From NCBI GenBank assembly GCA_030148045.1, contig JASBUE010000068.1, positions 1 to 54,557 on the forward strand: a stretch of 54,557 nucleotides of DNA. The letters run 5' to 3'. Shown here one piece after another: positions 1-54,557 of this stretch. The notes below the pieces were generated by a model. That model ran no database searches. It saw only the letters and a program-made list of their open reading frames with translations, and had not been told where the DNA came from. Numbering within the stretch: position 1 is the stretch's first letter; every line of letters begins with the position of its first letter. Position numbers and translations under genes: made by a program. Origin of the DNA: Candidatus Tenderia sp. (lineage in GTDB: Bacteria; Pseudomonadota; Gammaproteobacteria; Tenderiales; Tenderiaceae).

Positions 1-1
1 G

Positions 2-553
2 CCGGGCGGGGTGGCGGTGGCGGCCAACGGCGACCTTTTCGTGGCAGATTTCTACAACCAGCGTATCCAGCGCCTGCATCCCGACGGGAGCTTCGTCCGC
101 CAGTGGGGCGTGACCCGCGAGAGGGGCATCCGTGCCGGACGCTTCAACTATCCGACGGACGTGGCCATCGCCGCGGATGGGACGGTGTATGTGGCCGACG
201 GTTACAACGATCGTGTCCAGGTGTTCTCGCCCGCCGGCGATTTCCTCCACAAGTGGGGCGGCCCGCTGGCGTTGAATATCGCGGGGCCGTTCAATGGTTG
301 GTTTCGTACGGTCATGTCCGTGGCCGTCGGGCCTGACGGAAATATATTCGCCAGCGATTTTCTCAATCACCGGATACAGAAGTTCACGCCCGACGGTACC
401 TTTCTGGCCGCTTTCGGTGAACGGGGGGATGGCCCGGGGCAGTTCGAACGGCCACTCGGTGTCGCGGTCGCGGACAGCGGGGCTGTCTTCGCGGTCGACT
501 TCGGCAACCACCGGATTCAGAAATGGCAGCCGGGCGAATTTGTCGTTCGCTAG
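2..553 (+). CDS. NHL-repeat beta-propeller protein (5' end outside window)
   Basis: Four to five ~45-aa repeats of the type P.GVAV...G.vfVaDf.NhRIQkf. The frame is open back to base 2. TAG stop at 551-553. Confidence 0.75.
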   Translation, partial: PGGVAVAANGDLFVADFYNQRIQRLHPDGSFVRQWGVTRERGIRAGRFNYPTDVAIAADGTVYVADGYNDRVQVFSPAGDFLHKWGGPLALNIAGPFNGWFRTVMSVAVGPDGNIFASDFLNHRIQKFTPDGTFLAAFGERGDGPGQFERPLGVAVADSGAVFAVDFGNHRIQKWQPGEFVVR

Positions 554-559
554 ACGGGG

Positions 560-3016
560 GTGATCGTGCGCCCCATCGATGCTGAACCACTTGCCAGGCT
601 GCGGCTCAAGATCGGCGGCATGCAGTGTTCATTCTGCGTGGCCTCGGTGGAGAAGGCACTGACGCAGCTTGACGGTGTCGAGCGCGCCAGCGTGAGCCTG
701 GCCCACGAAGAGGCCCTGATCTACCACGACCCGGCCAAGGTATCCGCAGAGCCCATCCGCGATACGCTGCGCAGCCTGGGCTACACCGTGCGTGATCCGC
801 GCAAGGTGCGTAGCTTCGAGGAAGAGGAGACGGAGCTGCGCCGCCACCGCGGCCGGCTGCTGGCGGCGGCGGGGGTGATGCTGCTCTCGCTGGGATTCAT
901 GACCGCCATGTGGCTCGGGCTGCATCGACCTTGGTTCCCGTGGGTGATGTTGGCGTTGGCCTTGGCGATGATCTTCGGTATCGGCTGGCCCATCCTGAAA
1001 ATGGCCGCCGCCTCGCTCATGCGCGGCATCCTGAATCAGCACGTGCTCATGGAGTTCGCCGCCTTCGGCGGGCTGGCCGGCGGACTGGTCGGTTTCTTCA
1101 AGCAACCCTGGCCGATGGCGGACTTCCTGGGTACGGCGGTTTTCATCACCGCTTACCATATCCTCTCGGGGTACGTGTCCCTGCTGGTGCGCACGCGCAG
1201 TTCCCAGGCGATCCGCAAGCTGATGAGCCTGCAGCCGGCCACGGCGCGGGTGGTGCGCGACGGGCACGAGCAAGAGATCCCGGTCGAGGAGGTGAGGGCG
1301 GGCGATCGCGTACGTATCCGGCCCGGCGAGAGCATCCCCGTGGATGGTGAGGTGGTCGGGGGCGCCTCGGCGGTGGACGAGAGCCTGGTCACGGGAGAAT
1401 TCATGCCCGTGGACAAGGCGCTGGGCGATACGGTCATCGGCGGCTCGGTCAACCGGGGTGGCACGTTGCTGGTGCGTACCACCCGCATCGGCGAAGAGAG
1501 CTTTCTGCAGCAAGTGGCCCGCTCCATCGAGCAGGCCCGCGCCCTGAAACCCGGCATCCTGCAACTCGTCGATCGGGTCCTGAAATACTTCGTGCCGGGT
1601 GTGCTCATCACTGCGGCCGGGGCCTTTGTGATCTGGACCCTCGGCGCCTGGCTGATAACCGGCGAAGCCGATCTCAGCCGTGCGGTGTATGCCACGCTGG
1701 CGGCGCTGGTGATGGGGTATCCCTGCGCATTGGGCATGGCGGCGCCGCTGGCCATGATCCGTGGCGGCGGCATGGCGGCACAAAAAGGCATCCTGATGCG
1801 CTCCGGCGCGGCGTTCCAGGTCTTCAAGGATGTCAGGAAGGTGGTGCTCGACAAGACCGGCACCCTGACCTTAGGGCAACCGCAGGTCGCGGAAGTGGTG
1901 GCGAGTAATGGCTCGAACACATCGGAGGTCCTGGCGCTGGCTGCCGCGGTGGAGCGCCTTTCTGAGCATCCGCTGGCCCGCGCCATCGTCAATCATGCCG
2001 ACGCGATTGGTGTGGAACGGCATGAGGCCGAGGCCTTCGAGGCCCTGCCGGGACACGGGGTCCTGGCCCGGGTCGGCGGACAGGCCGTGTGGGTCGGCAG
2101 CCCCCGTTTCCTGCCCGCCGCGCGCGCCGATGTCGCCACCATGCAGGATAGCGTCGGTCGGCTCGAGAAGCCGGGCGCCACCGTCGTCGCCGTCACCCGC
2201 GAGGATCGCGTGGTAGGACTGATCGCCATCACAGACACCCTGAAGCCGGATGCCCGTGAGGCCATCGCCCGTATGAAGGCGGCGGGGCTTACGCCGGTGA
2301 TGATCAGCGGCGACAACGCAAGAACGGCGCGCGCTGTGGCTGCGCAGGTCGGCATAGACGAGGTCATGGCCCAGGTGCTGCCGGAGGACAAGGCCGCCGA
2401 GGTGCGCCGCCTGCAGCAAACGGGCTGCCGCGTAGCCATGGTGGGCGACGGCATTAACGATGCCCCCGCATTGACCCAGGCCGATGTGGGCATCGCCATT
2501 GGCGCCGGCACCGACATCGCCATCGAGACCGCCGATATCGTGCTGGTGGGCGAGCGCCTGGGCGGCGTGGTGGATGCCTACGAGATCGGCAAAGCCAGCT
2601 TCCGCAAAACCGTGCAGAACGTCATCCTGGCATTCGCCTTCAACGGCATTGGCGTGCCGGCGGCGGTTACCGGCCTGGTGCATCCGGTGATGGCCATGGT
2701 GGCCATGGCCGCCAGCGTGACCGCGGTGTTGCTGAACTCCTTCGCTGGACGGCTGCTGCTAACGTGGGGCAAGGTAAAAGATCAAGAGACAAAAAGACTT
2801 GTGCTGAAAGTGCCCACGATGCACTGTGAGGGGTGCCTGGCGCAGATCCGTGAGGCGCTGGCCGGGCTCCGGGGTGTCAAAAATATCGAAGGCAGGCTTG
2901 CGGAAAAGACGATTACCATGGAGGTCGAGGGGCGGGCGCCGGGGCGGGAGCAGTTGTGCGGGATACTTGCCCGGATCGGCCATCTATGTGGCGATACCGG
3001 CGTGTCGGGTGACTAA
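560..3016 (+). CDS. Heavy-metal P1B-type ATPase with N- and C-terminal HMA domains and an atypical YPC transmembrane motif
   Basis: DKTGTLT, SEHPLA and GDGINDAP motifs. HMA motifs GMQCSFC (N-terminal) and TMHCEGC (C-terminal). Four TM helices precede the actuator domain. Start is GTG at 560 or 566. Confidence 0.9.
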   Translation: MIVRPIDAEPLARLRLKIGGMQCSFCVASVEKALTQLDGVERASVSLAHEEALIYHDPAKVSAEPIRDTLRSLGYTVRDPRKVRSFEEEETELRRHRGRLLAAAGVMLLSLGFMTAMWLGLHRPWFPWVMLALALAMIFGIGWPILKMAAASLMRGILNQHVLMEFAAFGGLAGGLVGFFKQPWPMADFLGTAVFITAYHILSGYVSLLVRTRSSQAIRKLMSLQPATARVVRDGHEQEIPVEEVRAGDRVRIRPGESIPVDGEVVGGASAVDESLVTGEFMPVDKALGDTVIGGSVNRGGTLLVRTTRIGEESFLQQVARSIEQARALKPGILQLVDRVLKYFVPGVLITAAGAFVIWTLGAWLITGEADLSRAVYATLAALVMGYPCALGMAAPLAMIRGGGMAAQKGILMRSGAAFQVFKDVRKVVLDKTGTLTLGQPQVAEVVASNGSNTSEVLALAAAVERLSEHPLARAIVNHADAIGVERHEAEAFEALPGHGVLARVGGQAVWVGSPRFLPAARADVATMQDSVGRLEKPGATVVAVTREDRVVGLIAITDTLKPDAREAIARMKAAGLTPVMISGDNARTARAVAAQVGIDEVMAQVLPEDKAAEVRRLQQTGCRVAMVGDGINDAPALTQADVGIAIGAGTDIAIETADIVLVGERLGGVVDAYEIGKASFRKTVQNVILAFAFNGIGVPAAVTGLVHPVMAMVAMAASVTAVLLNSFAGRLLLTWGKVKDQETKRLVLKVPTMHCEGCLAQIREALAGLRGVKNIEGRLAEKTITMEVEGRAPGREQLCGILARIGHLCGDTGVSGD

Positions 3017-3065
3017 CGCACACATTGGTATATTGGCACCGCATGCCAGATGCAGGAGATAACGG

Positions 3066-3281
3066 ATGAAGAAAGAAGGCCTTTCAACCCTGATCGTCTT
3101 CAAGGTGATTTGCTGTGCCGCGCTGCTGCTTTTCGCTTTTGGCGGTCTGGGGCTGCTGTCCGGCCTGAGTACCGGAAATAGCATTCTCATCGTGTTGGGC
3201 CTGGGGCTATTGGGATGGGGCGGATACATCTATTATTACAGGAGGCGGCACCGGCGTGGCTCGCGGAATGGTGAACCGTAG
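3066..3281 (+). CDS. Small two-TM membrane protein with a vicinal Cys pair (MerF/MerT-like architecture)
   Basis: 71 aa. TM1 contains VICCAALLL, followed by a second Gly/Leu-rich TM and a basic tail RRRHRR. It lies between the ATPase and the thioredoxin-like gene. Confidence 0.5.
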   Translation: MKKEGLSTLIVFKVICCAALLLFAFGGLGLLSGLSTGNSILIVLGLGLLGWGGYIYYYRRRHRRGSRNGEP

Positions 3282-3358
3282 ATCGTGTTTCCGATTGTGC
3301 GTGAGCCAGTTATTCGAATGCAGGGTTGGACGGGGCCGGTTAATAGAAGATACAGGCT

Positions 3359-3655
3359 GTGATAAAAATTGAAGTGTTTGCCTCGCCGGGTTGCCGGCGT
3401 TGTCTGGGTGCCGTGCGGAGCGTAGAGAAGATCGCACAGGAGATCGGCGCTGAACGGGTTGAATGGCGCCGGGTCGATGTGCTCGAAGAGATCGACTATG
3501 CAGTTGAACTGGGCGTGTTGGCGACACCGGCAATCGCCATTGATGGCGCTCTCGTGTTTACGGCATCGCCGTCCGAAAAAGCCTTACGTGAAGCTATTGC
3601 AAGTCATCTGGCGGCAACCCTTGGAGAACAACAGTCAGTAGGTCGGGAGCAATGA
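3359..3655 (+). CDS. Small thioredoxin-fold protein (single CxxC, Thioredoxin_3-like)
   Basis: MIKIEVFASPGCRRC... and ...TPAIAIDG... match the ~80-100 aa archaeal/bacterial mini-thioredoxin pattern. GTG start. Its stop overlaps the merR-family start (ATGA). Confidence 0.7.
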   Translation: MIKIEVFASPGCRRCLGAVRSVEKIAQEIGAERVEWRRVDVLEEIDYAVELGVLATPAIAIDGALVFTASPSEKALREAIASHLAATLGEQQSVGREQ

Positions 3656-4083
3656 ACGCATACCGGATAGGACAAGTCACCGAGATGTTGGGCTTGAGCC
3701 CGGACACCTTGCGCTATTACGAAAGACTGGGGCTGCTTCCCGGAGTCGTACGCACGGGCTCCGGCATCCGCCGTTACAGCGGGCGCGACATCTCCCGGCT
3801 GCGTTTCATCCAGCGCGCCCAGCAAATGAACTTCAGCCTGAAAGAGATTGGTGAGCTACTGAAGATGCGGGAGAATCCACAGGGCGCCCGCGATGAGATG
3901 CGCCACTTGACGGCCAACAAATTGGCGGAGATAGAGGCGCGCCTTGCCGACCTCGATACCCTGCGCAAGGAGCTTCGGCTGTTGCTGAATCTATGCCGGG
4001 CGAGTGAAAACGGTTGTCCGATTATCGAGGGTATTGGTAACAAAACCGCCAAGAAGAAGGCTTCCCGCATGCGTAGGCGATAA
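3652..4083 (+). CDS. MerR-family metal-responsive transcriptional regulator (CueR/HmrR-like)
   Basis: N-terminal HTH: YRIGQVTEMLGLSPDTLRYYERLGLL. A coiled-coil dimerisation helix follows, then a C-terminal metal loop C-RASENG-C. Confidence 0.85.
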   Translation: MNAYRIGQVTEMLGLSPDTLRYYERLGLLPGVVRTGSGIRRYSGRDISRLRFIQRAQQMNFSLKEIGELLKMRENPQGARDEMRHLTANKLAEIEARLADLDTLRKELRLLLNLCRASENGCPIIEGIGNKTAKKKASRMRRR

Positions 4084-4224
4084 GACAGTTATGGTTTCCG
4101 CAAAGAACTCTTGGCGTGCAATACGTATGCCTTTGTTGGGAAAACTTGCCCATAGATTTATAGCGGAAGATTATCGGGTTTCTGCTGTGATACCGGGCCT
4201 CATAGGTTCGCGGATCAAGCGCCA

Positions 4225-4767
4225 TCATTGTGACGACGAATCCTCCGCCAATGCCAGGCGCTGGCGGAACACCTCGTAGCTGATGGGGGTGGTGTTCTCG
4301 TAGCCGATGCGCCGGCGGCGCCTCTCATCCAGCAGGTGATAGCGTACCACCGCCTCGACGGCCGCGGCGCGACTTTCGCGGAACGCCAAGCTATAGCGGC
4401 GCGGCTCGCCGTAGGGCAGGCGGGTGTCCCACAGATCGACGATGAAGGGTCGCCACAGCACCGTGCGCCGCAGGGTGTGGGTCTGTTCCTCAAGGACCTG
4501 TCCCGCTGCATCGAGCAGGCGCAGCGCCACGGTCAGGTAGCGGTCCGGTGTACCGGTGGGCAGATAGTGGGCGGCGCCGGTGTTGGTCAGCGTCAGGACG
4601 GCGCGCCGGCGGTCCGAATCATCCGGCGACGTCGCTTCGAATCGGATCGTGAGCCCCCGTTTCACCATCGCCGGGTCGTGGCCGCCGCGCCACAGGTGGC
4701 GGCGCGCGGGGCGTACCTCGCCACCCGCCACCAGCGGCCGCTCCACCCGCGGCATGTGGCAGTCCAC
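4225..4767 (-). CDS. C-terminal continuation of the multiheme cytochrome (begins VDCHMP directly after the in-frame TGA)
   Basis: Same reading frame as 4768..5475 with a single TGA between them. It has no independent SD. The junction reads G-L-G-TGA-V-D-C-H-M-P, a CXXCH with the first Cys codon replaced by TGA. Confidence 0.7.
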   Translation of the reverse strand: MDCHMPRVERPLVAGGEVRPARRHLWRGGHDPAMVKRGLTIRFEATSPDDSDRRRAVLTLTNTGAAHYLPTGTPDRYLTVALRLLDAAGQVLEEQTHTLRRTVLWRPFIVDLWDTRLPYGEPRRYSLAFRESRAAAVEAVVRYHLLDERRRRRIGYENTTPISYEVFRQRLALAEDSSSQ

Positions 4768-5475
4768 TCAGCCGAGGCCCGCAATCTCTTCCACCCGGAT
4801 CTCCCCTGTACGCCCGCCGAGAAAGAGGGGTTGGCCGCGGCTGGGTTCTCTCTGGTCGGTGCCCCGGCTGATCTCGGCTACCGTGCCGCAGGGTGGCATC
4901 TTGTAAAATGTGTCCCAGCGCTCCCCTTGCACCACGTGGCAGCGCACGCAGACCTGGTTGGGGTCGGCCAGCTTTTGCACCGGGTGCGGTGCGGTGTCCA
5001 GCCCGAAAGGGCCGAGGATGGCGCCGTCGCGAAAGTGGCAGGCGGCGCAGGTCACCCCCTCGTGCTGCAGCCGGGGGTCGAAGTCCGGGTTGGGCGCCAG
5101 GACGGGGTCCCACTTGGCGCGGTCGCGAAAGCCCAGCACGCGGTATTCCTGCTGACGGTCCAGCGGGGTGTGGCAGTTCTTGCAAATCTGCTGCTCGTCG
5201 TCATAGCGCCAGTCGGCCTGGAAATAGGGGTCGGTCCAGGCCTGACTGTGGATGGCGGTGGACCACTCATCATAGAAGTCCCGGTGACAGGCGGCGCATT
5301 CTTGCGCGCTCAGCGTCTTGAACATGGCGGGTGCAGCGCGGGTGTCGATGGGGCGCTCGAAGGCCTTGGTGACGACGAAGATGTTCATCGGACGCACGAA
5401 ACGCCAGCCCACGAACACGGCCAGTGCGATGAGGGTAATGGTGACAACGAGTGTCTTACGCCGTACCCTCATCAT
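4768..5475 (-). CDS. Multiheme c-type cytochrome, N-terminal part (signal anchor + 4 CXXCH), ending at an in-frame TGA
   Basis: Motifs CAACH, CKNCH, CAACH, CVRCH. N-terminal TM/signal TLVVTITLIALAVFVGW. SD GGAGG upstream of ATGATG. Same frame as 4225..4767. Confidence 0.85.
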   Translation of the reverse strand: MMRVRRKTLVVTITLIALAVFVGWRFVRPMNIFVVTKAFERPIDTRAAPAMFKTLSAQECAACHRDFYDEWSTAIHSQAWTDPYFQADWRYDDEQQICKNCHTPLDRQQEYRVLGFRDRAKWDPVLAPNPDFDPRLQHEGVTCAACHFRDGAILGPFGLDTAPHPVQKLADPNQVCVRCHVVQGERWDTFYKMPPCGTVAEISRGTDQREPSRGQPLFLGGRTGEIRVEEIAGLG

Positions 5476-5824
5476 CGCCTCCGGTCAGAACTCAAAGCGC
5501 AGCATGAGGTATATGTTATCGTTCTTGTCAAACTGCTCCAAGAGGGAAATATCATTCCGACCACTAAAGCGATTGCTGCCCGGCCCATTTGTTGAAGAAA
5601 ATCAATTAGCGGTTTGTTGCAGGCCCCCTAGGATAATGATTTAAAGTAGTCCCTGATAGGGAAGCGTAAATCCGCCGCCTGGAGGCGGCGGATGACATGC
5701 TGAGATGGTGCGAGTTTGTCAGCCTAAGAAAATATCTTGGCTTGAAACGCCGACTCAGGTATTTTTCAGGAGCAATCCGCCGGATCGCACCGGCAAGCGG
5801 AACCTGCTGCGTGATAAAGAAGTA

Positions 5825-6124
5825 ATGCTCAACCGGCCATTCACAAGAAAAATATACGGCAACCGCTGGTTCGGGTTGTTGCTGATCCTCGCGCTGCTGG
5901 TTGCCGCGCAGCATCTTGCCATGCATGATATCGATGGCGCCGGTGGCGGGCCGATCGGTCACCAGGAATGCCAGCTCAATCACCTGCCTTACGCGCAGTT
6001 GTCTCCACCATTACTCGGGCTCCCGCCACTGGTTCCGGCGCTGCTTCTGGAAACGGTGTACAGGCAATACTTTCCCCAGATTTTTGTTCACCCCTGGCTG
6101 GCCCGCGCGCCGCCCCTGAACTGA
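5825..6124 (+). CDS. Hypothetical small membrane/secreted protein (possibly DUF2946-like)
   Basis: ATG at 5825. Hydrophobic segment WFGLLLILALLVAAQHLAMH followed by a His/Cys-containing stretch. Family assignment is weak. Confidence 0.3.
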   Translation: MLNRPFTRKIYGNRWFGLLLILALLVAAQHLAMHDIDGAGGGPIGHQECQLNHLPYAQLSPPLLGLPPLVPALLLETVYRQYFPQIFVHPWLARAPPLN

Positions 6125-6227
6125 GTTATCCCCACTTTTTTGTTTAAGCATTGAACGGTCATCCGGCACAAGGTACCCGGCCGGCCGTTCAGGGATATCT
6201 ATTGATAACTCAGTTCAGGAGTATGTA

Positions 6228-7334
6228 ATGATTAAAAACCATAACCGACCATTGCCGGCGTCCCACGTGATGCTCGGCCTACTCATGACGGCGGCGGCTG
6301 TTCCGCTTGCCCGCAGCACCGAGGCGGTTCACGACAGTCATTGGTCCAGGGATCTGCGGGTGGGCGCCAATATGGACCTGACCGCCGAGGTCCGTGATTT
6401 CGGTGCTGATATGAACCGCCAGGTACTTGATCTGCGCGAGGTGGAGATGTCGCTGGAGTCGCAGATCAAGCCGTGGCTCTATGGGCTGATATTCCTGACC
6501 CGCCCGTCAGGGGAGGCCATGAGTATCGAAGAGGCCGCGGTGATCGCCGATCTGCCAAAAGGGTTCCGCCTGAAAGCAGGGAAATACCGCAACGAGTTCG
6601 GGTTGATCAACACCATTCACGAACCGGAGCGGCCGCAAGTCTCACTGCCCTTGCCGGTGGAGGAATTTTTCGGTGAGGAACAGCTACGGGAGACTGCCGT
6701 GACGCTGGGCCGCCTTATTGATCATGGCAATGGCTACCGTAGCGGCATCAGTGGTGCTGTGTTCAATTCCGACAACGAGGTTGCCTTCGACGCCGCTCAG
6801 TCCGGCGACAAGGCCTATGCAGGGAAACTTTATTTCGGTCGCCAGGCAGGTAATATCGCCTACCAATTGGGTCTCAGCGCACTGACCGGCAAGAACGATA
6901 CGGGCGGCGCAACCGATATACAGGTGCTGGACTTCCGTGTCCTGCTCGAACCGGAATATGCCCGAGGCTACGACTATTCGGCGCGTTTTTCCTGGATGGG
7001 TGAGGTCTTGTTCAACCAGCGGGAAATCACACCGGGAATCACCAACGAGGCCAGTGGCTTCTGGACCCTGGCGGATTACCAGTTCATGCCCGCGCATCAT
7101 CTCGGCGCGGGCGCCGAATACACACAAGGGCGGCTTGACAAGTCGGTAACGTCACGAGCCTGGGCGGCGCATTACGGCTGGTATTACTCGCCCCACGGGC
7201 GGCTGCAGTTACAGGCGCGCCGTCTGGATATCGATGACGGTGACAGCGGCACGGAAGTCCTGCTGCAGTGGAATATCGTGCTGGGCGCCCACAGTGAACG
7301 GCCGTTCCTTGCCATTCTTCCGGCGGATGAATAA
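6228..7334 (+). CDS. Putative outer-membrane beta-barrel (porin-like) protein
   Basis: Signal peptide MLGLLMTAAAVPLARS. Alternating hydrophobic/aromatic beta-strand pattern with Gly/Tyr-rich segments throughout. No specific family recognised. Confidence 0.5.
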   Translation: MIKNHNRPLPASHVMLGLLMTAAAVPLARSTEAVHDSHWSRDLRVGANMDLTAEVRDFGADMNRQVLDLREVEMSLESQIKPWLYGLIFLTRPSGEAMSIEEAAVIADLPKGFRLKAGKYRNEFGLINTIHEPERPQVSLPLPVEEFFGEEQLRETAVTLGRLIDHGNGYRSGISGAVFNSDNEVAFDAAQSGDKAYAGKLYFGRQAGNIAYQLGLSALTGKNDTGGATDIQVLDFRVLLEPEYARGYDYSARFSWMGEVLFNQREITPGITNEASGFWTLADYQFMPAHHLGAGAEYTQGRLDKSVTSRAWAAHYGWYYSPHGRLQLQARRLDIDDGDSGTEVLLQWNIVLGAHSERPFLAILPADE

Positions 7335-7342
7335 ATATAAAT

Positions 7343-7392
7343 GAGAAGCATAATCATTACAGTTGACATTTATTTGAGAATAGTTATCATTT
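7343..7392 (+). promoter_or_regulatory. Sigma-70-like promoter overlapped by two Fur-box-like sites
   Basis: TTGACA (7363-7368), 16-nt spacer, TATCAT (7385-7390). gagaagcataatcattaca matches 14/19 and gagaatagttatcatttag matches 12/19 of GATAATGATAATCATTATC. Confidence 0.6.
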
Positions 7393-7421
7393 AGATCAAG
7401 GGGCACGGCAAACCGGAAACC

Positions 7422-7988
7422 ATGACAGACGGAGTGTTTGTGTTGAATTCCCCAGCCGAACGCGAGTTGGCCGGCATGAAGTCAGAGGATCAACAAACGA
7501 TGAAATTACAATCTCAACTCCGGACGCTGGTCGGGTTCACGACGATCGTGTTGGCGGTAGCGATACCGCCGTCGGTTGCGGAAGACTCGCTTTCACGCGT
7601 GACTGCACCACGCTCCTCCCAGGTTGAAGCGGTCGGGGTTGTGCTCAAGGAGTGGCGCATCGACTTGGATAAACAGGCGGTCAAGACCTGCCCCGTGACC
7701 TTTCGCGTCAACAACTTTGGTGACGAGGACCATGAATTGGTCATCGTCAAGACGGACCGGCACCACAAGGCCCTGCCTGTCAGCCATGGCAAAGTGATTG
7801 AGACGGAGGCAGGCGAATTGATCGGGGAGATCGAGGAGTTCCCCATGGGTGAAGCGCGGGAGGCGACTTTCATGTTAAGTCCCGGCAACTACGCGCTGTT
7901 CTGCAATTTGGTGGAGCAAGAGGAAGATGGCGGCCTGGAGAGTCATTACCAGGAAGGTATGCATGTCCCGTTTACGGTGCTGCGGTAA
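7422..7988 (+). CDS. Cupredoxin-like domain protein (EfeO N-terminal-like), secreted
   Basis: VTFRVNNFGDEDHELVIV ... ALFCNLVEQEEDGGLESHYQEGMH provides candidate His/Cys/His/Met copper ligands. The likely real start is ATG 7476 or 7500, which gives the signal peptide MKLQSQLRTLVGFTTIVLAVAIPPSVA. Confidence 0.65.
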   Translation: MTDGVFVLNSPAERELAGMKSEDQQTMKLQSQLRTLVGFTTIVLAVAIPPSVAEDSLSRVTAPRSSQVEAVGVVLKEWRIDLDKQAVKTCPVTFRVNNFGDEDHELVIVKTDRHHKALPVSHGKVIETEAGELIGEIEEFPMGEAREATFMLSPGNYALFCNLVEQEEDGGLESHYQEGMHVPFTVLR

Positions 7989-8176
7989 TGAAGAAGATAC
8001 GCCATGATCCAAAAGCGGCCACAGCGAACAGCCAGGGACTAATATCCAAACCCGGGATCAATCGCGTATCCATTGACACCCTGCTGAAAGGGGCGCACGA
8101 AATGGTGATTGTACACGCCGGTGATGAATATCGCTTGCGGATTACCAGTAAAGGGAAATTGATTCTTACGAAATAG
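7988..8176 (+). CDS. hemP: Hemin uptake protein HemP
   Basis: 62 aa ending ...EMVIVHAGDEYRLRITSKGKLILTK, the HemP signature. The start overlaps the upstream stop (TAATG). Confidence 0.85.
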   Translation: MKKIRHDPKAATANSQGLISKPGINRVSIDTLLKGAHEMVIVHAGDEYRLRITSKGKLILTK

Positions 8177-8311
8177 AGTAGATGCCGGGTGTGCTCTGCG
8201 CACCCATATACGTCGTAAATAAATAGATAGCCAGCCACTTAGCCTTCGGGCAAAGGTAGCCAGCCAATAGTGTTGTTTTGGTGTGGGCGCTTTTTTGCGG
8301 AGGTTTTTTAT

Positions 8312-10318
8312 ATGCCTGTTGTGCGTGGGCATGGCTTAACGTGGCTGGTGAATACACTCCTGCTATTTCCGCTTGGGATGGCGGCGGGGTTGGCCAACGG
8401 GGCGGCCGAGCTGGACAAGATAGTGGTTACCGGCACCCGCACGGAAAAGTCCGTGGCGGAGGTGCCGGTACGCACCGAAGTGGTCGATCGCGAAGAGATC
8501 GAAAAGACCCATGCCCGCGATCTCAAGGAGGCGCTGGAGGACGCGCCCGGTCTGCTGCTCAAGCCCAACCGAAAAAGCGGCTTTGTAGCCTGGTTGCAGG
8601 GGCTGGATTCCGACCGGGTGCTGGTGATCATCGACGGTGAACCCATCAGCCCCAGCACCGGCTCCTCGGTCGATCTCAGCCAGATCGGCACGGCCCTTAT
8701 CGAGCGCATCGAGATCGTCAAGGGCGCCACCTCGGCCCTCTATGGCAGCAATGCCATGGGGGGTGTCATCAATGTTATCACCCGCAAGCCGGACCGGCCG
8801 CTGGGCTACCAGTTGAGTCTCGATGGCGGCAGCTATGGCAATAAAAACCTTAGCGGAGATGCTAATGAATTTGCCGCCCGCTCCTTATCGGCCAATCTTG
8901 CGCTCGAGCAGCCCGCTTGGTATGCCCAGTTCAACGCCAGCCTACGCGACAAGGATGGTTATGACCTCGATCCAAGCACCTTCCGTTCGGAAGGTGCGGA
9001 AGGCTCCAAGACCAATCTCGATCTGCGCCTGGCCTGGACGCCTGATGACAGCACTGAAATCTATATTGCGCCGCGCTATTACCGGGACGATATCAACAAC
9101 AATATTTCGAGCTTTGCCCCCGGTACCGGCGAAATCAAACAGAAGAGGAACGAAGACGCTGAACGTTCCGGCGCCACGCTGGGTTTTGAACAGAAACTGG
9201 ACGATGGCGGACGGTTGCGTGGCTGGCTGTTGCAGGAGAACTGGCGTGACGTCACCCAGCAGGACGCCATCGCAACAAAGGAGGTAGAGCAACAACGCAC
9301 GGCGGAAATCGATCTCTATCGCGCCGAGCTGCAATGGGATGAACCGTGGGGGGATAACCAGATCGTCACCTCTGGCCTGTTACTCGGCCAGGAGACACTG
9401 GACCAATACCAGGATCGGGTCGGACAGGCACGCGCCATCGAGGTGGATGCCAAGAAAAAACGCAATATCGAAGCCTATCTGCAGGATGACATTTTCCTTG
9501 GCGAACGGTGGGAAATTGTCCCCGGTATCCGTATCCAGGAGGATAGCGATTTCGGTTTTTACACCGCGCCCAAGATCAACGCCATGTATACCCCGGATTG
9601 GGTCGGCAGCGTCACCACCAATATACGTATGGGTGTTGGCCGCGGCTACCGCGTGCCCAATCTTAAAGAACGCTTTTTTGTCTTCGATCACAGCCAGCTG
9701 GGCTACATGGTATTGGGCAATAACGAGCTTGAGCCTGAGAGTTCCGACAGCTACCAGCTTGGCATTGAATTCATGCGGCCGGATGAATTCCGTGCCGAAG
9801 TCCAGTTGTTTCACAACCGTATCAAAAACCTCATTGATACCAATCTAAACCCCGAGAAATCGGCACAGACGGGGCTACGCATTTTCGACTACCAGAATTT
9901 CGCCCGGGCTATGACTCAGGGGATGGAGGTCAACGGAAACCTCCGGCTGGGACGTTTTGACATGAAGGCCGGTTACACCCTGCTCGACAGCGAAGATCTC
10001 GATACGGGAAAAATGCTCAGGGAGCGTCCTCGCCATCAAATCAAGCTGGGGGTTGATTACGAGCACGAAGCATGGGGCACCCTGCTGAGCCTGCGCGGTG
10101 TTTATCAGAGTGAAGAGTTTATTGACGCCGAGAACGTATTGGAATCGCCCGCCTGGACCACTTGGGACGTAAAACTGACCCAGCGGCTGATCGGGGGCCT
10201 TTCCGTCTTTGCCGGTATCGACAATCTTACCGACGAACACCGCGATCCCAATGTCTTCAGCGATTTCCGTCCCCCGGCGGGCCGCTTCGTCTACCTGGGG
10301 GTGCGTGTTGATGGTTGA
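8312..10318 (+). CDS. TonB-dependent outer-membrane receptor (heme/iron type)
   Basis: Signal peptide, then TonB-box/plug DKIVVTGTRTEKSVAEVPVRTEVV. Plug motifs IEIVKGATSALYGSNAMGGVINVIT. C-terminal barrel ending ...GRFVYLGVRVDG. The ORF opens at 8270; ATG 8312 has an SD. Confidence 0.9.
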   Translation: MPVVRGHGLTWLVNTLLLFPLGMAAGLANGAAELDKIVVTGTRTEKSVAEVPVRTEVVDREEIEKTHARDLKEALEDAPGLLLKPNRKSGFVAWLQGLDSDRVLVIIDGEPISPSTGSSVDLSQIGTALIERIEIVKGATSALYGSNAMGGVINVITRKPDRPLGYQLSLDGGSYGNKNLSGDANEFAARSLSANLALEQPAWYAQFNASLRDKDGYDLDPSTFRSEGAEGSKTNLDLRLAWTPDDSTEIYIAPRYYRDDINNNISSFAPGTGEIKQKRNEDAERSGATLGFEQKLDDGGRLRGWLLQENWRDVTQQDAIATKEVEQQRTAEIDLYRAELQWDEPWGDNQIVTSGLLLGQETLDQYQDRVGQARAIEVDAKKKRNIEAYLQDDIFLGERWEIVPGIRIQEDSDFGFYTAPKINAMYTPDWVGSVTTNIRMGVGRGYRVPNLKERFFVFDHSQLGYMVLGNNELEPESSDSYQLGIEFMRPDEFRAEVQLFHNRIKNLIDTNLNPEKSAQTGLRIFDYQNFARAMTQGMEVNGNLRLGRFDMKAGYTLLDSEDLDTGKMLRERPRHQIKLGVDYEHEAWGTLLSLRGVYQSEEFIDAENVLESPAWTTWDVKLTQRLIGGLSVFAGIDNLTDEHRDPNVFSDFRPPAGRFVYLGVRVDG

Positions 10319-10386
10319 GAGGGTCCCTGTTTTTATTGTTCCGCATAAAGCAGCTTTTTGTTAATTCACTAACGGAGGTTATAGCG

Positions 10387-10620
10387 ATGAAGGTATCCAG
10401 GAAACAAACCGCAATCGCGGTTTCGATAGTAACGATTGGCTCCGCGGCCCTGCTTACCACCGGTGTATACACCGGCCTTTTGTGGGAAGGAGGCCGGGGC
10501 ATGCATCTGATCGACACCTCGGCTAATGGGCGCGAACCGGAGCTTGACAGCGACAACGTGATGCAGGATCCGGGTGGTCTTGGTGTTGAGTATTCCGACA
10601 TTGTCAATATGGGGGGTTAA
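10387..10620 (+). CDS. Hypothetical small membrane-anchored protein
   Basis: SD GGAGG 8 nt upstream of ATG 10387. One TM (IAVSIVTIGSAALLTTGVYTGLL). Sits between the receptor and the HmuY-like gene. Confidence 0.45.
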   Translation: MKVSRKQTAIAVSIVTIGSAALLTTGVYTGLLWEGGRGMHLIDTSANGREPELDSDNVMQDPGGLGVEYSDIVNMGG

Positions 10621-10623
10621 GCC

Positions 10624-11808
10624 ATGAAAACATATGAACAATCATTGGTGTTACCACTTCTCATGATGTCGGTGCTGGGCGCATTGTCCGGATGTGTCGA
10701 CGGCGGCGGCACCGATACGACAAATGCAAGCAAGGAGTCATCATCTAGCGCCGCGGCGTCGGTTCAGATCGATGCCACGGCGGGCGGGCTCGGCGCCGGT
10801 CCCACTGACCCGAAAAACAAATATACCTACTTCAATCTTGACACCGGACAGGTGGTGAATCTGAGCGATGCAGACGCCACTGCCAGCAGTGCCTGGCATA
10901 TTGCCTTCAAGCGCACCAGTATCAAGCTCAACGGTGGCGTCTCGGGGCCGGGTACGGTGGCGGGAGCTGTCGCCGATGCCCAGGATGATTTTTATGATGC
11001 CGCAACCGGTGATCCCAACCCTTCGGTATTTCTCAACGCTACGGCCGGAAGCGAGCTGGCGGCATTCGATGCTGTTACTAGTGCCGCCGGTCTCACCTTC
11101 GCGGAAGACCGCAATGTTCCCTACATTAAAGGCGATGGCAGCAGCGATGGCTGGTGGCTCTACAGCGGCCCGCCCACGTACACCGTTTCCGCCAATCCGG
11201 ACCAATGGTGGCTGGTGAAGTCTGCGGCGGCGGACAGCTACGCCAAATTCCATGTCACCAATATCGTCCAGGCCAGCCGAGACATCACTCTGGAACTCTT
11301 CATTCAGGGGGCGGGGAACAGTGCGTTTTCAACCACGCCGACCACCTGGACGGCCGCCATTGGTGCCGCCGGCGGCAGCAACTGCTTCGATATCGACGCC
11401 GTCGCGGAAGTGGATTGCACCACGGCGGCGACGGATTGGGATATCAAGGTGGAGGTCAGCGCCGACGGGCGAGACTGGAGTATCTGGACCAACGGCGGTG
11501 TTTCCGGCAGTGGCAACGGAGGCGCCTTCGGTCCGATTGATACTGCTACTATCGGCGGTTATGTCAGCGGTACGTCCAGTCCTGCGGGAACCGATATTAC
11601 GAGATTCTATGGACAGGACAGCGCCGGCGGCGTCTTCAAGGACAACACCTGGTACGCCTACAGTCTCCAGGGTAACAACAAGCTGTGGCCCAATTACCGG
11701 GTCTACGCCATCGATACTGGATCGGTGCAATACAAGCTGCAGATCCTCAGTTACTACAATGATGCGGGCACCAGTGGGTGGATCAAGTTCCGCTACGAGA
11801 GCTTGTAG
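10624..11808 (+). CDS. HmuY-like lipoprotein (putative heme-binding)
   Basis: Lipobox LGALSG-C. YFNLDTGQVV...SSAWHIAFKRTSIKLNGGVSGPG and a second ATDWDIKV...WTNGGVSGSG unit resemble the HmuY family WD(I)AF / NGG pattern. Adjacent to the TonB-dependent receptor. Confidence 0.6.
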   Translation: MKTYEQSLVLPLLMMSVLGALSGCVDGGGTDTTNASKESSSSAAASVQIDATAGGLGAGPTDPKNKYTYFNLDTGQVVNLSDADATASSAWHIAFKRTSIKLNGGVSGPGTVAGAVADAQDDFYDAATGDPNPSVFLNATAGSELAAFDAVTSAAGLTFAEDRNVPYIKGDGSSDGWWLYSGPPTYTVSANPDQWWLVKSAAADSYAKFHVTNIVQASRDITLELFIQGAGNSAFSTTPTTWTAAIGAAGGSNCFDIDAVAEVDCTTAATDWDIKVEVSADGRDWSIWTNGGVSGSGNGGAFGPIDTATIGGYVSGTSSPAGTDITRFYGQDSAGGVFKDNTWYAYSLQGNNKLWPNYRVYAIDTGSVQYKLQILSYYNDAGTSGWIKFRYESL

Positions 11809-11924
11809 ACGATCATGTCCCGGCTTCCCATCTCCTCTAAACGGTCTTTTGTCCTCCACCCTCATCAAGCGCGAAGACCGTTACCAACGTGTGGGATGCC
11901 GGGCTTTTTTATTCATAGGTACAG

Positions 11925-12503
11925 ATGGGGAGCGAAAAAATGAATGCCACACAGACCGAAGTGTTGATACACCAGCTCTCAGGGTTATTGCTGCCGCCAG
12001 TGTTGCTGGCGATCACCCTGCTGTTTTTTTACGCCTTTTTAATGCTAAGCAGTATTTTAAATCAATATCTTCAAAGGAGGCGCAATAATCGCCATTACAT
12101 CCAGGCCGTTCGTTCTCTGGCAGGCAAGGGGCCTGCCATGCGTTTACGTCCGGTAAGAGGATACCCGCTGTTCAGCCATTACCAGGAAAATCCGCATAGG
12201 ACGGCGGACGATCTTGAAATATTTGCTCTCAAAGAATTGGAGAGACCACACATCGTCGCCCGTGTGGCGGTGATGGTGGGGCTGGTGGCCACCGTGATTA
12301 CGATAGCTTGGGTACTTGATGGCTTGTCTGATGGTGATTACCGCGGCATGAGTGAAGACCTCATCGTCGCCTTTGCCGCAGTGATCTTCGGGCTTATCAC
12401 TGTCGCCATCACCCTCTGGGTTGCCAACGTCAAAAAGCATTGGTTTGCCGGTGAGTTGAATGATCTTAAAACGTGTTTGACAAGACAGGAGAAGCGAGTA
12501 TGA
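11925..12503 (+). CDS. Membrane protein, divergent MotA/TolQ/ExbB-like
   Basis: N-terminal TM plus C-terminal paired TMs VGLVATVITIAWVLDGL....LIVAFAAVIFGLITVAITLWVAN resemble the ExbB channel core. The stop overlaps the next start (ATGA). Confidence 0.45.
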   Translation: MGSEKMNATQTEVLIHQLSGLLLPPVLLAITLLFFYAFLMLSSILNQYLQRRRNNRHYIQAVRSLAGKGPAMRLRPVRGYPLFSHYQENPHRTADDLEIFALKELERPHIVARVAVMVGLVATVITIAWVLDGLSDGDYRGMSEDLIVAFAAVIFGLITVAITLWVANVKKHWFAGELNDLKTCLTRQEKRV

Positions 12504-14209
12504 CACAGCCGAGAAAACAAGGTTCTACAACAGCCATCCATTTTGGGATCAGACTTTATTTTTTGTCGTTCGTGATGTTTTTCTTTATGCCTCAGAACGG
12601 GGAGGCCGGGCCGTTGAAGACCGGATTCCTGGTCGTGGCGGCCGACCGGGGTTACCTGGGTAATCAGGAGATCAATGCAGTGATGGAGCAGTTCAGGCAG
12701 ACACACCCCGCCAGTCTGGCCCTGATCGGCGAGAACCGTCAGGGGATCGAGGGCGACTATGTGGAATACGTCCAACGGGCGGTGGCTGAGCTGGAGAAAC
12801 AGGGCGTCGATAACATTGTCGCGATACCGATGTTTCTTTCCGGGGCAGATGCCACGCTCGGCCCGTATCAGCAGAAAATTACGGCGCTAAAAGGACGCGC
12901 CCCGATTCAATGGGCGCCGCCCATGGCGGAAAGCTATCTGACCGCCCAGATCCTGCTTGACAGGGTGGAGGCGCTGAGCGCGGATCCGGCACAGGAGCAC
13001 CTGGTGGTGCTGGGGAGTGGTGCAGTTGATGAAGCCAGTGAACAACGTATCAAAAGTGACCTTGAAAAACTGGTGCAGGAGGTGACTGACCGCCACGAGT
13101 TTCGTGAGGTCGCTATCCATGTCTATTACGATCGTGGCGCCCAGGACCAGGATAAAAAAAACGAAGCCATAGATGAGATGATCATCCGCACCGCCGCCAA
13201 GCGCGGTCGTACGCTGCTCGTCCCTTTCGCCATTGGCGTCAAGTTCGATCAACGTATGTCCATGGAAGGCTGGTTGGGCCGCAAGTTCGGCCAGTTCGAC
13301 ATCGCCATGGGCAAATCCATATTTTCTCATCCCGATGTGCTGACCTGGCTGAAACAGACGGCGAACCGTTATTCCGACGCATCAAAGGAGCAGATCGGCG
13401 TGCTGATCATGCCCCACGGTTCCACCCAGCCATACAACGACGGTCTGGAAAAAGTTATCGCGCCCCTGCGCAAACGCTATCGGATAGAAATGGCGCCGGG
13501 CATGGGTGATCCATTGATCCTGGGCCAGGCCGTGCAGAAGCTCGAGCGAGAGGGGATCACACGGATCATTTTTGTCCGCATGTACGCGTTGCGGGATCAC
13601 ATGAAAGCACGTACCGACTATATTCTAGGTATATCAAAACAGCCGCCCGCCGCTCTTCATGGCGATCTCCCGCCCCGTATCCGCAGCAGTGCGATCTTCG
13701 AGACCTTCGGCGGCTACGAGGAAGACCCGCTCATCGCGAATATCCTTCGGGATCGCCTGATGGAGATCAGTAAACGGCCGCAAGACGAAACCGTCATCCT
13801 GCTTGCCCACGGCAAGATGGATGATGAGGAAAATGAGCGCTGGCTTGATGTCATCAACGCCAATATTGAACGCATCAAGCAGGGACTGGATAGACCATTC
13901 AGAGCCATCAAGGCGATGACCCTGCGCGAGGACTGGTCGGACAAGCGAGAACAGGCCCTGGCTCAGATCAGGGAGGAGATTGAACAGGGAAACCGCAATG
14001 GCGGCCGGGTGTTGATTATCTCCAATCGTCTCTACGGCTCGGGCCCCTATCAACGGCTGCTCGAAGGCGCCGAGTTTGAAATGAACGGCCAGGGCCTCGT
14101 GCCTCACCCCAACATCACCCGCTGGCTGGAGAAAGGAATCGAACAGGCGATACGCACGGCAGGTCTGGCAAGTGATCCCGCCGTCTCCGTCGCCGGCAAT
14201 GCGCGATAG
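12500..14209 (+). CDS. Secreted tandem CbiX/CbiK-type (class II) chelatase-like protein
   Basis: Signal-like N-terminus IRLYFLSFVMFFFMPQNGEA. Four CbiX-like alpha/beta half-domains (GFLVVAADRG..IVAIPMFLSG; HLVVLGSGA..; IGVLIMPHGSTQ..RIIFVRMYAL; VILLAHGKMD..VLIISNRLYG). SD CAGGAG precedes ATG 12500. Confidence 0.65.
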   Translation: MTQPRKQGSTTAIHFGIRLYFLSFVMFFFMPQNGEAGPLKTGFLVVAADRGYLGNQEINAVMEQFRQTHPASLALIGENRQGIEGDYVEYVQRAVAELEKQGVDNIVAIPMFLSGADATLGPYQQKITALKGRAPIQWAPPMAESYLTAQILLDRVEALSADPAQEHLVVLGSGAVDEASEQRIKSDLEKLVQEVTDRHEFREVAIHVYYDRGAQDQDKKNEAIDEMIIRTAAKRGRTLLVPFAIGVKFDQRMSMEGWLGRKFGQFDIAMGKSIFSHPDVLTWLKQTANRYSDASKEQIGVLIMPHGSTQPYNDGLEKVIAPLRKRYRIEMAPGMGDPLILGQAVQKLEREGITRIIFVRMYALRDHMKARTDYILGISKQPPAALHGDLPPRIRSSAIFETFGGYEEDPLIANILRDRLMEISKRPQDETVILLAHGKMDDEENERWLDVINANIERIKQGLDRPFRAIKAMTLREDWSDKREQALAQIREEIEQGNRNGGRVLIISNRLYGSGPYQRLLEGAEFEMNGQGLVPHPNITRWLEKGIEQAIRTAGLASDPAVSVAGNAR

Positions 14210-14248
14210 CAGGTTTGGAGTCGATAGTCAGCTACGCTGGAGACTGAG

Positions 14249-14413
14249 ATGACGAAGGAGCGCATAGACGAGCTGGATCGGTTGTCATCCCGCGCCATCA
14301 AGGAGTGCCAGCTTCGCGACAAAGCGGATGACGCCGCGCTGGCGTTCTGGCGCGGCGTCAAGGCGGTGGTGGAGGAGCTGAAGATGGAATTGAAAGGAAA
14401 CCGGAACCAGTAA
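14249..14413 (+). CDS. Hypothetical 54-aa helical protein
   Basis: ATG preceded by GGAG. Sequence MTKERIDELDRLSSRAIKECQLRDKADDAALAFWRGVKAVVEELKMELKGNRNQ. Below the size cutoff of the ORF track; no family recognised. Confidence 0.25.
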   Translation: MTKERIDELDRLSSRAIKECQLRDKADDAALAFWRGVKAVVEELKMELKGNRNQ

Positions 14414-14439
14414 GCAGTCTTGAATGGCAAACCCGCACC

Positions 14440-14583
14440 ATTTTTACAGCGCATGTTGATTCCGATTTGCGCCAGGCGAGCGGCCCTGTCGTCGCGATTC
14501 TGATGGGATTGTCCGTCATCGCACTGGCGATCACCTTCATCAAGCTGTGGCAGCTCGACGCGGTGAAGATTACTTCATGGTAA
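14440..14583 (+). pseudogene. Remnant of a MotA/TolQ/ExbB-family gene (N-terminal TM1 only)
   Basis: The frame reads ...GPVVAILMGLSVIALAITFIKLWQLDAVKITSW-TAA-FVDEALAHRRG.... This looks like ExbB TM1 and the following helix, but the rest of the gene is absent. Confidence 0.35.
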
Positions 14584-14974
14584 TTTGTGGATGAGGCGCT
14601 GGCGCACCGGCGCGGCGCCATAACATGGAGGCCACGTCTCGACAAGCGGCCTGGAGTTTATGCGGGGTTTTTGCGGCGATCGGTTGCATCCCCGTATTGT
14701 GGGGCGGTAATAGGTAAGGGGAGTCCCGGTGATGGTTAATAAAAAACAGTATGTTATGGGGCGATATGCTGGCCACGGAGCAGGCGCCCGCGCGTTCGGA
14801 TAGCGCCGGGCGCGTATATTGTAGAATTTCGATGAAAATTAGAGGATTTTTTAAAGTTCAACCCACGTGCGACGATATATTAATCGTCCCCGGCTAATAT
14901 TGTTTGTTTTTATAGGGGAATGGTTGTTGGGTGCATTGACATGAACGCAAGTCGTAGTTGGGGTTTGATTAATC

Positions 14975-15874
14975 ATGCAATATATGCCGAGCCAGGCAAG
15001 GAAGCAGCAATTCGTCACTGAATTTCGCCGTCGTCTGGAAAATATCCATGAGCTTCCCGCAATGCCCGAAGCGGCGGCGGCATTATTGTCGCTGAGAAAT
15101 AATCCGGATGCCGATATCGATGCCTTGGTCAAGATCATCTCCAGGGACCCCGCCATCAGCGCCCAGGTGCTGCGCTACAGCCGTTTATCCACCTTCGGTT
15201 ACGGTGAGCGTATACAAACCCTGGATGAGGCGATCACGCTGGTGCTCGGCTACGACAAGGCATTGCATTTGGCGTTGGGGTTGGCGGTAGGTGCATGCCT
15301 GAGGATGCAGGCCCAAGGCCCGCTGGGCCGGAATGCATTCTGGCGCCATTCATTTACTTCCGCCATCCTCTGTCAGGCCTTGGCGAAGGCCTTGCCGGCG
15401 GAACAGCGGCCCAGTCCCGGCCTGGCCTACCTGGCCGGCCTGACTCACGACATCGGTTTCATGTTGACCGGGCATCTGTATCCCGATGAATTCGCCATGC
15501 TCAATAAGCTGGTGGAAAGGTACTACGACAAAGAGCCGCGCGAGCTGGAGCTGCTCAGCCTGGGTATCAGCCATGACATGGTCGGTCTCTACCTGATGCG
15601 CGCCTGGAACATGCCGGAGGAGCTCCAGGTGGCGGTAAGCGAACACCACTTTCCCGAATACGGCGGTAGGCACAACATCTATTCCAAGCTGGTCTATCTG
15701 GCCGACCAGCTGCAGCTGCAATTGGAAAATAACGGCTTGGCGGTGGATGAACGTTACTTCGCATCGGTCCAGCAACAGCTGGGGCTGAACGAGGCAGCCA
15801 TTCAGGAGGCCTTGCGTTTTCTGTCTGAGGTCAACGCCGAGATAGGGCACCTCGCCGAGGGGATGGTGGCCTGA
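14975..15874 (+). CDS. HDOD domain signalling protein
   Basis: LPAMPEAAAALLSLRNNPDADIDALVKIISRDPAISAQVLRYSR... and HD-like LTHDIGFML...GISHDMVG motifs. Confidence 0.85.
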   Translation: MQYMPSQARKQQFVTEFRRRLENIHELPAMPEAAAALLSLRNNPDADIDALVKIISRDPAISAQVLRYSRLSTFGYGERIQTLDEAITLVLGYDKALHLALGLAVGACLRMQAQGPLGRNAFWRHSFTSAILCQALAKALPAEQRPSPGLAYLAGLTHDIGFMLTGHLYPDEFAMLNKLVERYYDKEPRELELLSLGISHDMVGLYLMRAWNMPEELQVAVSEHHFPEYGGRHNIYSKLVYLADQLQLQLENNGLAVDERYFASVQQQLGLNEAAIQEALRFLSEVNAEIGHLAEGMVA

Positions 15875-15887
15875 GCGGTCGCCGCAA

Positions 15888-17588
15888 TCAGGGGTAAAGA
15901 GGAGGCAGGGACTGTTTCCGGCCGGCCTCCCGTTGTGGTTGATTAGCCGTCGCCCTTGCCAGTGCCTGCCACAGCGATCCGCCCTGCCAGGCGGTGCTTT
16001 CGGAACCATAGAGGATCCGATTGAGTTTCTCGATTTCCCCTTGTGTTTCATCTCCCAGGCGTTGACCGATCCCGCCCAGGCTGACAGGGGGGTTATCCGG
16101 CCAAAAACCCTCGGCCCACTTGAGCAATGCATCCTTCGCCAGTTGTGGTTCGTTTGCCTGGCAGGCCTTCTTGACCGTGTTTAAAGAGGCTGTTTCCGCT
16201 GGGGTGTGGCTGTGTCTCTGGGGCGGCTGCGTGCGTCGCTGGCTGATAGCCCAGCCAATTGCAGTGGCCAGCCAGGCCAGGCCGAGAAACAGACTTAGCC
16301 AGAGATAGATACCGGCTTGCGTCTTTTCAATAACGGTTGTTTCCGCCCGCGGTTTGGTGGTTTCAGTCTTCGCACCCGGCGCAGCAGAGGAGCTTGGGGA
16401 GGCAGTCGATGCCGGCGCCTGGCGCGCGCTACCTGCCCCCGGTCGGACTTGCACGGTCCGTGCCGGTAGCCTGGTGACTTCCCGCTGCTGGGTATTGATG
16501 TTCCACCAAGGGATCTCGATTTCAGGCAGGATCAGCTCGCCGGTCCGGGTGGGGATCAAAGCGATTTTCTCCTGACGGGTGCCTTTGATGCCCTTGCCGC
16601 CGCGCTTGTCATTGAGACGGGGCTGATCCGGATAGGTCCTGAAACCGTCGCCGTCCTGCATGGTCAGTGGCGGCAGCTGTGCCGCGCCCAGCCCCTCGGC
16701 CTTGAGGGTGAGGGTACGGGTGACCGGTTCGCCGACGACGAACTGGGGCGGCTCCAGTGACCAGCTCTCGGTCAGGCGCACCTCTTCGGCCGGTAGCCAG
16801 GGTTGGTTCCGCATGTTGGCAGGAATGGGTTTGACGTCCAGGTCGATGCTTTTCGATTTCAGTCGCCGGGTGGTGGTGTTCTGGCCGAAGGGATCGAAGA
16901 CACCGGGGCGGGTGGTGACCACCTGGGCGTCGAGAGTGGCCGGATCGATGGTGATGTTACCGCTCTGTTGCGGGAAGAGGGCGTACCTGCGTTCAATGAC
17001 GCGATAGTGGCGGCCGTTGCGTTGTATCTCGAAGGTGGTATCGTCGCCCAGTTGTTGCACCAGCACTTCGGCGCCGCTGAAGCTGGGCTCCGACATGCGG
17101 GCGCCGTTGACGTTGACGGCACGATAGAAGCGGACGGTGTAGAGAATTTGCGACTGCACATAGGCGGTGACGGGTTGGGCCTCCACCTCCAGAAACATGT
17201 CCATGTTCTCGGCGGCGGCGCTGCCGTCGCCGGCCTCTTTGACCGTGACGCTGATCTGCGGGCTGCGGTCCGAACCGATCTGGATCGAGGGTATGGTCAG
17301 CTCGCCGCTGCGCCTGGCCATGACGAACAGGGTCCAGCGGGTTTGCTGGGTGATGTCGCCGCCCTGGATCTGCATGTTGCTGCTGCGGCTGCGACTGAGG
17401 ATGTCGAAATCCTGTTCCAGCGGCGCAAAGTCCGGGCCGGCGCTGACCTTGTCATCCGCCTCGAAGATGATCTTGAAGGATTCATTCAGACGCACCGGGT
17501 CGCGATCCACCTGCGTGGTGATGTTGGCGCCCATGGCGCTGAGCGCCGACAGGTTTAGACACACAAAGACGAAAACTTTCTTCACCAT
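15888..17588 (-). CDS. batD: BatD (oxygen-tolerance operon protein)
   Basis: Signal peptide MVKKVFVFVCLNLSALSAMG, then the typical BatD opening ITTQVDRDPVRLNESFKIIFEAD and a C-terminal TM. ATG 17588 overlaps the batB stop. The ORF track extends to 17693. Confidence 0.85.
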   Translation of the reverse strand: MVKKVFVFVCLNLSALSAMGANITTQVDRDPVRLNESFKIIFEADDKVSAGPDFAPLEQDFDILSRSRSSNMQIQGGDITQQTRWTLFVMARRSGELTIPSIQIGSDRSPQISVTVKEAGDGSAAAENMDMFLEVEAQPVTAYVQSQILYTVRFYRAVNVNGARMSEPSFSGAEVLVQQLGDDTTFEIQRNGRHYRVIERRYALFPQQSGNITIDPATLDAQVVTTRPGVFDPFGQNTTTRRLKSKSIDLDVKPIPANMRNQPWLPAEEVRLTESWSLEPPQFVVGEPVTRTLTLKAEGLGAAQLPPLTMQDGDGFRTYPDQPRLNDKRGGKGIKGTRQEKIALIPTRTGELILPEIEIPWWNINTQQREVTRLPARTVQVRPGAGSARQAPASTASPSSSAAPGAKTETTKPRAETTVIEKTQAGIYLWLSLFLGLAWLATAIGWAISQRRTQPPQRHSHTPAETASLNTVKKACQANEPQLAKDALLKWAEGFWPDNPPVSLGGIGQRLGDETQGEIEKLNRILYGSESTAWQGGSLWQALARATANQPQREAGRKQSLPPLYP

Positions 17589-19369
17589 GGCTCTATTTCG
17601 CTGTTGCGCTGCTGGCGGGCCTGTTGTTGGTATTGATACTGGAACTTGCGCCGCAGCAGGCCACCCGGGTCGTCGGGGATGCGGCGCAGCCACTGTTCGG
17701 TGGCGATGTCGGTTTCCGACGTCTCGGTATATTCCCGCGCCGGCATGGGGCGTTGTTCTTCGCCTTCGCGAGCTTCGCCGTTTTGCTCCCGGCCGAGTTG
17801 CCGTTGTTCACCCTCGGCCTGATCGGCCTCCTGCTGTTCGGCGGTTTGATTTTGTTGCTCGCCGCTTTGATCCGCCTGCCTCTGATCGCCCTGCTCACTT
17901 TGTTGTTGGACGGATTGTTGCTCGCCTTGTTGTTCCGGCGGGTCTTGTGGCTGTTCGCCTTGGCCGTCCTGCTGCGGCTCATCGCCCGGGCCCTGTTGCG
18001 ACTGTTTTTGCTTTTGCAGTTGCTCTTTAACCAGGTCGCGGTTGTAACGCGCATCCGCGTGATCCGGGTCAAGCTTCAAGGCTCGGTCATAGGTCTCGAT
18101 GGCCGCCGGATAGTCGCCCAACCGGGCCTGGGCATTGCCCTTATTGTAGAGGGCGTCGGCGCTCTCGATGCCTTGCAGCGCCTCCACGGCCTGTTCATAC
18201 TGCCCGGCGCGATAGCGGGCCGCCGCCTGCCATTGGGGATCATTAAACAACTCGGCAGCCTGCTCGGCATTGCCTTGCTTGAGTTGATGCAGGCCTTGTT
18301 GATTGTCATTGCGAAACAGGTCGGCCAGCTCCACGGCGTCGGCGTTTTGCGGCAGGGGCGACAGCGCGACAATCGCCAACATTGCCAAATGGCCGCGGCG
18401 AAACGCCAATGCCGCCAATAGCAGCAAGGGCAGCAACAACCACGGCCCGGCTTCACGCCATTGGTCACTCTTCAGGCCCTTGACCTGGGCTTCGGTTTTG
18501 CGCTCGCTGCTGACGACCTCGAGCAAGGTTTCGATATCCCGATCGCCGGCCGTGATGCGGTGGTAACGGCCGCCACCCTGGCGTGCCAGTTGTTGCAGTG
18601 CGGCGGCGTCCAGCTTGGGAATGACGATGGCGCCCCCACGATCCTTGAGAAAGCCGCCGTCACGCAGGGCGATGGGCGCGCCCTCTGGCGTGCCCACCGC
18701 CAGCACGGACACGCGGTGTGGGTGGGCGTCGAGCGCGGTCAAGGTGTGTTGCAGATCGCGTTCATCGATGCCGTCGGTAATGAGCAAGATGTCGCCCTTG
18801 GGCACACCGGCCTGCTGCAACAGCTGCGCCGCTCTGGCCACGGCGGCCGAGGTGTCGCTGCCCTGCAGCGGCATCATATTGGTGTCCAGGGCGTTGACCA
18901 GGGCGATGAGGGTATTGGCGTCGTCGGTGAGTGGCGACACGGTAAAGGCCTCGGCGGCATAGACGATCAGGGCGGTCTGGCCTTCGCGGCGCTGCTTGAG
19001 GATGTCGATCAGCTTCAAGCGGGCGCGCGCCAGGCGACTGGGTTTGATATCGGTGGCATCCATGGAACGCGACAGGTCCAGGGCGATCACCAGCGCCGAC
19101 GGATCGCGAAACACCGGTTGCCTGCGTTGTTCACAGGCGGGCCCGGCCAGGGCCAGGATGGCCAGCAGCCCGGCCAGGGCGGTGACCCGCAGCGGCCAGC
19201 GCGCCGCCCTGGCCGTGCCGCCCTGCAGGATGTATGGCAACAAACGGGCGTCGCAGACCGCCTGCCAGGCGCCCGCTTTGGCGCGGCGTCGACTCAGCAG
19301 CCACAGCAACAGGGCCAGCGGCAGCAACAGCCAGAACCCTTCCGGGCGCAGGAAATGACAGCTAGCCAT
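17582..19369 (-). CDS. batB: BatB-BatC-like fusion: TM + von Willebrand A domain + TPR + Gln/Glu-rich tail
   Basis: VIALDLSRSMDATD (MIDAS DxSxS). TPR repeats (ALYNKGNAQARLGDYPAAIETYDRALKLDPDHADARYN). Long QQ/E-rich low-complexity C-terminus. Confidence 0.85.
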   Translation of the reverse strand: MASCHFLRPEGFWLLLPLALLLWLLSRRRAKAGAWQAVCDARLLPYILQGGTARAARWPLRVTALAGLLAILALAGPACEQRRQPVFRDPSALVIALDLSRSMDATDIKPSRLARARLKLIDILKQRREGQTALIVYAAEAFTVSPLTDDANTLIALVNALDTNMMPLQGSDTSAAVARAAQLLQQAGVPKGDILLITDGIDERDLQHTLTALDAHPHRVSVLAVGTPEGAPIALRDGGFLKDRGGAIVIPKLDAAALQQLARQGGGRYHRITAGDRDIETLLEVVSSERKTEAQVKGLKSDQWREAGPWLLLPLLLLAALAFRRGHLAMLAIVALSPLPQNADAVELADLFRNDNQQGLHQLKQGNAEQAAELFNDPQWQAAARYRAGQYEQAVEALQGIESADALYNKGNAQARLGDYPAAIETYDRALKLDPDHADARYNRDLVKEQLQKQKQSQQGPGDEPQQDGQGEQPQDPPEQQGEQQSVQQQSEQGDQRQADQSGEQQNQTAEQQEADQAEGEQRQLGREQNGEAREGEEQRPMPAREYTETSETDIATEQWLRRIPDDPGGLLRRKFQYQYQQQARQQRNSEIEPW

Positions 19370-20363
19370 GCCGCCGCCTCAGGCCGGGCAGGCTCAGAGC
19401 CAGGATCAACAGCGTGGCCAAGGCCATGGCCGCGCCCAGGGGATAGACATACAACGCCTGCAGGGGACGGAACACCTGCGCCTCCTGCTCGGTGAGTTCC
19501 AGTTGATCGATCAGGTTGTAGATCTGTTTCAGCTCCTCGGTGTCGCGGGCGCGAAAGTAACGCCCGCCGGTGGTGTCGGCGATGGCGGTCAACACGTCCT
19601 CGTCAAGGTCGGCCGAGGGATTGACGCGCTGTCGGCCGAACAGGGATTGCACCACCATTTCGTCGGCGCCGATGCCGATGGTGTAGATCTTCAGGCCCTT
19701 GTCCGCCGCCAGCTCGGCTGCCTTGAGCGGCGCCACCTCGCCGGCGGTATTGGCGCCGTCGGTGAGCAGGATCATGACTTGATCAGTAGTCGGCGCGTCG
19801 CCCAGGCGCTTGACCATCAGGCCGATGGCGTCGCCGATGGCGGTGGCCTGCCCCGCCAGGCCGATGACCGCCTCGTAAAGCAGGGTGCGCACCGTGTCGC
19901 GATCGAAGGTGAGCGGTGTCTGCAGATAGGCCTGTTCACCGAACAGGATCAGGCCCACCCGGTCGCCGACGCGGCGCTGGATGAATTCACCGGCGATGGC
20001 CTGGGTCGCTTCCAGGCGGTTGACCACCCGGCCGCCGAGTTGAAAATCGGGGGTGTCCATGCTGCCGGACATGTCCACCGCCAGCATCAGGTCGCGACCG
20101 CTGGTGGGCAGTTCGATAGGCTCGCCGAGCCATTGCGGCCGCGCCGCCGCGGTCACCAGACACAGCCAGGCCAGGCTTGCCAGCAACAGAGGCCAGTGCC
20201 GTTGCTTGAAACGGATCGCGCGCGCGCCGATGTTCTGGAAGTCTTCGATAAAGGGCACGCGCAGGGCGGCGTCTTGTTGCGATTTGGCTGCCGGCAGCAG
20301 TAGCCGCAGCAATAAAGGCAGGGGTAGGGCGGCGAAGGCCCACAGCCATTCGAACTGGATCAT
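19362..20363 (-). CDS. batA: BatA (VWA domain membrane protein)
   Basis: MIQFEWLWAFAALPLPLLL..., MLAVDMSGSMDTPD MIDAS motif, C-terminal TM. ATG 20363 overlaps the DUF4381 stop (ATGA). Confidence 0.85.
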   Translation of the reverse strand: MIQFEWLWAFAALPLPLLLRLLLPAAKSQQDAALRVPFIEDFQNIGARAIRFKQRHWPLLLASLAWLCLVTAAARPQWLGEPIELPTSGRDLMLAVDMSGSMDTPDFQLGGRVVNRLEATQAIAGEFIQRRVGDRVGLILFGEQAYLQTPLTFDRDTVRTLLYEAVIGLAGQATAIGDAIGLMVKRLGDAPTTDQVMILLTDGANTAGEVAPLKAAELAADKGLKIYTIGIGADEMVVQSLFGRQRVNPSADLDEDVLTAIADTTGGRYFRARDTEELKQIYNLIDQLELTEQEAQVFRPLQALYVYPLGAAMALATLLILALSLPGLRRRHG

Positions 20364-20827
20364 GCCGCGCCTCCCCGGGTTGGGAGATGTTGCAGCCAAT
20401 CACGGCAGGCATGGAGCAGGGCTTGGGGATTGCCGGCGAAGTTTTTTTCATAAGGGGCATGCAGCAGAGTGGCGGCGGTCTCGCCATCGAACAGGGCTGT
20501 CTTGCCGTGCTGATTGAGAAATGCCAGCCATGCGTCGCCGGTGAGCCCGGCCACCTCGTGCCGGGGGAAGCGGCTGAGGGCCGCGCGGCGCAACAGCACC
20601 GAGCATTCGCTCGCCAATCGTTGGCTGTCGCCATGCTCGGCAAAGCTTTGTTCGATGCGCTGCAATTCCGCCATGGCCTGTTTGCGCAGGCGCAGCCGGC
20701 GCACGGCCCAGACGGCCATGGTGACCATCGTCAGCACCGCCAGCAACAACCACCAGCCCGGTGCCGGCGGCCAGCCGCTCACCCCGTCGGGCAGATGGAT
20801 GTCGCGCAGCGGCAGCTCGCCGTTCAT
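20360..20827 (-). CDS. DUF4381 domain protein
   Basis: LRDIHLPDGVSGWPPAPGWWLLLAVL is the DUF4381 signature. Conserved position between the DUF58 and batA genes. ATG 20827 overlaps the DUF58 stop. Confidence 0.8.
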   Translation of the reverse strand: MNGELPLRDIHLPDGVSGWPPAPGWWLLLAVLTMVTMAVWAVRRLRLRKQAMAELQRIEQSFAEHGDSQRLASECSVLLRRAALSRFPRHEVAGLTGDAWLAFLNQHGKTALFDGETAATLLHAPYEKNFAGNPQALLHACRDWLQHLPTRGGAA

Positions 20828-21765
20828 CGCCGTTTTCCTAATCCGGCCTGCAACGTCTGCAACAGATCGGCGTCGGTGGCGCAGCTGAGATAATGGATGC
20901 CGGGAAAGCGGCACAGCTGTTTCAATGCTTCGCAGTGCTCGCGGAAGTGCCTTTGATAGCCGCTTTGGGTTCGTTGATCATCACCGCTGAACAGACTGCT
21001 GCGTTCGCCCCAGGCGACGCGATAGACGCCGCGCCGCGGCAGTTCGACCTCGAGCGGATCATAGATATGAAACAACACCACGTCATTATGACGCGCCAGT
21101 TGCGCCAGGTGGGATTCGGCCTGGGCGCCCAGCTTGCGGAAATCGCTGCACAGAAAGATCAGGCTGCCCGGTTTGGCGACGCGGCGCAGGCGCGCCAGGG
21201 CCATATCGGCGTCGGGTTCCCGTTCGTTGTAATGGCTTTGCCATCGCGAGGCCTGACTCAATTGGCGCAGCAGACTCAGCACCGCCGACTTGCCGCGTTT
21301 GGGGCGCAGTTCGTGATGCATGGCGGCGCTGAACACCAGCCCGCCGAGGCGGTCGCCCTGCCGGTTGGCACTCCAGCCGATGAGGGCGGCGGCGCGGGCG
21401 GCGACCACCGACTTGAAGGCGCCGCGGGTGGCGAAAAACATGGCGGGGCGCATATCCACCCAGACCAGCACGGTGCGCTCGCGCTCTTCGCGAAACAGTT
21501 TGGTGTGCAGGGCGCCGGTGCGGGCGGTGACGCGCCAGTCCAGGGTGCGCACGTCATCGCCGGCTTGATACAGGCGCGCCTCGTCAAACTCCATGCCGCG
21601 GCCCTTGAAGCGCGACAGATAACCGCCGCTTTGCTGCGCCTTGATGCGCAGGGCCCTGAGCGACAGTTTCTCACCGGCGCCGCGCAGGGCGATCAGGGCC
21701 TCGGCGGAGACCCGCACCAGGTTGTCGCCGTCAGCATCCGGGTCGGCCGCGTGGAACAACGTCAT
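20824..21765 (-). CDS. DUF58 domain protein (MoxR partner)
   Basis: SRFKGRGMEFDEARLYQAGDDVRTLDWRVTARTGALHTKLFREERE is the DUF58 core motif. Confidence 0.85.
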   Translation of the reverse strand: MTLFHAADPDADGDNLVRVSAEALIALRGAGEKLSLRALRIKAQQSGGYLSRFKGRGMEFDEARLYQAGDDVRTLDWRVTARTGALHTKLFREERERTVLVWVDMRPAMFFATRGAFKSVVAARAAALIGWSANRQGDRLGGLVFSAAMHHELRPKRGKSAVLSLLRQLSQASRWQSHYNEREPDADMALARLRRVAKPGSLIFLCSDFRKLGAQAESHLAQLARHNDVVLFHIYDPLEVELPRRGVYRVAWGERSSLFSGDDQRTQSGYQRHFREHCEALKQLCRFPGIHYLSCATDADLLQTLQAGLGKRR

Positions 21766-22727
21766 GGTACGGCAACGCTATGGATCAACTCGTCGATGAA
21801 TGTGTCGGCGCTGACGCCGTCGGCCTCGGCCTCGTAGCTAAGGATGATGCGGTGGCGCAGCACATCAAAGGCCAGGGCCTGAATGTCTTCCGGCGTCACA
21901 TAGTCGCGTCCCTGCAGCCAGGCGTGGGCGCGGGCGCTGCGGTCCAGGGCGATGGTGGCGCGCGGGCTGGCGCCGAATTCGACCCATTGATTCAACTCCG
22001 TGCCGTAAGCGACTGGCTTGCGCGTCGCCAGCACCAGTTGCAGCAGATATTCCTCCAGATTGTCGGCCATGTGAATCTGCAGCACCTCTTTGCGAGCGCC
22101 GAACAGGGCCTGCTGGGTGATCAGGGTGCGCGGGGCATGGTGTGCATGTTGCGCCTCGTCGCGCGCCAGATGCAGGATCTCGCGCTCGGCCGCGGCGTCG
22201 GGATAGTCGATGACGACGTGCAAGAGAAACCGATCCAGCTGCGCCTCGGGCAGGGGATAGGTGCCCTCCTGTTCGATGGGGTTCTGGGTCGCCATCACCA
22301 GAAACAGCTCGGGCAGTTTGTGGGTCACGGCGCCGACGGTGATCTGGCGTTCCGCCATGGCCTCCAACAACGCCGATTGCACCTTGGCCGGGGCGCGGTT
22401 GATCTCGTCCGCCAGCACCAGGTTGTGAAACAGCGGCCCGGGCTGAAATTCAAAGCGGCCGTCCTGGGGGCGAAATACCTCGGTGCCGGTGAGATCGGCG
22501 GGCAGCAGGTCGGGAGTGAACTGCACGCGGTGGAAGTCGCCTTCGACGGCCTCGCTCAGGGTCTTGATGGCGCGGGTCTTGGCCAGTCCCGGGGCGCCTT
22601 CCACCAGCAGGTGGCCGTCGCACAGCAGGGCCACCAGCAGGCGGTCCACCAGGGCCTCCTGGCCGATGATCTGGCGGGTGATGTGTTGCTTGAGTTGTTG
22701 AATCTCGTGTTGATACGACATGGGCAT
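21762..22727 (-). CDS. moxR: MoxR-family AAA+ ATPase
   Basis: IIGQEALVDRLLVALLCDGHLLVEGAPGLAKT (Walker A). LADEINRAPAKVQSALLEAM (Walker B / sensor). Confidence 0.9.
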   Translation of the reverse strand: MPMSYQHEIQQLKQHITRQIIGQEALVDRLLVALLCDGHLLVEGAPGLAKTRAIKTLSEAVEGDFHRVQFTPDLLPADLTGTEVFRPQDGRFEFQPGPLFHNLVLADEINRAPAKVQSALLEAMAERQITVGAVTHKLPELFLVMATQNPIEQEGTYPLPEAQLDRFLLHVVIDYPDAAAEREILHLARDEAQHAHHAPRTLITQQALFGARKEVLQIHMADNLEEYLLQLVLATRKPVAYGTELNQWVEFGASPRATIALDRSARAHAWLQGRDYVTPEDIQALAFDVLRHRIILSYEAEADGVSADTFIDELIHSVAVP

Positions 22728-22998
22728 CCTGACTTCGCTTAAGCTGCTTGAACCTGGGGAATGTTACCAAGCGCCGGCTCGCGACGAAAATTTATGCAAT
22801 GATTGGGTAAAGTGACAGGTATGACCTGCCCGGATTACGCGAGTTCATCCAGTTGTGCTCCCGGCGACAGGAATAATTAGAGTATAATTTTCAAATAATA
22901 AACACCTTGTCGTTACCGACCCCATGTCTAGCTGGAAATTGGGTGGTCCCGAAATTGCACGCGATACTCTTCAATCAAATCACAACTGAGTCTTCATC

Positions 22999-25341
22999 AT
23001 GATTTTTGAACGCCTGAAAAACAGCGAACCCCTGCCGGAACTGACCGAGGTCGCCGAGCTGGGAATGAACACCGATGACCTGGCGGAGGACTTTCGCCGC
23101 CATTTCAGCACCACTTTGGGGCGCGATCGCTTTTGCCGCTCCACCCATTACCCCTACACCGCCCTGGCGCTGGTGTTGCGCGACCGGTTGATGGAGCGCT
23201 GGAAGAACACCCGCTACGCTTATCAGGAGAAAAACACCCGCCGCGCCCATTACCTGTCGCTGGAGTTCTTGATGGGGCGCGCCCTGGGCAACGCCATGCT
23301 CAATCTGGGGGTCACCGATGCCGCCACCGCGGCGCTGGAGCGTTACGGCATCGAACTGGAAGAGATCGCCGAGGCGGAGCACGATGCCGGCCTGGGCAAC
23401 GGCGGTCTGGGACGCTTGGCGGCCTGTTTTCTCGACAGCTGCGCCACCCTGCAGCTGCCGGTGATCGGTTACGGCATTCGTTACGAATACGGCATGTTCC
23501 GTCAGGAGCTCATGAACGGCTACCAGGTGGAGGAGCCGGATCATTGGCTGCGTAACGGCAATCCCTGGGAGCTGGAGCGTCACGAGTTTACCCAGCGTGT
23601 CCACTTCCGTTGGCGTACCGAATTTTATCGCGACGCGCAGGGCGTCATGCGCGTACGCTGGGTCGATACGCAGGATGTGCTAGCGGTGCCTTTTGACGTA
23701 CCTGTGCCGGGTTATCGCAACGGCACGGTGAATACCCTGCGCTTGTGGAGCGCGGCGGCCACCGACGAGTTCAGCCTCGACGAGTTCAACGCCGGCGACT
23801 ATACCGGTTCGGTGGCCAGCAAGAACGACGCCGAGCAGATCACCATGGTGCTCTATCCCAACGACGCCAGCGAAAGCGGCAAGGAGTTGCGCCTGAGGCA
23901 GCAATACTTTCTCGCCGCCGCCAGCCTGCGTGATGTCTTCCGTCGCTGGATCCGCGATCACGGTCGTGACTTCAGTACCTTTGCCGAGAAGAACTGCTTC
24001 CAGCTCAACGATACCCATCCCACCATCGCCATCGCCGAACTGATGCGTCAGTTGATGGACAATCATTGCCTCAGTTGGGAGGAGGCCTGGCGAATTACCG
24101 GCAGCACCGTGGCCTACACCAACCACACCCTGTTGCCCGAGGCGCTGGAGAAATGGCCGGTGCGGGTATTCAAACAACTGTTGCCGCGCCATCTGGAGAT
24201 CATTTATGAAATCAACGCGCGCTTTCTCGGTGAGGTGGCGCGGCGCTGGCCCGGCGATACGGATCGTCTGGCGCGCATGTCCATTATCGAAGAGGGGGAC
24301 GAACCGCAGGTACGCATGGCCTATCTAGCCATTGTCGGCAGCTATTCCGTCAACGGCGTGGCGGCGCTGCATTCCCAGTTGTTACAGGAAGGGCTGTTTC
24401 ATGATTTTTATGAGTTCTGGCCGGAGAAATTCAACAACAAGACCAACGGCGTCACCCAGCGGCGCTGGCTGGCCTGGTGTAATCCGGCACAGAGCGAGTT
24501 GATCAGCGGCACCATCGGCGATGATTGGGTCACCCATCTGGAGCACCTGGAAAAACTCAAACCCTATGCCGAAGACGCCGCTTTCCGTAAACAATGGCGC
24601 GAGGTGAAACGGGCTAACAAGCAGCGCCTGGCCGAACTGGTGAAGAGGGATTGCGGCGTCGATTTCAGCGTCGATGCCATGTTCGATGTGCAGGTCAAGC
24701 GCATGCATGAATACAAACGCCAGTTGCTCAATGTGCTGCACGTGATTCATCTCTACGACCGCATCAAGCGCGGCGATACGGCTAACTGGACACCGCGCTG
24801 CGTACTCATCGGCGGCAAGGCCGCGCCCGGTTATGCCATGGCCAAACGCATCATCAAGCTGATCAACAATGTCGCCTTCATGATCAACAACGATCCGGCG
24901 GTAGGGGATCTGCTCAAGCTTGTGTTTTTGCCGGACTATCGCGTCACCGCCATGGAGATCATCGCGCCGGGCACCGATCTGTCGGAGCAGATCTCCACCG
25001 CCGGCAAGGAGGCCTCGGGGACCGGTAACATGAAGTTCATGATGAACGGTGCCATCACCATCGGCACGCTGGATGGGGCCAATATCGAGATCCGCGAAGA
25101 GGTGGGGGACGACAGCTTCTTTCTCTTCGGGCTGACCGCCCAGGAGGTGGTCGAGGCCCGCCGCGACTATGATCCCAACGCCATCATCCGCGACGACGCC
25201 GACCTGTTGCGGGTGATGAAGCTGATCGAGTGCGGCCACTTCAACCAGTTCGAACCGGGCCTGTTCGATGACATCATTCAGTCCATTCGCAACCCGCAGG
25301 ATCCCTGGCTGGTGGCGGCGGACTTTCGCAGTTTCGTCTAG
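22999..25341 (+). CDS. glgP: Glycogen/maltodextrin phosphorylase, terminated early by an in-frame TAG (conserved tail continues in frame to 25497)
   Basis: HYPYTALALVLRDRL, EAEHDAGLGNGGLGRLAACFLDS and the PLP-site GKEASGTGNMKFMMNGA. After TAG 25339-25341 the same frame encodes [43 protein letters not shown], the canonical phosphorylase C-terminus. Confidence 0.9.
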   Translation: MIFERLKNSEPLPELTEVAELGMNTDDLAEDFRRHFSTTLGRDRFCRSTHYPYTALALVLRDRLMERWKNTRYAYQEKNTRRAHYLSLEFLMGRALGNAMLNLGVTDAATAALERYGIELEEIAEAEHDAGLGNGGLGRLAACFLDSCATLQLPVIGYGIRYEYGMFRQELMNGYQVEEPDHWLRNGNPWELERHEFTQRVHFRWRTEFYRDAQGVMRVRWVDTQDVLAVPFDVPVPGYRNGTVNTLRLWSAAATDEFSLDEFNAGDYTGSVASKNDAEQITMVLYPNDASESGKELRLRQQYFLAAASLRDVFRRWIRDHGRDFSTFAEKNCFQLNDTHPTIAIAELMRQLMDNHCLSWEEAWRITGSTVAYTNHTLLPEALEKWPVRVFKQLLPRHLEIIYEINARFLGEVARRWPGDTDRLARMSIIEEGDEPQVRMAYLAIVGSYSVNGVAALHSQLLQEGLFHDFYEFWPEKFNNKTNGVTQRRWLAWCNPAQSELISGTIGDDWVTHLEHLEKLKPYAEDAAFRKQWREVKRANKQRLAELVKRDCGVDFSVDAMFDVQVKRMHEYKRQLLNVLHVIHLYDRIKRGDTANWTPRCVLIGGKAAPGYAMAKRIIKLINNVAFMINNDPAVGDLLKLVFLPDYRVTAMEIIAPGTDLSEQISTAGKEASGTGNMKFMMNGAITIGTLDGANIEIREEVGDDSFFLFGLTAQEVVEARRDYDPNAIIRDDADLLRVMKLIECGHFNQFEPGLFDDIIQSIRNPQDPWLVAADFRSFV

Positions 25342-25515
25342 GCTCAACGGCGTGTCGCCGAGGCCTATCGCGACGAGGAGCGCTGGACCCGTATGAGCAT
25401 CCTCAATGCCGCCAGCAGCGGCAAGTTCTCCACCGACCGCACCATGCGGGAATACAACGAAGGGATTTGGAAGTTGGAGTCGGTTTCAGTCCGCTAATGC
25501 ACGCAAATTAAGGCT

Positions 25516-25604
25516 CCCCTCTTTTTAAAGAGGGGGTGGGGGAGATTTAAAGCCAAGAGTTTCAAATCTTTAAATCCCCCTCAGTCCCCCTTTAAGAAAG
25601 GGGG
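25516..25604. repeat. Three tandem related palindromes (C4-5 / AT core / G4-5) between convergent glgP and the asnB-like gene
   Basis: cccctcttt-tt-aaagagggg (25516-25535). gggggaGAtttaaag...ctttaaatccccc (25538-25580). cccccttt-aag-aaaggggg (25586-25604). Likely bidirectional terminators or REP-like units. Confidence 0.6.
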
Positions 25605-27679
25605 AGGCTGGTGTGTTTTATTTGCGTGTATTGGCGTTCATTCGCAGACTGTTTGTTCCCTCGGTACCAAGCCGCCCAGCCCAGCTCCTCGGCGCGTTTG
25701 CCCGCCTGGGCCGGCACGTCGGTGGTGACGAAGTGGCGGTGCAGCACCTGGATGCCGATCATGTGGTTGATCACCGCGTCCAGCTGCACCTTGGTGGAGG
25801 CCGTGGTGTCGTCCGCCTCGTGCAGATCAAACACCGCTTTCACGCCGTCCTTGTCCAGCACGCCGGCCGCCTCGATGGCCTGGTCTGACAGATACTCATC
25901 GGCCAGGGCCCTCATGGCATTCCATTTCTTGGGATCGGTGTGGGCCGGCGGCGCCATGAAGGCGAACTTCTCGCGTTCGTACAAGGTCTTGGGCAGGATG
26001 CCCTTCATCGCCTCGCGCAGCACGTATTTTTCGGTGCGGCCCTTGATGCGCAGGGTGGGCGGCAGCCGGGTGGCTGTCTCGGCCAGGTGGTGGTCGAGGA
26101 AGGGCGGGCGTGCTTCCATGGAGTTGGCCATGTCGACCCGGTCGCCGCCCCAGGTGAGGATCTGGCCTTCCAGCATGGTCTTGATCCAGACGTACTGGGC
26201 CTTGTCCAGGGGATGACGCCCTGCCAGCATGTCGCCGTCCAGGGCCTCGGCGATGGCCCTGCCGGGCTCATAGCCCTCGGTCTGCTGGCGCAACTCGGGA
26301 TGCAGCAGGCCGGGCACGTGTTCGGCGGCGGCCAGCCAGGGTTGCAGGCAGCTGGGGGTGAAGCCGACCAGTTCATCCAGGGCCGGGTCGTGGAGTTCGT
26401 TTTCCGCCAGCATGGCGCCCTGGAACAGTTTGTTGCTTTCCGCCAGCAGGGCCTCCCATTCCTTGCGCTCTTGCGGCGGCAGGGTGTCCAGGCCGTGCAG
26501 GAACATGTCGCGGCGGAAGGCGGGGTAGCCGGCGAACAGTTCGTCCGAGCCCTCGCCGGTGACCACCACCTTGTAGCCGGCCTGGTTGACGTGGCGGCTC
26601 ATGAGCAGCTTGGCGACACCCAGGGTATTGTAGATGGTGCGTTCGGTATGCCACAGGGTTTCGACGAAGTTGTCGTAAAGATGGTCGGCCTTGAGGCGCA
26701 TGATGTCCTGGTCGGCGCCGACGGATTCGGCCATCTCGGTGGCGATGGCGCTTTCGTCGTAATCGGCGTCGTCGAAGCCGATGGTGAAGGCCTTCACCGG
26801 CGCTTGCTGGCTGGCGGCGGCCAGGCCCAGGGTGGCGCAGGAGTCGATGCCGCCGGACAGATAACAGGCCACCGGCACGTCGGCATCCAGGAGCAGTTGC
26901 ACCGCCTCGAGCAGTTTTTCGCGGATGGCCTCGATGTAGAACGCTTCCGGCTGCGATTCGTCACGCTCGCCCATGAGCGGGAAGTCCATGTCCCAATACT
27001 TCTCGTCTTTGATCTCGAACCTGCCGTTGTTGCGTTCGATGATCACCACGTGCCCCGGCTTCACCTGGTGAACGCCTTCGAAGGCGGTGGTGCCGGGCAC
27101 GATGGTCTGCATCAACTGGTGATAGACGCCTTGGGCGCTGAAGCGGCGCGGCACCTCGGGATGGGCGAACAGCACCTTAAGCTCCGAGACGAACACCAGG
27201 GTGCCGTTGTGCTCGGTCCAGTAGAGCGGCTTGACGCCGAAGCGATCGCGCACCAGCATCAGGCGGTCGTGTTCGCGATCGTAGAGGGCGAAGGCGTATT
27301 CGCCGCGGCAGGTCTTGAGCATCTCCTCCAGGCCGAAGCGCTCGTAGAGGTGCAGCACCAGTTCCGAGTCGCTCTTGGTTCTGAAACGCGCGCCGCGCGA
27401 GGTCAGATCGGCGCGAATACGCTTATAGTCGTACAGCTCGCCGTTCTGGGTCAGCATCAGCTTGCCGTCGTTGGAGAAGAAGGGCTGGCGGCCGCGGTTC
27501 TCATCCAGGTCGATAATGGACAGCCGGGCGTGGCTGAAGCCGATGCCGCGGTCATTCATGGTCTTGTAGCCGAAGCCGTCCGGGCCGCGATGGTGCTGGA
27601 TGGCGGCCATGTTGACCAGGGTTTGTGGGTCTACCGGCCGGGCCGGGTCTGCATGTAGGTAGCCTGCAATTCCGCACAT
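25592..27679 (-). CDS. Asparagine synthetase-like glutamine amidotransferase (class II, Ntn-Cys)
   Basis: MCGIAGY N-terminus. Synthetase-domain PP-loop YLSGGIDSC. 695 aa, longer than typical AsnB. Confidence 0.85.
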   Translation of the reverse strand: MCGIAGYLHADPARPVDPQTLVNMAAIQHHRGPDGFGYKTMNDRGIGFSHARLSIIDLDENRGRQPFFSNDGKLMLTQNGELYDYKRIRADLTSRGARFRTKSDSELVLHLYERFGLEEMLKTCRGEYAFALYDREHDRLMLVRDRFGVKPLYWTEHNGTLVFVSELKVLFAHPEVPRRFSAQGVYHQLMQTIVPGTTAFEGVHQVKPGHVVIIERNNGRFEIKDEKYWDMDFPLMGERDESQPEAFYIEAIREKLLEAVQLLLDADVPVACYLSGGIDSCATLGLAAASQQAPVKAFTIGFDDADYDESAIATEMAESVGADQDIMRLKADHLYDNFVETLWHTERTIYNTLGVAKLLMSRHVNQAGYKVVVTGEGSDELFAGYPAFRRDMFLHGLDTLPPQERKEWEALLAESNKLFQGAMLAENELHDPALDELVGFTPSCLQPWLAAAEHVPGLLHPELRQQTEGYEPGRAIAEALDGDMLAGRHPLDKAQYVWIKTMLEGQILTWGGDRVDMANSMEARPPFLDHHLAETATRLPPTLRIKGRTEKYVLREAMKGILPKTLYEREKFAFMAPPAHTDPKKWNAMRALADEYLSDQAIEAAGVLDKDGVKAVFDLHEADDTTASTKVQLDAVINHMIGIQVLHRHFVTTDVPAQAGKRAEELGWAAWYRGNKQSANERQYTQIKHTSLPLS

Positions 27680-27713
27680 AAGAGTGTGTTCCTTCGGTTC
27701 TTGATGATTATGA

Positions 27714-28706
27714 TTAAGATAATAGTTCGTCGGGGGTGTCGATGACGTGCTGGACGCGCTGTACCACGCTGGTGAGCAGGGCCATGCGGATGTAAACGGC
27801 GCCGCGGGCCTGGGCGAAATACCAGTTGTGGTCGGTGTCGTCCAGGTCGGTGGACAGCTCGTCGCCGCGCGCCAGCGGATGCATGATGATCGAGCCCGCT
27901 TTGAGCGGGGAGCCGGCGTTGAGCTTCAGATCTTCGCCCATGCGCTCGAAGGTGTCGCCGACCCAGGCGATGGAGTTGATGTACACCACGTCCAGCTTCG
28001 GCAGTTCCTTGTTCAGCGAGTGACTGACGCGGATGTTGAGCCCCTCTTGCTGCAGTTCCTCCAGCTGGCCTTCATCGTACGGATGATCATCCTCGCAGAT
28101 CACCACCACCTCCTCGAAGGCGTGAGCGTAGAGCGACATCATGATCAACAGCGAACGCACGGTGCGCATCTTGTTGGGCACACCGATGATGCCTATGCGC
28201 GCCTTGTCCTGCGTCGCCACCTGCCCGTCTAACAGCTGGGGACGCCATTTGAAAATGGCGAACATGTCGGTCAGCGCCTGGGTGGGATGCTCGTCGATGC
28301 CGTTGCCCGCATTGATAATGGGGATGCGCAGCGCATCCAGCATCTCGTAGACGGCGTCTTCGTTGCGGTCGCGCAATACCACCACGTCACCATAGTGATT
28401 GAACATTTCGGCCACGTCGCCCAGCGATTCGCCCTTGGCGATGCCGGTGGTGGCGGGATCGGTGATGCTCATCACATCGCCACCCAGGCGATGCCAGGCG
28501 CTCTCGAAGGAGAGCCGCGTGCGCGTGCTGGGCTCGTAAAAGGCGTTGATCAGGATCTTGCCCTTAAGCGGCGGGAACAGATTGGGCGAGGTCTCGTACA
28601 GGGCCGCCAGGCGGCAGATCTGGGCGATTTTGTCGCGGCTGAACTGGCGCGCCGAGACGATGGGCATGCCGGCCAGGTCGACCAGGTATTGTGGATCTTC
28701 CTCCAC
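27714..28706 (-). CDS. Aspartate/ornithine carbamoyltransferase-fold enzyme with a divergent acceptor-binding domain
   Basis: STRTRLSFE, HPTQAL and HPLARGDE are present, but the canonical Y(M)TR(V)QKER segment reads YINSIAWVGDTFER. Start uncertain; see the upstream GTG 28796 finding. Confidence 0.8.
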   Translation of the reverse strand: MEEDPQYLVDLAGMPIVSARQFSRDKIAQICRLAALYETSPNLFPPLKGKILINAFYEPSTRTRLSFESAWHRLGGDVMSITDPATTGIAKGESLGDVAEMFNHYGDVVVLRDRNEDAVYEMLDALRIPIINAGNGIDEHPTQALTDMFAIFKWRPQLLDGQVATQDKARIGIIGVPNKMRTVRSLLIMMSLYAHAFEEVVVICEDDHPYDEGQLEELQQEGLNIRVSHSLNKELPKLDVVYINSIAWVGDTFERMGEDLKLNAGSPLKAGSIIMHPLARGDELSTDLDDTDHNWYFAQARGAVYIRMALLTSVVQRVQHVIDTPDELLS

Positions 28707-28900
28707 CTGGTCGAGCAGGCGCTGCGGCCGCTAGATGCCGTCGCGCCATTTGGCGGGGGTGACCGGATTCCTGAGCAGGGGGTGAAGTGGTTTCACCGGG
28801 TCTCTCCTTATTCTTTAAACAGGTGTGGAAAATCAAATACTGAGCAGTGTCTGTGTCAACGGTATGACGCCGGACAGGGGCATTGGCCTGCATGAGGTAT

Positions 28901-29632
28901 TCATCTGGCCTTCTCCTTCAGGTCGGCCAGTTCCGCCAGCGCCTCTTGCGTGGAAATGACGCGGGCATAACGATCCTTCATGGTGGTGATGGTGGCCTTT
29001 TGCAGCTCGGGCGTCACCGTGGCGCAGCCGTCCTCGATCAGGGTGACGTAGAAGCCGAGATCGCAGGCATCCCTGATGGCGGTGGAGACGCATTCGTTAC
29101 TGTAGACGCCGGCGATGTACAGGCCGGTGATTTCCATGTTGCGCAGGATGTATTCCACATTGGTGGCGTTGAAGACACCGCTGGCGGTCTTGTTGATGAC
29201 GATTTCATCGCCCTGGGGCGCCACCTGGGGCAGGAATTCGGCCTCCTTGGAGCCGGGCGGTGCGTGCAGCTTGAGCCGCTTGTGCCCCGGGCCGCGGTCG
29301 CGACCGTCTTGGGTCAGGGATTGGATGCGGGTGTGGATGACCTCCAGCCCTTTGCGTCTGAAACCGTCCTGCAGCTTGCGCACATTGGGCAGCACGGTTT
29401 CTTCCAGGCGGTTGAAATAATACTCCTGGGCCTCCACCGGCACGCCTGATTTCTCCACGTCGGCAAACACGCCGTAGCCGGGGGCGGCGTCGAGGAATTG
29501 CAGATCGATGGTCAGCAGGGCGGTATGGTATTGCTCCAGCGACTTGTGGACCGCCGGGGCATCGGTAATCGATTCGCGATAGGTTTCGCGTAAGGGGTCG
29601 ACATTGACAAATTCTTGGTGTTTTATCGTCAT
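28901..29632 (-). CDS. Isochorismatase-family cysteine hydrolase (amidase-like)
   Basis: ALLTIDLQ near the N-terminus. ...LYIAGVYSNECVSTAIRDA (catalytic Cys context) is typical of isochorismatase/CSHase/RutB-type hydrolases. The start overlaps the upstream stop (ATGA). Confidence 0.8.
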   Translation of the reverse strand: MTIKHQEFVNVDPLRETYRESITDAPAVHKSLEQYHTALLTIDLQFLDAAPGYGVFADVEKSGVPVEAQEYYFNRLEETVLPNVRKLQDGFRRKGLEVIHTRIQSLTQDGRDRGPGHKRLKLHAPPGSKEAEFLPQVAPQGDEIVINKTASGVFNATNVEYILRNMEITGLYIAGVYSNECVSTAIRDACDLGFYVTLIEDGCATVTPELQKATITTMKDRYARVISTQEALAELADLKEKAR

Positions 29633-30489
29633 TTTTCGCTAGCCAGCTTGTGGAGGGTGTTCAGTAATATGTTAGCCCCGTTTTCGATATCCTCCCAGGC
29701 GGTCCATTCGGCCGGCGAATGGCTGCGGCCGTCCTTGCTGGGGACGAAGATCATGCCGGCGCGGGTTATCTTCGACATGATCTGGGTGTCGTGGGCGGCG
29801 CCGCTGGGCATTTGCAGCATGGATAGGCCATCGGCCTGGGCCGACTCGCTGATCAGTTGCATCACGCCGGGATCGCATTTCACCGGCGCGATATCGCTCA
29901 GTACTTCGAATTCGAACATCAAGTCGCGGCGCCGGGCGATGGCGGAGATGGCGCGGCGGAAGGCACTGGACAACTCTTCCAGTTTTTCATGATTGGTTTC
30001 GCGCACGTCGAGCGAGAATTCCACCAGGCCGGGCACCACGTTGGCGGCGCCCGGTGACAATTCGACGCAGCCGATGGTGGCGACGCTGCTGGGGCTGCCG
30101 TGCTCTTCCAGGATGCGGGGAATCTCGCCGGAGAATTCCGCCAGGCCTTGAAAGGCATCCTGGCGCATGTCCATGGGCGTGGAACCGGCATGGCCGGCCA
30201 TGCCGAACAGCTTCACATTCCATTTGAACAGGCCGGCGATGGCATCCACCACGCCGATCTTGATATGGCGGCGATCGAGCACCGGCCCCTGCTCGATATG
30301 CAATTCCACAAAGGCGTGAATGCTCTCGGCCGGTCGCGCGGCGCTCAGGGCGTCCATGGCGTTCATGCCCCAGTGGGCCATGGCCTCGCTGATGGAGATG
30401 CCGTCGAGGTCACGAGAATGATAGATACTTTCGGGCGTCAGGCGGCCGCAGATGGCGCTGGAGCCGAAGATGCCGCCGAAGCGTCCCTC
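29629..30489 (-). CDS. M20-family N-carbamoyl-L-amino-acid / allantoate amidohydrolase-like enzyme, part downstream of an in-frame TAG
   Basis: In frame with 30490..30870. Reads EGRFGGIFGSSAICG...FVELHIEQGPVL...AGHAGSTPM...SGAAHDTQ. The ORF track begins at ATG 30381, but the frame is open from 30489. Confidence 0.8.
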   Translation of the reverse strand, partial: EGRFGGIFGSSAICGRLTPESIYHSRDLDGISISEAMAHWGMNAMDALSAARPAESIHAFVELHIEQGPVLDRRHIKIGVVDAIAGLFKWNVKLFGMAGHAGSTPMDMRQDAFQGLAEFSGEIPRILEEHGSPSSVATIGCVELSPGAANVVPGLVEFSLDVRETNHEKLEELSSAFRRAISAIARRRDLMFEFEVLSDIAPVKCDPGVMQLISESAQADGLSMLQMPSGAAHDTQIMSKITRAGMIFVPSKDGRSHSPAEWTAWEDIENGANILLNTLHKLASEK

Positions 30490-30870
30490 CTAATCGGAGA
30501 AGGCCACGGCCTCCAGCGGCCGCACAACATCGACCTCTTGTTCCTTGAGACAGCGCAGGCACTCCAATCCGGCCACCACGCCCAAGGCGCCGTCCAGTTG
30601 TCCGCCGCCGGGCACCGAATCGATATGGGAACCGGTCATGACGCTGGCCTTGCCCTCGCGCCAATGGAGACGGGCGTGAACATTGGCCGCGCCATCCATA
30701 TAATAGTCCAGCCCGGCGCTCTCGATACGTTGACGCAACCAGTCCCGGGCCTGCATGTCGGCGGCGCTGAAGGCCATGCGGTAGATGCCCTGGTCTTCCG
30801 CCCGGCCGATTTCGGCCAGCGCGGCGAGATCATCGCGCAAACGCTCGGCATTGATTCTGAGGCTGCTCAT
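30490..30870 (-). CDS. M20-family amidohydrolase, N-terminal part ending at an in-frame TAG
   Basis: MSSLRINAERLRDDLAALAEIG...GSHIDSVPGGGQLDGALGV...AVAFSD-TAG. Family members read DEEG here. Confidence 0.8.
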   Translation of the reverse strand: MSSLRINAERLRDDLAALAEIGRAEDQGIYRMAFSAADMQARDWLRQRIESAGLDYYMDGAANVHARLHWREGKASVMTGSHIDSVPGGGQLDGALGVVAGLECLRCLKEQEVDVVRPLEAVAFSD

Positions 30871-31566
30871 GATGGGCGGGCTCCGATATTGCTGGGCGGG
30901 ATGAAAAATTGGCGCTGCGCGGAAGCAGTGTCCGGCACCAGTGCAGGGGCGGGGCTTTGCGCGCGAATCGCTGTGTGTGCAAATGGGTTTGGGCTGTGAA
31001 GCGACGCCCTGCCTATCGACAGGGCGGCTTGTTGTGAAGTCGATTCATCTCTGGTGGGATTGGTAATATCGAGCATATATTCCTGTATCGAGTTTTCCGT
31101 CATCTGACTATGTGGTCAATCTCAACTCCGTTCACCGTCATACATGAACGCCAACCGTTGTTTGTGAGTCAGAAGACTGGATAAACGGCAGCGGGGCATT
31201 CATCAAGCATTCACTCCGTCGATGTTGCCGGCCTTGCCATTCGGGTGTTTGGATCGAATGTACTCACTATCCGCGTCGGTGTTTTTTCGTCTTGGATCAG
31301 TCAGGGCCTGATGCGAAAAACAGCTTCCGTATTGGCCGGCATTCGCTAACCCCTTATTCATTCAAAAGGTTTTGGCTCTGAATGTCAAATTTTCGAGGCC
31401 GTAGGGGATGGTTTTGCGCTTGTAATATGCTGCGAAACAGGCGCTTATACAGACCGTAAAAAGCACGTAATAATTTTGTTGTTTCTCTGCGCGGAAAAGC
31501 CGGATGCTGATATCATCGCCTCGCGATGATTTAGGGGGCGTTTTTCGATGACCGAGACACCCAGCG

Positions 31567-31806
31567 ATGAATATGTTTAGTAAGGTCCCGTTCTTGCGCA
31601 ACATCGCCTTGACAGCGCCGTATTTTCACTTAGGAAAGGTCCGAAGCTTGAGGCGGGTGGTCGGCGTGATGGGCTCCGCCCAGCTGGATATCCAGCTTAC
31701 AGACAGTGAAGCTGAAAAGATCGTTGCATTCCTGCATGCGCTGCCAGGTGACCAGCCCAAGGTCGGCTATCTGGTCTTGCCGCCGATTACGCCTTCCACA
31801 CACTAG
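31567..31806 (+). pseudogene. C-terminal remnant of a di-heme cytochrome c peroxidase (CCP/MauG family)
   Basis: FSKVPFLRNIALTAPYFHLGKVRSLRRVV..M....L...E...IVAFLHALPGD matches the CCP C-terminal signature. Upstream frames are broken, no heme motifs remain, and the surrounding sequence is AT-richer. Confidence 0.6.
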
Positions 31807-32028
31807 CCCACTGGAATCGGCCGCCTTTGTCGGACGGCCTCGTGGCACTCACGTTTGTGAGTTCGGTACAGGAATGTTGAGTGACCTATTGCAGTCTTGT
31901 AGGCGGTGCATTGAGGTTGCTTGACAGGTATCAATCCCCCATCTACTTTGAGTTTTGACTTCTTTAAAAAACGATCTTAATAATTTAATTATTAAGTGAT
32001 AACTGGTGGCGTATCCAGGGAGGGGGCA

Positions 32029-33045
32029 ATGAAAAGAATTACTCGGCGTGAGTTTCTGGGCATCTCTCTTAAGGCCGGTGCGGCGACGATGTTTGCGGGC
32101 ATGTTCGCACCTTCGGCAACCAGCTTGATGGGTTTGGGTGGCGTGGCTCATGCCGCCACCAAGAGTATCTCACCATTCAGCTTTGCGGTAATTACAGATT
32201 CACATCTCTACGATATTCCAGACCATAAATTTGACGCAATCCTGGAAAAGGCCGTGGCCGATGTTAACAGCCTTAAGCCTCAGCCCGACTTCGTGCTCTA
32301 TTCAGGCGACTTGGCGCAGTTTGGCAAGGAGGCGGAGTTGGTCAAAGGAAAACGCATTCTCGATAAGTTGAAGGTGCCTTATAAGATCATCCCCGGGGAG
32401 CATGACTATTACCTGGATATGGGTAAGGCCTGGCGCAAGATGTTCGGTAATGAGCATTGGTCCTTCGATCACAAGGGTACCCACATCATCGGCATGAACT
32501 CCATCCTGGTCGATGATTTCTGGACGCTGCGCGAACTGACCCCGACGGAGCGCATGGGCTACATGGCGGAATTGGAATGCCATCAATGCGGCCTTTGGGG
32601 AGTGCATGATAAACAGCTTGACTGGCTGGAGAAGGACGTCAAAAACTTGAGTCCGGATACGCCGGTGATCATTATGACCCATTCGCCGCTCTGGGATTAC
32701 TACCCGCGCTGGAATTTTCAGACGGTCGATGCCCCCGAGATCCGTTTGTTGCTACGTAAATTCGAGAAGGTGATGGCGATCCATGGGCATATTCACCAAG
32801 TGGTTTACAATTCCGTTGGTAATATCAGCTCGGCCGGACTGCTGTCCACCTCCTGGCCCTGGCCTTATCCGCCGGTGGATCTGCCTTATCCTCACATCAA
32901 GATGAATCGCGTCGACCCCGGTGATTTTGAAGACGGTTTGGGTACCCATGCTGTCGATCTCGCCAAGAATTTTGACGGCATCTTGAACTACCGTGCGTTC
33001 TCCGATCTGTTGCCGGAAAACGTTAAACGCGGTGTCAAACTTTGA
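32029..33045 (+). CDS. Twin-arginine-exported metallophosphoesterase
   Basis: TAT signal MKRITRREFLGISLKAGAA. Calcineurin-like motifs ITDSH, SGDLAQ, PGEHDY, MTHSPLW, IHGHIHQ. SD before ATG 32029. Confidence 0.8.
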   Translation: MKRITRREFLGISLKAGAATMFAGMFAPSATSLMGLGGVAHAATKSISPFSFAVITDSHLYDIPDHKFDAILEKAVADVNSLKPQPDFVLYSGDLAQFGKEAELVKGKRILDKLKVPYKIIPGEHDYYLDMGKAWRKMFGNEHWSFDHKGTHIIGMNSILVDDFWTLRELTPTERMGYMAELECHQCGLWGVHDKQLDWLEKDVKNLSPDTPVIIMTHSPLWDYYPRWNFQTVDAPEIRLLLRKFEKVMAIHGHIHQVVYNSVGNISSAGLLSTSWPWPYPPVDLPYPHIKMNRVDPGDFEDGLGTHAVDLAKNFDGILNYRAFSDLLPENVKRGVKL

Positions 33046-33060
33046 TCGGGGGGTGGGACG

Positions 33061-33555
33061 ATGAACAAGCATAAATATCAATCACTTGGTTTTACGGTTT
33101 TAGGAAGCTGCGTTCTGGCTATGATACTCAGCATGAGTACGCTCCAAGCCAAGGAGCCGTTTACCAGCGCCGAAGCGGAAGATCAGAGGAATATGCTGAT
33201 GGAGTTTGTGGCGCGAGGCGATGCCTTGTGGCACAGTGAAGCTCTGGGTACCAACGGGCTAGCCTGCGGCAACTGCCATCCAGACGGCTCCGCCACCAAT
33301 CCCCACACCTGGCCCAAATATCAGACCAACCTGGGCAAGGTGGGAACCCTGCGCGAGATGATCAACTGGTGTATTGCGGTGCCCATGCTTGGCAAGCCCT
33401 TGGCCTTGGACAGCGATGACATGATCGCCATGGAAGCCTATGCCACGTATATGCATCGCGGGATAGCCATCGCGCCGGCCAAGGATGAACAGCATGGCGG
33501 GGTTCCCGTGATCAGCGGGCCAGGTTATCCGAACGCCATCGGCGGCAATCGCTAG
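33061..33555 (+). CDS. Periplasmic monoheme c-type cytochrome (SoxA-like segment suspected)
   Basis: Signal peptide and a single CGNCH motif. TLREMINWCIAVPMLGKPLALDSDDMIAMEAYATYM resembles the conserved helix region of SoxA-type cytochromes (recognised from memory, unverified). Confidence 0.65.
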   Translation: MNKHKYQSLGFTVLGSCVLAMILSMSTLQAKEPFTSAEAEDQRNMLMEFVARGDALWHSEALGTNGLACGNCHPDGSATNPHTWPKYQTNLGKVGTLREMINWCIAVPMLGKPLALDSDDMIAMEAYATYMHRGIAIAPAKDEQHGGVPVISGPGYPNAIGGNR

Positions 33556-33593
33556 GGTCTTTGTTGATCCACGAGAATCCATGAGGGGGCATC

Positions 33594-34139
33594 ATGCTTA
33601 AGCAGATACTCGTTGTGCTGTTCGTATTTTCAGTCTGCTCGTCGGTTTGGGCAGAAACCTGTCGTAGTGACCGCGCGGCCTCTACGCCCAGCAGCCGGTT
33701 CGCTACCCAAGGCGCCACAGTTACGGATCAAGATACGGAGCTTTCCTGGATGCGTTGTGCCGTGGGGCAACGTTGGAGTGGAGAGACCTGTGTCGGTAAG
33801 GCGCAAAGCTTCGACTGGCGGCAGGCCATGGCCCAGGTCGAGCGCATTAACGCTCAGCAGCTGGGTGGCCATAGCGACTGGCGCATGCCCATCGTCCCAG
33901 AGCTTGCCTCCATCGTTGAACGTAAATGCTTCAATCCGCGCCTGAACACCGAAGTGTTCACCGGTGCGCCGTCGGAGATCTTCTGGACCGCCATGGAAAA
34001 GATGGGGCGGCCGGACTATGCCTACACGCTAGATTTTGGTGGCGGTGCCGCTAGGGCGACGGATAAGCACGATGCCGCAGCCGTGCGCTTGGTGCGTGGC
34101 GGCCCATGGTGGGAGCCGCCGGTAATGTCACAGCGTTGA
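33594..34139 (+). CDS. DUF1566 (Lcl C-terminal-like) secreted protein
   Basis: Signal peptide. LSWMRCAVGQRWSG..C.G.A....W..A......GGHSDWRMPIVPELASIV is the DUF1566 pattern. Confidence 0.75.
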   Translation: MLKQILVVLFVFSVCSSVWAETCRSDRAASTPSSRFATQGATVTDQDTELSWMRCAVGQRWSGETCVGKAQSFDWRQAMAQVERINAQQLGGHSDWRMPIVPELASIVERKCFNPRLNTEVFTGAPSEIFWTAMEKMGRPDYAYTLDFGGGAARATDKHDAAAVRLVRGGPWWEPPVMSQR

Positions 34140-34214
34140 GATATGAACTGGGCGGCATTAGCCCGGCCTGAGGCTATTACGGCATGGCGGTGCAAGCCGG
34201 GCAGAGATCGTGGC

Positions 34215-34520
34215 TCAGCAGGGGCACCCCCAGGTGTGGGGCGTTAGTTGCAGCTCCATAAATTGTTTCACCTCGGCCGAATCGCATCGGAACGGCACCA
34301 TGGTACTGCGGCCGGAGCGTCTCAGTGCCGCGAACAGTTGTTCATAAAGTTCGCTCAACTTCCAGCCGGCGATGAACAGATGCAAATGGTGGCCCTCGAC
34401 CTGGGTGCGGATTAGTTCGGCGGCATCGTTGTGCTTGGCGAATGCCAGCCAAGACGTGCCGACATCGACGATGACATCCCTGGCGTCGATTTCGTAACAG
34501 TATTCATTGATAGTTTCCAT
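34215..34520 (-). CDS. Hypothetical 101-aa protein
   Basis: Clean ORF 25 nt downstream of the DUF900 gene on the same strand. No motif recognised; ends ...TWGCPC. Confidence 0.4.
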   Translation of the reverse strand: METINEYCYEIDARDVIVDVGTSWLAFAKHNDAAELIRTQVEGHHLHLFIAGWKLSELYEQLFAALRRSGRSTMVPFRCDSAEVKQFMELQLTPHTWGCPC

Positions 34521-34545
34521 GGCATATCAAAACCGCTTATATGTC

Positions 34546-35694
34546 TTATCGCAACTCCCAGACATTGTTGTAATTGGCGTGCCGCCGGCGTTGCCGTAGG
34601 GTGTTGTCGTCATGGGGAATGCCGTCAATGCTATAGCGGATGTCGCTGTTGACGGGGCCCCAAAGATAATAGCTGTGTTCCACCAGGCCCTTGACCAGGG
34701 CGGAGCAATCCACCTGATGCGCCTTACGGTGCAGCTGTGCTGGTCGGGCGGCGCCTTCATGGCCGAGCCGGTCCGGGTGCCCTTTGGTGTAATCCGATAC
34801 GTACATCGCCAGGTCACCCCTGTTGTGATAGACCGTGACGCTACGGGTGATTTCATGCAGGTCGCGCATGGCTTTGCCCGGTTCGAGCACATCGTCGTCC
34901 ACATCCGCGGCGCTCAGGAATATATGTGAAAACAACCGCGGCAGGTTATTGCCATTGGCGAAGTCGCGCATCCGGGCCAGGGTGTTCTGCAATACGTAAT
35001 TGCCCATGGAGTGACACAGCAGGTGCAGCTCCTGGTCGCATAAGGGGTTGCCGGTGGCGTTGCAGTCGGTCTTGAGTTCGGCGAGAAAGTCGCGCAGCTT
35101 GAGCAGGCCGCGACCGAAGGCATAACCGGAGCCCTTGGCCTCGGAACGGTCGGATTTGTAAGAGACATAGGGCAGGGCCTTGCCGTCCGAGGGCCAGGTG
35201 AACAGCACCACCAGCACTTCCTTGCCGTCCTGGTGCCGGTGGCGGTTGAGCATCAGCTGCAAGGCCAAGGCCGCGCCCACGGCTTCATGCCAATTGACGT
35301 TAAAGCCGTGGATGTAGACCAGCACGTCGGATTGCTTGAGCATGAGCTTGCGCAGGTCCTCGAACATGGAGGCGGAGCCGAATTTGGCGTTCGGCTGGTG
35401 CGCGTCGGCGATGTCGCGCTTGATGCGCTCCCGGTAGGCCTTGATGGTGGAGGATTCAGCGCCGCATTTGGCCAGATAGTCGGCCAGCTTTTCGCCGTCG
35501 CCGGCATCGCTCTGATTGCCCTTGCGGCGTTTCAGATGCCTGTCGATGATGACGGGGTCGGCCTCCAGCGTTACCTGCCCGAAGCGCAGGTTCTCCATGC
35601 CGTCGCTACTGAAGTCGGTGCCGTATCCGTCCGGTGCCCAGCGGTTCTCGCCTTGATGGCGCCGATTGGTGGCGTAGAACAGTCTCAGTTTCAT
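34546..35694 (-). CDS. Alpha/beta hydrolase, DUF900 type
   Basis: N-terminal LFYATNR. VLVYIHGFNVNW. Nucleophile elbow LLCHSMGNYV. Confidence 0.75.
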   Translation of the reverse strand: MKLRLFYATNRRHQGENRWAPDGYGTDFSSDGMENLRFGQVTLEADPVIIDRHLKRRKGNQSDAGDGEKLADYLAKCGAESSTIKAYRERIKRDIADAHQPNAKFGSASMFEDLRKLMLKQSDVLVYIHGFNVNWHEAVGAALALQLMLNRHRHQDGKEVLVVLFTWPSDGKALPYVSYKSDRSEAKGSGYAFGRGLLKLRDFLAELKTDCNATGNPLCDQELHLLCHSMGNYVLQNTLARMRDFANGNNLPRLFSHIFLSAADVDDDVLEPGKAMRDLHEITRSVTVYHNRGDLAMYVSDYTKGHPDRLGHEGAARPAQLHRKAHQVDCSALVKGLVEHSYYLWGPVNSDIRYSIDGIPHDDNTLRQRRRHANYNNVWELR

Positions 35695-35802
35695 CCCTAA
35701 CCCTCCCCCTTGAATCTGCAGCCGTCGGCCCGGCGGTGGTTATCCTTTGCATTTTTGTTGGTCCGGTATCCATACCAATCGTTATTGAAGCGGCGGCTTG
35801 TG

Positions 35803-37242
35803 TCAATCTCGGGCTGTGCTTGGCAAGCGCCGGAACAGCAACAGCGCCCGTTTGCGGCTGTTGTTCAGATCCAGGGTCGGTGCCGGGTAGTCCACACCGA
35901 TACGTACATTGCAGGTGTGCTGGATCTCCGCCGGCGCCAGCCAGGGAGTATGCAACCAGCGCAGTGGCAGGCCGGCCAGTTCCGGCAGCCACTCGCTCAG
36001 GTAGCCACCGTTGGGATCGAAGCGCTCGCTTTGTCTGACCGGATTGAAGATGCGGAAATAGGGTGCGGCATCGAGTCCGCAGCCGGCCACCCATTGCCAG
36101 TTGAAGCTGTTGCTGGCCAGGTCGGCGTCCACCAAGGTGTCCCAGAACCAGCGGGCTCCCGTCTGCCAGGGCTGCAGACCGTTCTTGGTCAAAAACGAGG
36201 CGACGATCATGCGTACCCGGTTGTGCATCCAACCGGTATGCCAGAGTTGGCGCATGCCAGCGTCGATAATGGGAAAGCCGGTCTCGCCTTGTTGCCAGGC
36301 CTGCAGCAGGCGCTGATCGTTGCGCCAGGGAAACGCTTCATAGCGCGGGTTGAGCGGTTGGTCGGTGACACGGGGGAAGTGATGCAGGGTGTGATAGGCG
36401 AACTCGCGCCAGCCGAGTTCGCTGAGAAAGGTATCCATGCCGCTGCCCTGAGTGGCGTTATTCATAAACGAATTGAGCACGGCGCCGACCCCCTGGCGCG
36501 GGCTGAGCTCGCCGAATGCCAGATGCGGTGACAGGCGCGAGGTGCCGGCGCGGCCGGGGAGGTCGCGACCCTTTTCATAATCCTGCAGCGTCTCATCGCA
36601 AAAGCTTTGCAGCTGTTGTCGGGCGGCATTTTCCCCTGGCGTCCAATGAGTATAAAGGCCGTGGTCCCACGCGATCTTGGGTAGCAACGCCAAGGCCTCG
36701 ACGGTTTCCGATTTCAGTCGGCATTCACCCAAGCTTTCCGGCGGCGGCAGGGGGGGGTCGCCCAAGCCCTGTTGCCGGCAGGCACGCCAGAACGGGGTGA
36801 AGACGCGAAACGGTTTGTGTTCTTTATTTAATACGCTGCCCGGCGGGTAGAGCAGATTGCCGTGATAGGCATGGACCTCGATGCCTTGCTCTCTGAGCCA
36901 GGCCGCGATGTGTTTGTCGCGCCTGGCCGCCTGCGGTTCGTAGAGATGATTCCAGTAGACCGCGCCGGCACCGGTTTCACGAATGAGGCGCTGCAGGCTT
37001 TCCCGGCTGGCGCCGCGCCGAATGACCAGGCGGCTGCCGCGGGCGCGCAACGCGTCGTGCAGCGCGGTGAGGCTGTGATGGCGCCACCAACGGCTGGCCG
37101 CGCCCGGCGCCCAGGGCTCCAGTTCTTCCGGGGCATGGATGTAAACGGGGACGACCACATCCGACTGTTGCGCGGCATGGTAAAGGGCCGGGTTGTCCGT
37201 CAGGCGCAGATCCTGGCGCAACCAAACAATACAGGTCTTCAT
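35803..37242 (-). CDS. phrB: Deoxyribodipyrimidine photolyase (CPD class I)
   Basis: VWLRQDLRLTDNPAL... and C-terminal FAD-domain motifs TGFPIIDAGMRQLWHTGWMHNRVRMIVASFL..WQWVAG. Confidence 0.92.
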   Translation of the reverse strand: MKTCIVWLRQDLRLTDNPALYHAAQQSDVVVPVYIHAPEELEPWAPGAASRWWRHHSLTALHDALRARGSRLVIRRGASRESLQRLIRETGAGAVYWNHLYEPQAARRDKHIAAWLREQGIEVHAYHGNLLYPPGSVLNKEHKPFRVFTPFWRACRQQGLGDPPLPPPESLGECRLKSETVEALALLPKIAWDHGLYTHWTPGENAARQQLQSFCDETLQDYEKGRDLPGRAGTSRLSPHLAFGELSPRQGVGAVLNSFMNNATQGSGMDTFLSELGWREFAYHTLHHFPRVTDQPLNPRYEAFPWRNDQRLLQAWQQGETGFPIIDAGMRQLWHTGWMHNRVRMIVASFLTKNGLQPWQTGARWFWDTLVDADLASNSFNWQWVAGCGLDAAPYFRIFNPVRQSERFDPNGGYLSEWLPELAGLPLRWLHTPWLAPAEIQHTCNVRIGVDYPAPTLDLNNSRKRALLLFRRLPSTARD

Positions 37243-37255
37243 GGCTGCTGCTCCT

Positions 37256-38158
37256 TCAGTGAGTAACGATCTTAGCTTCGATCCGTTTCAGGGCTGCCGG
37301 GATGTCGGTGCCCAGCGGGATGGCGCCGGCGGCGACAATGGCGTCGTTGAATTGCAGCGCCGCCTGGCCGCCGATAAACACCGGCACCGCGACGTCCTGC
37401 ACCAGGGCCGGCAACTGGGTGCGCAATATCTCGCCCGGCGGCACCACTGAGCCGGACAACAAGATGCCGCGCGCTTCGGCATGCCGGCAGGGTTCGAGCA
37501 GCTCCGCCAGCGGGGTGTCGGCGCCCAGCAAAACGACGCGGTAGCCCCTGGCCATGACCGATAGGCTGGCCAGCAGAATGCCGGTTTCGTGGTGTTCGCC
37601 CGGCAGGCAGGCGGCGACCAAACGCGGTCCGCGGGCGCGGCTGGCCTCGTGGTGAAAGCGGGCCCCCAGTTTGTTGCGCAGGTAGGCGCCGAAAAAGTGC
37701 TCTTCGGCGATGCTGCCTTCGCGGTTGGCCCAGCGTTCGCCCAACGTCTTCAGCAGCGGCACCACCAGCCGGGCGGTAACCATGTCGATGGGATGCAGGG
37801 ACAGGGCCTCGTTATAGGCGCTATCCAGGGCCTGGTCGTCAAAACGCACCACCGCGTTGAGCATGCGCCGTTGGTAGTCATGCCAGGGCCCTTCGAGCGG
37901 TTCCTGCGGCGCTTGCTGATTCAGGTAGGACTTGGTCTGACTGATGGGTACACCCTTGTGCAAAAACTCTACAACCTGGTTGATCAGGTCGATGTCCTGT
38001 TGGGTGTAGAGGCGGTGTCCCTTTTCCGAACGTGCCGGTTTGATCAGGCCGTAGCGGCGTTCCCAGGCGCGCAGGGTGATGGGGTTGACGCCGGTGAGAC
38101 TGGAGACAGTGCGGATCGGGTAGAGACCGGCGCTGTGGTGTTCCTTCTCGCTATTCAT
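37256..38158 (-). CDS. carH: CarH/LitR-type MerR-family, B12-dependent light-responsive regulator
   Basis: MerR HTH YPIRTVSSLTGVNPITLRAWERRYGL. Helix-bundle W-x9-EH (WANREGSIAEEH). B12-binding ExHxxG (GEHHETG). Lies 13 nt upstream of phrB. Confidence 0.85.
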   Translation of the reverse strand: MNSEKEHHSAGLYPIRTVSSLTGVNPITLRAWERRYGLIKPARSEKGHRLYTQQDIDLINQVVEFLHKGVPISQTKSYLNQQAPQEPLEGPWHDYQRRMLNAVVRFDDQALDSAYNEALSLHPIDMVTARLVVPLLKTLGERWANREGSIAEEHFFGAYLRNKLGARFHHEASRARGPRLVAACLPGEHHETGILLASLSVMARGYRVVLLGADTPLAELLEPCRHAEARGILLSGSVVPPGEILRTQLPALVQDVAVPVFIGGQAALQFNDAIVAAGAIPLGTDIPAALKRIEAKIVTH

Positions 38159-38240
38159 ATCATGTTCCGTCTGTTTCTTTTGAACAAAATTTGTATATTT
38201 TAAAACCTGGAAAAATGCTCGATAATCGCCCTATAGGTGA

Positions 38241-38266
38241 TTATATGTACAACTAATGTACAAGTT
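38241..38266. promoter_or_regulatory. Candidate CarH operator: 11-bp-phased direct repeats
   Basis: tATATGTACAAc / tAATGTACAAg: ATGTACAA at 38245 and 38256, exactly 11 nt apart. The first unit fits nAnnTnnACAn. Located in the divergent carH / ybgA intergenic region. Confidence 0.5.
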
Positions 38267-38280
38267 AATTTTAGCAGGAG

Positions 38281-38669
38281 GTGCGAAAAGATGAAGTGCA
38301 AAATCACTCTTCTCATGAGCGCTGCCGGCAATTGGGGCGCATGGTGGCGCGGGCCGGCCGCGCCGACTTAAAGGGCCTCGGGCAGGACTACTTCCTCACC
38401 TTGATGGCGGCGCTGAAACAGCCGGCCAATCGCAAGCGCCACTCCAATGTGCTGTATCACCTGCTGGGCTATTTCAAACGCCGCCTGCCGGGGCACGACC
38501 GCCGGGAATTGGTCGGGCTGATGAGGCCTATCGCCAGGGGGGGGTGCCGCTGGTGGTGCCGGTGACGCTGTTGAAGCACCACCTCGGCCGGGTCTGTGAC
38601 GATTGCCTGGAAGGCCAGTACTACTTCGAGCCCTATCCCCAGGGGCTGAGCCTGCGCAACGCCATCTAA
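38281..38669 (+). pseudogene. ybgA: YbgA/DUF1722-family gene with a frameshift near 38520
   Basis: Frame 1 gives ...HSNVLYHLLGYFKRRLPGHDRRELVGL. The continuation DEAYRQGGVPLVVPVTLLKHHLGR...YFEPYPQGLSLRNAI-stop is in the next frame (to TAA 38667-38669). Confidence 0.7.
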
Positions 38670-38743
38670 CCTTCGTTGCCTCAGTGAACTATAATCCCGC
38701 CTAATGATTGGCCATGTGACGCTTTAACCGGGGAACCTTTGAC

Positions 38744-39466
38744 ATGAGTAAGCATAATCACCAGCTAGATGAATCGACATATGAGTCCGCCAGGGCGTAT
38801 CTCAAGGATGCCTTGGAGCAGATGCTTGCCGCGGGTCGCAGTGCGCGGGAGTTCGGTGACTTCGCACTGGACAAATTCGGCGATAAATTTATTCCTTATC
38901 TGCAGGAGTTTTCGCAGGAGGTCAGCAAGGGCAAGATCAAGATCAAGGGTTTGGGTAAGCCGGCCAAGACAGCGATTTTCGGCCGTCATGTCAGCCGCCA
39001 GGAGCGTGAAGACATGATACGCGAGGCCGCCTATCTGCGCGCCGAACAGCGTGGCTTTGTGGGCGGCTCGCCTGAAGAGGACTGGTGCCAGGCGGAGCGG
39101 GAGGTCGACCGGCGGCTGGCCCAGGAGAGCGGGCTGGTTGAGAAGGGACGCATGGCGCTGACGTCGGTCGGCACCATCATCGAGCGGGAGTTTGACGAGG
39201 TCAGGCATGTGGTGGCCGGTTGGTTGGAGGGCGGGTCCGGCAGCGGCCCGCTGGACGAGGTCACTCTGAAGAAAAAGGTGGCCGTCAAGCAGACCGCCCC
39301 TGCAAAAGCGGGCACGGCTGCATCCACAGCCGAGGCGGGGAAGGCCGCAAAAGAGGCGAAGAAAAAGAGCGCCGGGCTGAAAAAGGCCGCCAAAAAGAAG
39401 GCGGTAAAAAAGAAGAGGGTGGCGGCCAAAAAGCGTGCGAAAAAGGCGACGGCCAAGTCCGACTGA
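38744..39466 (+). CDS. DUF2934 protein with a Lys/Ala-rich histone-H1-like tail
   Basis: REAAYLRAEQRGFVGGSPEEDWCQAEREV (DUF2934 motif). The C-terminal ~60 aa read AKKKSAGLKKAAKKKAVKKKRVAAKKRAKKATAKSD. Confidence 0.7.
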   Translation: MSKHNHQLDESTYESARAYLKDALEQMLAAGRSAREFGDFALDKFGDKFIPYLQEFSQEVSKGKIKIKGLGKPAKTAIFGRHVSRQEREDMIREAAYLRAEQRGFVGGSPEEDWCQAEREVDRRLAQESGLVEKGRMALTSVGTIIEREFDEVRHVVAGWLEGGSGSGPLDEVTLKKKVAVKQTAPAKAGTAASTAEAGKAAKEAKKKSAGLKKAAKKKAVKKKRVAAKKRAKKATAKSD

Positions 39467-39502
39467 ACTTTCGGGACGGGTCGAAGGCCGTTTCCAGAAC
39501 TT

Positions 39503-39550
39503 CGTCCCGCCGGGGCGGGGCCGCCCCGGCGGGACGCCTGAAATTTTTTT
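39503..39550 (+). terminator. Rho-independent terminator
   Basis: cgtcccgccggggcgg-gg-ccgccccggcgggacg (16-nt perfect arms), followed by a T7 run at 39544-39550. Confidence 0.85.
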
Positions 39551-39560
39551 CACCACTCCC

Positions 39561-39588
39561 CTTGAAACCCCGGAAAGCGTCCCAATAT
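39561..39588 (+). promoter_or_regulatory. Sigma-32 (RpoH) heat-shock promoter of groESL
   Basis: CTTGAAA (39561-39567), 13-nt spacer, CCCAATAT (39581-39588), versus consensus CTTGAAA-N13-15-CCCCATNT. Confidence 0.75.
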
Positions 39589-39681
39589 AACACCCCGGCA
39601 CCCGCCCACGGTTGGCGGGTGACCAGCAATTATTTTTAGTTAAACAAAAATTTATTCTGTTTCTTTAGGAGGAACGCAACA

Positions 39682-39969
39682 GTGAATATTCGTCCTTTGC
39701 ATGATCGCGTTGTGGTTAAACGCCTGGAAAGCGAAGAGAAGACTTCGGGCGGTATCGTATTGCCGGGGTCGGCTCAGGAAAAGCCCATGATGGGTGAGAT
39801 CGTGGCCGCAGGTGCGGGTCGTGTGCTGGATAACGGCGACAAGGCAGCCCTGGATGTCAAGGTCGGCGACAAGGTCCTGTTCGGCAAGTTCGCCGGCACC
39901 GAGATCAAGGTCGAAGACGAAGACTATCTGGTGATGCGTGAAGATGACATCTTCGCGGTCGTTGAATAA
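39682..39969 (+). CDS. groES: Co-chaperonin GroES
   Basis: [38 protein letters not shown] start after SD AGGAGG. Confidence 0.97.
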
Positions 39970-39995
39970 GCATTTATTTGGTATTGGAGGATTAA

Positions 39996-41633
<1,638 letters not shown>

Positions 41634-41660
41634 GCGTCGGCCCGACAAGCTGCACAGCGA

Positions 41661-41696
41661 AAGACCCCGCCGGTGACGGCGGGGTCTTTTCGTTTA
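41661..41696 (+). terminator. Rho-independent terminator of groESL
   Basis: aagaccccgccg-gtga-cggcggggtctt followed by ttcgttt. Confidence 0.85.
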
Positions 41697-41869
41697 TGCG
41701 ATCCGTAACGTCCTGATCCAGGGCGGTAAAAAAGTGTAAAAAACATATTGTGAAATTCCCTGTTCTGCCTTATAAAACCTGCGCCGAATCCGGGCGTATT
41801 CTGGTTGGGAACCGCCGTCTCCCGGGAAGGTCTGAGATTTGTCTCGCAAGTAAGCGGCAGGAGAGACGT

Positions 41870-42079
41870 ATGCGTGATGATGACGATGAAGATAATCTGA
41901 TCTCTGACGATGATGAAGTCCTGGACAAGGATGCGACCGAAGAAGCGGTCACTCCACCCGGCGGCGGTCTGAGCAAGCTCGAGGCGCGCCGTAAACTTGA
42001 GCGCCTGCGGGAGCGCAAGCTGTTGCGGCAACAGCTGGGCGAGGACTGGTCCGACGACCTGCTCGACGACGATCTTTGA
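41870..42079 (+). CDS. Small acidic protein (PA3496-like putative envelope integrity protein)
   Basis: ATG 41870 after SD GGAGAG. MRDDDDEDNLISDDDEVLD...LSKLEARRKLERLRERKLLRQQLGEDW. The ORF track starts earlier, at 41750. Confidence 0.5.
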   Translation: MRDDDDEDNLISDDDEVLDKDATEEAVTPPGGGLSKLEARRKLERLRERKLLRQQLGEDWSDDLLDDDL

Positions 42080-42121
42080 TGGGTGGCTGAGGGCCGGTGC
42101 ATGCGTCAGATCGATGACCGG

Positions 42122-42985
42122 TTATCGATCCTCGGCGAGATCAAACCAGGTTTCGGTCCACGGCATGAAATGGACCAGCCCTTCCAGGATCCCGGCGCTG
42201 TAGTTGCCGTTCATGCCCAGAAAATTTCCCCGGGCCAGATAAAGGTGTTCGCGGTTGTGGTTTTGCGCTGCCTGCTGTTCGGCCTGTTTGCGTACATCGT
42301 CCCGGGCATTGGCGACAAGTACGGAGTTGACTGAACTGGCCATCACGGCCAGGTCGTTGCCACTGTCGCCGGCGAACAGGGTCGTGTCGTGGGCGTAGCC
42401 TTTTTGTTTCCTCAGGAACTCGATGGCGTGCAGCTTGGTGGCGTTTTCGGGCAGCAGGTCCAGCAGGCCCACATGCTCCAGATCGTCGACGCTCCAGATC
42501 AGGCTGGCGCGGATGTTGTGTTGCCGCAGGCGCTGTTGCATCTCTGTCAGCAGGCCGTCCACATCGCAGTCTTCCGGTACGTAATAACTCAGCTTGAAGG
42601 TATTCTGTTTTTCCGTCTCCTGTTGCCTGAGTAGATTCATGTCGGTGAACAGCGCCGCCAGCCGGTCATGAGTGTAGCCGGCCCAGCAGGGGGCAATCTC
42701 CTGTTGCCAATCATCCCAGAGCTGCCATTCGCCTGATTGGATTTCATAGATGGTGCTGCCTACATCCCCCAGGACGTAATCGGGCGTGGGGAGTTGAAAT
42801 TCATCGATGGCGTCGAGCACCAGCGCCTTGTGGCGGCCGGTGACATAGGCGACATCCACCTCGGGTCGTTTTGCCAGTTGGGCGAACAGGCGTCTTGCCG
42901 CGGGCGATTCGGGGGGATCACCGTTGGGTAGGAGGGTACGGTCCAGGTCGGTGCAGATCAGGATTTTGTCAGACACGGGTCTCAC
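42122..42985 (-). CDS. HAD-IIB family phosphatase (sucrose-phosphate-phosphatase-like)
   Basis: ILICTDLDRTLL (DxD motif), VTGRH, and LFAGDSGNDLAVM (motif IV). Confidence 0.75.
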   Translation of the reverse strand: MRPVSDKILICTDLDRTLLPNGDPPESPAARRLFAQLAKRPEVDVAYVTGRHKALVLDAIDEFQLPTPDYVLGDVGSTIYEIQSGEWQLWDDWQQEIAPCWAGYTHDRLAALFTDMNLLRQQETEKQNTFKLSYYVPEDCDVDGLLTEMQQRLRQHNIRASLIWSVDDLEHVGLLDLLPENATKLHAIEFLRKQKGYAHDTTLFAGDSGNDLAVMASSVNSVLVANARDDVRKQAEQQAAQNHNREHLYLARGNFLGMNGNYSAGILEGLVHFMPWTETWFDLAEDR

Positions 42986-43081
42986 CCTTTAATTAAAACT
43001 TGGCGCCCAGGTAAAGCGCCAAACTGTCGGCATCTATTTCGGCATGGCCGGATTTATAATTCATGGCTCTCAGCTTGACCT

Positions 43082-43120
43082 GTGAACACGCCACCGGCTT
43101 TAAGCCGGTGGCGTGTTCAC
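43082..43120. repeat. Perfect 17-bp inverted repeat (hairpin) downstream of the aminotransferase gene
   Basis: gtgaacacgccaccggc-tttaa-gccggtggcgtgttcac. No U-run on the minus-strand transcript. Confidence 0.7.
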
Positions 43121-43184
43121 CGTTAGGCACAAAAAATGGGGCCTGCCGCCAAGGCCCGTTGTGCCGGCCGAAAGTGTGGCCGTT

Positions 43185-44366
43185 TTAACCGGCCAGCACC
43201 CGCTGCGCCGCCGCCACCTCCACGCCGCGTTCAACCGGCGCCTTCATGCGTCCCAGCACGTCGTCCAGGGCATTGAGACATAGGTAGACGTTGCGGGCGT
43301 TACAGGCATGACCCATCAGGCCGATACGCCACACCTTGCCCGCCATGGCACCGAGCCCGGCGCCGATCTCCAGTGAATAGTCGTTCAGTAGGGTGGCGCG
43401 CACGGCGGCGTCGTCCACGCCCTCGGGGATGGTGACCGCGTTGAGCTGGGGCAGGCGTTCCTCTTCGTGGACCACGAAGTTGAGCCCCATGGCCTCAAGA
43501 CCGGCGCGCAGCGCCTGGTGGTGCTTGGTGTGACGCGCCCAGGCGTTTTCCAGCCCTTCCTCTTTCAGGATCACCAGCGCCTCGTGCAGGCCGTAGAGGG
43601 CGTTGATGGGCGCGGTGTGATGGTAGGCGCGCTTGCCTTCACCGCCCCAATAACCCATCACCAGATTGAGGTCGAGAAACCAGCTTTGCACCTTCGACGG
43701 ACGATTGCGCACCTTCTCCAGGGCGCGCTCGCTGAAGCTCACCGGCGACAGGCCGGGCGTGCATGACAAACACTTCTGCGTACCGGAGTAGATGGCGTCG
43801 ATATGCCACTCGTCCACCCGCACCGGCGTGCCGCCCAGGGAGGTGACGGCATCGACGATGGTGAGACAGTCGTGCTGGTGGGCGATCTCCACCAAGGTCT
43901 TGGCGTCAGACTGGGCGCCGGTCGAGGTCTCGGCGTGGACGAAGGCGACGATCTTGGCATCGGGGTTGGACTTGAGCGTCTCTTCCAGCTTGTTGGGGTC
44001 TACCGCCTTGCCCCAGTCGTCCTCGACCATCACGGCGGTGCCGCCGCAACGTTCCACGTTCTCTTTCATGCGGCCGCCGAAGACGCCGTTTTGGCAGACG
44101 ATGACCTTGTCGCCCGGCTCGACCAGATTGACGAAGCAGGTCTCCATGCCGGCGGAGCCGGGTGCCGAGACCGGCATGGTGAGTTCGTTCTTGGTCTGGA
44201 ATGCATATTTCAGCAGCTCCTTCATCTCGTCCATCATGGCGACGAAGACGGGATCGAGGTGGCCGATGGTGGGGCGCGACATAGCCTCCAGAATGCGCGG
44301 ATTGACGTCCGAGGGACCCGGACCCATCAGGGTGCGTTGCGGGGGATGAAACGATTTTGTCGTCAT
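43185..44366 (-). CDS. Class V aminotransferase (serine-glyoxylate / alanine-glyoxylate type)
   Basis: LMGPGPSDVNPRILEAM...HAETSTGAQSD...YSGTQKCLS (PLP-lysine context). Confidence 0.85.
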   Translation of the reverse strand: MTTKSFHPPQRTLMGPGPSDVNPRILEAMSRPTIGHLDPVFVAMMDEMKELLKYAFQTKNELTMPVSAPGSAGMETCFVNLVEPGDKVIVCQNGVFGGRMKENVERCGGTAVMVEDDWGKAVDPNKLEETLKSNPDAKIVAFVHAETSTGAQSDAKTLVEIAHQHDCLTIVDAVTSLGGTPVRVDEWHIDAIYSGTQKCLSCTPGLSPVSFSERALEKVRNRPSKVQSWFLDLNLVMGYWGGEGKRAYHHTAPINALYGLHEALVILKEEGLENAWARHTKHHQALRAGLEAMGLNFVVHEEERLPQLNAVTIPEGVDDAAVRATLLNDYSLEIGAGLGAMAGKVWRIGLMGHACNARNVYLCLNALDDVLGRMKAPVERGVEVAAAQRVLAG

Positions 44367-44410
44367 GGTGCTTCTCTCTCTTTTGCGTTTGATTTGACCA
44401 CTTTTTATTT

Positions 44411-44478
44411 AACCACGGGGGACACGGGGGCTCGGGGAAATGTGACGGGATTCAAATGCCCCCGTGTCCCCCGTGGTT
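44411..44478. repeat. Perfect 21-bp inverted repeat between glcF and the aminotransferase gene
   Basis: aaccacgggggacacgggggc ... gcccccgtgtcccccgtggtt with a 26-nt loop. The right arm abuts the glcF stop codon. Confidence 0.7.
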
Positions 44479-45689
44479 TATTTAAAATCCAATAATTCTA
44501 TCCAGTGTTTCACAGGGAACCGCGCCTCACTTTCCAGATGCAGTTGGCAGCCCACATTGGCTGTGGCGATTACGTCCGGTCCGCCACCTTCGAGGGCGCC
44601 GAGTTTGTTGTGCAGCAGTTGCCGCGACAACTCGGGTTGCAAAATAGTGTAGGTGCCGGCCGCGCCGCAGCATAGATGACTGTCGGGCACCGGGGTCAGT
44701 TCATAGTCGCAGCGCGCCAGAATCGATTCCACCGTACCGCCCAGCTGCTGGCCGTGCTGCAAGGTACAGGAGGAATGATAGGCCGCCTTGACGCCCTTGC
44801 CGACATGCTTGAATTCACTCAGATCCTCGTCGCGCAGCACCTCGCTCAGGTCGCGCGCCATGTTGCTGATGTGCAGGGCCTTGCCGGCGTAGACGGGATC
44901 ATTCTTCAATACCTCGCCGTACTCCTTCACCATCAGGCCGCAGGCGCTGGCGGTGAGTACGATGGCCTCGACGCCGTCTTCCACATCGGGCCACCAGGCG
45001 TCGATGTTGTTGCGCATGCGCTGTTTGGCGGTGTCCAGGTCTGACAGATGCTGATTGACGGCGCCACAGCAGCCGGCCCGCGGCGCGCTGATGAGCGAGA
45101 TGCCCAGCCGGTCCAACACCCTTGCCGCGGCGGCATTGGTGTTGGGGGCGGTGAGCGCTTGTACGCAACCCTCCAGGGTCAGCATGCGGCGGGCGTGTTG
45201 GGTCGCGGGCCTGGGTGCGGCCGTCTTTTGCGGCGGCAGCTTTTTCTTTAAGTTGGCCGGCAGCAGCGGTCTCACCAGACGCCCGGCCTTGAGCGCCAGA
45301 TTGAAACGCTTGGTATCGGGCAACACTTCCAGCAAAGCGGTGCGCAACATGCGTTCGCCCAGGGGCCGCTCGGTTTTTTCCTCCACCAGCTTGCGTCCGA
45401 TCTCCACCAGGCGCCCGTAGCGCACGCCCGAGGGGCAGGTGGTCTCGCAGGCGCGGCAGGTGAGGCAGCGGTCCAGGTGCAGGCGCGTCTTGTCCGTGGT
45501 CTCTTTGCCTTCGAGCAGATCCTTGATGAGATAGATGCGGCCGCGCGGCCCGTCCAGTTCCGAACCCAGTAATTGATAGGTGGGGCAGGTGGCGGTGCAG
45601 AAGCCGCAGTGCACACAAGAGCGCAGGATAGCGTCGGCCTCGGCGACCTCGTCGTTTTGTTTTAATGCGGGATCGATCTGGGTCTGCAT
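44478..45689 (-). CDS. glcF: Glycolate oxidase iron-sulfur subunit
   Basis: Two ferredoxin-type clusters CVHCGFCTATCP and CLTCRACETTCP, plus CCG-domain motifs in the C-terminal half. Confidence 0.9.
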   Translation of the reverse strand: MQTQIDPALKQNDEVAEADAILRSCVHCGFCTATCPTYQLLGSELDGPRGRIYLIKDLLEGKETTDKTRLHLDRCLTCRACETTCPSGVRYGRLVEIGRKLVEEKTERPLGERMLRTALLEVLPDTKRFNLALKAGRLVRPLLPANLKKKLPPQKTAAPRPATQHARRMLTLEGCVQALTAPNTNAAAARVLDRLGISLISAPRAGCCGAVNQHLSDLDTAKQRMRNNIDAWWPDVEDGVEAIVLTASACGLMVKEYGEVLKNDPVYAGKALHISNMARDLSEVLRDEDLSEFKHVGKGVKAAYHSSCTLQHGQQLGGTVESILARCDYELTPVPDSHLCCGAAGTYTILQPELSRQLLHNKLGALEGGGPDVIATANVGCQLHLESEARFPVKHWIELLDFK

Positions 45690-45691
45690 GA

Positions 45692-46756
45692 TTACAACTC
45701 TGCGTACATCCGGCCGGGATTGAAAATCCCCTGTGGGTCGAAACTTGTTTTCAAACGCTGGTGCAGCAGGCGCAGCGGTTCGGCCAGCGGCTGGAACACC
45801 TCGCCGTCACGGTCGCCGCCGCGAAACATGGTGGCGTGGCCGCCGTGTTGTTGCACCACGCCGCGAATCTGTTGTGCATCATTGTCGCTGAACAGCCAGC
45901 GCTGCGCGCCGCCCCAATCAAACAGCCATTCGCCGCCGAGGGCGAGCGGTGGTGTGTCCGGTTTCACCACGATGCGCCAGAGTGGCTTGTCGCCGTTGAA
46001 AAACGATAGTTGCTGCTCGCCCAGCCGTTGCCAGAAGTGACTGCGCGGACTGAGCGCATCGCCGGGCAGTTTGCGTCGCGCCTCATGGACCGACCGTTCG
46101 CTGCCGGCCAGGCGCAGATAGCACTGTCCCTTGTAGTAGCAGGCGGCGTCGACAGGCAGGGCCTTGCCCAGCAGGCCGCTCATGAGTGTGATGGCATCCG
46201 CGGCGCTGCATTCGTGATACAGGGTGGTCACAGCGGCGGGGCGGGGCAATACTTTTAAACTCACTTCCAGCAGCACGCCCAGGGTGCCCCAGGCGCCGGC
46301 CATCAGGCGCGAGATATCGTAGCCGGCCACGTTCTTCATCACCTGGCCGCCGAAGCGCAGGATCTCAGCCTTGCCGTTGAGCAGGCGGCAGCCGAGTACG
46401 AAATCGCGCGCCGCGCCGGCGTATGGGCGGCGCGGCCCGGAGAGACCACAGGCGATGGTGCCGCCCAGGGTGGCGTGGTCGCCGAAGTGTGGCGGCTCGA
46501 AGGCGAGCATCTGGTTGTTGTCCGCCAGGGTTTGTTCGATTTCGGCCAACGGTGTGCCGGCGCGGGCGCTGAGCACCAGCTCGCGCGGGTCGTAATCGAC
46601 AATGCCACGATGGCCGCTCACCGCCAGCACATCACCTGCGGGCCTGCGGCCGAGCATGGTCTTGCTGCCACCGCTGACGATATTCAGACCGCGTTTCTCC
46701 TGCGCCTCCTGCCGCACCTGGTCCTGCAGCCGTGCGCCGATATTATCTTCCGTCAT
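45692..46756 (-). CDS. glcE: Glycolate oxidase FAD-binding subunit
   Basis: FAD_binding_4-like: SGGSKTMLGR...LSARAGTPLAEIEQTL...GGTIACGLSGPRR. ATG 46756 overlaps the glcD stop (ATGA). The ORF track extension to 46999 overlaps glcD. Confidence 0.85.
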   Translation of the reverse strand: MTEDNIGARLQDQVRQEAQEKRGLNIVSGGSKTMLGRRPAGDVLAVSGHRGIVDYDPRELVLSARAGTPLAEIEQTLADNNQMLAFEPPHFGDHATLGGTIACGLSGPRRPYAGAARDFVLGCRLLNGKAEILRFGGQVMKNVAGYDISRLMAGAWGTLGVLLEVSLKVLPRPAAVTTLYHECSAADAITLMSGLLGKALPVDAACYYKGQCYLRLAGSERSVHEARRKLPGDALSPRSHFWQRLGEQQLSFFNGDKPLWRIVVKPDTPPLALGGEWLFDWGGAQRWLFSDNDAQQIRGVVQQHGGHATMFRGGDRDGEVFQPLAEPLRLLHQRLKTSFDPQGIFNPGRMYAEL

Positions 46757-48231
46757 CAGAAACGCTCCAGCTCGGGGTGGGGCAGCTGGCCCTTGTGGAC
46801 GTGCATGGCGCCGAATTCGGCGCAGCGGTGCAGGGTGGGCACGGCCTTGCTCGGGTTGAGCAGTCCGTCGGGATCGAAAGCGGCCTTGACGGCGTGAAAC
46901 TGGCTCAGTTCCGCGCTCTGGAACTGGACGCACATCTGATCGATCTTCTCCATACCCACGCCGTGCTCGCCGGTGATGGTGCCGCCCACGTCGACGCACA
47001 GTTCCAGAATTTTGCGGCCGAACGCCTCGGTGCGCTCCAGCTCGCCGGGCTGGTTGGCGTCGAACAGGATCAGCGGGTGCAGGTTGCCGTCACCGGCGTG
47101 GAAGACGTTGGCCACCGGCAGCTGGTACTCCCGCGACAGCTCGCTGATGCGGTGCAGCACCCTGGGCAGTTGGCGGCACGGGATGGTGCCGTCCATGCAG
47201 TAGTAATCGGGGGCGATGCGGCCCACGGCGGGGAAGGCCGACTTGCGTCCCTTCCAGAACAGCTGGCGCTCGGCCTCGTCGCGGGCGGTGCGCACCTCGA
47301 TGGCGCCGCTTTCCTTAAGGATCCGGCGCGCGGTCATGATCTGTTCCGAGACTTCGGCGTTGGTGCCGTCCAGTTCGCACAGCAGAATCGCCTCGGCGTC
47401 GCGCGGATAGCCGGCATGGGCGAAATCCTCCGCCGCCTGGACGGCCAGTTTGTCCATCATCTCAAGGCCGGCGGGGATGATGCCGGCGGCGATGATGGCG
47501 CCCACCGCCTCGCCCGCCCTGCCCACGTCGTCGAAGGCGGCCAGCACCACCTGGGCCCGTTCCGGCCGCGCCAGGAGTTTTACTGTGACTTCGACGATGA
47601 CGCCCAGCATGCCCTCGGAACCGGTCATCAGCGCCAGCAGATCGTAGCCGGGGCTATCCAGGGTCTCGGCGCCGATGGTGACCAGTTCGCCCTCCACGGT
47701 GATGATCTTGAGTTGCAGGATATTGTGCACCGTCAGGCCGTACTTGAGGCAGTGCACGCCGCCGGAGTTCTCCGCCACGTTGCCGCCGATGGTGCAGGCG
47801 ATCTGGGAGGAGGGGTCCGGAGCGTAGTAGAGATTGTGCGGCGCGGCGGCCTCGGAGATGGCCAGGTTGCGCACGCCGGGCTGCACTGTGGCCATGGCGT
47901 TGCGCGCATCGATGTCGAGAATCTTAGTGAACTTGGCCAGGCTGAGCAGCAGGCCGTTTTCCAGCGGCAGGGCGCCGCCAGACAGGCCGGTGCCCGCGCC
48001 ACGGGCGATCACCGGCACCTTGAGCTGGTGGCAGAGACGCATGATGGTGCGCACCTGCGCGACCGTTTCCGGCAGCGCCACCACCATGGGCAGGCGCCGA
48101 TAGATGGACAGGCCGTCGCATTCGAAGGGGCGCAGCTCTTCAGGTTCGGTCAATACCGCCTCATCGGGCAGCAATTGTCTTAGCGCCTGGATCAGACGAT
48201 CCTTGTGCGCAGCGTGGTCCTCCCCGCTCAT
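46756..48231 (-). CDS. glcD: Glycolate oxidase subunit GlcD (FAD-linked oxidase)
   Basis: VIARGAGTGLSGGALP...GGTITGEHGVGMEK. Likely start is ATG 48231 (MSGEDHAAHKDRL). The ORF is open to 48300. Confidence 0.9.
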   Translation of the reverse strand: MSGEDHAAHKDRLIQALRQLLPDEAVLTEPEELRPFECDGLSIYRRLPMVVALPETVAQVRTIMRLCHQLKVPVIARGAGTGLSGGALPLENGLLLSLAKFTKILDIDARNAMATVQPGVRNLAISEAAAPHNLYYAPDPSSQIACTIGGNVAENSGGVHCLKYGLTVHNILQLKIITVEGELVTIGAETLDSPGYDLLALMTGSEGMLGVIVEVTVKLLARPERAQVVLAAFDDVGRAGEAVGAIIAAGIIPAGLEMMDKLAVQAAEDFAHAGYPRDAEAILLCELDGTNAEVSEQIMTARRILKESGAIEVRTARDEAERQLFWKGRKSAFPAVGRIAPDYYCMDGTIPCRQLPRVLHRISELSREYQLPVANVFHAGDGNLHPLILFDANQPGELERTEAFGRKILELCVDVGGTITGEHGVGMEKIDQMCVQFQSAELSQFHAVKAAFDPDGLLNPSKAVPTLHRCAEFGAMHVHKGQLPHPELERF

Positions 48232-48389
48232 CGACTTCTCGTAATAACTGACTAAATTGGTAGGGTACGCTATCTCACCAGAGATGGGCCCCAAATGCAA
48301 GGCAATACCCGGATATTTTGCCAGTGAATTCGGGCAAAAAAAAAGCCCTCGGCTGGGAGGGCTCCTGTTGATTTCTCGTGGGCCCGGCT

Positions 48390-48833
48390 TTATTGGGCCG
48401 GATCGCCGGATGCTTGTTCAGGCGGGGCCTTGGGCGCTTGTTCCGCCTTCGGTTTGGGCGGCAGCAGTTTTTGCAACCGCTGGCTCAGCTCCGGACTGGC
48501 CGTGGTGTTGAATTGGTTGAGGATCTTGGCCAGCTCCTTTTCGCCCTCGAAGGCGCCGACGTCGCGCAACACGCCCCAGACCAGGTCTTTGTCCTCCGCT
48601 TTCACCGTGCCGTTCAGGTTCAACATAGCCTTGGCCAGGGCCTGTTCGTTGGCGGTGACGTTGGTGCTGGCGGCGATCTGCTTAAGCACCTCGCGCTGCG
48701 GTGCCGCGGGTGCGGTTTCCATATTCAGCAGGACTTCCGCCATTTGCTGAATCGTGACCGTGGCCGCCGTGGCGGTCTGCAGCGCCAGGCTCAGGGGGAT
48801 GAACAAAGACAGGATGAATGCCCTCAACTTCAC
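48390..48833 (-). CDS. Hypothetical secreted protein
   Basis: GTG 48833 lies 6 nt after GGAGGAG. Signal peptide KLRAFILSLFIPLSLALQTATA. Pro/Lys/Ala-rich C-terminus. Confidence 0.5.
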   Translation of the reverse strand: MKLRAFILSLFIPLSLALQTATAATVTIQQMAEVLLNMETAPAAPQREVLKQIAASTNVTANEQALAKAMLNLNGTVKAEDKDLVWGVLRDVGAFEGEKELAKILNQFNTTASPELSQRLQKLLPPKPKAEQAPKAPPEQASGDPAQ

Positions 48834-48967
48834 TGTTATCTCCTCCGCATTGTTATTGTTGATGTGCGCTTTAACCTTACGTGGATAGTGGTCCCATGTC
48901 CACTGCAACACGGGTTTTGTCTGTCGCCGGAGGCGGCTATAGTTGATGAAGAATTGGAGGACTGACC

Positions 48968-49759
48968 GTGAAAACTAAACTGTTTCTGCTGTTATTGCTG
49001 CTGATCCTGACCGCCTGCGCCGTTTCCCCCACCGGGCGCAAGCAGCTGGCCTTTATGCCCGAGTCGCAGATGATCTCCATGGGGATGCAGTCCTTCCAGC
49101 AGCTGAAACAGGAGACGCCCCGGGTTGACGATCCGGCCGTCAATCAGTACGTGCAATGCGTGGCCGATGCCATCACTACCCTGCCGCAGGTGCAGCAGTA
49201 CAGCAGCGACTGGGAGGTGGTGGTGTTCGATGAAGAGGTGGTCAACGCCTTCGCCCTGCCCGGCGGCCGGATCGGTGTTTACCAGGGGCTGTTGTCGGTC
49301 GCGGAAACGCCGGACCAGCTGGCGGCGATGATGGGGCACGAGGTGGCCCACGTGCTGGCTCAGCACGCTAACGAGCGTGTCTCGCAAAACCTGGCGGTCA
49401 ATCAGACCCTGGCGTTGTTGGAGGACTGGATGGCGTCCAACAACACCGCCTATCGTCAACAGGCCATGGGACTGTTGGGGGTGGGGGCACAGGTGGGTGT
49501 GTTATTGCCCTTCAGCCGCGTGCACGAGAGCGAGGCCGACGAGATCGGCCAGGTCCTGATGGCCAAGGCCGGCTTCGATCCGCGCGCCAGTGTTACCCTG
49601 TGGCGGAACATGGGCAAGGCGGGCGGTGAAGCGCCGCCCGAATTCCTCTCCACCCATCCATCCTATGAAACACGCATCGACCAGTTGCAGGCCGGGGTGG
49701 AGGCGGCCATGCGGTACTATCGGGTGGTGACGCAAAAGCCGGGCTGTAAAATGCCTTGA
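48968..49759 (+). CDS. M48-family Zn metallopeptidase lipoprotein
   Basis: Lipobox LILTA-C. HEVAHV (HExxH). Downstream ESEADEIG. Confidence 0.85.
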   Translation: MKTKLFLLLLLLILTACAVSPTGRKQLAFMPESQMISMGMQSFQQLKQETPRVDDPAVNQYVQCVADAITTLPQVQQYSSDWEVVVFDEEVVNAFALPGGRIGVYQGLLSVAETPDQLAAMMGHEVAHVLAQHANERVSQNLAVNQTLALLEDWMASNNTAYRQQAMGLLGVGAQVGVLLPFSRVHESEADEIGQVLMAKAGFDPRASVTLWRNMGKAGGEAPPEFLSTHPSYETRIDQLQAGVEAAMRYYRVVTQKPGCKMP

Positions 49760-49783
49760 GAAGCTGCATTCCAGAAATAATAA

Positions 49784-49818
49784 AGCCCTGTGCCGGCGGC
49801 GGCACAGGGCTTAATATT
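49784..49818 (+). terminator. Rho-independent terminator of the M48 peptidase gene
   Basis: agccctgtgccg-gcgg-cggcacagggct followed by TAATATT. Confidence 0.7.
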
Positions 49819-49934
49819 GGTGGAGGCGGCGGGAATCGGCACTTAGAATCCCTTCGGGCTTCATTAAGTGTACCTACGCTTCGCTACGGCAACCCGCAGA
49901 ACGCGGGCTCTCATCCACGCCACCGCCTCCACCA
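49817..49934. repeat. att-like element built from copies of the ssrA 3' end (one direct, one inverted)
   Basis: 49817-49836 is identical to 49973-49992 (ttggtggaggcggcgggaat). 49920-49934 (ccaccgcctccacca) is its reverse complement, 14/15 matches. Confidence 0.7.
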
Positions 49935-49964
49935 AATAAAAAAGGGCTGCCTGTCGGCAACCCT
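49935..49964 (-). terminator. ssrA terminator
   Basis: On the minus strand: AGGGUUGCC-GACA-GGCAGCCCU followed by UUUUUUAUUU. Confidence 0.8.
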
Positions 49965-49973
49965 CGTTTTATT

Positions 49974-50336
49974 TGGTGGAGGCGGCGGGAATTGAACCCG
50001 CGTCCGCAAATCCTCTGCCTTCGGCTCTACATGCTTATCCCGGGCTATTCATTTAACTGCGGGCTACCCGACGGGCAGGGAAAACCAACAGCGAGTTTGG
50101 TTTAGGTTTTAACGAATCCGCCCCAAACGTGCTTCATCGCGAGCTTGTATGAGTCGACCCCGGTTGACCAAGCGTACAAGCACACATTGGGCCGAGGGCA
50201 CCCTACCGGGTTTTAAGCGGCGAGTGCGTAGTTGTCTTCGTTGGCAACTATGAATTTGCGAATGGTTTTACGAGGGTATCCGCACCTCGGCATGCACCTT
50301 GGGTTTCGCGATCCACGTCGAAGCCATGTCGCCCCC
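49974..50336 (-). ncRNA. ssrA: tmRNA (SsrA)
   Basis: 5' GGGGGCGACAUGGCUUCGACG... Tag reading frame GCC AAC GAA GAC AAC TAC GCA CTC GCC GCT TAA = ANEDNYALAA (50213-50245). 3' end GCGGGUUCAAUUCCCGCCGCCUCCACCA. Confidence 0.97.
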
Positions 50337-50393
50337 TCGGTTACGAAGATAAGACATTGTACGCGAGGACAAAGTTCCCGGCCAGTGGGATTT

Positions 50394-51890
50394 TTACCAG
50401 TGCAGCGCGCGCAGATGGGACTGTTTTTTCTGTTGGTGGTCCTGCATGCGTACCAGGATGGCGTGCAGGGTGGCGACGGCGTTGAGGATGTAGGGCCCTT
50501 TGTTGAGCATGACACATTCGGCGCGTCCCGACATGGCGGCATCGGTGAGTTCCGGGCGGCTGGAAAAGCCCTTTTTGGTCAGGGTTTCCAGCACCTGGGT
50601 GGCCCAGACCACGGGCACGTGGGCCGCCTCGCACAGCCACAGCAGCTCCTCCTGGATTTCGGCCATGCGCACCCCGCCCAGCTCTACCGCCAGGTCGCCG
50701 CGGGCGATCATCACCCCGAGGCGAAAGCGGTCCAGGGCGCTGAGCAGGATCTCGGGCAGGTTTTTCACCGCGCTGCGGGTCTCGATCTTGGCGACGATGC
50801 CCAGGTGGCCGGCATTACGTTGTTCCAGGGCCTGCATCAGGGTCTGCATGTCGGCGCCGCTTTGCACGAAGGAGAAGCCCACCAGGTCGGCATGGCGGCA
50901 GATGAAGTCCAGATCTTCCAGGTCCTTGGCGGTCAGGCAGGGGAGTTGGATGTGGGTGTCAGGCAGGTTGATGCCCTTGTCGCCGCGCAATCTGACGCCA
51001 TTGGGCCGGGCGTGGACCACCTGCAGCCAGGCGCCGTGTGCATCCACCCGCTCCACTAAGGCGCCCAACTTGCCGTCGTCGAACCAGACCCACTGATCGG
51101 CCCGAAGGGTGTCGATGAGTTGGGGGTGGGAGCAACCGACGGCCTTGATCTCCGCGGGTGCCGCCGCAGGGTCGCGCGCCAGCAGCAGGCCATCGTCGAG
51201 AAACAGGCGCAGCTTGTCGCGCCCTGGGGCGAGGTGGGTGCGGATCTTCTGTCCCGCCAAGTCCATCAGGATGGCGCAGGGTTTGCCGCTTTGCTCGATG
51301 GCGCGGCGCAAGTGGTCGATCATGCCTCCCCATGACCGGGCGTCGTCATGGGCGCAGTTGATGCGGGCGCAGTCCATGCCGGCGGCCAACAGGTCACTCA
51401 CCAGACGCGGGTCGTCGGCGGCTTCGCTGGGCAAGGTCACCATGATGCGCGTTTTGCGCGCGGCCCGCGGCGGGCCGAACAGGCGGGCGCTGTGTTGAGC
51501 CAGCAGGGCGCGGCCTTCTTGATAAGCCGGGGCCCCATGCAGGGATGGTGCGTCCTGCCGCGTGGCAGGGACATGACGCAAGATGCCGGCGACCTGGTTC
51601 AGGGTGTGCATGGTGTGGGCTTCGCAGCGCCCCAGGGAGGAGACGCCGGCCTCGGCCAGCCGCTCTTGTAATGCTCTCAAGTCGTGGCGCCGCAGGGCGA
51701 GATAGTGGGCGAGGTTCTTGGCGCTTTTGTTTGCCGGAGTGGTGGCGCCGTACTGGGTCAGTATCCGTTGGGCGTCGTGTTCGATGCAGTGGCATAGCTC
51801 GGCCACCCGGGCAGCCAGGTCCGGCGCAGGCAGGTGGGTGGCGGTCGAGTCCATGGTGGCCCATCCGTCAAATGCATCAAGCGAGATCAC
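50394..51890 (-). CDS. Pyruvate-kinase-family protein (barrel domain with ~150-aa N-terminal extension, no canonical C-terminal domain)
   Basis: RKTRIMVTLPSEA...CARINCAHD...VAKIETRSAV...MIARGDLAVELG are PK barrel motifs. The N-terminal helical region is not PK-like. Confidence 0.7.
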   Translation of the reverse strand: MISLDAFDGWATMDSTATHLPAPDLAARVAELCHCIEHDAQRILTQYGATTPANKSAKNLAHYLALRRHDLRALQERLAEAGVSSLGRCEAHTMHTLNQVAGILRHVPATRQDAPSLHGAPAYQEGRALLAQHSARLFGPPRAARKTRIMVTLPSEAADDPRLVSDLLAAGMDCARINCAHDDARSWGGMIDHLRRAIEQSGKPCAILMDLAGQKIRTHLAPGRDKLRLFLDDGLLLARDPAAAPAEIKAVGCSHPQLIDTLRADQWVWFDDGKLGALVERVDAHGAWLQVVHARPNGVRLRGDKGINLPDTHIQLPCLTAKDLEDLDFICRHADLVGFSFVQSGADMQTLMQALEQRNAGHLGIVAKIETRSAVKNLPEILLSALDRFRLGVMIARGDLAVELGGVRMAEIQEELLWLCEAAHVPVVWATQVLETLTKKGFSSRPELTDAAMSGRAECVMLNKGPYILNAVATLHAILVRMQDHQQKKQSHLRALHW

Positions 51891-51954
51891 CTTGGCGAGG
51901 ATAGCCCGACAATATGACAGGTAGATGACGGCGGGCGGTGCCCGCCCGGCGCAC

Positions 51955-52437
51955 TCAGCCTCGTTTGAGGATGCGCTGCTTCTCGCGCGCCCAGTCGCGC
52001 TCCTTGAGGGTGGCGCGCTTGTCGTGTTGCTGTTTGCCCTTGGCCAGGCCGATCTCGACCTTCACCAGGTTGTTTTTCCAATACAGGGCAACGGGCACGA
52101 CGGTGTAGCCCTGGCGTTCCACGGCACCGATCAGGCGATCCAGCTCGCGCCGGTTGAGCAGCAGCTTGCGGGTGCGCCTGGCATCGGGCTGGATGTGAGT
52201 GGAGGCGGTGGGCAGGGGTGTAATCAGGGTGCCGATCAAGAACGCCTCGCCGTTCTTGATCAAGACATAGCTGTCACGCATCTGCACGCGCCCGGCGCGC
52301 AGGCTTTTGACCTCCCAGCCCTCCAGGGCGATGCCGGCCTCGAATTTATCCTCGATGAAAAAGTCGTGCTTGGCCTTTTTGTTGAGGGCGATGGTGGGAG
52401 AGGGTCTTTTGTCCTGTTTCTTGGATTTTTTTGCCAT
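51955..52437 (-). CDS. smpB: SsrA-binding protein SmpB
   Basis: [34 protein letters not shown]...[15 protein letters not shown]...[25 protein letters not shown]. Starts at ATG 52437; the ORF track extends upstream. Confidence 0.95.
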
Positions 52438-52582
52438 GGCGGCAATTATAGAGCCAGACCGCCGGTAAATGTAAGTTTTTAGCGCGATTTCCGGCCCGGC
52501 GAGTTGAGGCTTGGGGGTATTTTGCGGACAATAGTCCGATCGGGTCGCCAGCGGATAAAAATGGCTAGTAAGGAGAGCATGA

Positions 52583-53971
52583 ATGGCACAGCGGCGCAGC
52601 AGTATGCACGGGCAGTGGTCGTCACGCTGGGTGTTTGTCCTGGCGGCCACCGGGTCCGCCGTGGGGCTCGGGAATATCTGGAAGTTTCCCTACATCGCCG
52701 GTGAAAACGGCGGCGGTGCCTTCGTGCTGGTCTATCTGGTCTGTATCGCCGCTATCGGCATCCCCATTATGATGGCCGAGGTGTTGCTGGGGCGGCGTGG
52801 TCGTCGGAGCCCCATCAACACCATGGCGGTGCTGGCCGAGGAGGCCAAGCATAGCCCGCACTGGAAGTATCTGGGCTGGTCCGGCGTGTTGGCGGGGTTC
52901 TTGATTCTCTCTTATTACAGCGTGATTGCAGGCTGGGCGCTCTCCTATGTGTTCCGTACCGCCTTTGGGGTGTTCTCAGGCGCCTCCGCCGAGGAGGTCG
53001 GCACTATCTTCGATAATCTTTTGGCTTCGCCCGAAAGCCTGCTGGCCTGGCATACCATCTTCATGGTGATGACCATGGTGGTGGTGGCGCGTGGCGTGCG
53101 TCACGGGCTGGAAAAGGCGATCCGTTTCCTGATGCCGGCATTGTTCATGCTGCTGTTGATCCTGCTGGGCTATGCGCTCAATACCGGTGCTTTTGCACAA
53201 GGGCTGGATTTTCTTTTCGATGCCGACTTCGACAAGCTCAGCGGTGACAGCGTCCTGATCGCCATGGGGCACGCCTTTTTCACCCTGAGCCTGGGGATGG
53301 AGGCGATTATGATTTACGGTTCCTACGTGCCGCAAAAGGCCTCCATCGCCGGGACCACCTTTCTCATCGCTGCGGCCGATACCCTGGTGGCGCTGGTGGC
53401 GGGCATGGCCATCTTTCCCATTGTCTTCGCCAACGGCCTGGCGCCCGGCGCCGGGCCGGGGCTGATCTTCGTCACCCTACCCATCGCCTTCGGGCAAATG
53501 ACCGGCGGCGTCTTTTTTGGCACCCTGTTTTTCGTGCTGGTGGTGTTCGCCGCCTGGAGTTCCGCGATTTCGCTGATTGAGCCCGCTATCACCTGGCTGG
53601 TGGAGAACAAGGGTATGAAACGCAGTGCGGCCAGTATCGGCGCCGGCATTGTGACCTGGTTCGTGGGGCTCGGGACGGTGCTGTCATTCAATCTTTGGTC
53701 CGGTTATACCGTGTACGACAAAACCTTTTTCGACTTGCTCGACTACCTTACCGCCAATATCATGTTGCCCCTGGGTGGGTTGTTTATCGCCGTCTTTGCC
53801 GGTTGGGTCATGACCAAGGAGGCGACGCAGGATGAACTGCGCATGGGTGACCATTTTGGTTACCGCCTGTGGCGCTTCCTGGTACGTTATCTGACCCCCG
53901 TCGCGGTAATTATCGTATTTCTCGAGGCCACCGGTTTGCTGGGGTGGTTGACGACAGTGTTGGGAAGTTAA
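52583..53971 (+). CDS. Sodium-dependent transporter, NSS/SNF family
   Basis: [41 protein letters not shown] is the NSS TM1 signature. About 12 TMs. Confidence 0.9.
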
Positions 53972-53972
53972 T

Positions 53973-54410
53973 ATGAAGACCATTAACCGTAACGCTCTGC
54001 TTCCTTATTCCGCCGCGGAGATGTTCGCCCTGGTGGACGACATCGATGCCTATCAGGAGTTTCTGCCCTGGTGCAAATCCAGCCGGGTGCTGAGCCGTGA
54101 CGAGGACCTGGTGCGCGGTGCTATCGAGCTGAGCAAGGGCGGCATCGAGAAGTCTTTCACCACCGCCAATCGGATACAGAAAAACAAGATGATCGAGGTG
54201 CGCCTGGAAGAGGGACCGTTTCATCATCTCGAAGGTTTCTGGCAATTCGATGCTCTGGATGAACAGGCCAGCAAGATCTCCCTGTTGCTGGAGTTCGAGT
54301 TTTCCAGCAAATTGCTGGGCCTGACCATCGGGCCCGTGTTTAATCAGGTCGCCAATACAATGATGGATGCATTTGTCAAAAGAGCCGCGGATGTCTACGG
54401 AAAACGATAA
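53973..54410 (+). CDS. ratA: SRPBCC/RatA (YfjG, CoQ-binding-like) protein
   Basis: NRNALLPYSAAEMFALVDDIDAYQEFLPWC...GPFHHLEGFWQF... Conserved position next to rnfH and smpB. Confidence 0.85.
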   Translation: MKTINRNALLPYSAAEMFALVDDIDAYQEFLPWCKSSRVLSRDEDLVRGAIELSKGGIEKSFTTANRIQKNKMIEVRLEEGPFHHLEGFWQFDALDEQASKISLLLEFEFSSKLLGLTIGPVFNQVANTMMDAFVKRAADVYGKR

Positions 54411-54557
54411 TAAAATAAAGGTTGAGGTGGCCTTCGCGCGACCGGATACACAGTTGATCGTCTCGCTGGAGGTGCCGCCTGATGCCACGGTGGAGGAGGT
54501 GATCGGGCTCTCCGGGATCATGGAAAAGTTTCCCGAGATCGACCTGGCCGAGAACAA
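54391..54557 (+). CDS. rnfH: RnfH-family ubiquitin-like protein (3' end outside window)
   Basis: IKVEVAFARPDTQLIVSLEVPPDATVEEVIGLSGIMEKFPEIDL. Overlaps the ratA end by 20 nt. Confidence 0.8.
   Translation, partial: MSTENDNKIKVEVAFARPDTQLIVSLEVPPDATVEEVIGLSGIMEKFPEIDLAEN

What the first reader, a model, noticed from the sequence alone, without database searches (positions are those of the whole stretch)
4725..4770. In-frame TGA sits exactly at the first cysteine of a fifth CXXCH heme motif (U-V-D-C-H): selenocysteine candidate or fresh pseudogene
ORFs 4768..5475 and 4225..4767 (minus strand) share one frame and are separated only by TGA (4768-4770). The upstream part carries four CXXCH motifs. 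Across the junction the text reads ...EIAGLG-TGA-VDCHMPRVE.... The stop therefore occupies the position of the thioether-forming first Cys of a C-V-D-C-H motif. Sec-for-Cys at a functional cysteine is the classic selenoprotein signature. Directly 3' of the UGA the mRNA can fold as CUGCCAC(AU)GCCGC-GGGUGGA-GCGGC(CGCUG)GUGGCGG. The lower 7-bp stem starts 6 nt after UGA, and a 5-bp upper stem carries a 7-nt G/U-containing apical loop about 20 nt after UGA. This is roughly where bacterial SECIS loops lie. I am not aware of a described Sec in a heme c attachment motif. The alternatives are a one-step nonsense mutation (TGC or TGT to TGA) or a base-call error. GC-rich sequence forms hairpins readily, so the fold alone is weak evidence.
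Basis: partly seen in the sequence, partly recalled or inferred. Interest (0 to 1): 0.65.

Follow-up and report, generated by a model that had tools for sequence, protein, structure and literature searches.

The report
Ordinary premature stop, not selenocysteine
The in-frame TGA in this five-heme cytochrome gene is a one-letter change of a normal cysteine codon (TGC to TGA) found only in this sequence and one thin data set, so it is a broken gene or a sequence error, not a selenocysteine site.

Summary
A minus-strand gene (5475..4225) for a roughly 416-aa membrane-anchored pentaheme cytochrome c is interrupted by TGA (4770..4768). The TGA sits exactly at the first Cys of the fifth CXXCH, and a stable hairpin follows it.

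The selenocysteine reading fails every test I could run:
- All 160 related loci have TGC or TGT at this position; none has TGA.
- Contigs more than 99% identical from three other metagenomes read TGC, with the same downstream sequence. The hairpin therefore predates the TGA, and it is even more stable with TGC.
- A Cys-coding orthologue has the same hairpin.
- The same 54.5-kb contig holds two more in-frame stops in conserved genes (glycogen phosphorylase and an M20 amidohydrolase). Both are TAG, and relatives read GAG there.
- These stops belong to an excess of G:C>T:A changes in this sequence: 16 of its 24 private differences.

TGC>TGA is of that same class. The best reading is a recent nonsense allele, with a low-depth sequence error as the close rival. 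The window holds no Sec machinery. The protein's closest solved relative is the Thermochromatium tepidum pentaheme cytochrome c552 (5ZE8). It is not a member of the MccSep/ExtKL selenoprotein family.

The parts
4225..5475 (-). Gene for a membrane-anchored pentaheme cytochrome c (416 codons if read through), interrupted at codon 236
   Evidence: more than 1200 homologues of about 400 aa, best 70% identity; the closest solved structure is 5ZE8, pentaheme cytochrome c552.
4768..4770 (-). In-frame TGA replacing the first Cys of the fifth CXXCH (motif 4756-4770). The plus-strand T at 4768 is G (codon TGC) in runs X2, X3 and X8.
   Evidence: 160 of 160 relatives have a Cys codon.
4717..4762 (-). G+C-rich hairpin downstream of the TGA (apical loop 4738-4742). 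It is also present in the Cys-coding alleles.
   Evidence: -32.4 kcal/mol, z -3.3; TGC allele -36.1; L026, TGC, same shape, -32.1.
4936..5298 (-). Four intact CXXCH heme-attachment motifs (5284-5298, 5170-5184, 5035-5049, 4936-4950)
4537..4539 (-). Codon 313 TAC (Tyr) where X2 and X3 have CAC (His, the family consensus). This is a second protein-altering change in the same gene on the same branch.
25339..25341 (+). In-frame TAG in the glycogen phosphorylase gene (22999-25497). X2 reads GAG (Glu).
   Evidence: read-through restores the Pfam match to position 713 of 713.
30490..30492 (-). In-frame TAG in the M20 amidohydrolase gene (29629-30870). X1 and X2 read GAG (Glu).
   Evidence: read-through restores Pfam M20 positions 2-205 of 206.
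25667..25669 (-). TGG in asparagine synthase where X1 and X2 have the stop TGA. This stop-loss extends the ORF by 24 codons.

Best explanation
The TGA is an ordinary premature stop made by a single C>A change (G>T on the plus strand) in an ancestral TGC cysteine codon. It is most likely a real, very recent null allele carried by the sub-lineage represented by this contig and by run X1. Translation ends after residue 235. That gives a signal-anchored four-heme fragment lacking heme 5 and the conserved C-terminal beta-sandwich domain. The downstream 180-codon ORF has no export signal of its own. The hairpin after the stop is a by-product of the G+C-rich coding sequence for CHMP.VERPLV.GG and plays no recoding role. 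Shown: the ancestral state is Cys, the TGC allele exists in near-identical strains, the hairpin is shared, and there are other stops of the same mutational class. Inferred: the allele is real rather than an error, and the truncated product is inactive.
For: All related loci encode Cys at this position and none has TGA: 159 of 160 match the CxxCH motif (TGC 90, TGT 69), and L032 has Cys in a CVECY variant. Contigs more than 99% identical in X2, X3 and X8 read G at plus-strand 4768, giving TGC, with no other difference in the hairpin region. The TGC allele folds even better (-36.1 against -32.4), and Cys-coding L026 has the same hairpin at -32.1. TGA is the commonest ordinary stop in this contig (19 of 37 gene models) and ends this very gene. 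Two more in-frame stops in conserved genes are TAG derived from GAG. Of 24 differences private to the window, 16 are G:C>T:A. The 21 coding G:C>T:A changes the window carries split into 3 nonsense, 11 missense and 7 synonymous, against 1.2, 14.2 and 5.6 expected without selection. The TGA is seen in two data sets, the window and X1, which differ from each other at 31 other sites. A second change, His313Tyr, lies in the same gene on the same branch, with X1 depth 9.
Against: Support for TGA in X1 is thin: a 156-nt contig of word depth 2.8 flanked by gaps, while neighbouring contigs have depth 8-9. If the window was assembled partly from X1 reads, the two sightings are not independent. Only contigs could be inspected, not raw reads. 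Three stop-gains and one stop-loss in about 45 genes is many for a healthy free-living cell.
Confidence: 0.55

Rival explanations
1. The TGA is a sequence or assembly error. The organism really has TGC, and the TGA entered the consensus from a few damaged or amplified template molecules at a locally low-depth, 73% G+C spot. It would be one of a series of G>T / C>A errors typical of oxidised guanine (8-oxoG).
For: G:C>T:A makes up 16 of the 24 window-private differences, against 3 of 27 real inter-strain differences. This is the class of artefact described for oxidative damage during library preparation (PMC3616734). About half of the private coding changes alter the protein, including a stop-gain and a stop-loss. 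Orientation is blocky along the contig: G>T, then C>A, then G>T (runs test P = 0.035). That pattern fits lesions on a few single template strands. X1 depth at the site is only 2.8. No indexed run holds the window's exact sequence.
Against: Twenty-four consensus errors in 46 kb is far above what about 9x Illumina assemblies normally give. The TGA is also present in X1's independently built contigs. Window-private changes are somewhat less often protein-altering (12 of 22 coding) than the 73% expected of random errors. X1's own private G:C>T:A changes are all synonymous or non-coding, so they look real, which shows this class also occurs as true variation here.
Confidence: 0.38
2. The UGA is recoded as selenocysteine, guided by the downstream hairpin acting as a bacterial SECIS. 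This would give a full-length cytochrome whose fifth heme is attached through a selenoether.
For: The UGA aligns with a functional Cys. A stable hairpin starts 5 nt after it, with its apical loop 25 nt downstream and a G in the second loop position. From my memory of published bacterial SECIS search criteria, that falls within the loose geometry they use. Multiheme cytochrome selenoproteins do exist (MccSep/ExtKL, PMC13510729). The allele is shared by two slightly diverged data sets.
Against: None of 160 relatives has TGA. Strains more than 99% identical have TGC with the same hairpin, so the hairpin did not evolve for Sec. A Cys orthologue has the same hairpin. The window has no tRNA-Sec, selA, selB or selD. 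The other in-frame stops of the contig are TAG. In known Sec proteins the residue is a redox-active catalytic one, whereas this Cys forms a structural thioether. I found no report of Sec in a CXXCH motif.
Confidence: 0.02
3. The gene works as a deliberately split pair: a four-heme N-terminal cytochrome plus a separately translated C-terminal protein started at the GTG directly after the TGA. Low-level stop-codon read-through is a variant of this idea.
For: A GTG codon immediately follows the TGA, so translational coupling is conceivable.
Against: The C-terminal piece would carry the rest of a heme motif (VDCH) without its first Cys and without any signal peptide, so it could not reach the periplasmic heme-attachment machinery. 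No relative is split. No gene with the 235-aa product is on record elsewhere.
Confidence: 0.03

Closest known systems
Pentaheme cytochrome c552 of Thermochromatium tepidum (PDB 5ZE8)
   Same: It has five CXXCH motifs followed by a beta-sandwich domain. The profile match has E 6e-10 and covers the fifth motif (C..CHMP), the GGH stretch and the H..PTG.P motif. It is the top fold match, E 1.5e-13 over the full length.
   Different: Sequence identity is only about 18%. The window's family has an N-terminal membrane anchor and its own conserved motifs (HLWRGGHD, NxGAAHYxPTGTPDR). The heme-domain part of the model is of low confidence. The function of neither protein is established by anything I tested.
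MccSep / ExtKL multiheme cytochrome c selenoprotein (GSU2937-2936; NF040886; PDB 9WT8; PMC13510729)
   Same: It is a periplasmic five-heme cytochrome with an extra C-terminal domain, encoded with an in-frame UGA that annotators split into two ORFs. A loose motif resemblance exists (HSIPDGUPTPNR there, HYLPTGTPDR here).
   Different: In MccSep the Sec is a catalytic residue in the C-terminal domain, not in a CXXCH motif. Its UGA is conserved across hundreds of homologues with SECIS-like hairpins. The window protein scores 20 bits against a family cut-off of 250, and only E 0.12 against the 9WT8 sequence over residues 45-77.
Ordinary nonsense pseudogenes, and G>T / C>A (8-oxoG) sequencing artefacts (PMC3616734)
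   Same: It is a single G:C>T:A substitution turning a sense codon into a stop. It is accompanied by other changes of the same class, and near-identical relatives lack it.
   Different: Nothing distinguishes it from these. Which of the two it is needs the raw reads.

Membership tests
Bacterial selenoprotein gene (UGA-Sec with SECIS) | In-frame UGA aligned with Cys (or Sec) of homologues | tested here: met
   the TGA lies in the Cys column of CxxCHMP.
Bacterial selenoprotein gene (UGA-Sec with SECIS) | UGA recurs at the same position in at least some orthologues | tested here: not met
   0 of 160 loci. Strains more than 99% identical in X2, X3 and X8 have TGC.
Bacterial selenoprotein gene (UGA-Sec with SECIS) | Stem-loop directly 3' of the UGA that goes with the UGA form of the gene | tested here: not met
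   A hairpin is present, but it is identical in the TGC alleles, more stable there, and present in Cys orthologue L026.
Bacterial selenoprotein gene (UGA-Sec with SECIS) | selA, selB, selD and tRNA-Sec in the genome | not testable with these tools
   None is in the 54.5-kb contig. The rest of the genome could not be reached.
Bacterial selenoprotein gene (UGA-Sec with SECIS) | Full-length selenium-containing product | not testable with these tools
   This needs proteomics or 75Se labelling.
MccSep / ExtKL (NF040886) | Score at or above the curated family cut-off | tested here: not met
   20.2 bits against a cut-off of 250.
MccSep / ExtKL (NF040886) | Sec/Cys site in the C-terminal domain (..PDGUP..) | tested here: not met
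   The TGA lies in the fifth CXXCH, and the C-terminal motif here reads PTGTP. Whether the two motifs are truly equivalent was not tested.
5ZE8-like pentaheme cytochrome c552 family | Five CXXCH motifs plus a C-terminal beta-sandwich with H..PTG.P, detectable by profile and by fold | tested here: met
   Profile E 6e-10. Foldseek E 1.5e-13, 427 aligned columns. In the window itself the fifth motif is broken by the TGA.

The most novel reading that the evidence does not exclude
The UGA is read as selenocysteine thanks to a pre-existing hairpin that happens to work as a SECIS. This would be a just-born selenoprotein with a selenoether-linked heme c, the first Sec in a heme-attachment motif.
Probability: 0.02. 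Interest if true: 0.85.

Novelty: not a real feature. Interest (0 to 1): 0.07.

Why it matters
It removes an attractive but false selenoprotein candidate. An in-frame TGA aligned with a functional Cys, followed by a G+C-rich hairpin, is not enough evidence for Sec in metagenome-derived contigs. The quick decisive checks are the allele in near-identical strains, whether Cys-coding relatives have the same hairpin, and whether the same contig carries other stops of the same mutational class. It also flags this contig as carrying an unusual load of G:C>T:A changes, so other oddities in it should be read with care.

Tried and rejected
- An exact-product look-up of the 235-aa fragment found nothing on record.
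- An exact DNA pattern covering both alleles found nothing in the JGI metagenome contigs.
- Rfam at gathering thresholds and ARAGORN found only the tmRNA.
- MccSep/ExtKL membership was considered because of the five hemes and a PDGUP-like motif. It was rejected on the family score.
- The window's neighbours (CopA, MerR, unknown ORFs, TonB receptor) are not conserved next to homologues, so context gives no functional clue.
- I considered a TGA reassignment (genetic codes 4 or 25) and rejected it. TGA ends 19 of 37 gene models, and the other in-frame stops are TAG.
- Own error, corrected: and part, some gene models were trimmed out of frame. That produced a false 'stop in BatD in X1' and wrong synonymous/missense calls. 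One search supersedes them. The mutation spectrum itself was unaffected.
- The literature search found no report of Sec within CXXCH and nothing on Sec in Tenderia.

Full report
**What is there**

On the minus strand, ORFs 4768..5475 and 4225..4767 share one frame and are separated only by TGA at 4770..4768. Read through, the gene encodes 416 residues:
- an N-terminal hydrophobic anchor;
- four CXXCH motifs at residues 60-64, 98-102, 143-147 and 176-180;
- the sequence ...EIAGLG*VDCHMPRVE;
- a 180-residue C-terminal part.

Pfam sees only generic multiheme signatures. More than 1200 homologues of about 400 aa exist, the best at 70% identity. In an alignment of 19 of them, the column of the TGA is Cys of an invariant CxxCHMP motif.

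**The protein**

A profile of the family matches the pentaheme cytochrome c552 of Thermochromatium tepidum (5ZE8) at E 6e-10. The alignment covers this fifth heme motif and the downstream GGH and H..PTG.P motifs. An AlphaFold model of a 69%-identical, Cys-bearing homologue was built. Its mean pLDDT is 65: the C-terminal beta-sandwich is good, and the heme domain is poor, as expected without hemes. The model finds 5ZE8 as its top fold match at E 1.5e-13 over the full length.

So the position is a true heme-attachment cysteine. The family is not MccSep/ExtKL, the known five-heme selenoprotein. It scores 20 bits against a cut-off of 250. In MccSep the Sec lies in the C-terminal domain (..HSIPDGUPTPNR), not in a CXXCH motif (PMC13510729). 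By GroEL (96% identity), the contig comes from a relative of Candidatus Tenderia electrophaga, in the Tenderiales order of Gammaproteobacteria.

**Test 1: conservation**

In 80 loci from species-representative genomes and 80 from metagenomes, the homologous codon is TGC (90) or TGT (69). The remaining locus (L032) has Cys in a CVECY variant. None has TGA.

**Test 2: near-identical strains**

Contigs of public runs were laid on the window.
- Run X1 (sediment) has the TGA, but only in a 156-nt contig of word depth 2.8. That contig is flanked by uncovered gaps, while neighbouring contigs have depth 8-9.
- Runs X2 (subsurface), X3 (marine) and X8 (soil) hold contigs more than 99% identical that read G at plus-strand 4768, which is TGC = Cys.
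- X2 and X3 also read CAC (His, the family consensus) where the window and X1 have TAC (Tyr313).

The TGA is thus derived and strain-level.

**Test 3: the hairpin**

The 60 nt from the UGA fold to -32.4 kcal/mol, with z -3.3 against shuffles. This is unusual for the contig: 0.4% of sampled coding windows fold as well, or 2.5% of those with at least 70% G+C.

Even so, the hairpin does not go with the TGA.
- The X2 contig shows no difference in this stretch, so the Cys allele has the same hairpin.
- With TGC, the fold is -36.1 kcal/mol.
- Orthologue L026 (TGC) has the same architecture at -32.1, and several others fold to about -30.
- In a 131-nt context, other pairings win.

The hairpin predates the TGA and is not an adaptation to it.

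**Test 4: the rest of the contig**

No tRNA-Sec, SelA, SelB or SelD is encoded in the window. TGA is the commonest normal stop here (19 of 37 models) and ends this same gene.

Two other conserved genes carry in-frame stops, and both are TAG:
- glycogen phosphorylase at 25339-25341 (..[21 protein letters not shown]..);
- an M20 amidohydrolase at 30492-30490 (..AFSD*EGRFGG..).

Read-through restores full Pfam coverage of both. X2 reads GAG at the first site, and both X1 and X2 read GAG at the second.

**Mutation spectrum**

About 46 kb was compared with X1 and X2.

| Class of difference | Sites | Spectrum | Coding effect |
|---|---|---|---|
| Private to the window | 24 | 16 G:C>T:A | 10 synonymous, 10 missense, 1 stop-gain, 1 stop-loss (asparagine synthase, 25667), 2 non-coding |
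| X2 only (true strain divergence) | 27 | 21 transitions, 3 G:C>T:A (one is 4768) | 13 synonymous, 9 missense, 1 nonsense (4768), 4 non-coding |
| Private to X1 | 7 | 6 G:C>T:A | 6 synonymous, 1 non-coding, so they look like real variation |

In these genes, 5.6% of all possible G:C>T:A changes make stops. The 21 coding changes of this class that the window carries include 3 stops, against 1.2 expected. The probability of 3 or more is about 0.1, so the count is unremarkable for unselected changes. Their orientation along the plus strand is blocky: G>T, then C>A, then G>T (runs test P = 0.035). I cannot explain this with confidence.

One search supersedes the coding-effect part, where I had put some gene models out of frame.

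**Interpretation**

TGC>TGA is one more G:C>T:A change in a sequence that has many, some of which break other genes with TAG. It is a premature stop, not a Sec codon.

- I lean towards a real, recent null allele (0.55). It appears both in the window and in X1's independently built contigs, and these two data sets differ at 31 other sites. A consensus error rate of 5 per 10 kb would also be extreme.
- An artefact from a few oxidatively damaged template molecules (0.38) remains a serious rival. In its favour are the thin X1 support, the signature (PMC3616734), the blocky orientation, and the fact that no indexed run holds the window's exact sequence.
- Sec recoding keeps about 0.02. The genome-wide Sec machinery could not be examined, and the hairpin loosely fits bacterial SECIS geometry as I remember it.

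**Leads that went nowhere**

- There is no record of the 235-aa product elsewhere.
- The JGI contigs hold no exact match to either allele.
- Gene neighbourhood is not conserved.
- I found no literature on Sec in a CXXCH motif or on Sec in Tenderia.

Noticed in passing
window 25339-25341 (+): In-frame TAG in the glycogen phosphorylase gene (22999-25497). The conserved C-terminal 51 codons continue in frame. Near-identical run X2 reads GAG.
   Followed up: yes
window 30490-30492 (-): In-frame TAG in an M20-family amidohydrolase gene (29629-30870). X1 and X2 read GAG.
   Followed up: yes
window 25667-25669 (-): Asparagine synthase has TGG where X1 and X2 have the stop TGA. The window's ORF is 24 codons longer (stop-loss).
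   Followed up: partly
window 1-50900, 24 sites: Differences private to the window are 67% G:C>T:A. On the plus strand they fall in blocks: G>T up to about 25 kb, C>A from 26.9 to 36.6 kb, G>T from 43.2 to 46.7 kb (runs test P = 0.035). Possible causes are a mutator-like or damage burst, or amplification from few damaged templates. This is unexplained.
   Followed up: partly
window 4225-5475 and 30200-30800, runs X1-X29: Contigs more than 99% identical to this contig turn up at low depth in sediment, subsurface, marine, aquatic and soil metagenomes of unrelated studies. That is an odd spread for one strain. Wide dispersal or cross-run carry-over are both possible.
   Followed up: no
L032 (Sedimenticola selenatireducens DSM 17993), fifth heme motif: This orthologue reads CVECY instead of CVECH: the axial His of the fifth heme motif is replaced by Tyr. 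It is the only such case among 160 loci.
   Followed up: no
window 4537-4569 (-), residues 303-313: The invariant motif AHYxPTGTPDR of the C-terminal domain resembles HAMPTGAPFRN of 5ZE8. It resembles more loosely the Sec site HSIPDGUPTPNR of MccSep. A distant relationship of the C-terminal domains is possible but was not tested.
   Followed up: no
window 49974-50336 (-): tmRNA gene (tag ANEDNYALAA). The window has G at 50044 where X1 and X2 have T.
   Followed up: no
window 560-4083 and 8270-14209: A CopA-type P-type ATPase with a MerR/CueR-type regulator lies next to the cytochrome gene. On the other side lies a TonB-dependent receptor, HmuY and ExbB-like cluster, probably for heme or metal uptake.
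   Followed up: no
window 15888-22727 (-), 33061-33555 (+), 44478-48300 (-): A MoxR-DUF58-DUF4381-VWA-VWA/TPR-BatD operon, a small SoxA/TsdA-type cytochrome c, and a glcDEF-like glycolate oxidase cluster. All appear intact.
   Followed up: no
window 39999-41633 (+): GroEL is 96% identical to that of Candidatus Tenderia electrophaga. The database lists the window's own contig as 54,557 bp, so the window is a whole contig.
   Followed up: partly

Follow-up and report, generated by a model that had tools for sequence, protein, structure and literature searches.

A conserved gene cluster of salt-loving bacteria that joins an ATCase-fold carbamoyltransferase to an AsnB-like amidotransferase: a candidate operon for an N-carbamoyl amino acid amide osmolyte

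Which metabolite might be handled by a locus that encodes, side by side, an ATCase-fold carbamoyltransferase, a glutamine-dependent amidotransferase and two hydrolases? The question is raised by positions 25592 to 30870 of the 54,557-nt stretch of DNA analysed here (the window), where 4 co-directional reading frames occupy the minus strand. A preliminary description had placed the 4 genes here and read them as the pathway for a carbamoyl amino acid amide. The genes are present as placed, the 4 family assignments are each backed by Pfam and NCBIfam domain or model matches, and the stop codon of the M20 gene overlaps the start of the isochorismatase-family gene by 4 nt (ATGA, 29629–29632), as had been stated. 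The same account overlooked 2 in-frame amber codons and the true start of the ATCase-like gene. Comparison with the 86%-identical locus L004 yielded dN/dS values of 0.09–0.10 for each of the 4 genes and no frameshifts, indicating that the frames are not chance open reading frames.

The carbamoyltransferase gene (27714–28796, minus strand) is a 360-codon frame which begins with a GTG codon at position 28796, just preceded by AGGAG; its homologues are 355–365 aa long. A 330-aa open reading frame covers only the portion downstream of an in-frame TAG at codon 22 (28731–28733), which is GAG in L086, L087 and L004 and corresponds to a glutamate invariant in the family (alignment A1). The protein contains the Pfam domains OTCace_N and OTCace, and its best solved relatives are ATCases. 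It shares with PyrB the fold, with approximately 35% identity to archaeal ATCases, as well as the STRTR, KGES and HPTQ motifs and the arginine of RTV(H/R)S. The carbamoyl-phosphate motifs are intact (EPSTRTRLSFE, EHPTQ and HPLAR); STRTR, HPTQ, HPLAR and YINSIAWVGDTFER, on which the preliminary description had relied, were each found in the translation. Arg167, the alpha-carboxylate arginine of RTVHS, is retained as RTVRS. By contrast, the side-chain ligands of aspartate, R-x-Q in PyrB, have become S-x-A: N-S-I-A-W aligns to T-R-I-Q-K-E-R of the archaeal ATCases (1ml4 and 2rgw), with Ser in place of Arg229 and Ala in place of Gln231 (E. coli numbering, assigned by motif), whereas the canonical sequences in alignment A2 retain R and Q. 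The claim that the aspartate-binding Arg and Gln are gone is borne out by this alignment. The protein further differs from PyrB by HPLAR in place of HPLPR, by a conserved N-terminal extension of approximately 35 aa, by the lack of a pyrI or pyrC context and by scores under every ATCase/OTCase equivalog cutoff of NCBIfam (the best being NF002032, 185.5 against 263; TIGR00670, 184 against 237). In the closest genome, L006, it coexists with a canonical pyrB, which lies in a pyrR-pyrB-pyrC' operon (RLQRER motif) 7 kb from the cluster. The expected separate pyrB is thus present in that genome, and the 54-kb window contains none.

The AsnB-like amidotransferase gene (25592–27679, minus strand) encodes Asn_synthase and GATase (GATase_6/7) domains identified with Pfam, scores 417 bits with TIGR01536 (cutoff 267) and retains the N-terminal MCGIAG nucleophile and the SGGIDS PP-loop. 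Its family and motifs stand as first described, but its length of 695 aa does not. The family length is approximately 670 aa; the best 120 homologues are 650–683 aa long and none has the C-terminal tail, and the identity of 90% to the L004 protein extends as far as residue 670. At 25667–25669, the family stop codon, TGA in L004 and L005, has become TGG in the window, adding the 25-aa tail that accounts for the 695-aa reading.

The isochorismatase-family cysteine hydrolase gene (28901–29632, minus strand; 243 aa) is intact, and an identical protein is encoded on 2 public contigs. The protein matches PF00857 with 114.7 bits (cutoff 27) and carries the Asp-Lys-Cys triad in the motifs IDLQ, NKTASG and NECV, the Lys and Cys being assigned by alignment to 6xix and the Asp of IDLQ by inspection. 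Its best solved relatives are the cysteine hydrolases 6xix/6xj4, biuret hydrolase and N-carbamoylsarcosine amidase. Fold and triad are common to BiuH, triuret-type hydrolases, N-carbamoylsarcosine amidase and RutB, the substrates of which are terminal carbamoyl or amide groups, but the similarity is weak (74 against a cutoff of 370 for BiuH and 47 against 378 for RutB), and the protein differs from them in an N-terminal extension of approximately 75 aa and in genomic context.

The M20 N-carbamoyl-L-amino-acid amidohydrolase-like gene (29629–30870, minus strand; 413 codons) is interrupted in the window; scored on the repaired frame with the stop masked, its product is of the hydantoinase/carbamoylase type (NF006771, 533 bits against 399; TIGR01879, 381 against 204). 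The best solved relative is an L-N-carbamoylase, 3n5f, which it resembles over the full length with 287 bits. It reaches 388 bits with the model of ErtE, an N-carbamoyl-L-glutamate amidohydrolase, under the cutoff of 520, and differs from the carbamoylases in lacking a hydantoinase or ergothioneine context. Relatives have the carbamoylase metal-ligand and EEG motifs. The M20 protein and 3n5f share the arginine of the LD(L/V)R(D/E) stretch; we take this residue to be the one that binds the substrate carboxylate in carbamoylase structures, in which case a carbamoyl amide would be an unlikely substrate of the M20 enzyme.

Is the copy in the window functional? In the M20 gene, codon 127 is an in-frame TAG (30490–30492; AFSD-stop-EGRFGG), which takes the place of the first Glu of the EEG motif, the catalytic Glu of the carbamoylases. 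The codon is GAG in L086 and L004, and the frame is uninterrupted in these and other loci. As sequenced, the M20 gene is inactivated by this amber and the carbamoyltransferase interrupted at codon 22; the pathway is probably not functional here. The 2 ambers and a third GAG-to-TAG change in the neighbouring glgP gene place T at 28733, 30492 and 25339, each a G-to-T change. At the 2 TAG sites in the cluster, near-identical public contigs (99.7–99.9%) have GAG. There is about an even chance that these 3 changes, together with the TGA-to-TGG change, are errors or alterations of the record, or else very recent strain-specific knock-outs, rather than the outcome of natural decay. Over 5915 compared positions, L086 (99.93% identical) and the window disagree at no more than 4, 2 of which are the TAG sites, and L087 too reads G at 28733; the chance of at least 2 nonsense changes among 4 random differences is approximately 0.001. 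Long-term decay is not seen, given dN/dS of approximately 0.1 and the absence of indels, and in a codon-usage scan the rest of the 54 kb showed no in-frame stop of this kind. The same picture would nevertheless be expected from a mutator biased towards G-to-T changes or from selection for loss. Recoding of TAG is unlikely, with 5 of the 28 confident genes, groEL among them, ending in TAG; no suppressor tRNA was found in the window.

Matches to the cluster were found in at least 450 species genomes, mostly of halophilic, haloalkaliphilic and marine bacteria, including Ectothiorhodospira, Thioalkalivibrio, Thiohalophilus, Thiohalobacter and Nitrosococcus. The proposed co-occurrence of the 4 genes holds in 48 of the 51 species loci with enough flanking DNA, and Leptospiraceae MAGs contain all 4 in another gene order. 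In 57 of 58 loci the AsnB-like and ATCase-like genes are neighbours, and the pair is still adjacent in cousins of 41–42% identity. Neither hydrolase gene is found in L041 or L052, and in L089 the isochorismatase-family gene is missing. Three further genes stand within the operon in 38 of the 51 loci; they encode a Na+/solute symporter, a membrane peptide of 40 aa and a small membrane-anchored protein. Translational coupling links the symporter and peptide genes to that of the carbamoyltransferase, and both belong to the most conserved core; this module is absent from the Ectothiorhodospiraceae loci and from the window. A MarR-type regulator is encoded upstream in 26 loci. In Ectothiorhodosinus mongolicus, hydrolase and synthetic genes overlap or are separated by 18 nt and are thus almost certainly co-transcribed.

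Several independent circumstantial lines favour an osmolyte function for the cluster. N-carbamoyl-glutamine 1-amide (CGA) has been described from Ectothiorhodospira marismortui (PMC1224877, PMC3857566), as a minor solute reported from this one organism only (PMC3857566). The genome of E. marismortui DSM 4180T (L066, FOUO01000006) contains the M20, isochorismatase-family, ATCase-like and AsnB-like genes, all intact. In Ectothiorhodospiraceae, the cluster lies between genes for sucrose synthase and a PfkB kinase. Among the loci, the sucrose synthase gene is upstream and divergent in 12, and the kinase gene is downstream in 12. A gene for an MscS mechanosensitive channel begins 10 nt past the AsnB-like gene in Ets. 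mongolicus and lies directly downstream of the cluster in 4 further loci. These recurrent neighbours and the habitat bias of the hosts point to osmoadaptation. Genes for the synthesis of betaine and ectoine are reported to be absent from Ets. mongolicus, for which CGA is among the candidate solutes named (PMC7824335). The literature searched contains no assignment of genes to CGA, in agreement with the preliminary description, and yielded no enzyme assays, metabolite analyses or expression data that connect the cluster genes with CGA or with salinity.

That the locus represents one copy of a conserved operon whose product is an N-carbamoyl amino acid amide, uncharged, rich in nitrogen and used as a compatible solute, has in our view an approximately even chance of being correct. 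Judging from gene content and context, such an osmolyte is the most likely product of the operon, with N-carbamoyl-glutamine amide as the best candidate. The pathway, as we infer it, would start with the transfer of a carbamoyl group from carbamoyl phosphate by the ATCase-fold paralogue to the alpha-amino group of a neutral amino acid with a free alpha-carboxylate, probably glutamine; the choice of glutamine is a guess from the lost residues, to which no positive determinants contribute. The AsnB-like enzyme would then adenylate the carboxylate and convert it to the amide, its own glutaminase domain supplying the ammonia. For turnover, the isochorismatase-family hydrolase may take off an amide, and the M20 enzyme may decarbamoylate the resulting N-carbamoyl-L-amino acid. 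In most relatives, recovery or uptake of the solute would fall to the symporter together with the 40-aa peptide and the small membrane-anchored protein.

The proposed route resembles the synthesis of NAGGN by asnO-ngg. In both cases the product would be an uncharged glutamine derivative with a capped alpha-amino group and an amidated terminal carboxylate, the genes form an operon, and amidation is assigned to a glutamine-dependent enzyme of the AsnB family, the proposed chemistry being that of AsnO. In NAGGN, the GNAT/ATP-grasp protein Ngg supplies an acetyl group as the cap, whereas here the ATCase-fold enzyme would attach a carbamoyl group from carbamoyl phosphate. The present operon also encodes 2 hydrolases and, in most loci, a symporter. 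With the AsnO model TIGR03104, the AsnB-like protein reaches 298 bits against a cutoff of 570 and is thus not an AsnO orthologue; no ngg-like gene was found in the tabulated loci.

The carbamoyl amino acid amide reading of the preliminary description is partly supported. It withstood each test applied and is strengthened by co-conservation, the separate pyrB, the CGA producer and the neighbouring genes, and weakened by the symporter and the coupled hydrolases; it had also overlooked the ambers. Translational coupling of hydrolases to synthetic genes in some genomes fits less well with a simple scheme of making and breaking. To make and degrade the solute at the same time would be futile, barring control at the post-translational level. 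The coupled symporter would fit just as well with an imported substrate. The cluster is found in at least 450 species genomes, against a single organism for CGA. Thioalkalivibrio is among the hosts, and the salt tolerance of Thioalkalivibrio versutus D301 has been attributed to glycine betaine (PMC9062515). Thiorhodospira sibirica retains the carbamoyltransferase without the other cluster genes.

Alternatively, all 4 enzymes may belong to one biosynthetic route to a different, non-osmotic end product, such as an amino acid amide obtained by protection, amidation and deprotection, or a precursor for nitrogen storage, signalling or secondary metabolism. We regard this as rather unlikely. The tight translational coupling of the 4 genes in Ets. 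mongolicus and the lack of a detected product in most host organisms are consistent with it. So is a 41%-identical pair located in an apparent nucleoside-antibiotic-type cluster with JmjC, TenA-like, APH, deaminase, thymidylate-synthase-like and nucleoside deoxyribosyltransferase-like genes, which indicates that the ATCase-like/AsnB-like pair can serve other products. However, deprotection would need fewer than 2 hydrolases, the apparent retention of the carboxylate-binding Arg in the M20 protein (its role as assumed above) would disfavour a carbamoyl amide as substrate, and the MscS, sucrose synthase and PfkB neighbours as well as the habitats favour osmoadaptation.

It appears unlikely that the operon serves to import and assimilate a ureido or amide compound from outside, be it a source of nitrogen or an osmoprotectant that others have made. 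The symporter would take up the compound, the hydrolases would release ammonia and CO2, and the carbamoyltransferase and amidotransferase would re-use the fragments or serve another branch. The transporter module within 38 of 51 operons, the MarR-type regulator and the catabolic enzymes nearest to the hydrolases (L-carbamoylase, biuret/triuret-type hydrolases and N-carbamoylsarcosine amidase) argue for such a function. Several points speak against it. Hydrolytic release of nitrogen leaves no task for an AsnB-type amidotransferase that consumes ATP and has an intact glutaminase domain. It is the ATCase-like/AsnB-like pair, and not the hydrolases, that makes up the invariant core (as in L041, L052 and L089). 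The Ectothiorhodospiraceae and the window do without the transporter, and a carbamate kinase to harvest carbamoyl phosphate is absent. Finally, a second or sole aspartate carbamoyltransferase of the pyrimidine pathway with unrelated neighbours, as public annotations (which name the gene so) and the nearest solved structures might suggest, is hardly credible in view of the sub-cutoff scores, the substituted Arg229 and Gln231, the additional canonical pyrB of L006 and the linkage to the AsnB-like gene.

The synthesis of a carbamoyl amino acid amide osmolyte thus remains our preferred reading of a widely conserved operon, as yet uncharacterised, of salt-loving bacteria that oxidise sulfur or ammonia.

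All four co-directional minus-strand frames of the preliminary description were recovered at 25592-30870 of the window. The AsnB-like amidotransferase (25592-27679, minus strand) carries Asn_synthase and GATase domains (TIGR01536, 417 bits, above cutoff), with an Ntn glutaminase that is predicted to be active and a PP-loop. The neighboring ATCase-fold protein (27714-28796, minus strand) falls under all curated ATCase/OTCase cutoffs (best score, 185 versus 263 bits). The isochorismatase-family cysteine hydrolase (28901-29632, minus strand) is nearest to ureido and amide hydrolases, with weak similarity to BiuH and RutB, and its gene shares the described ATGA overlap with that of an M20 amidase of the hydantoinase/carbamoylase type (29629-30870, minus strand). 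The latter matches NF006771 with 533 bits and the ErtE model with 388 bits, below the ErtE cutoff; its nearest relative is an L-N-carbamoylase, with which it shares an arginine that binds the substrate carboxylate in carbamoylase structures. For all of these proteins, the fold can be assigned unambiguously from sequence. The motifs quoted for the ATCase-like protein (STRTR, HPTQ, HPLAR, and YINSIAWVGDTFER) were each found, and the proposed loss of aspartate-binding residues was borne out by alignment with solved archaeal ATCases (about 35% identity), in which TRIQKER is aligned with NSIAW; thus, both aspartate side-chain ligands are replaced, by serine and alanine. In the same alignment, the alpha-carboxylate-binding arginine of RTVHS is retained, as are the carbamoyl-phosphate ligands, the distal-carboxylate ligands being gone.

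The M20 gene is preceded by an unusually long intergenic stretch of 1.1 kb (30871-31995) with lower G+C content, in which the sole ORF is small (approximately 80 aa). The blastn match to an 86%-identical locus, L004, stops 27 nt upstream of the M20 start, the near-identical public contig L086 has the stretch, and relatives carry at this position a gene for MarR or for a small membrane-anchored protein. An Rfam search upstream of the cluster returned no riboswitch or known RNA at gathering thresholds. Elsewhere, the window encodes a tmRNA (49974-50336, minus strand; tag ANEDNYALAA), a BatD/VWA/DUF58/MoxR operon (15888-22727, minus strand), and a photolyase adjoining a B12-binding MerR regulator (35803-38158, minus strand).

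As sequenced, the window copy of the cluster is broken. The preliminary description missed an in-frame TAG in the M20 gene at 30490-30492 ('AFSD*EGRF'), which eliminates the first glutamate of the catalytic EEG motif. It also missed features of the ATCase-like gene: the real start is the GTG at 28796, with AGGAG ahead (homologues are 355-365 aa long), and codon 22 is a TAG (28731-28733) at the position of an invariant glutamate in the conserved N-terminal extension of the family. Nor are 695 aa the natural length of the AsnB-like protein, which exceeds each of its 120 best homologues by 25 aa because TGA became TGG. In the convergent neighbor glgP (glycogen phosphorylase; 22999-25497, plus strand), GAG has become TAG at 25339-25341, followed by 51 more conserved codons and the TAA at 25495-25497. 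These 4 stop-related changes lie within 5.5 kb, with none in the rest of the 54 kb. In-frame stops were ranked by a codon log-odds scan, which replaced a GC3-based scan that was too noisy; the glgP and M20 stops are the two clearest of the whole 54 kb, and nothing comparable was found in the remainder. Recoding or suppression of TAG can be dismissed, since this codon terminates 5 of the 28 confident window genes, including groEL, and a tRNA search of the window found none. Two public contigs encode an isochorismatase-family protein with no difference from that of the window; their nucleotide identities to the window are 99.93% and 99.70%, and they have G at the TAG sites wherever these are covered, indicating that the stops are specific to the window sequence. 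L086 differs from the window at only 4 positions, 2 of which are TAG sites, a pattern with a probability of approximately 0.001 under random substitution. Long-standing pseudogenization is likewise rejected, given GAG at the TAG sites of these contigs, dN/dS values of 0.09-0.10 for all genes in comparison with L004, and the absence of indels. Two explanations are left for the stops, namely knock-outs of very recent origin and mistakes in the sequence record.

When each GTDB species was scanned through one representative genome, 450 relatives of the ATCase-like protein were recovered, and the best 80 loci were retrieved. Among these, tblastn placed the AsnB-like gene next to the ATCase-like gene in 57 of the 58 loci with enough DNA and recovered the full four-gene set in 48 of 51, so that the cluster is strongly co-conserved; the enzymes of the relatives could be assigned to families and have intact catalytic motifs. 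The commonest order is M20, isochorismatase-family, (symporter), ATCase-like, and AsnB-like, with a MarR regulator ahead of the operon in Ectothiorhodospira and Thioalkalivibrio. In Leptospiraceae MAGs, the order is symporter, ATCase-like, M20, isochorismatase-family, and AsnB-like, showing that the association is independent of gene order. A 42%-identical cousin retains the genes for the small protein, symporter, 40-aa peptide (see below), ATCase-like, AsnB-like, and M20 proteins, and a 41%-identical cousin retains the ATCase-like/AsnB-like pair only; the persistence of the pair in such distant relatives marks it as the ancient functional unit. The latter locus (L090 7001-15080, MAG GCA_035942955.1) also encodes JmjC/cupin and TenA-like proteins, two APH kinases, a deaminase, and thymidylate-synthase-like and nucleoside deoxyribosyltransferase-like proteins, and resembles a cytosine-nucleoside antibiotic cluster. 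In Thiorhodospira sibirica, an intact carbamoyltransferase gene (L033 9971-11056) is solitary among unrelated neighbors, with the AsnB-like gene, hydrolases, and symporter all absent within 10 kb. A further group of ATCase-like proteins of approximately 355 aa with the same N-terminal extension (P0141, P0143, P0146, P0149, and P0154) has degenerate carbamoyl-phosphate motifs (STRTR and KGES lost; HPTQ changed to ENPTH or EHPTN), and these are possibly non-catalytic paralogues.

The window and Ectothiorhodospira have the transporter-less, four-gene form. An uncharacterized Na+/solute symporter is encoded in 38 of 51 loci, always with two partners. The first, present in 50 loci (e.g., L006 5974-6471 and L001 5975-6454), is a protein of approximately 130-170 aa with a signal peptide, a C-terminal membrane helix, and a domain that is probably a beta-sandwich, FN3-like by eye; a Pfam/family search gave no match. 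The second is a conserved 40-aa membrane peptide (consensus ...APxxLLxLxxRDWKxGxLW; no match in Pfam or NCBIfam) encoded between the symporter and carbamoyltransferase genes in every symporter-bearing locus (L001 9885-10007, L006 9882-10004), its stop codon overlapping the carbamoyltransferase start.

The preliminary description proposed an osmolyte product, for which N-carbamoyl-glutamine 1-amide (CGA) is the candidate. CGA was described from Ectothiorhodospira marismortui (PMC1224877) and is reported to be known, as a minor solute, from this bacterium only (PMC3857566); the cluster has a much wider distribution than the reports of CGA. Contig FOUO01000006, belonging to the genome of E. marismortui DSM 4180T (FOUO00000000; PMC8877833), contains an intact MarR, M20, isochorismatase-family, ATCase-like, and AsnB-like cluster. 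The named hosts among the best 80 of the 450 relatives are Ectothiorhodospira (seven species), Ectothiorhodosinus, Thioalkalivibrio, Thiohalophilus, Thiohalobacter, and Nitrosococcus, the remainder being MAGs labelled Thiohalomonadales, Thioalkalispiraceae, Zetaproteobacteria, Leptospiraceae, and similar; these names are suggestive of a bias to halophiles. Sucrose synthase divergently flanks the cluster in 12 loci, including those of all Ectothiorhodospira, Ectothiorhodosinus, and two Thioalkalivibrio MAGs, and a PfkB sugar kinase lies downstream in 12 loci. The four genes of Ectothiorhodosinus mongolicus either overlap or are separated by 18 nt, with a gene for an MscS mechanosensitive channel 10 nt further; MscS also immediately follows the cluster in E. 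lacustris, two Thioalkalivibrio MAGs, and one other MAG. Across several genera, the channel gene thus comes straight after the AsnB-like gene and shares its strand (L088 11023-11931; L026 13327-14220; L067; L055; L016). Truncated MscS remnants occur in three more loci (L025, L027, and L028), with three repeated copies of a 59-aa remnant in L025. Ets. mongolicus has no betaine or ectoine synthesis genes, its possible solutes being sucrose, CGA, and N-acetylglutaminylglutamine amide (NAGGN) (PMC7824335). The window itself encodes a sucrose-6F-phosphate phosphohydrolase-family protein (42122-42985, minus strand) and an SNF-family Na+ symporter (52583-53971, plus strand), both from families frequently associated with the metabolism or uptake of compatible solutes. 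In the literature searched, neither a gene assignment for CGA nor expression data on the cluster genes were found.

In the proposed pathway, carbamoyl phosphate and L-glutamine would yield N-carbamoyl-glutamine, the alpha-carboxylate of which would be amidated in an ATP- and glutamine-dependent reaction to give CGA. For turnover, the isochorismatase-family enzyme would deamidate CGA and the M20 enzyme would then decarbamoylate the product, and the symporter module, where present, would recapture the solute. Transcribing the hydrolase genes together with the synthetic ones would serve no purpose unless there were post-translational control. The evidence linking the cluster to CGA is circumstantial, and glutamine as acceptor is a guess from the residues lost rather than from positive determinants. 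We tentatively suggest, at somewhat less than even confidence, that CGA is a widespread, overlooked nitrogen-rich osmolyte made in hundreds of species by a neofunctionalized ATCase paralogue and an AsnB-type amidotransferase; the hosts would be halophilic sulfur oxidizers, purple sulfur bacteria, marine ammonia oxidizers (Nitrosococcus), and some Leptospiraceae.

That the same enzymes lead to a different product is unlikely in our estimation. Slightly less likely still is an operon for uptake and assimilation of an external compound; in its favor, the transporter is part of the core that is conserved best, which could mean that the substrate is imported. A plain pyrimidine ATCase is scarcely credible, since the paralogue lacks three of four features of PyrB membership, and the closest genome, a Thiohalomonadales MAG (L006, 81% protein identity), has a separate canonical pyrB with an RLQRER motif (pyrR-pyrB-pyrC', 7 kb upstream of the cluster; the 54-kb window has none). 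Allantoin/oxalurate, biuret, Rut, hydantoin, and creatinine catabolism, raised by the hydrolase similarities, were rejected because none of these routes involves an AsnB-type amidotransferase and most hosts are autotrophs. A role of the AsnB-like enzyme in glutathione amide synthesis would leave its obligatory carbamoyltransferase partner unexplained.

Among known systems, NAGGN synthesis (asnO-ngg) is closest in logic: there, too, a glutamine derivative is capped at its amino group and amidated at its carboxylate. However, the AsnB-like protein does not match the AsnO model and Ngg is absent; judged by sequence, the cluster falls outside that system. Since its description in 1991, CGA has lacked assigned genes, a 35-year-old gap for which the cluster, found in the producing type strain and common in biogeochemically important halophiles, offers a concrete four-gene candidate, making the question testable by one heterologous expression experiment. 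If the CGA assignment is true, the labels 'aspartate carbamoyltransferase', 'asparagine synthase', and 'allantoate amidohydrolase' on these genes would be corrected, the ATCase fold would gain a third acceptor class in primary metabolism, and a second 'cap and amidate' osmolyte synthesis would join that of NAGGN. It would also reveal a previously unnoticed nitrogen sink in Thioalkalivibrio, Ectothiorhodospira, and Nitrosococcus, which are of importance to the sulfur and nitrogen cycles of saline and soda environments.
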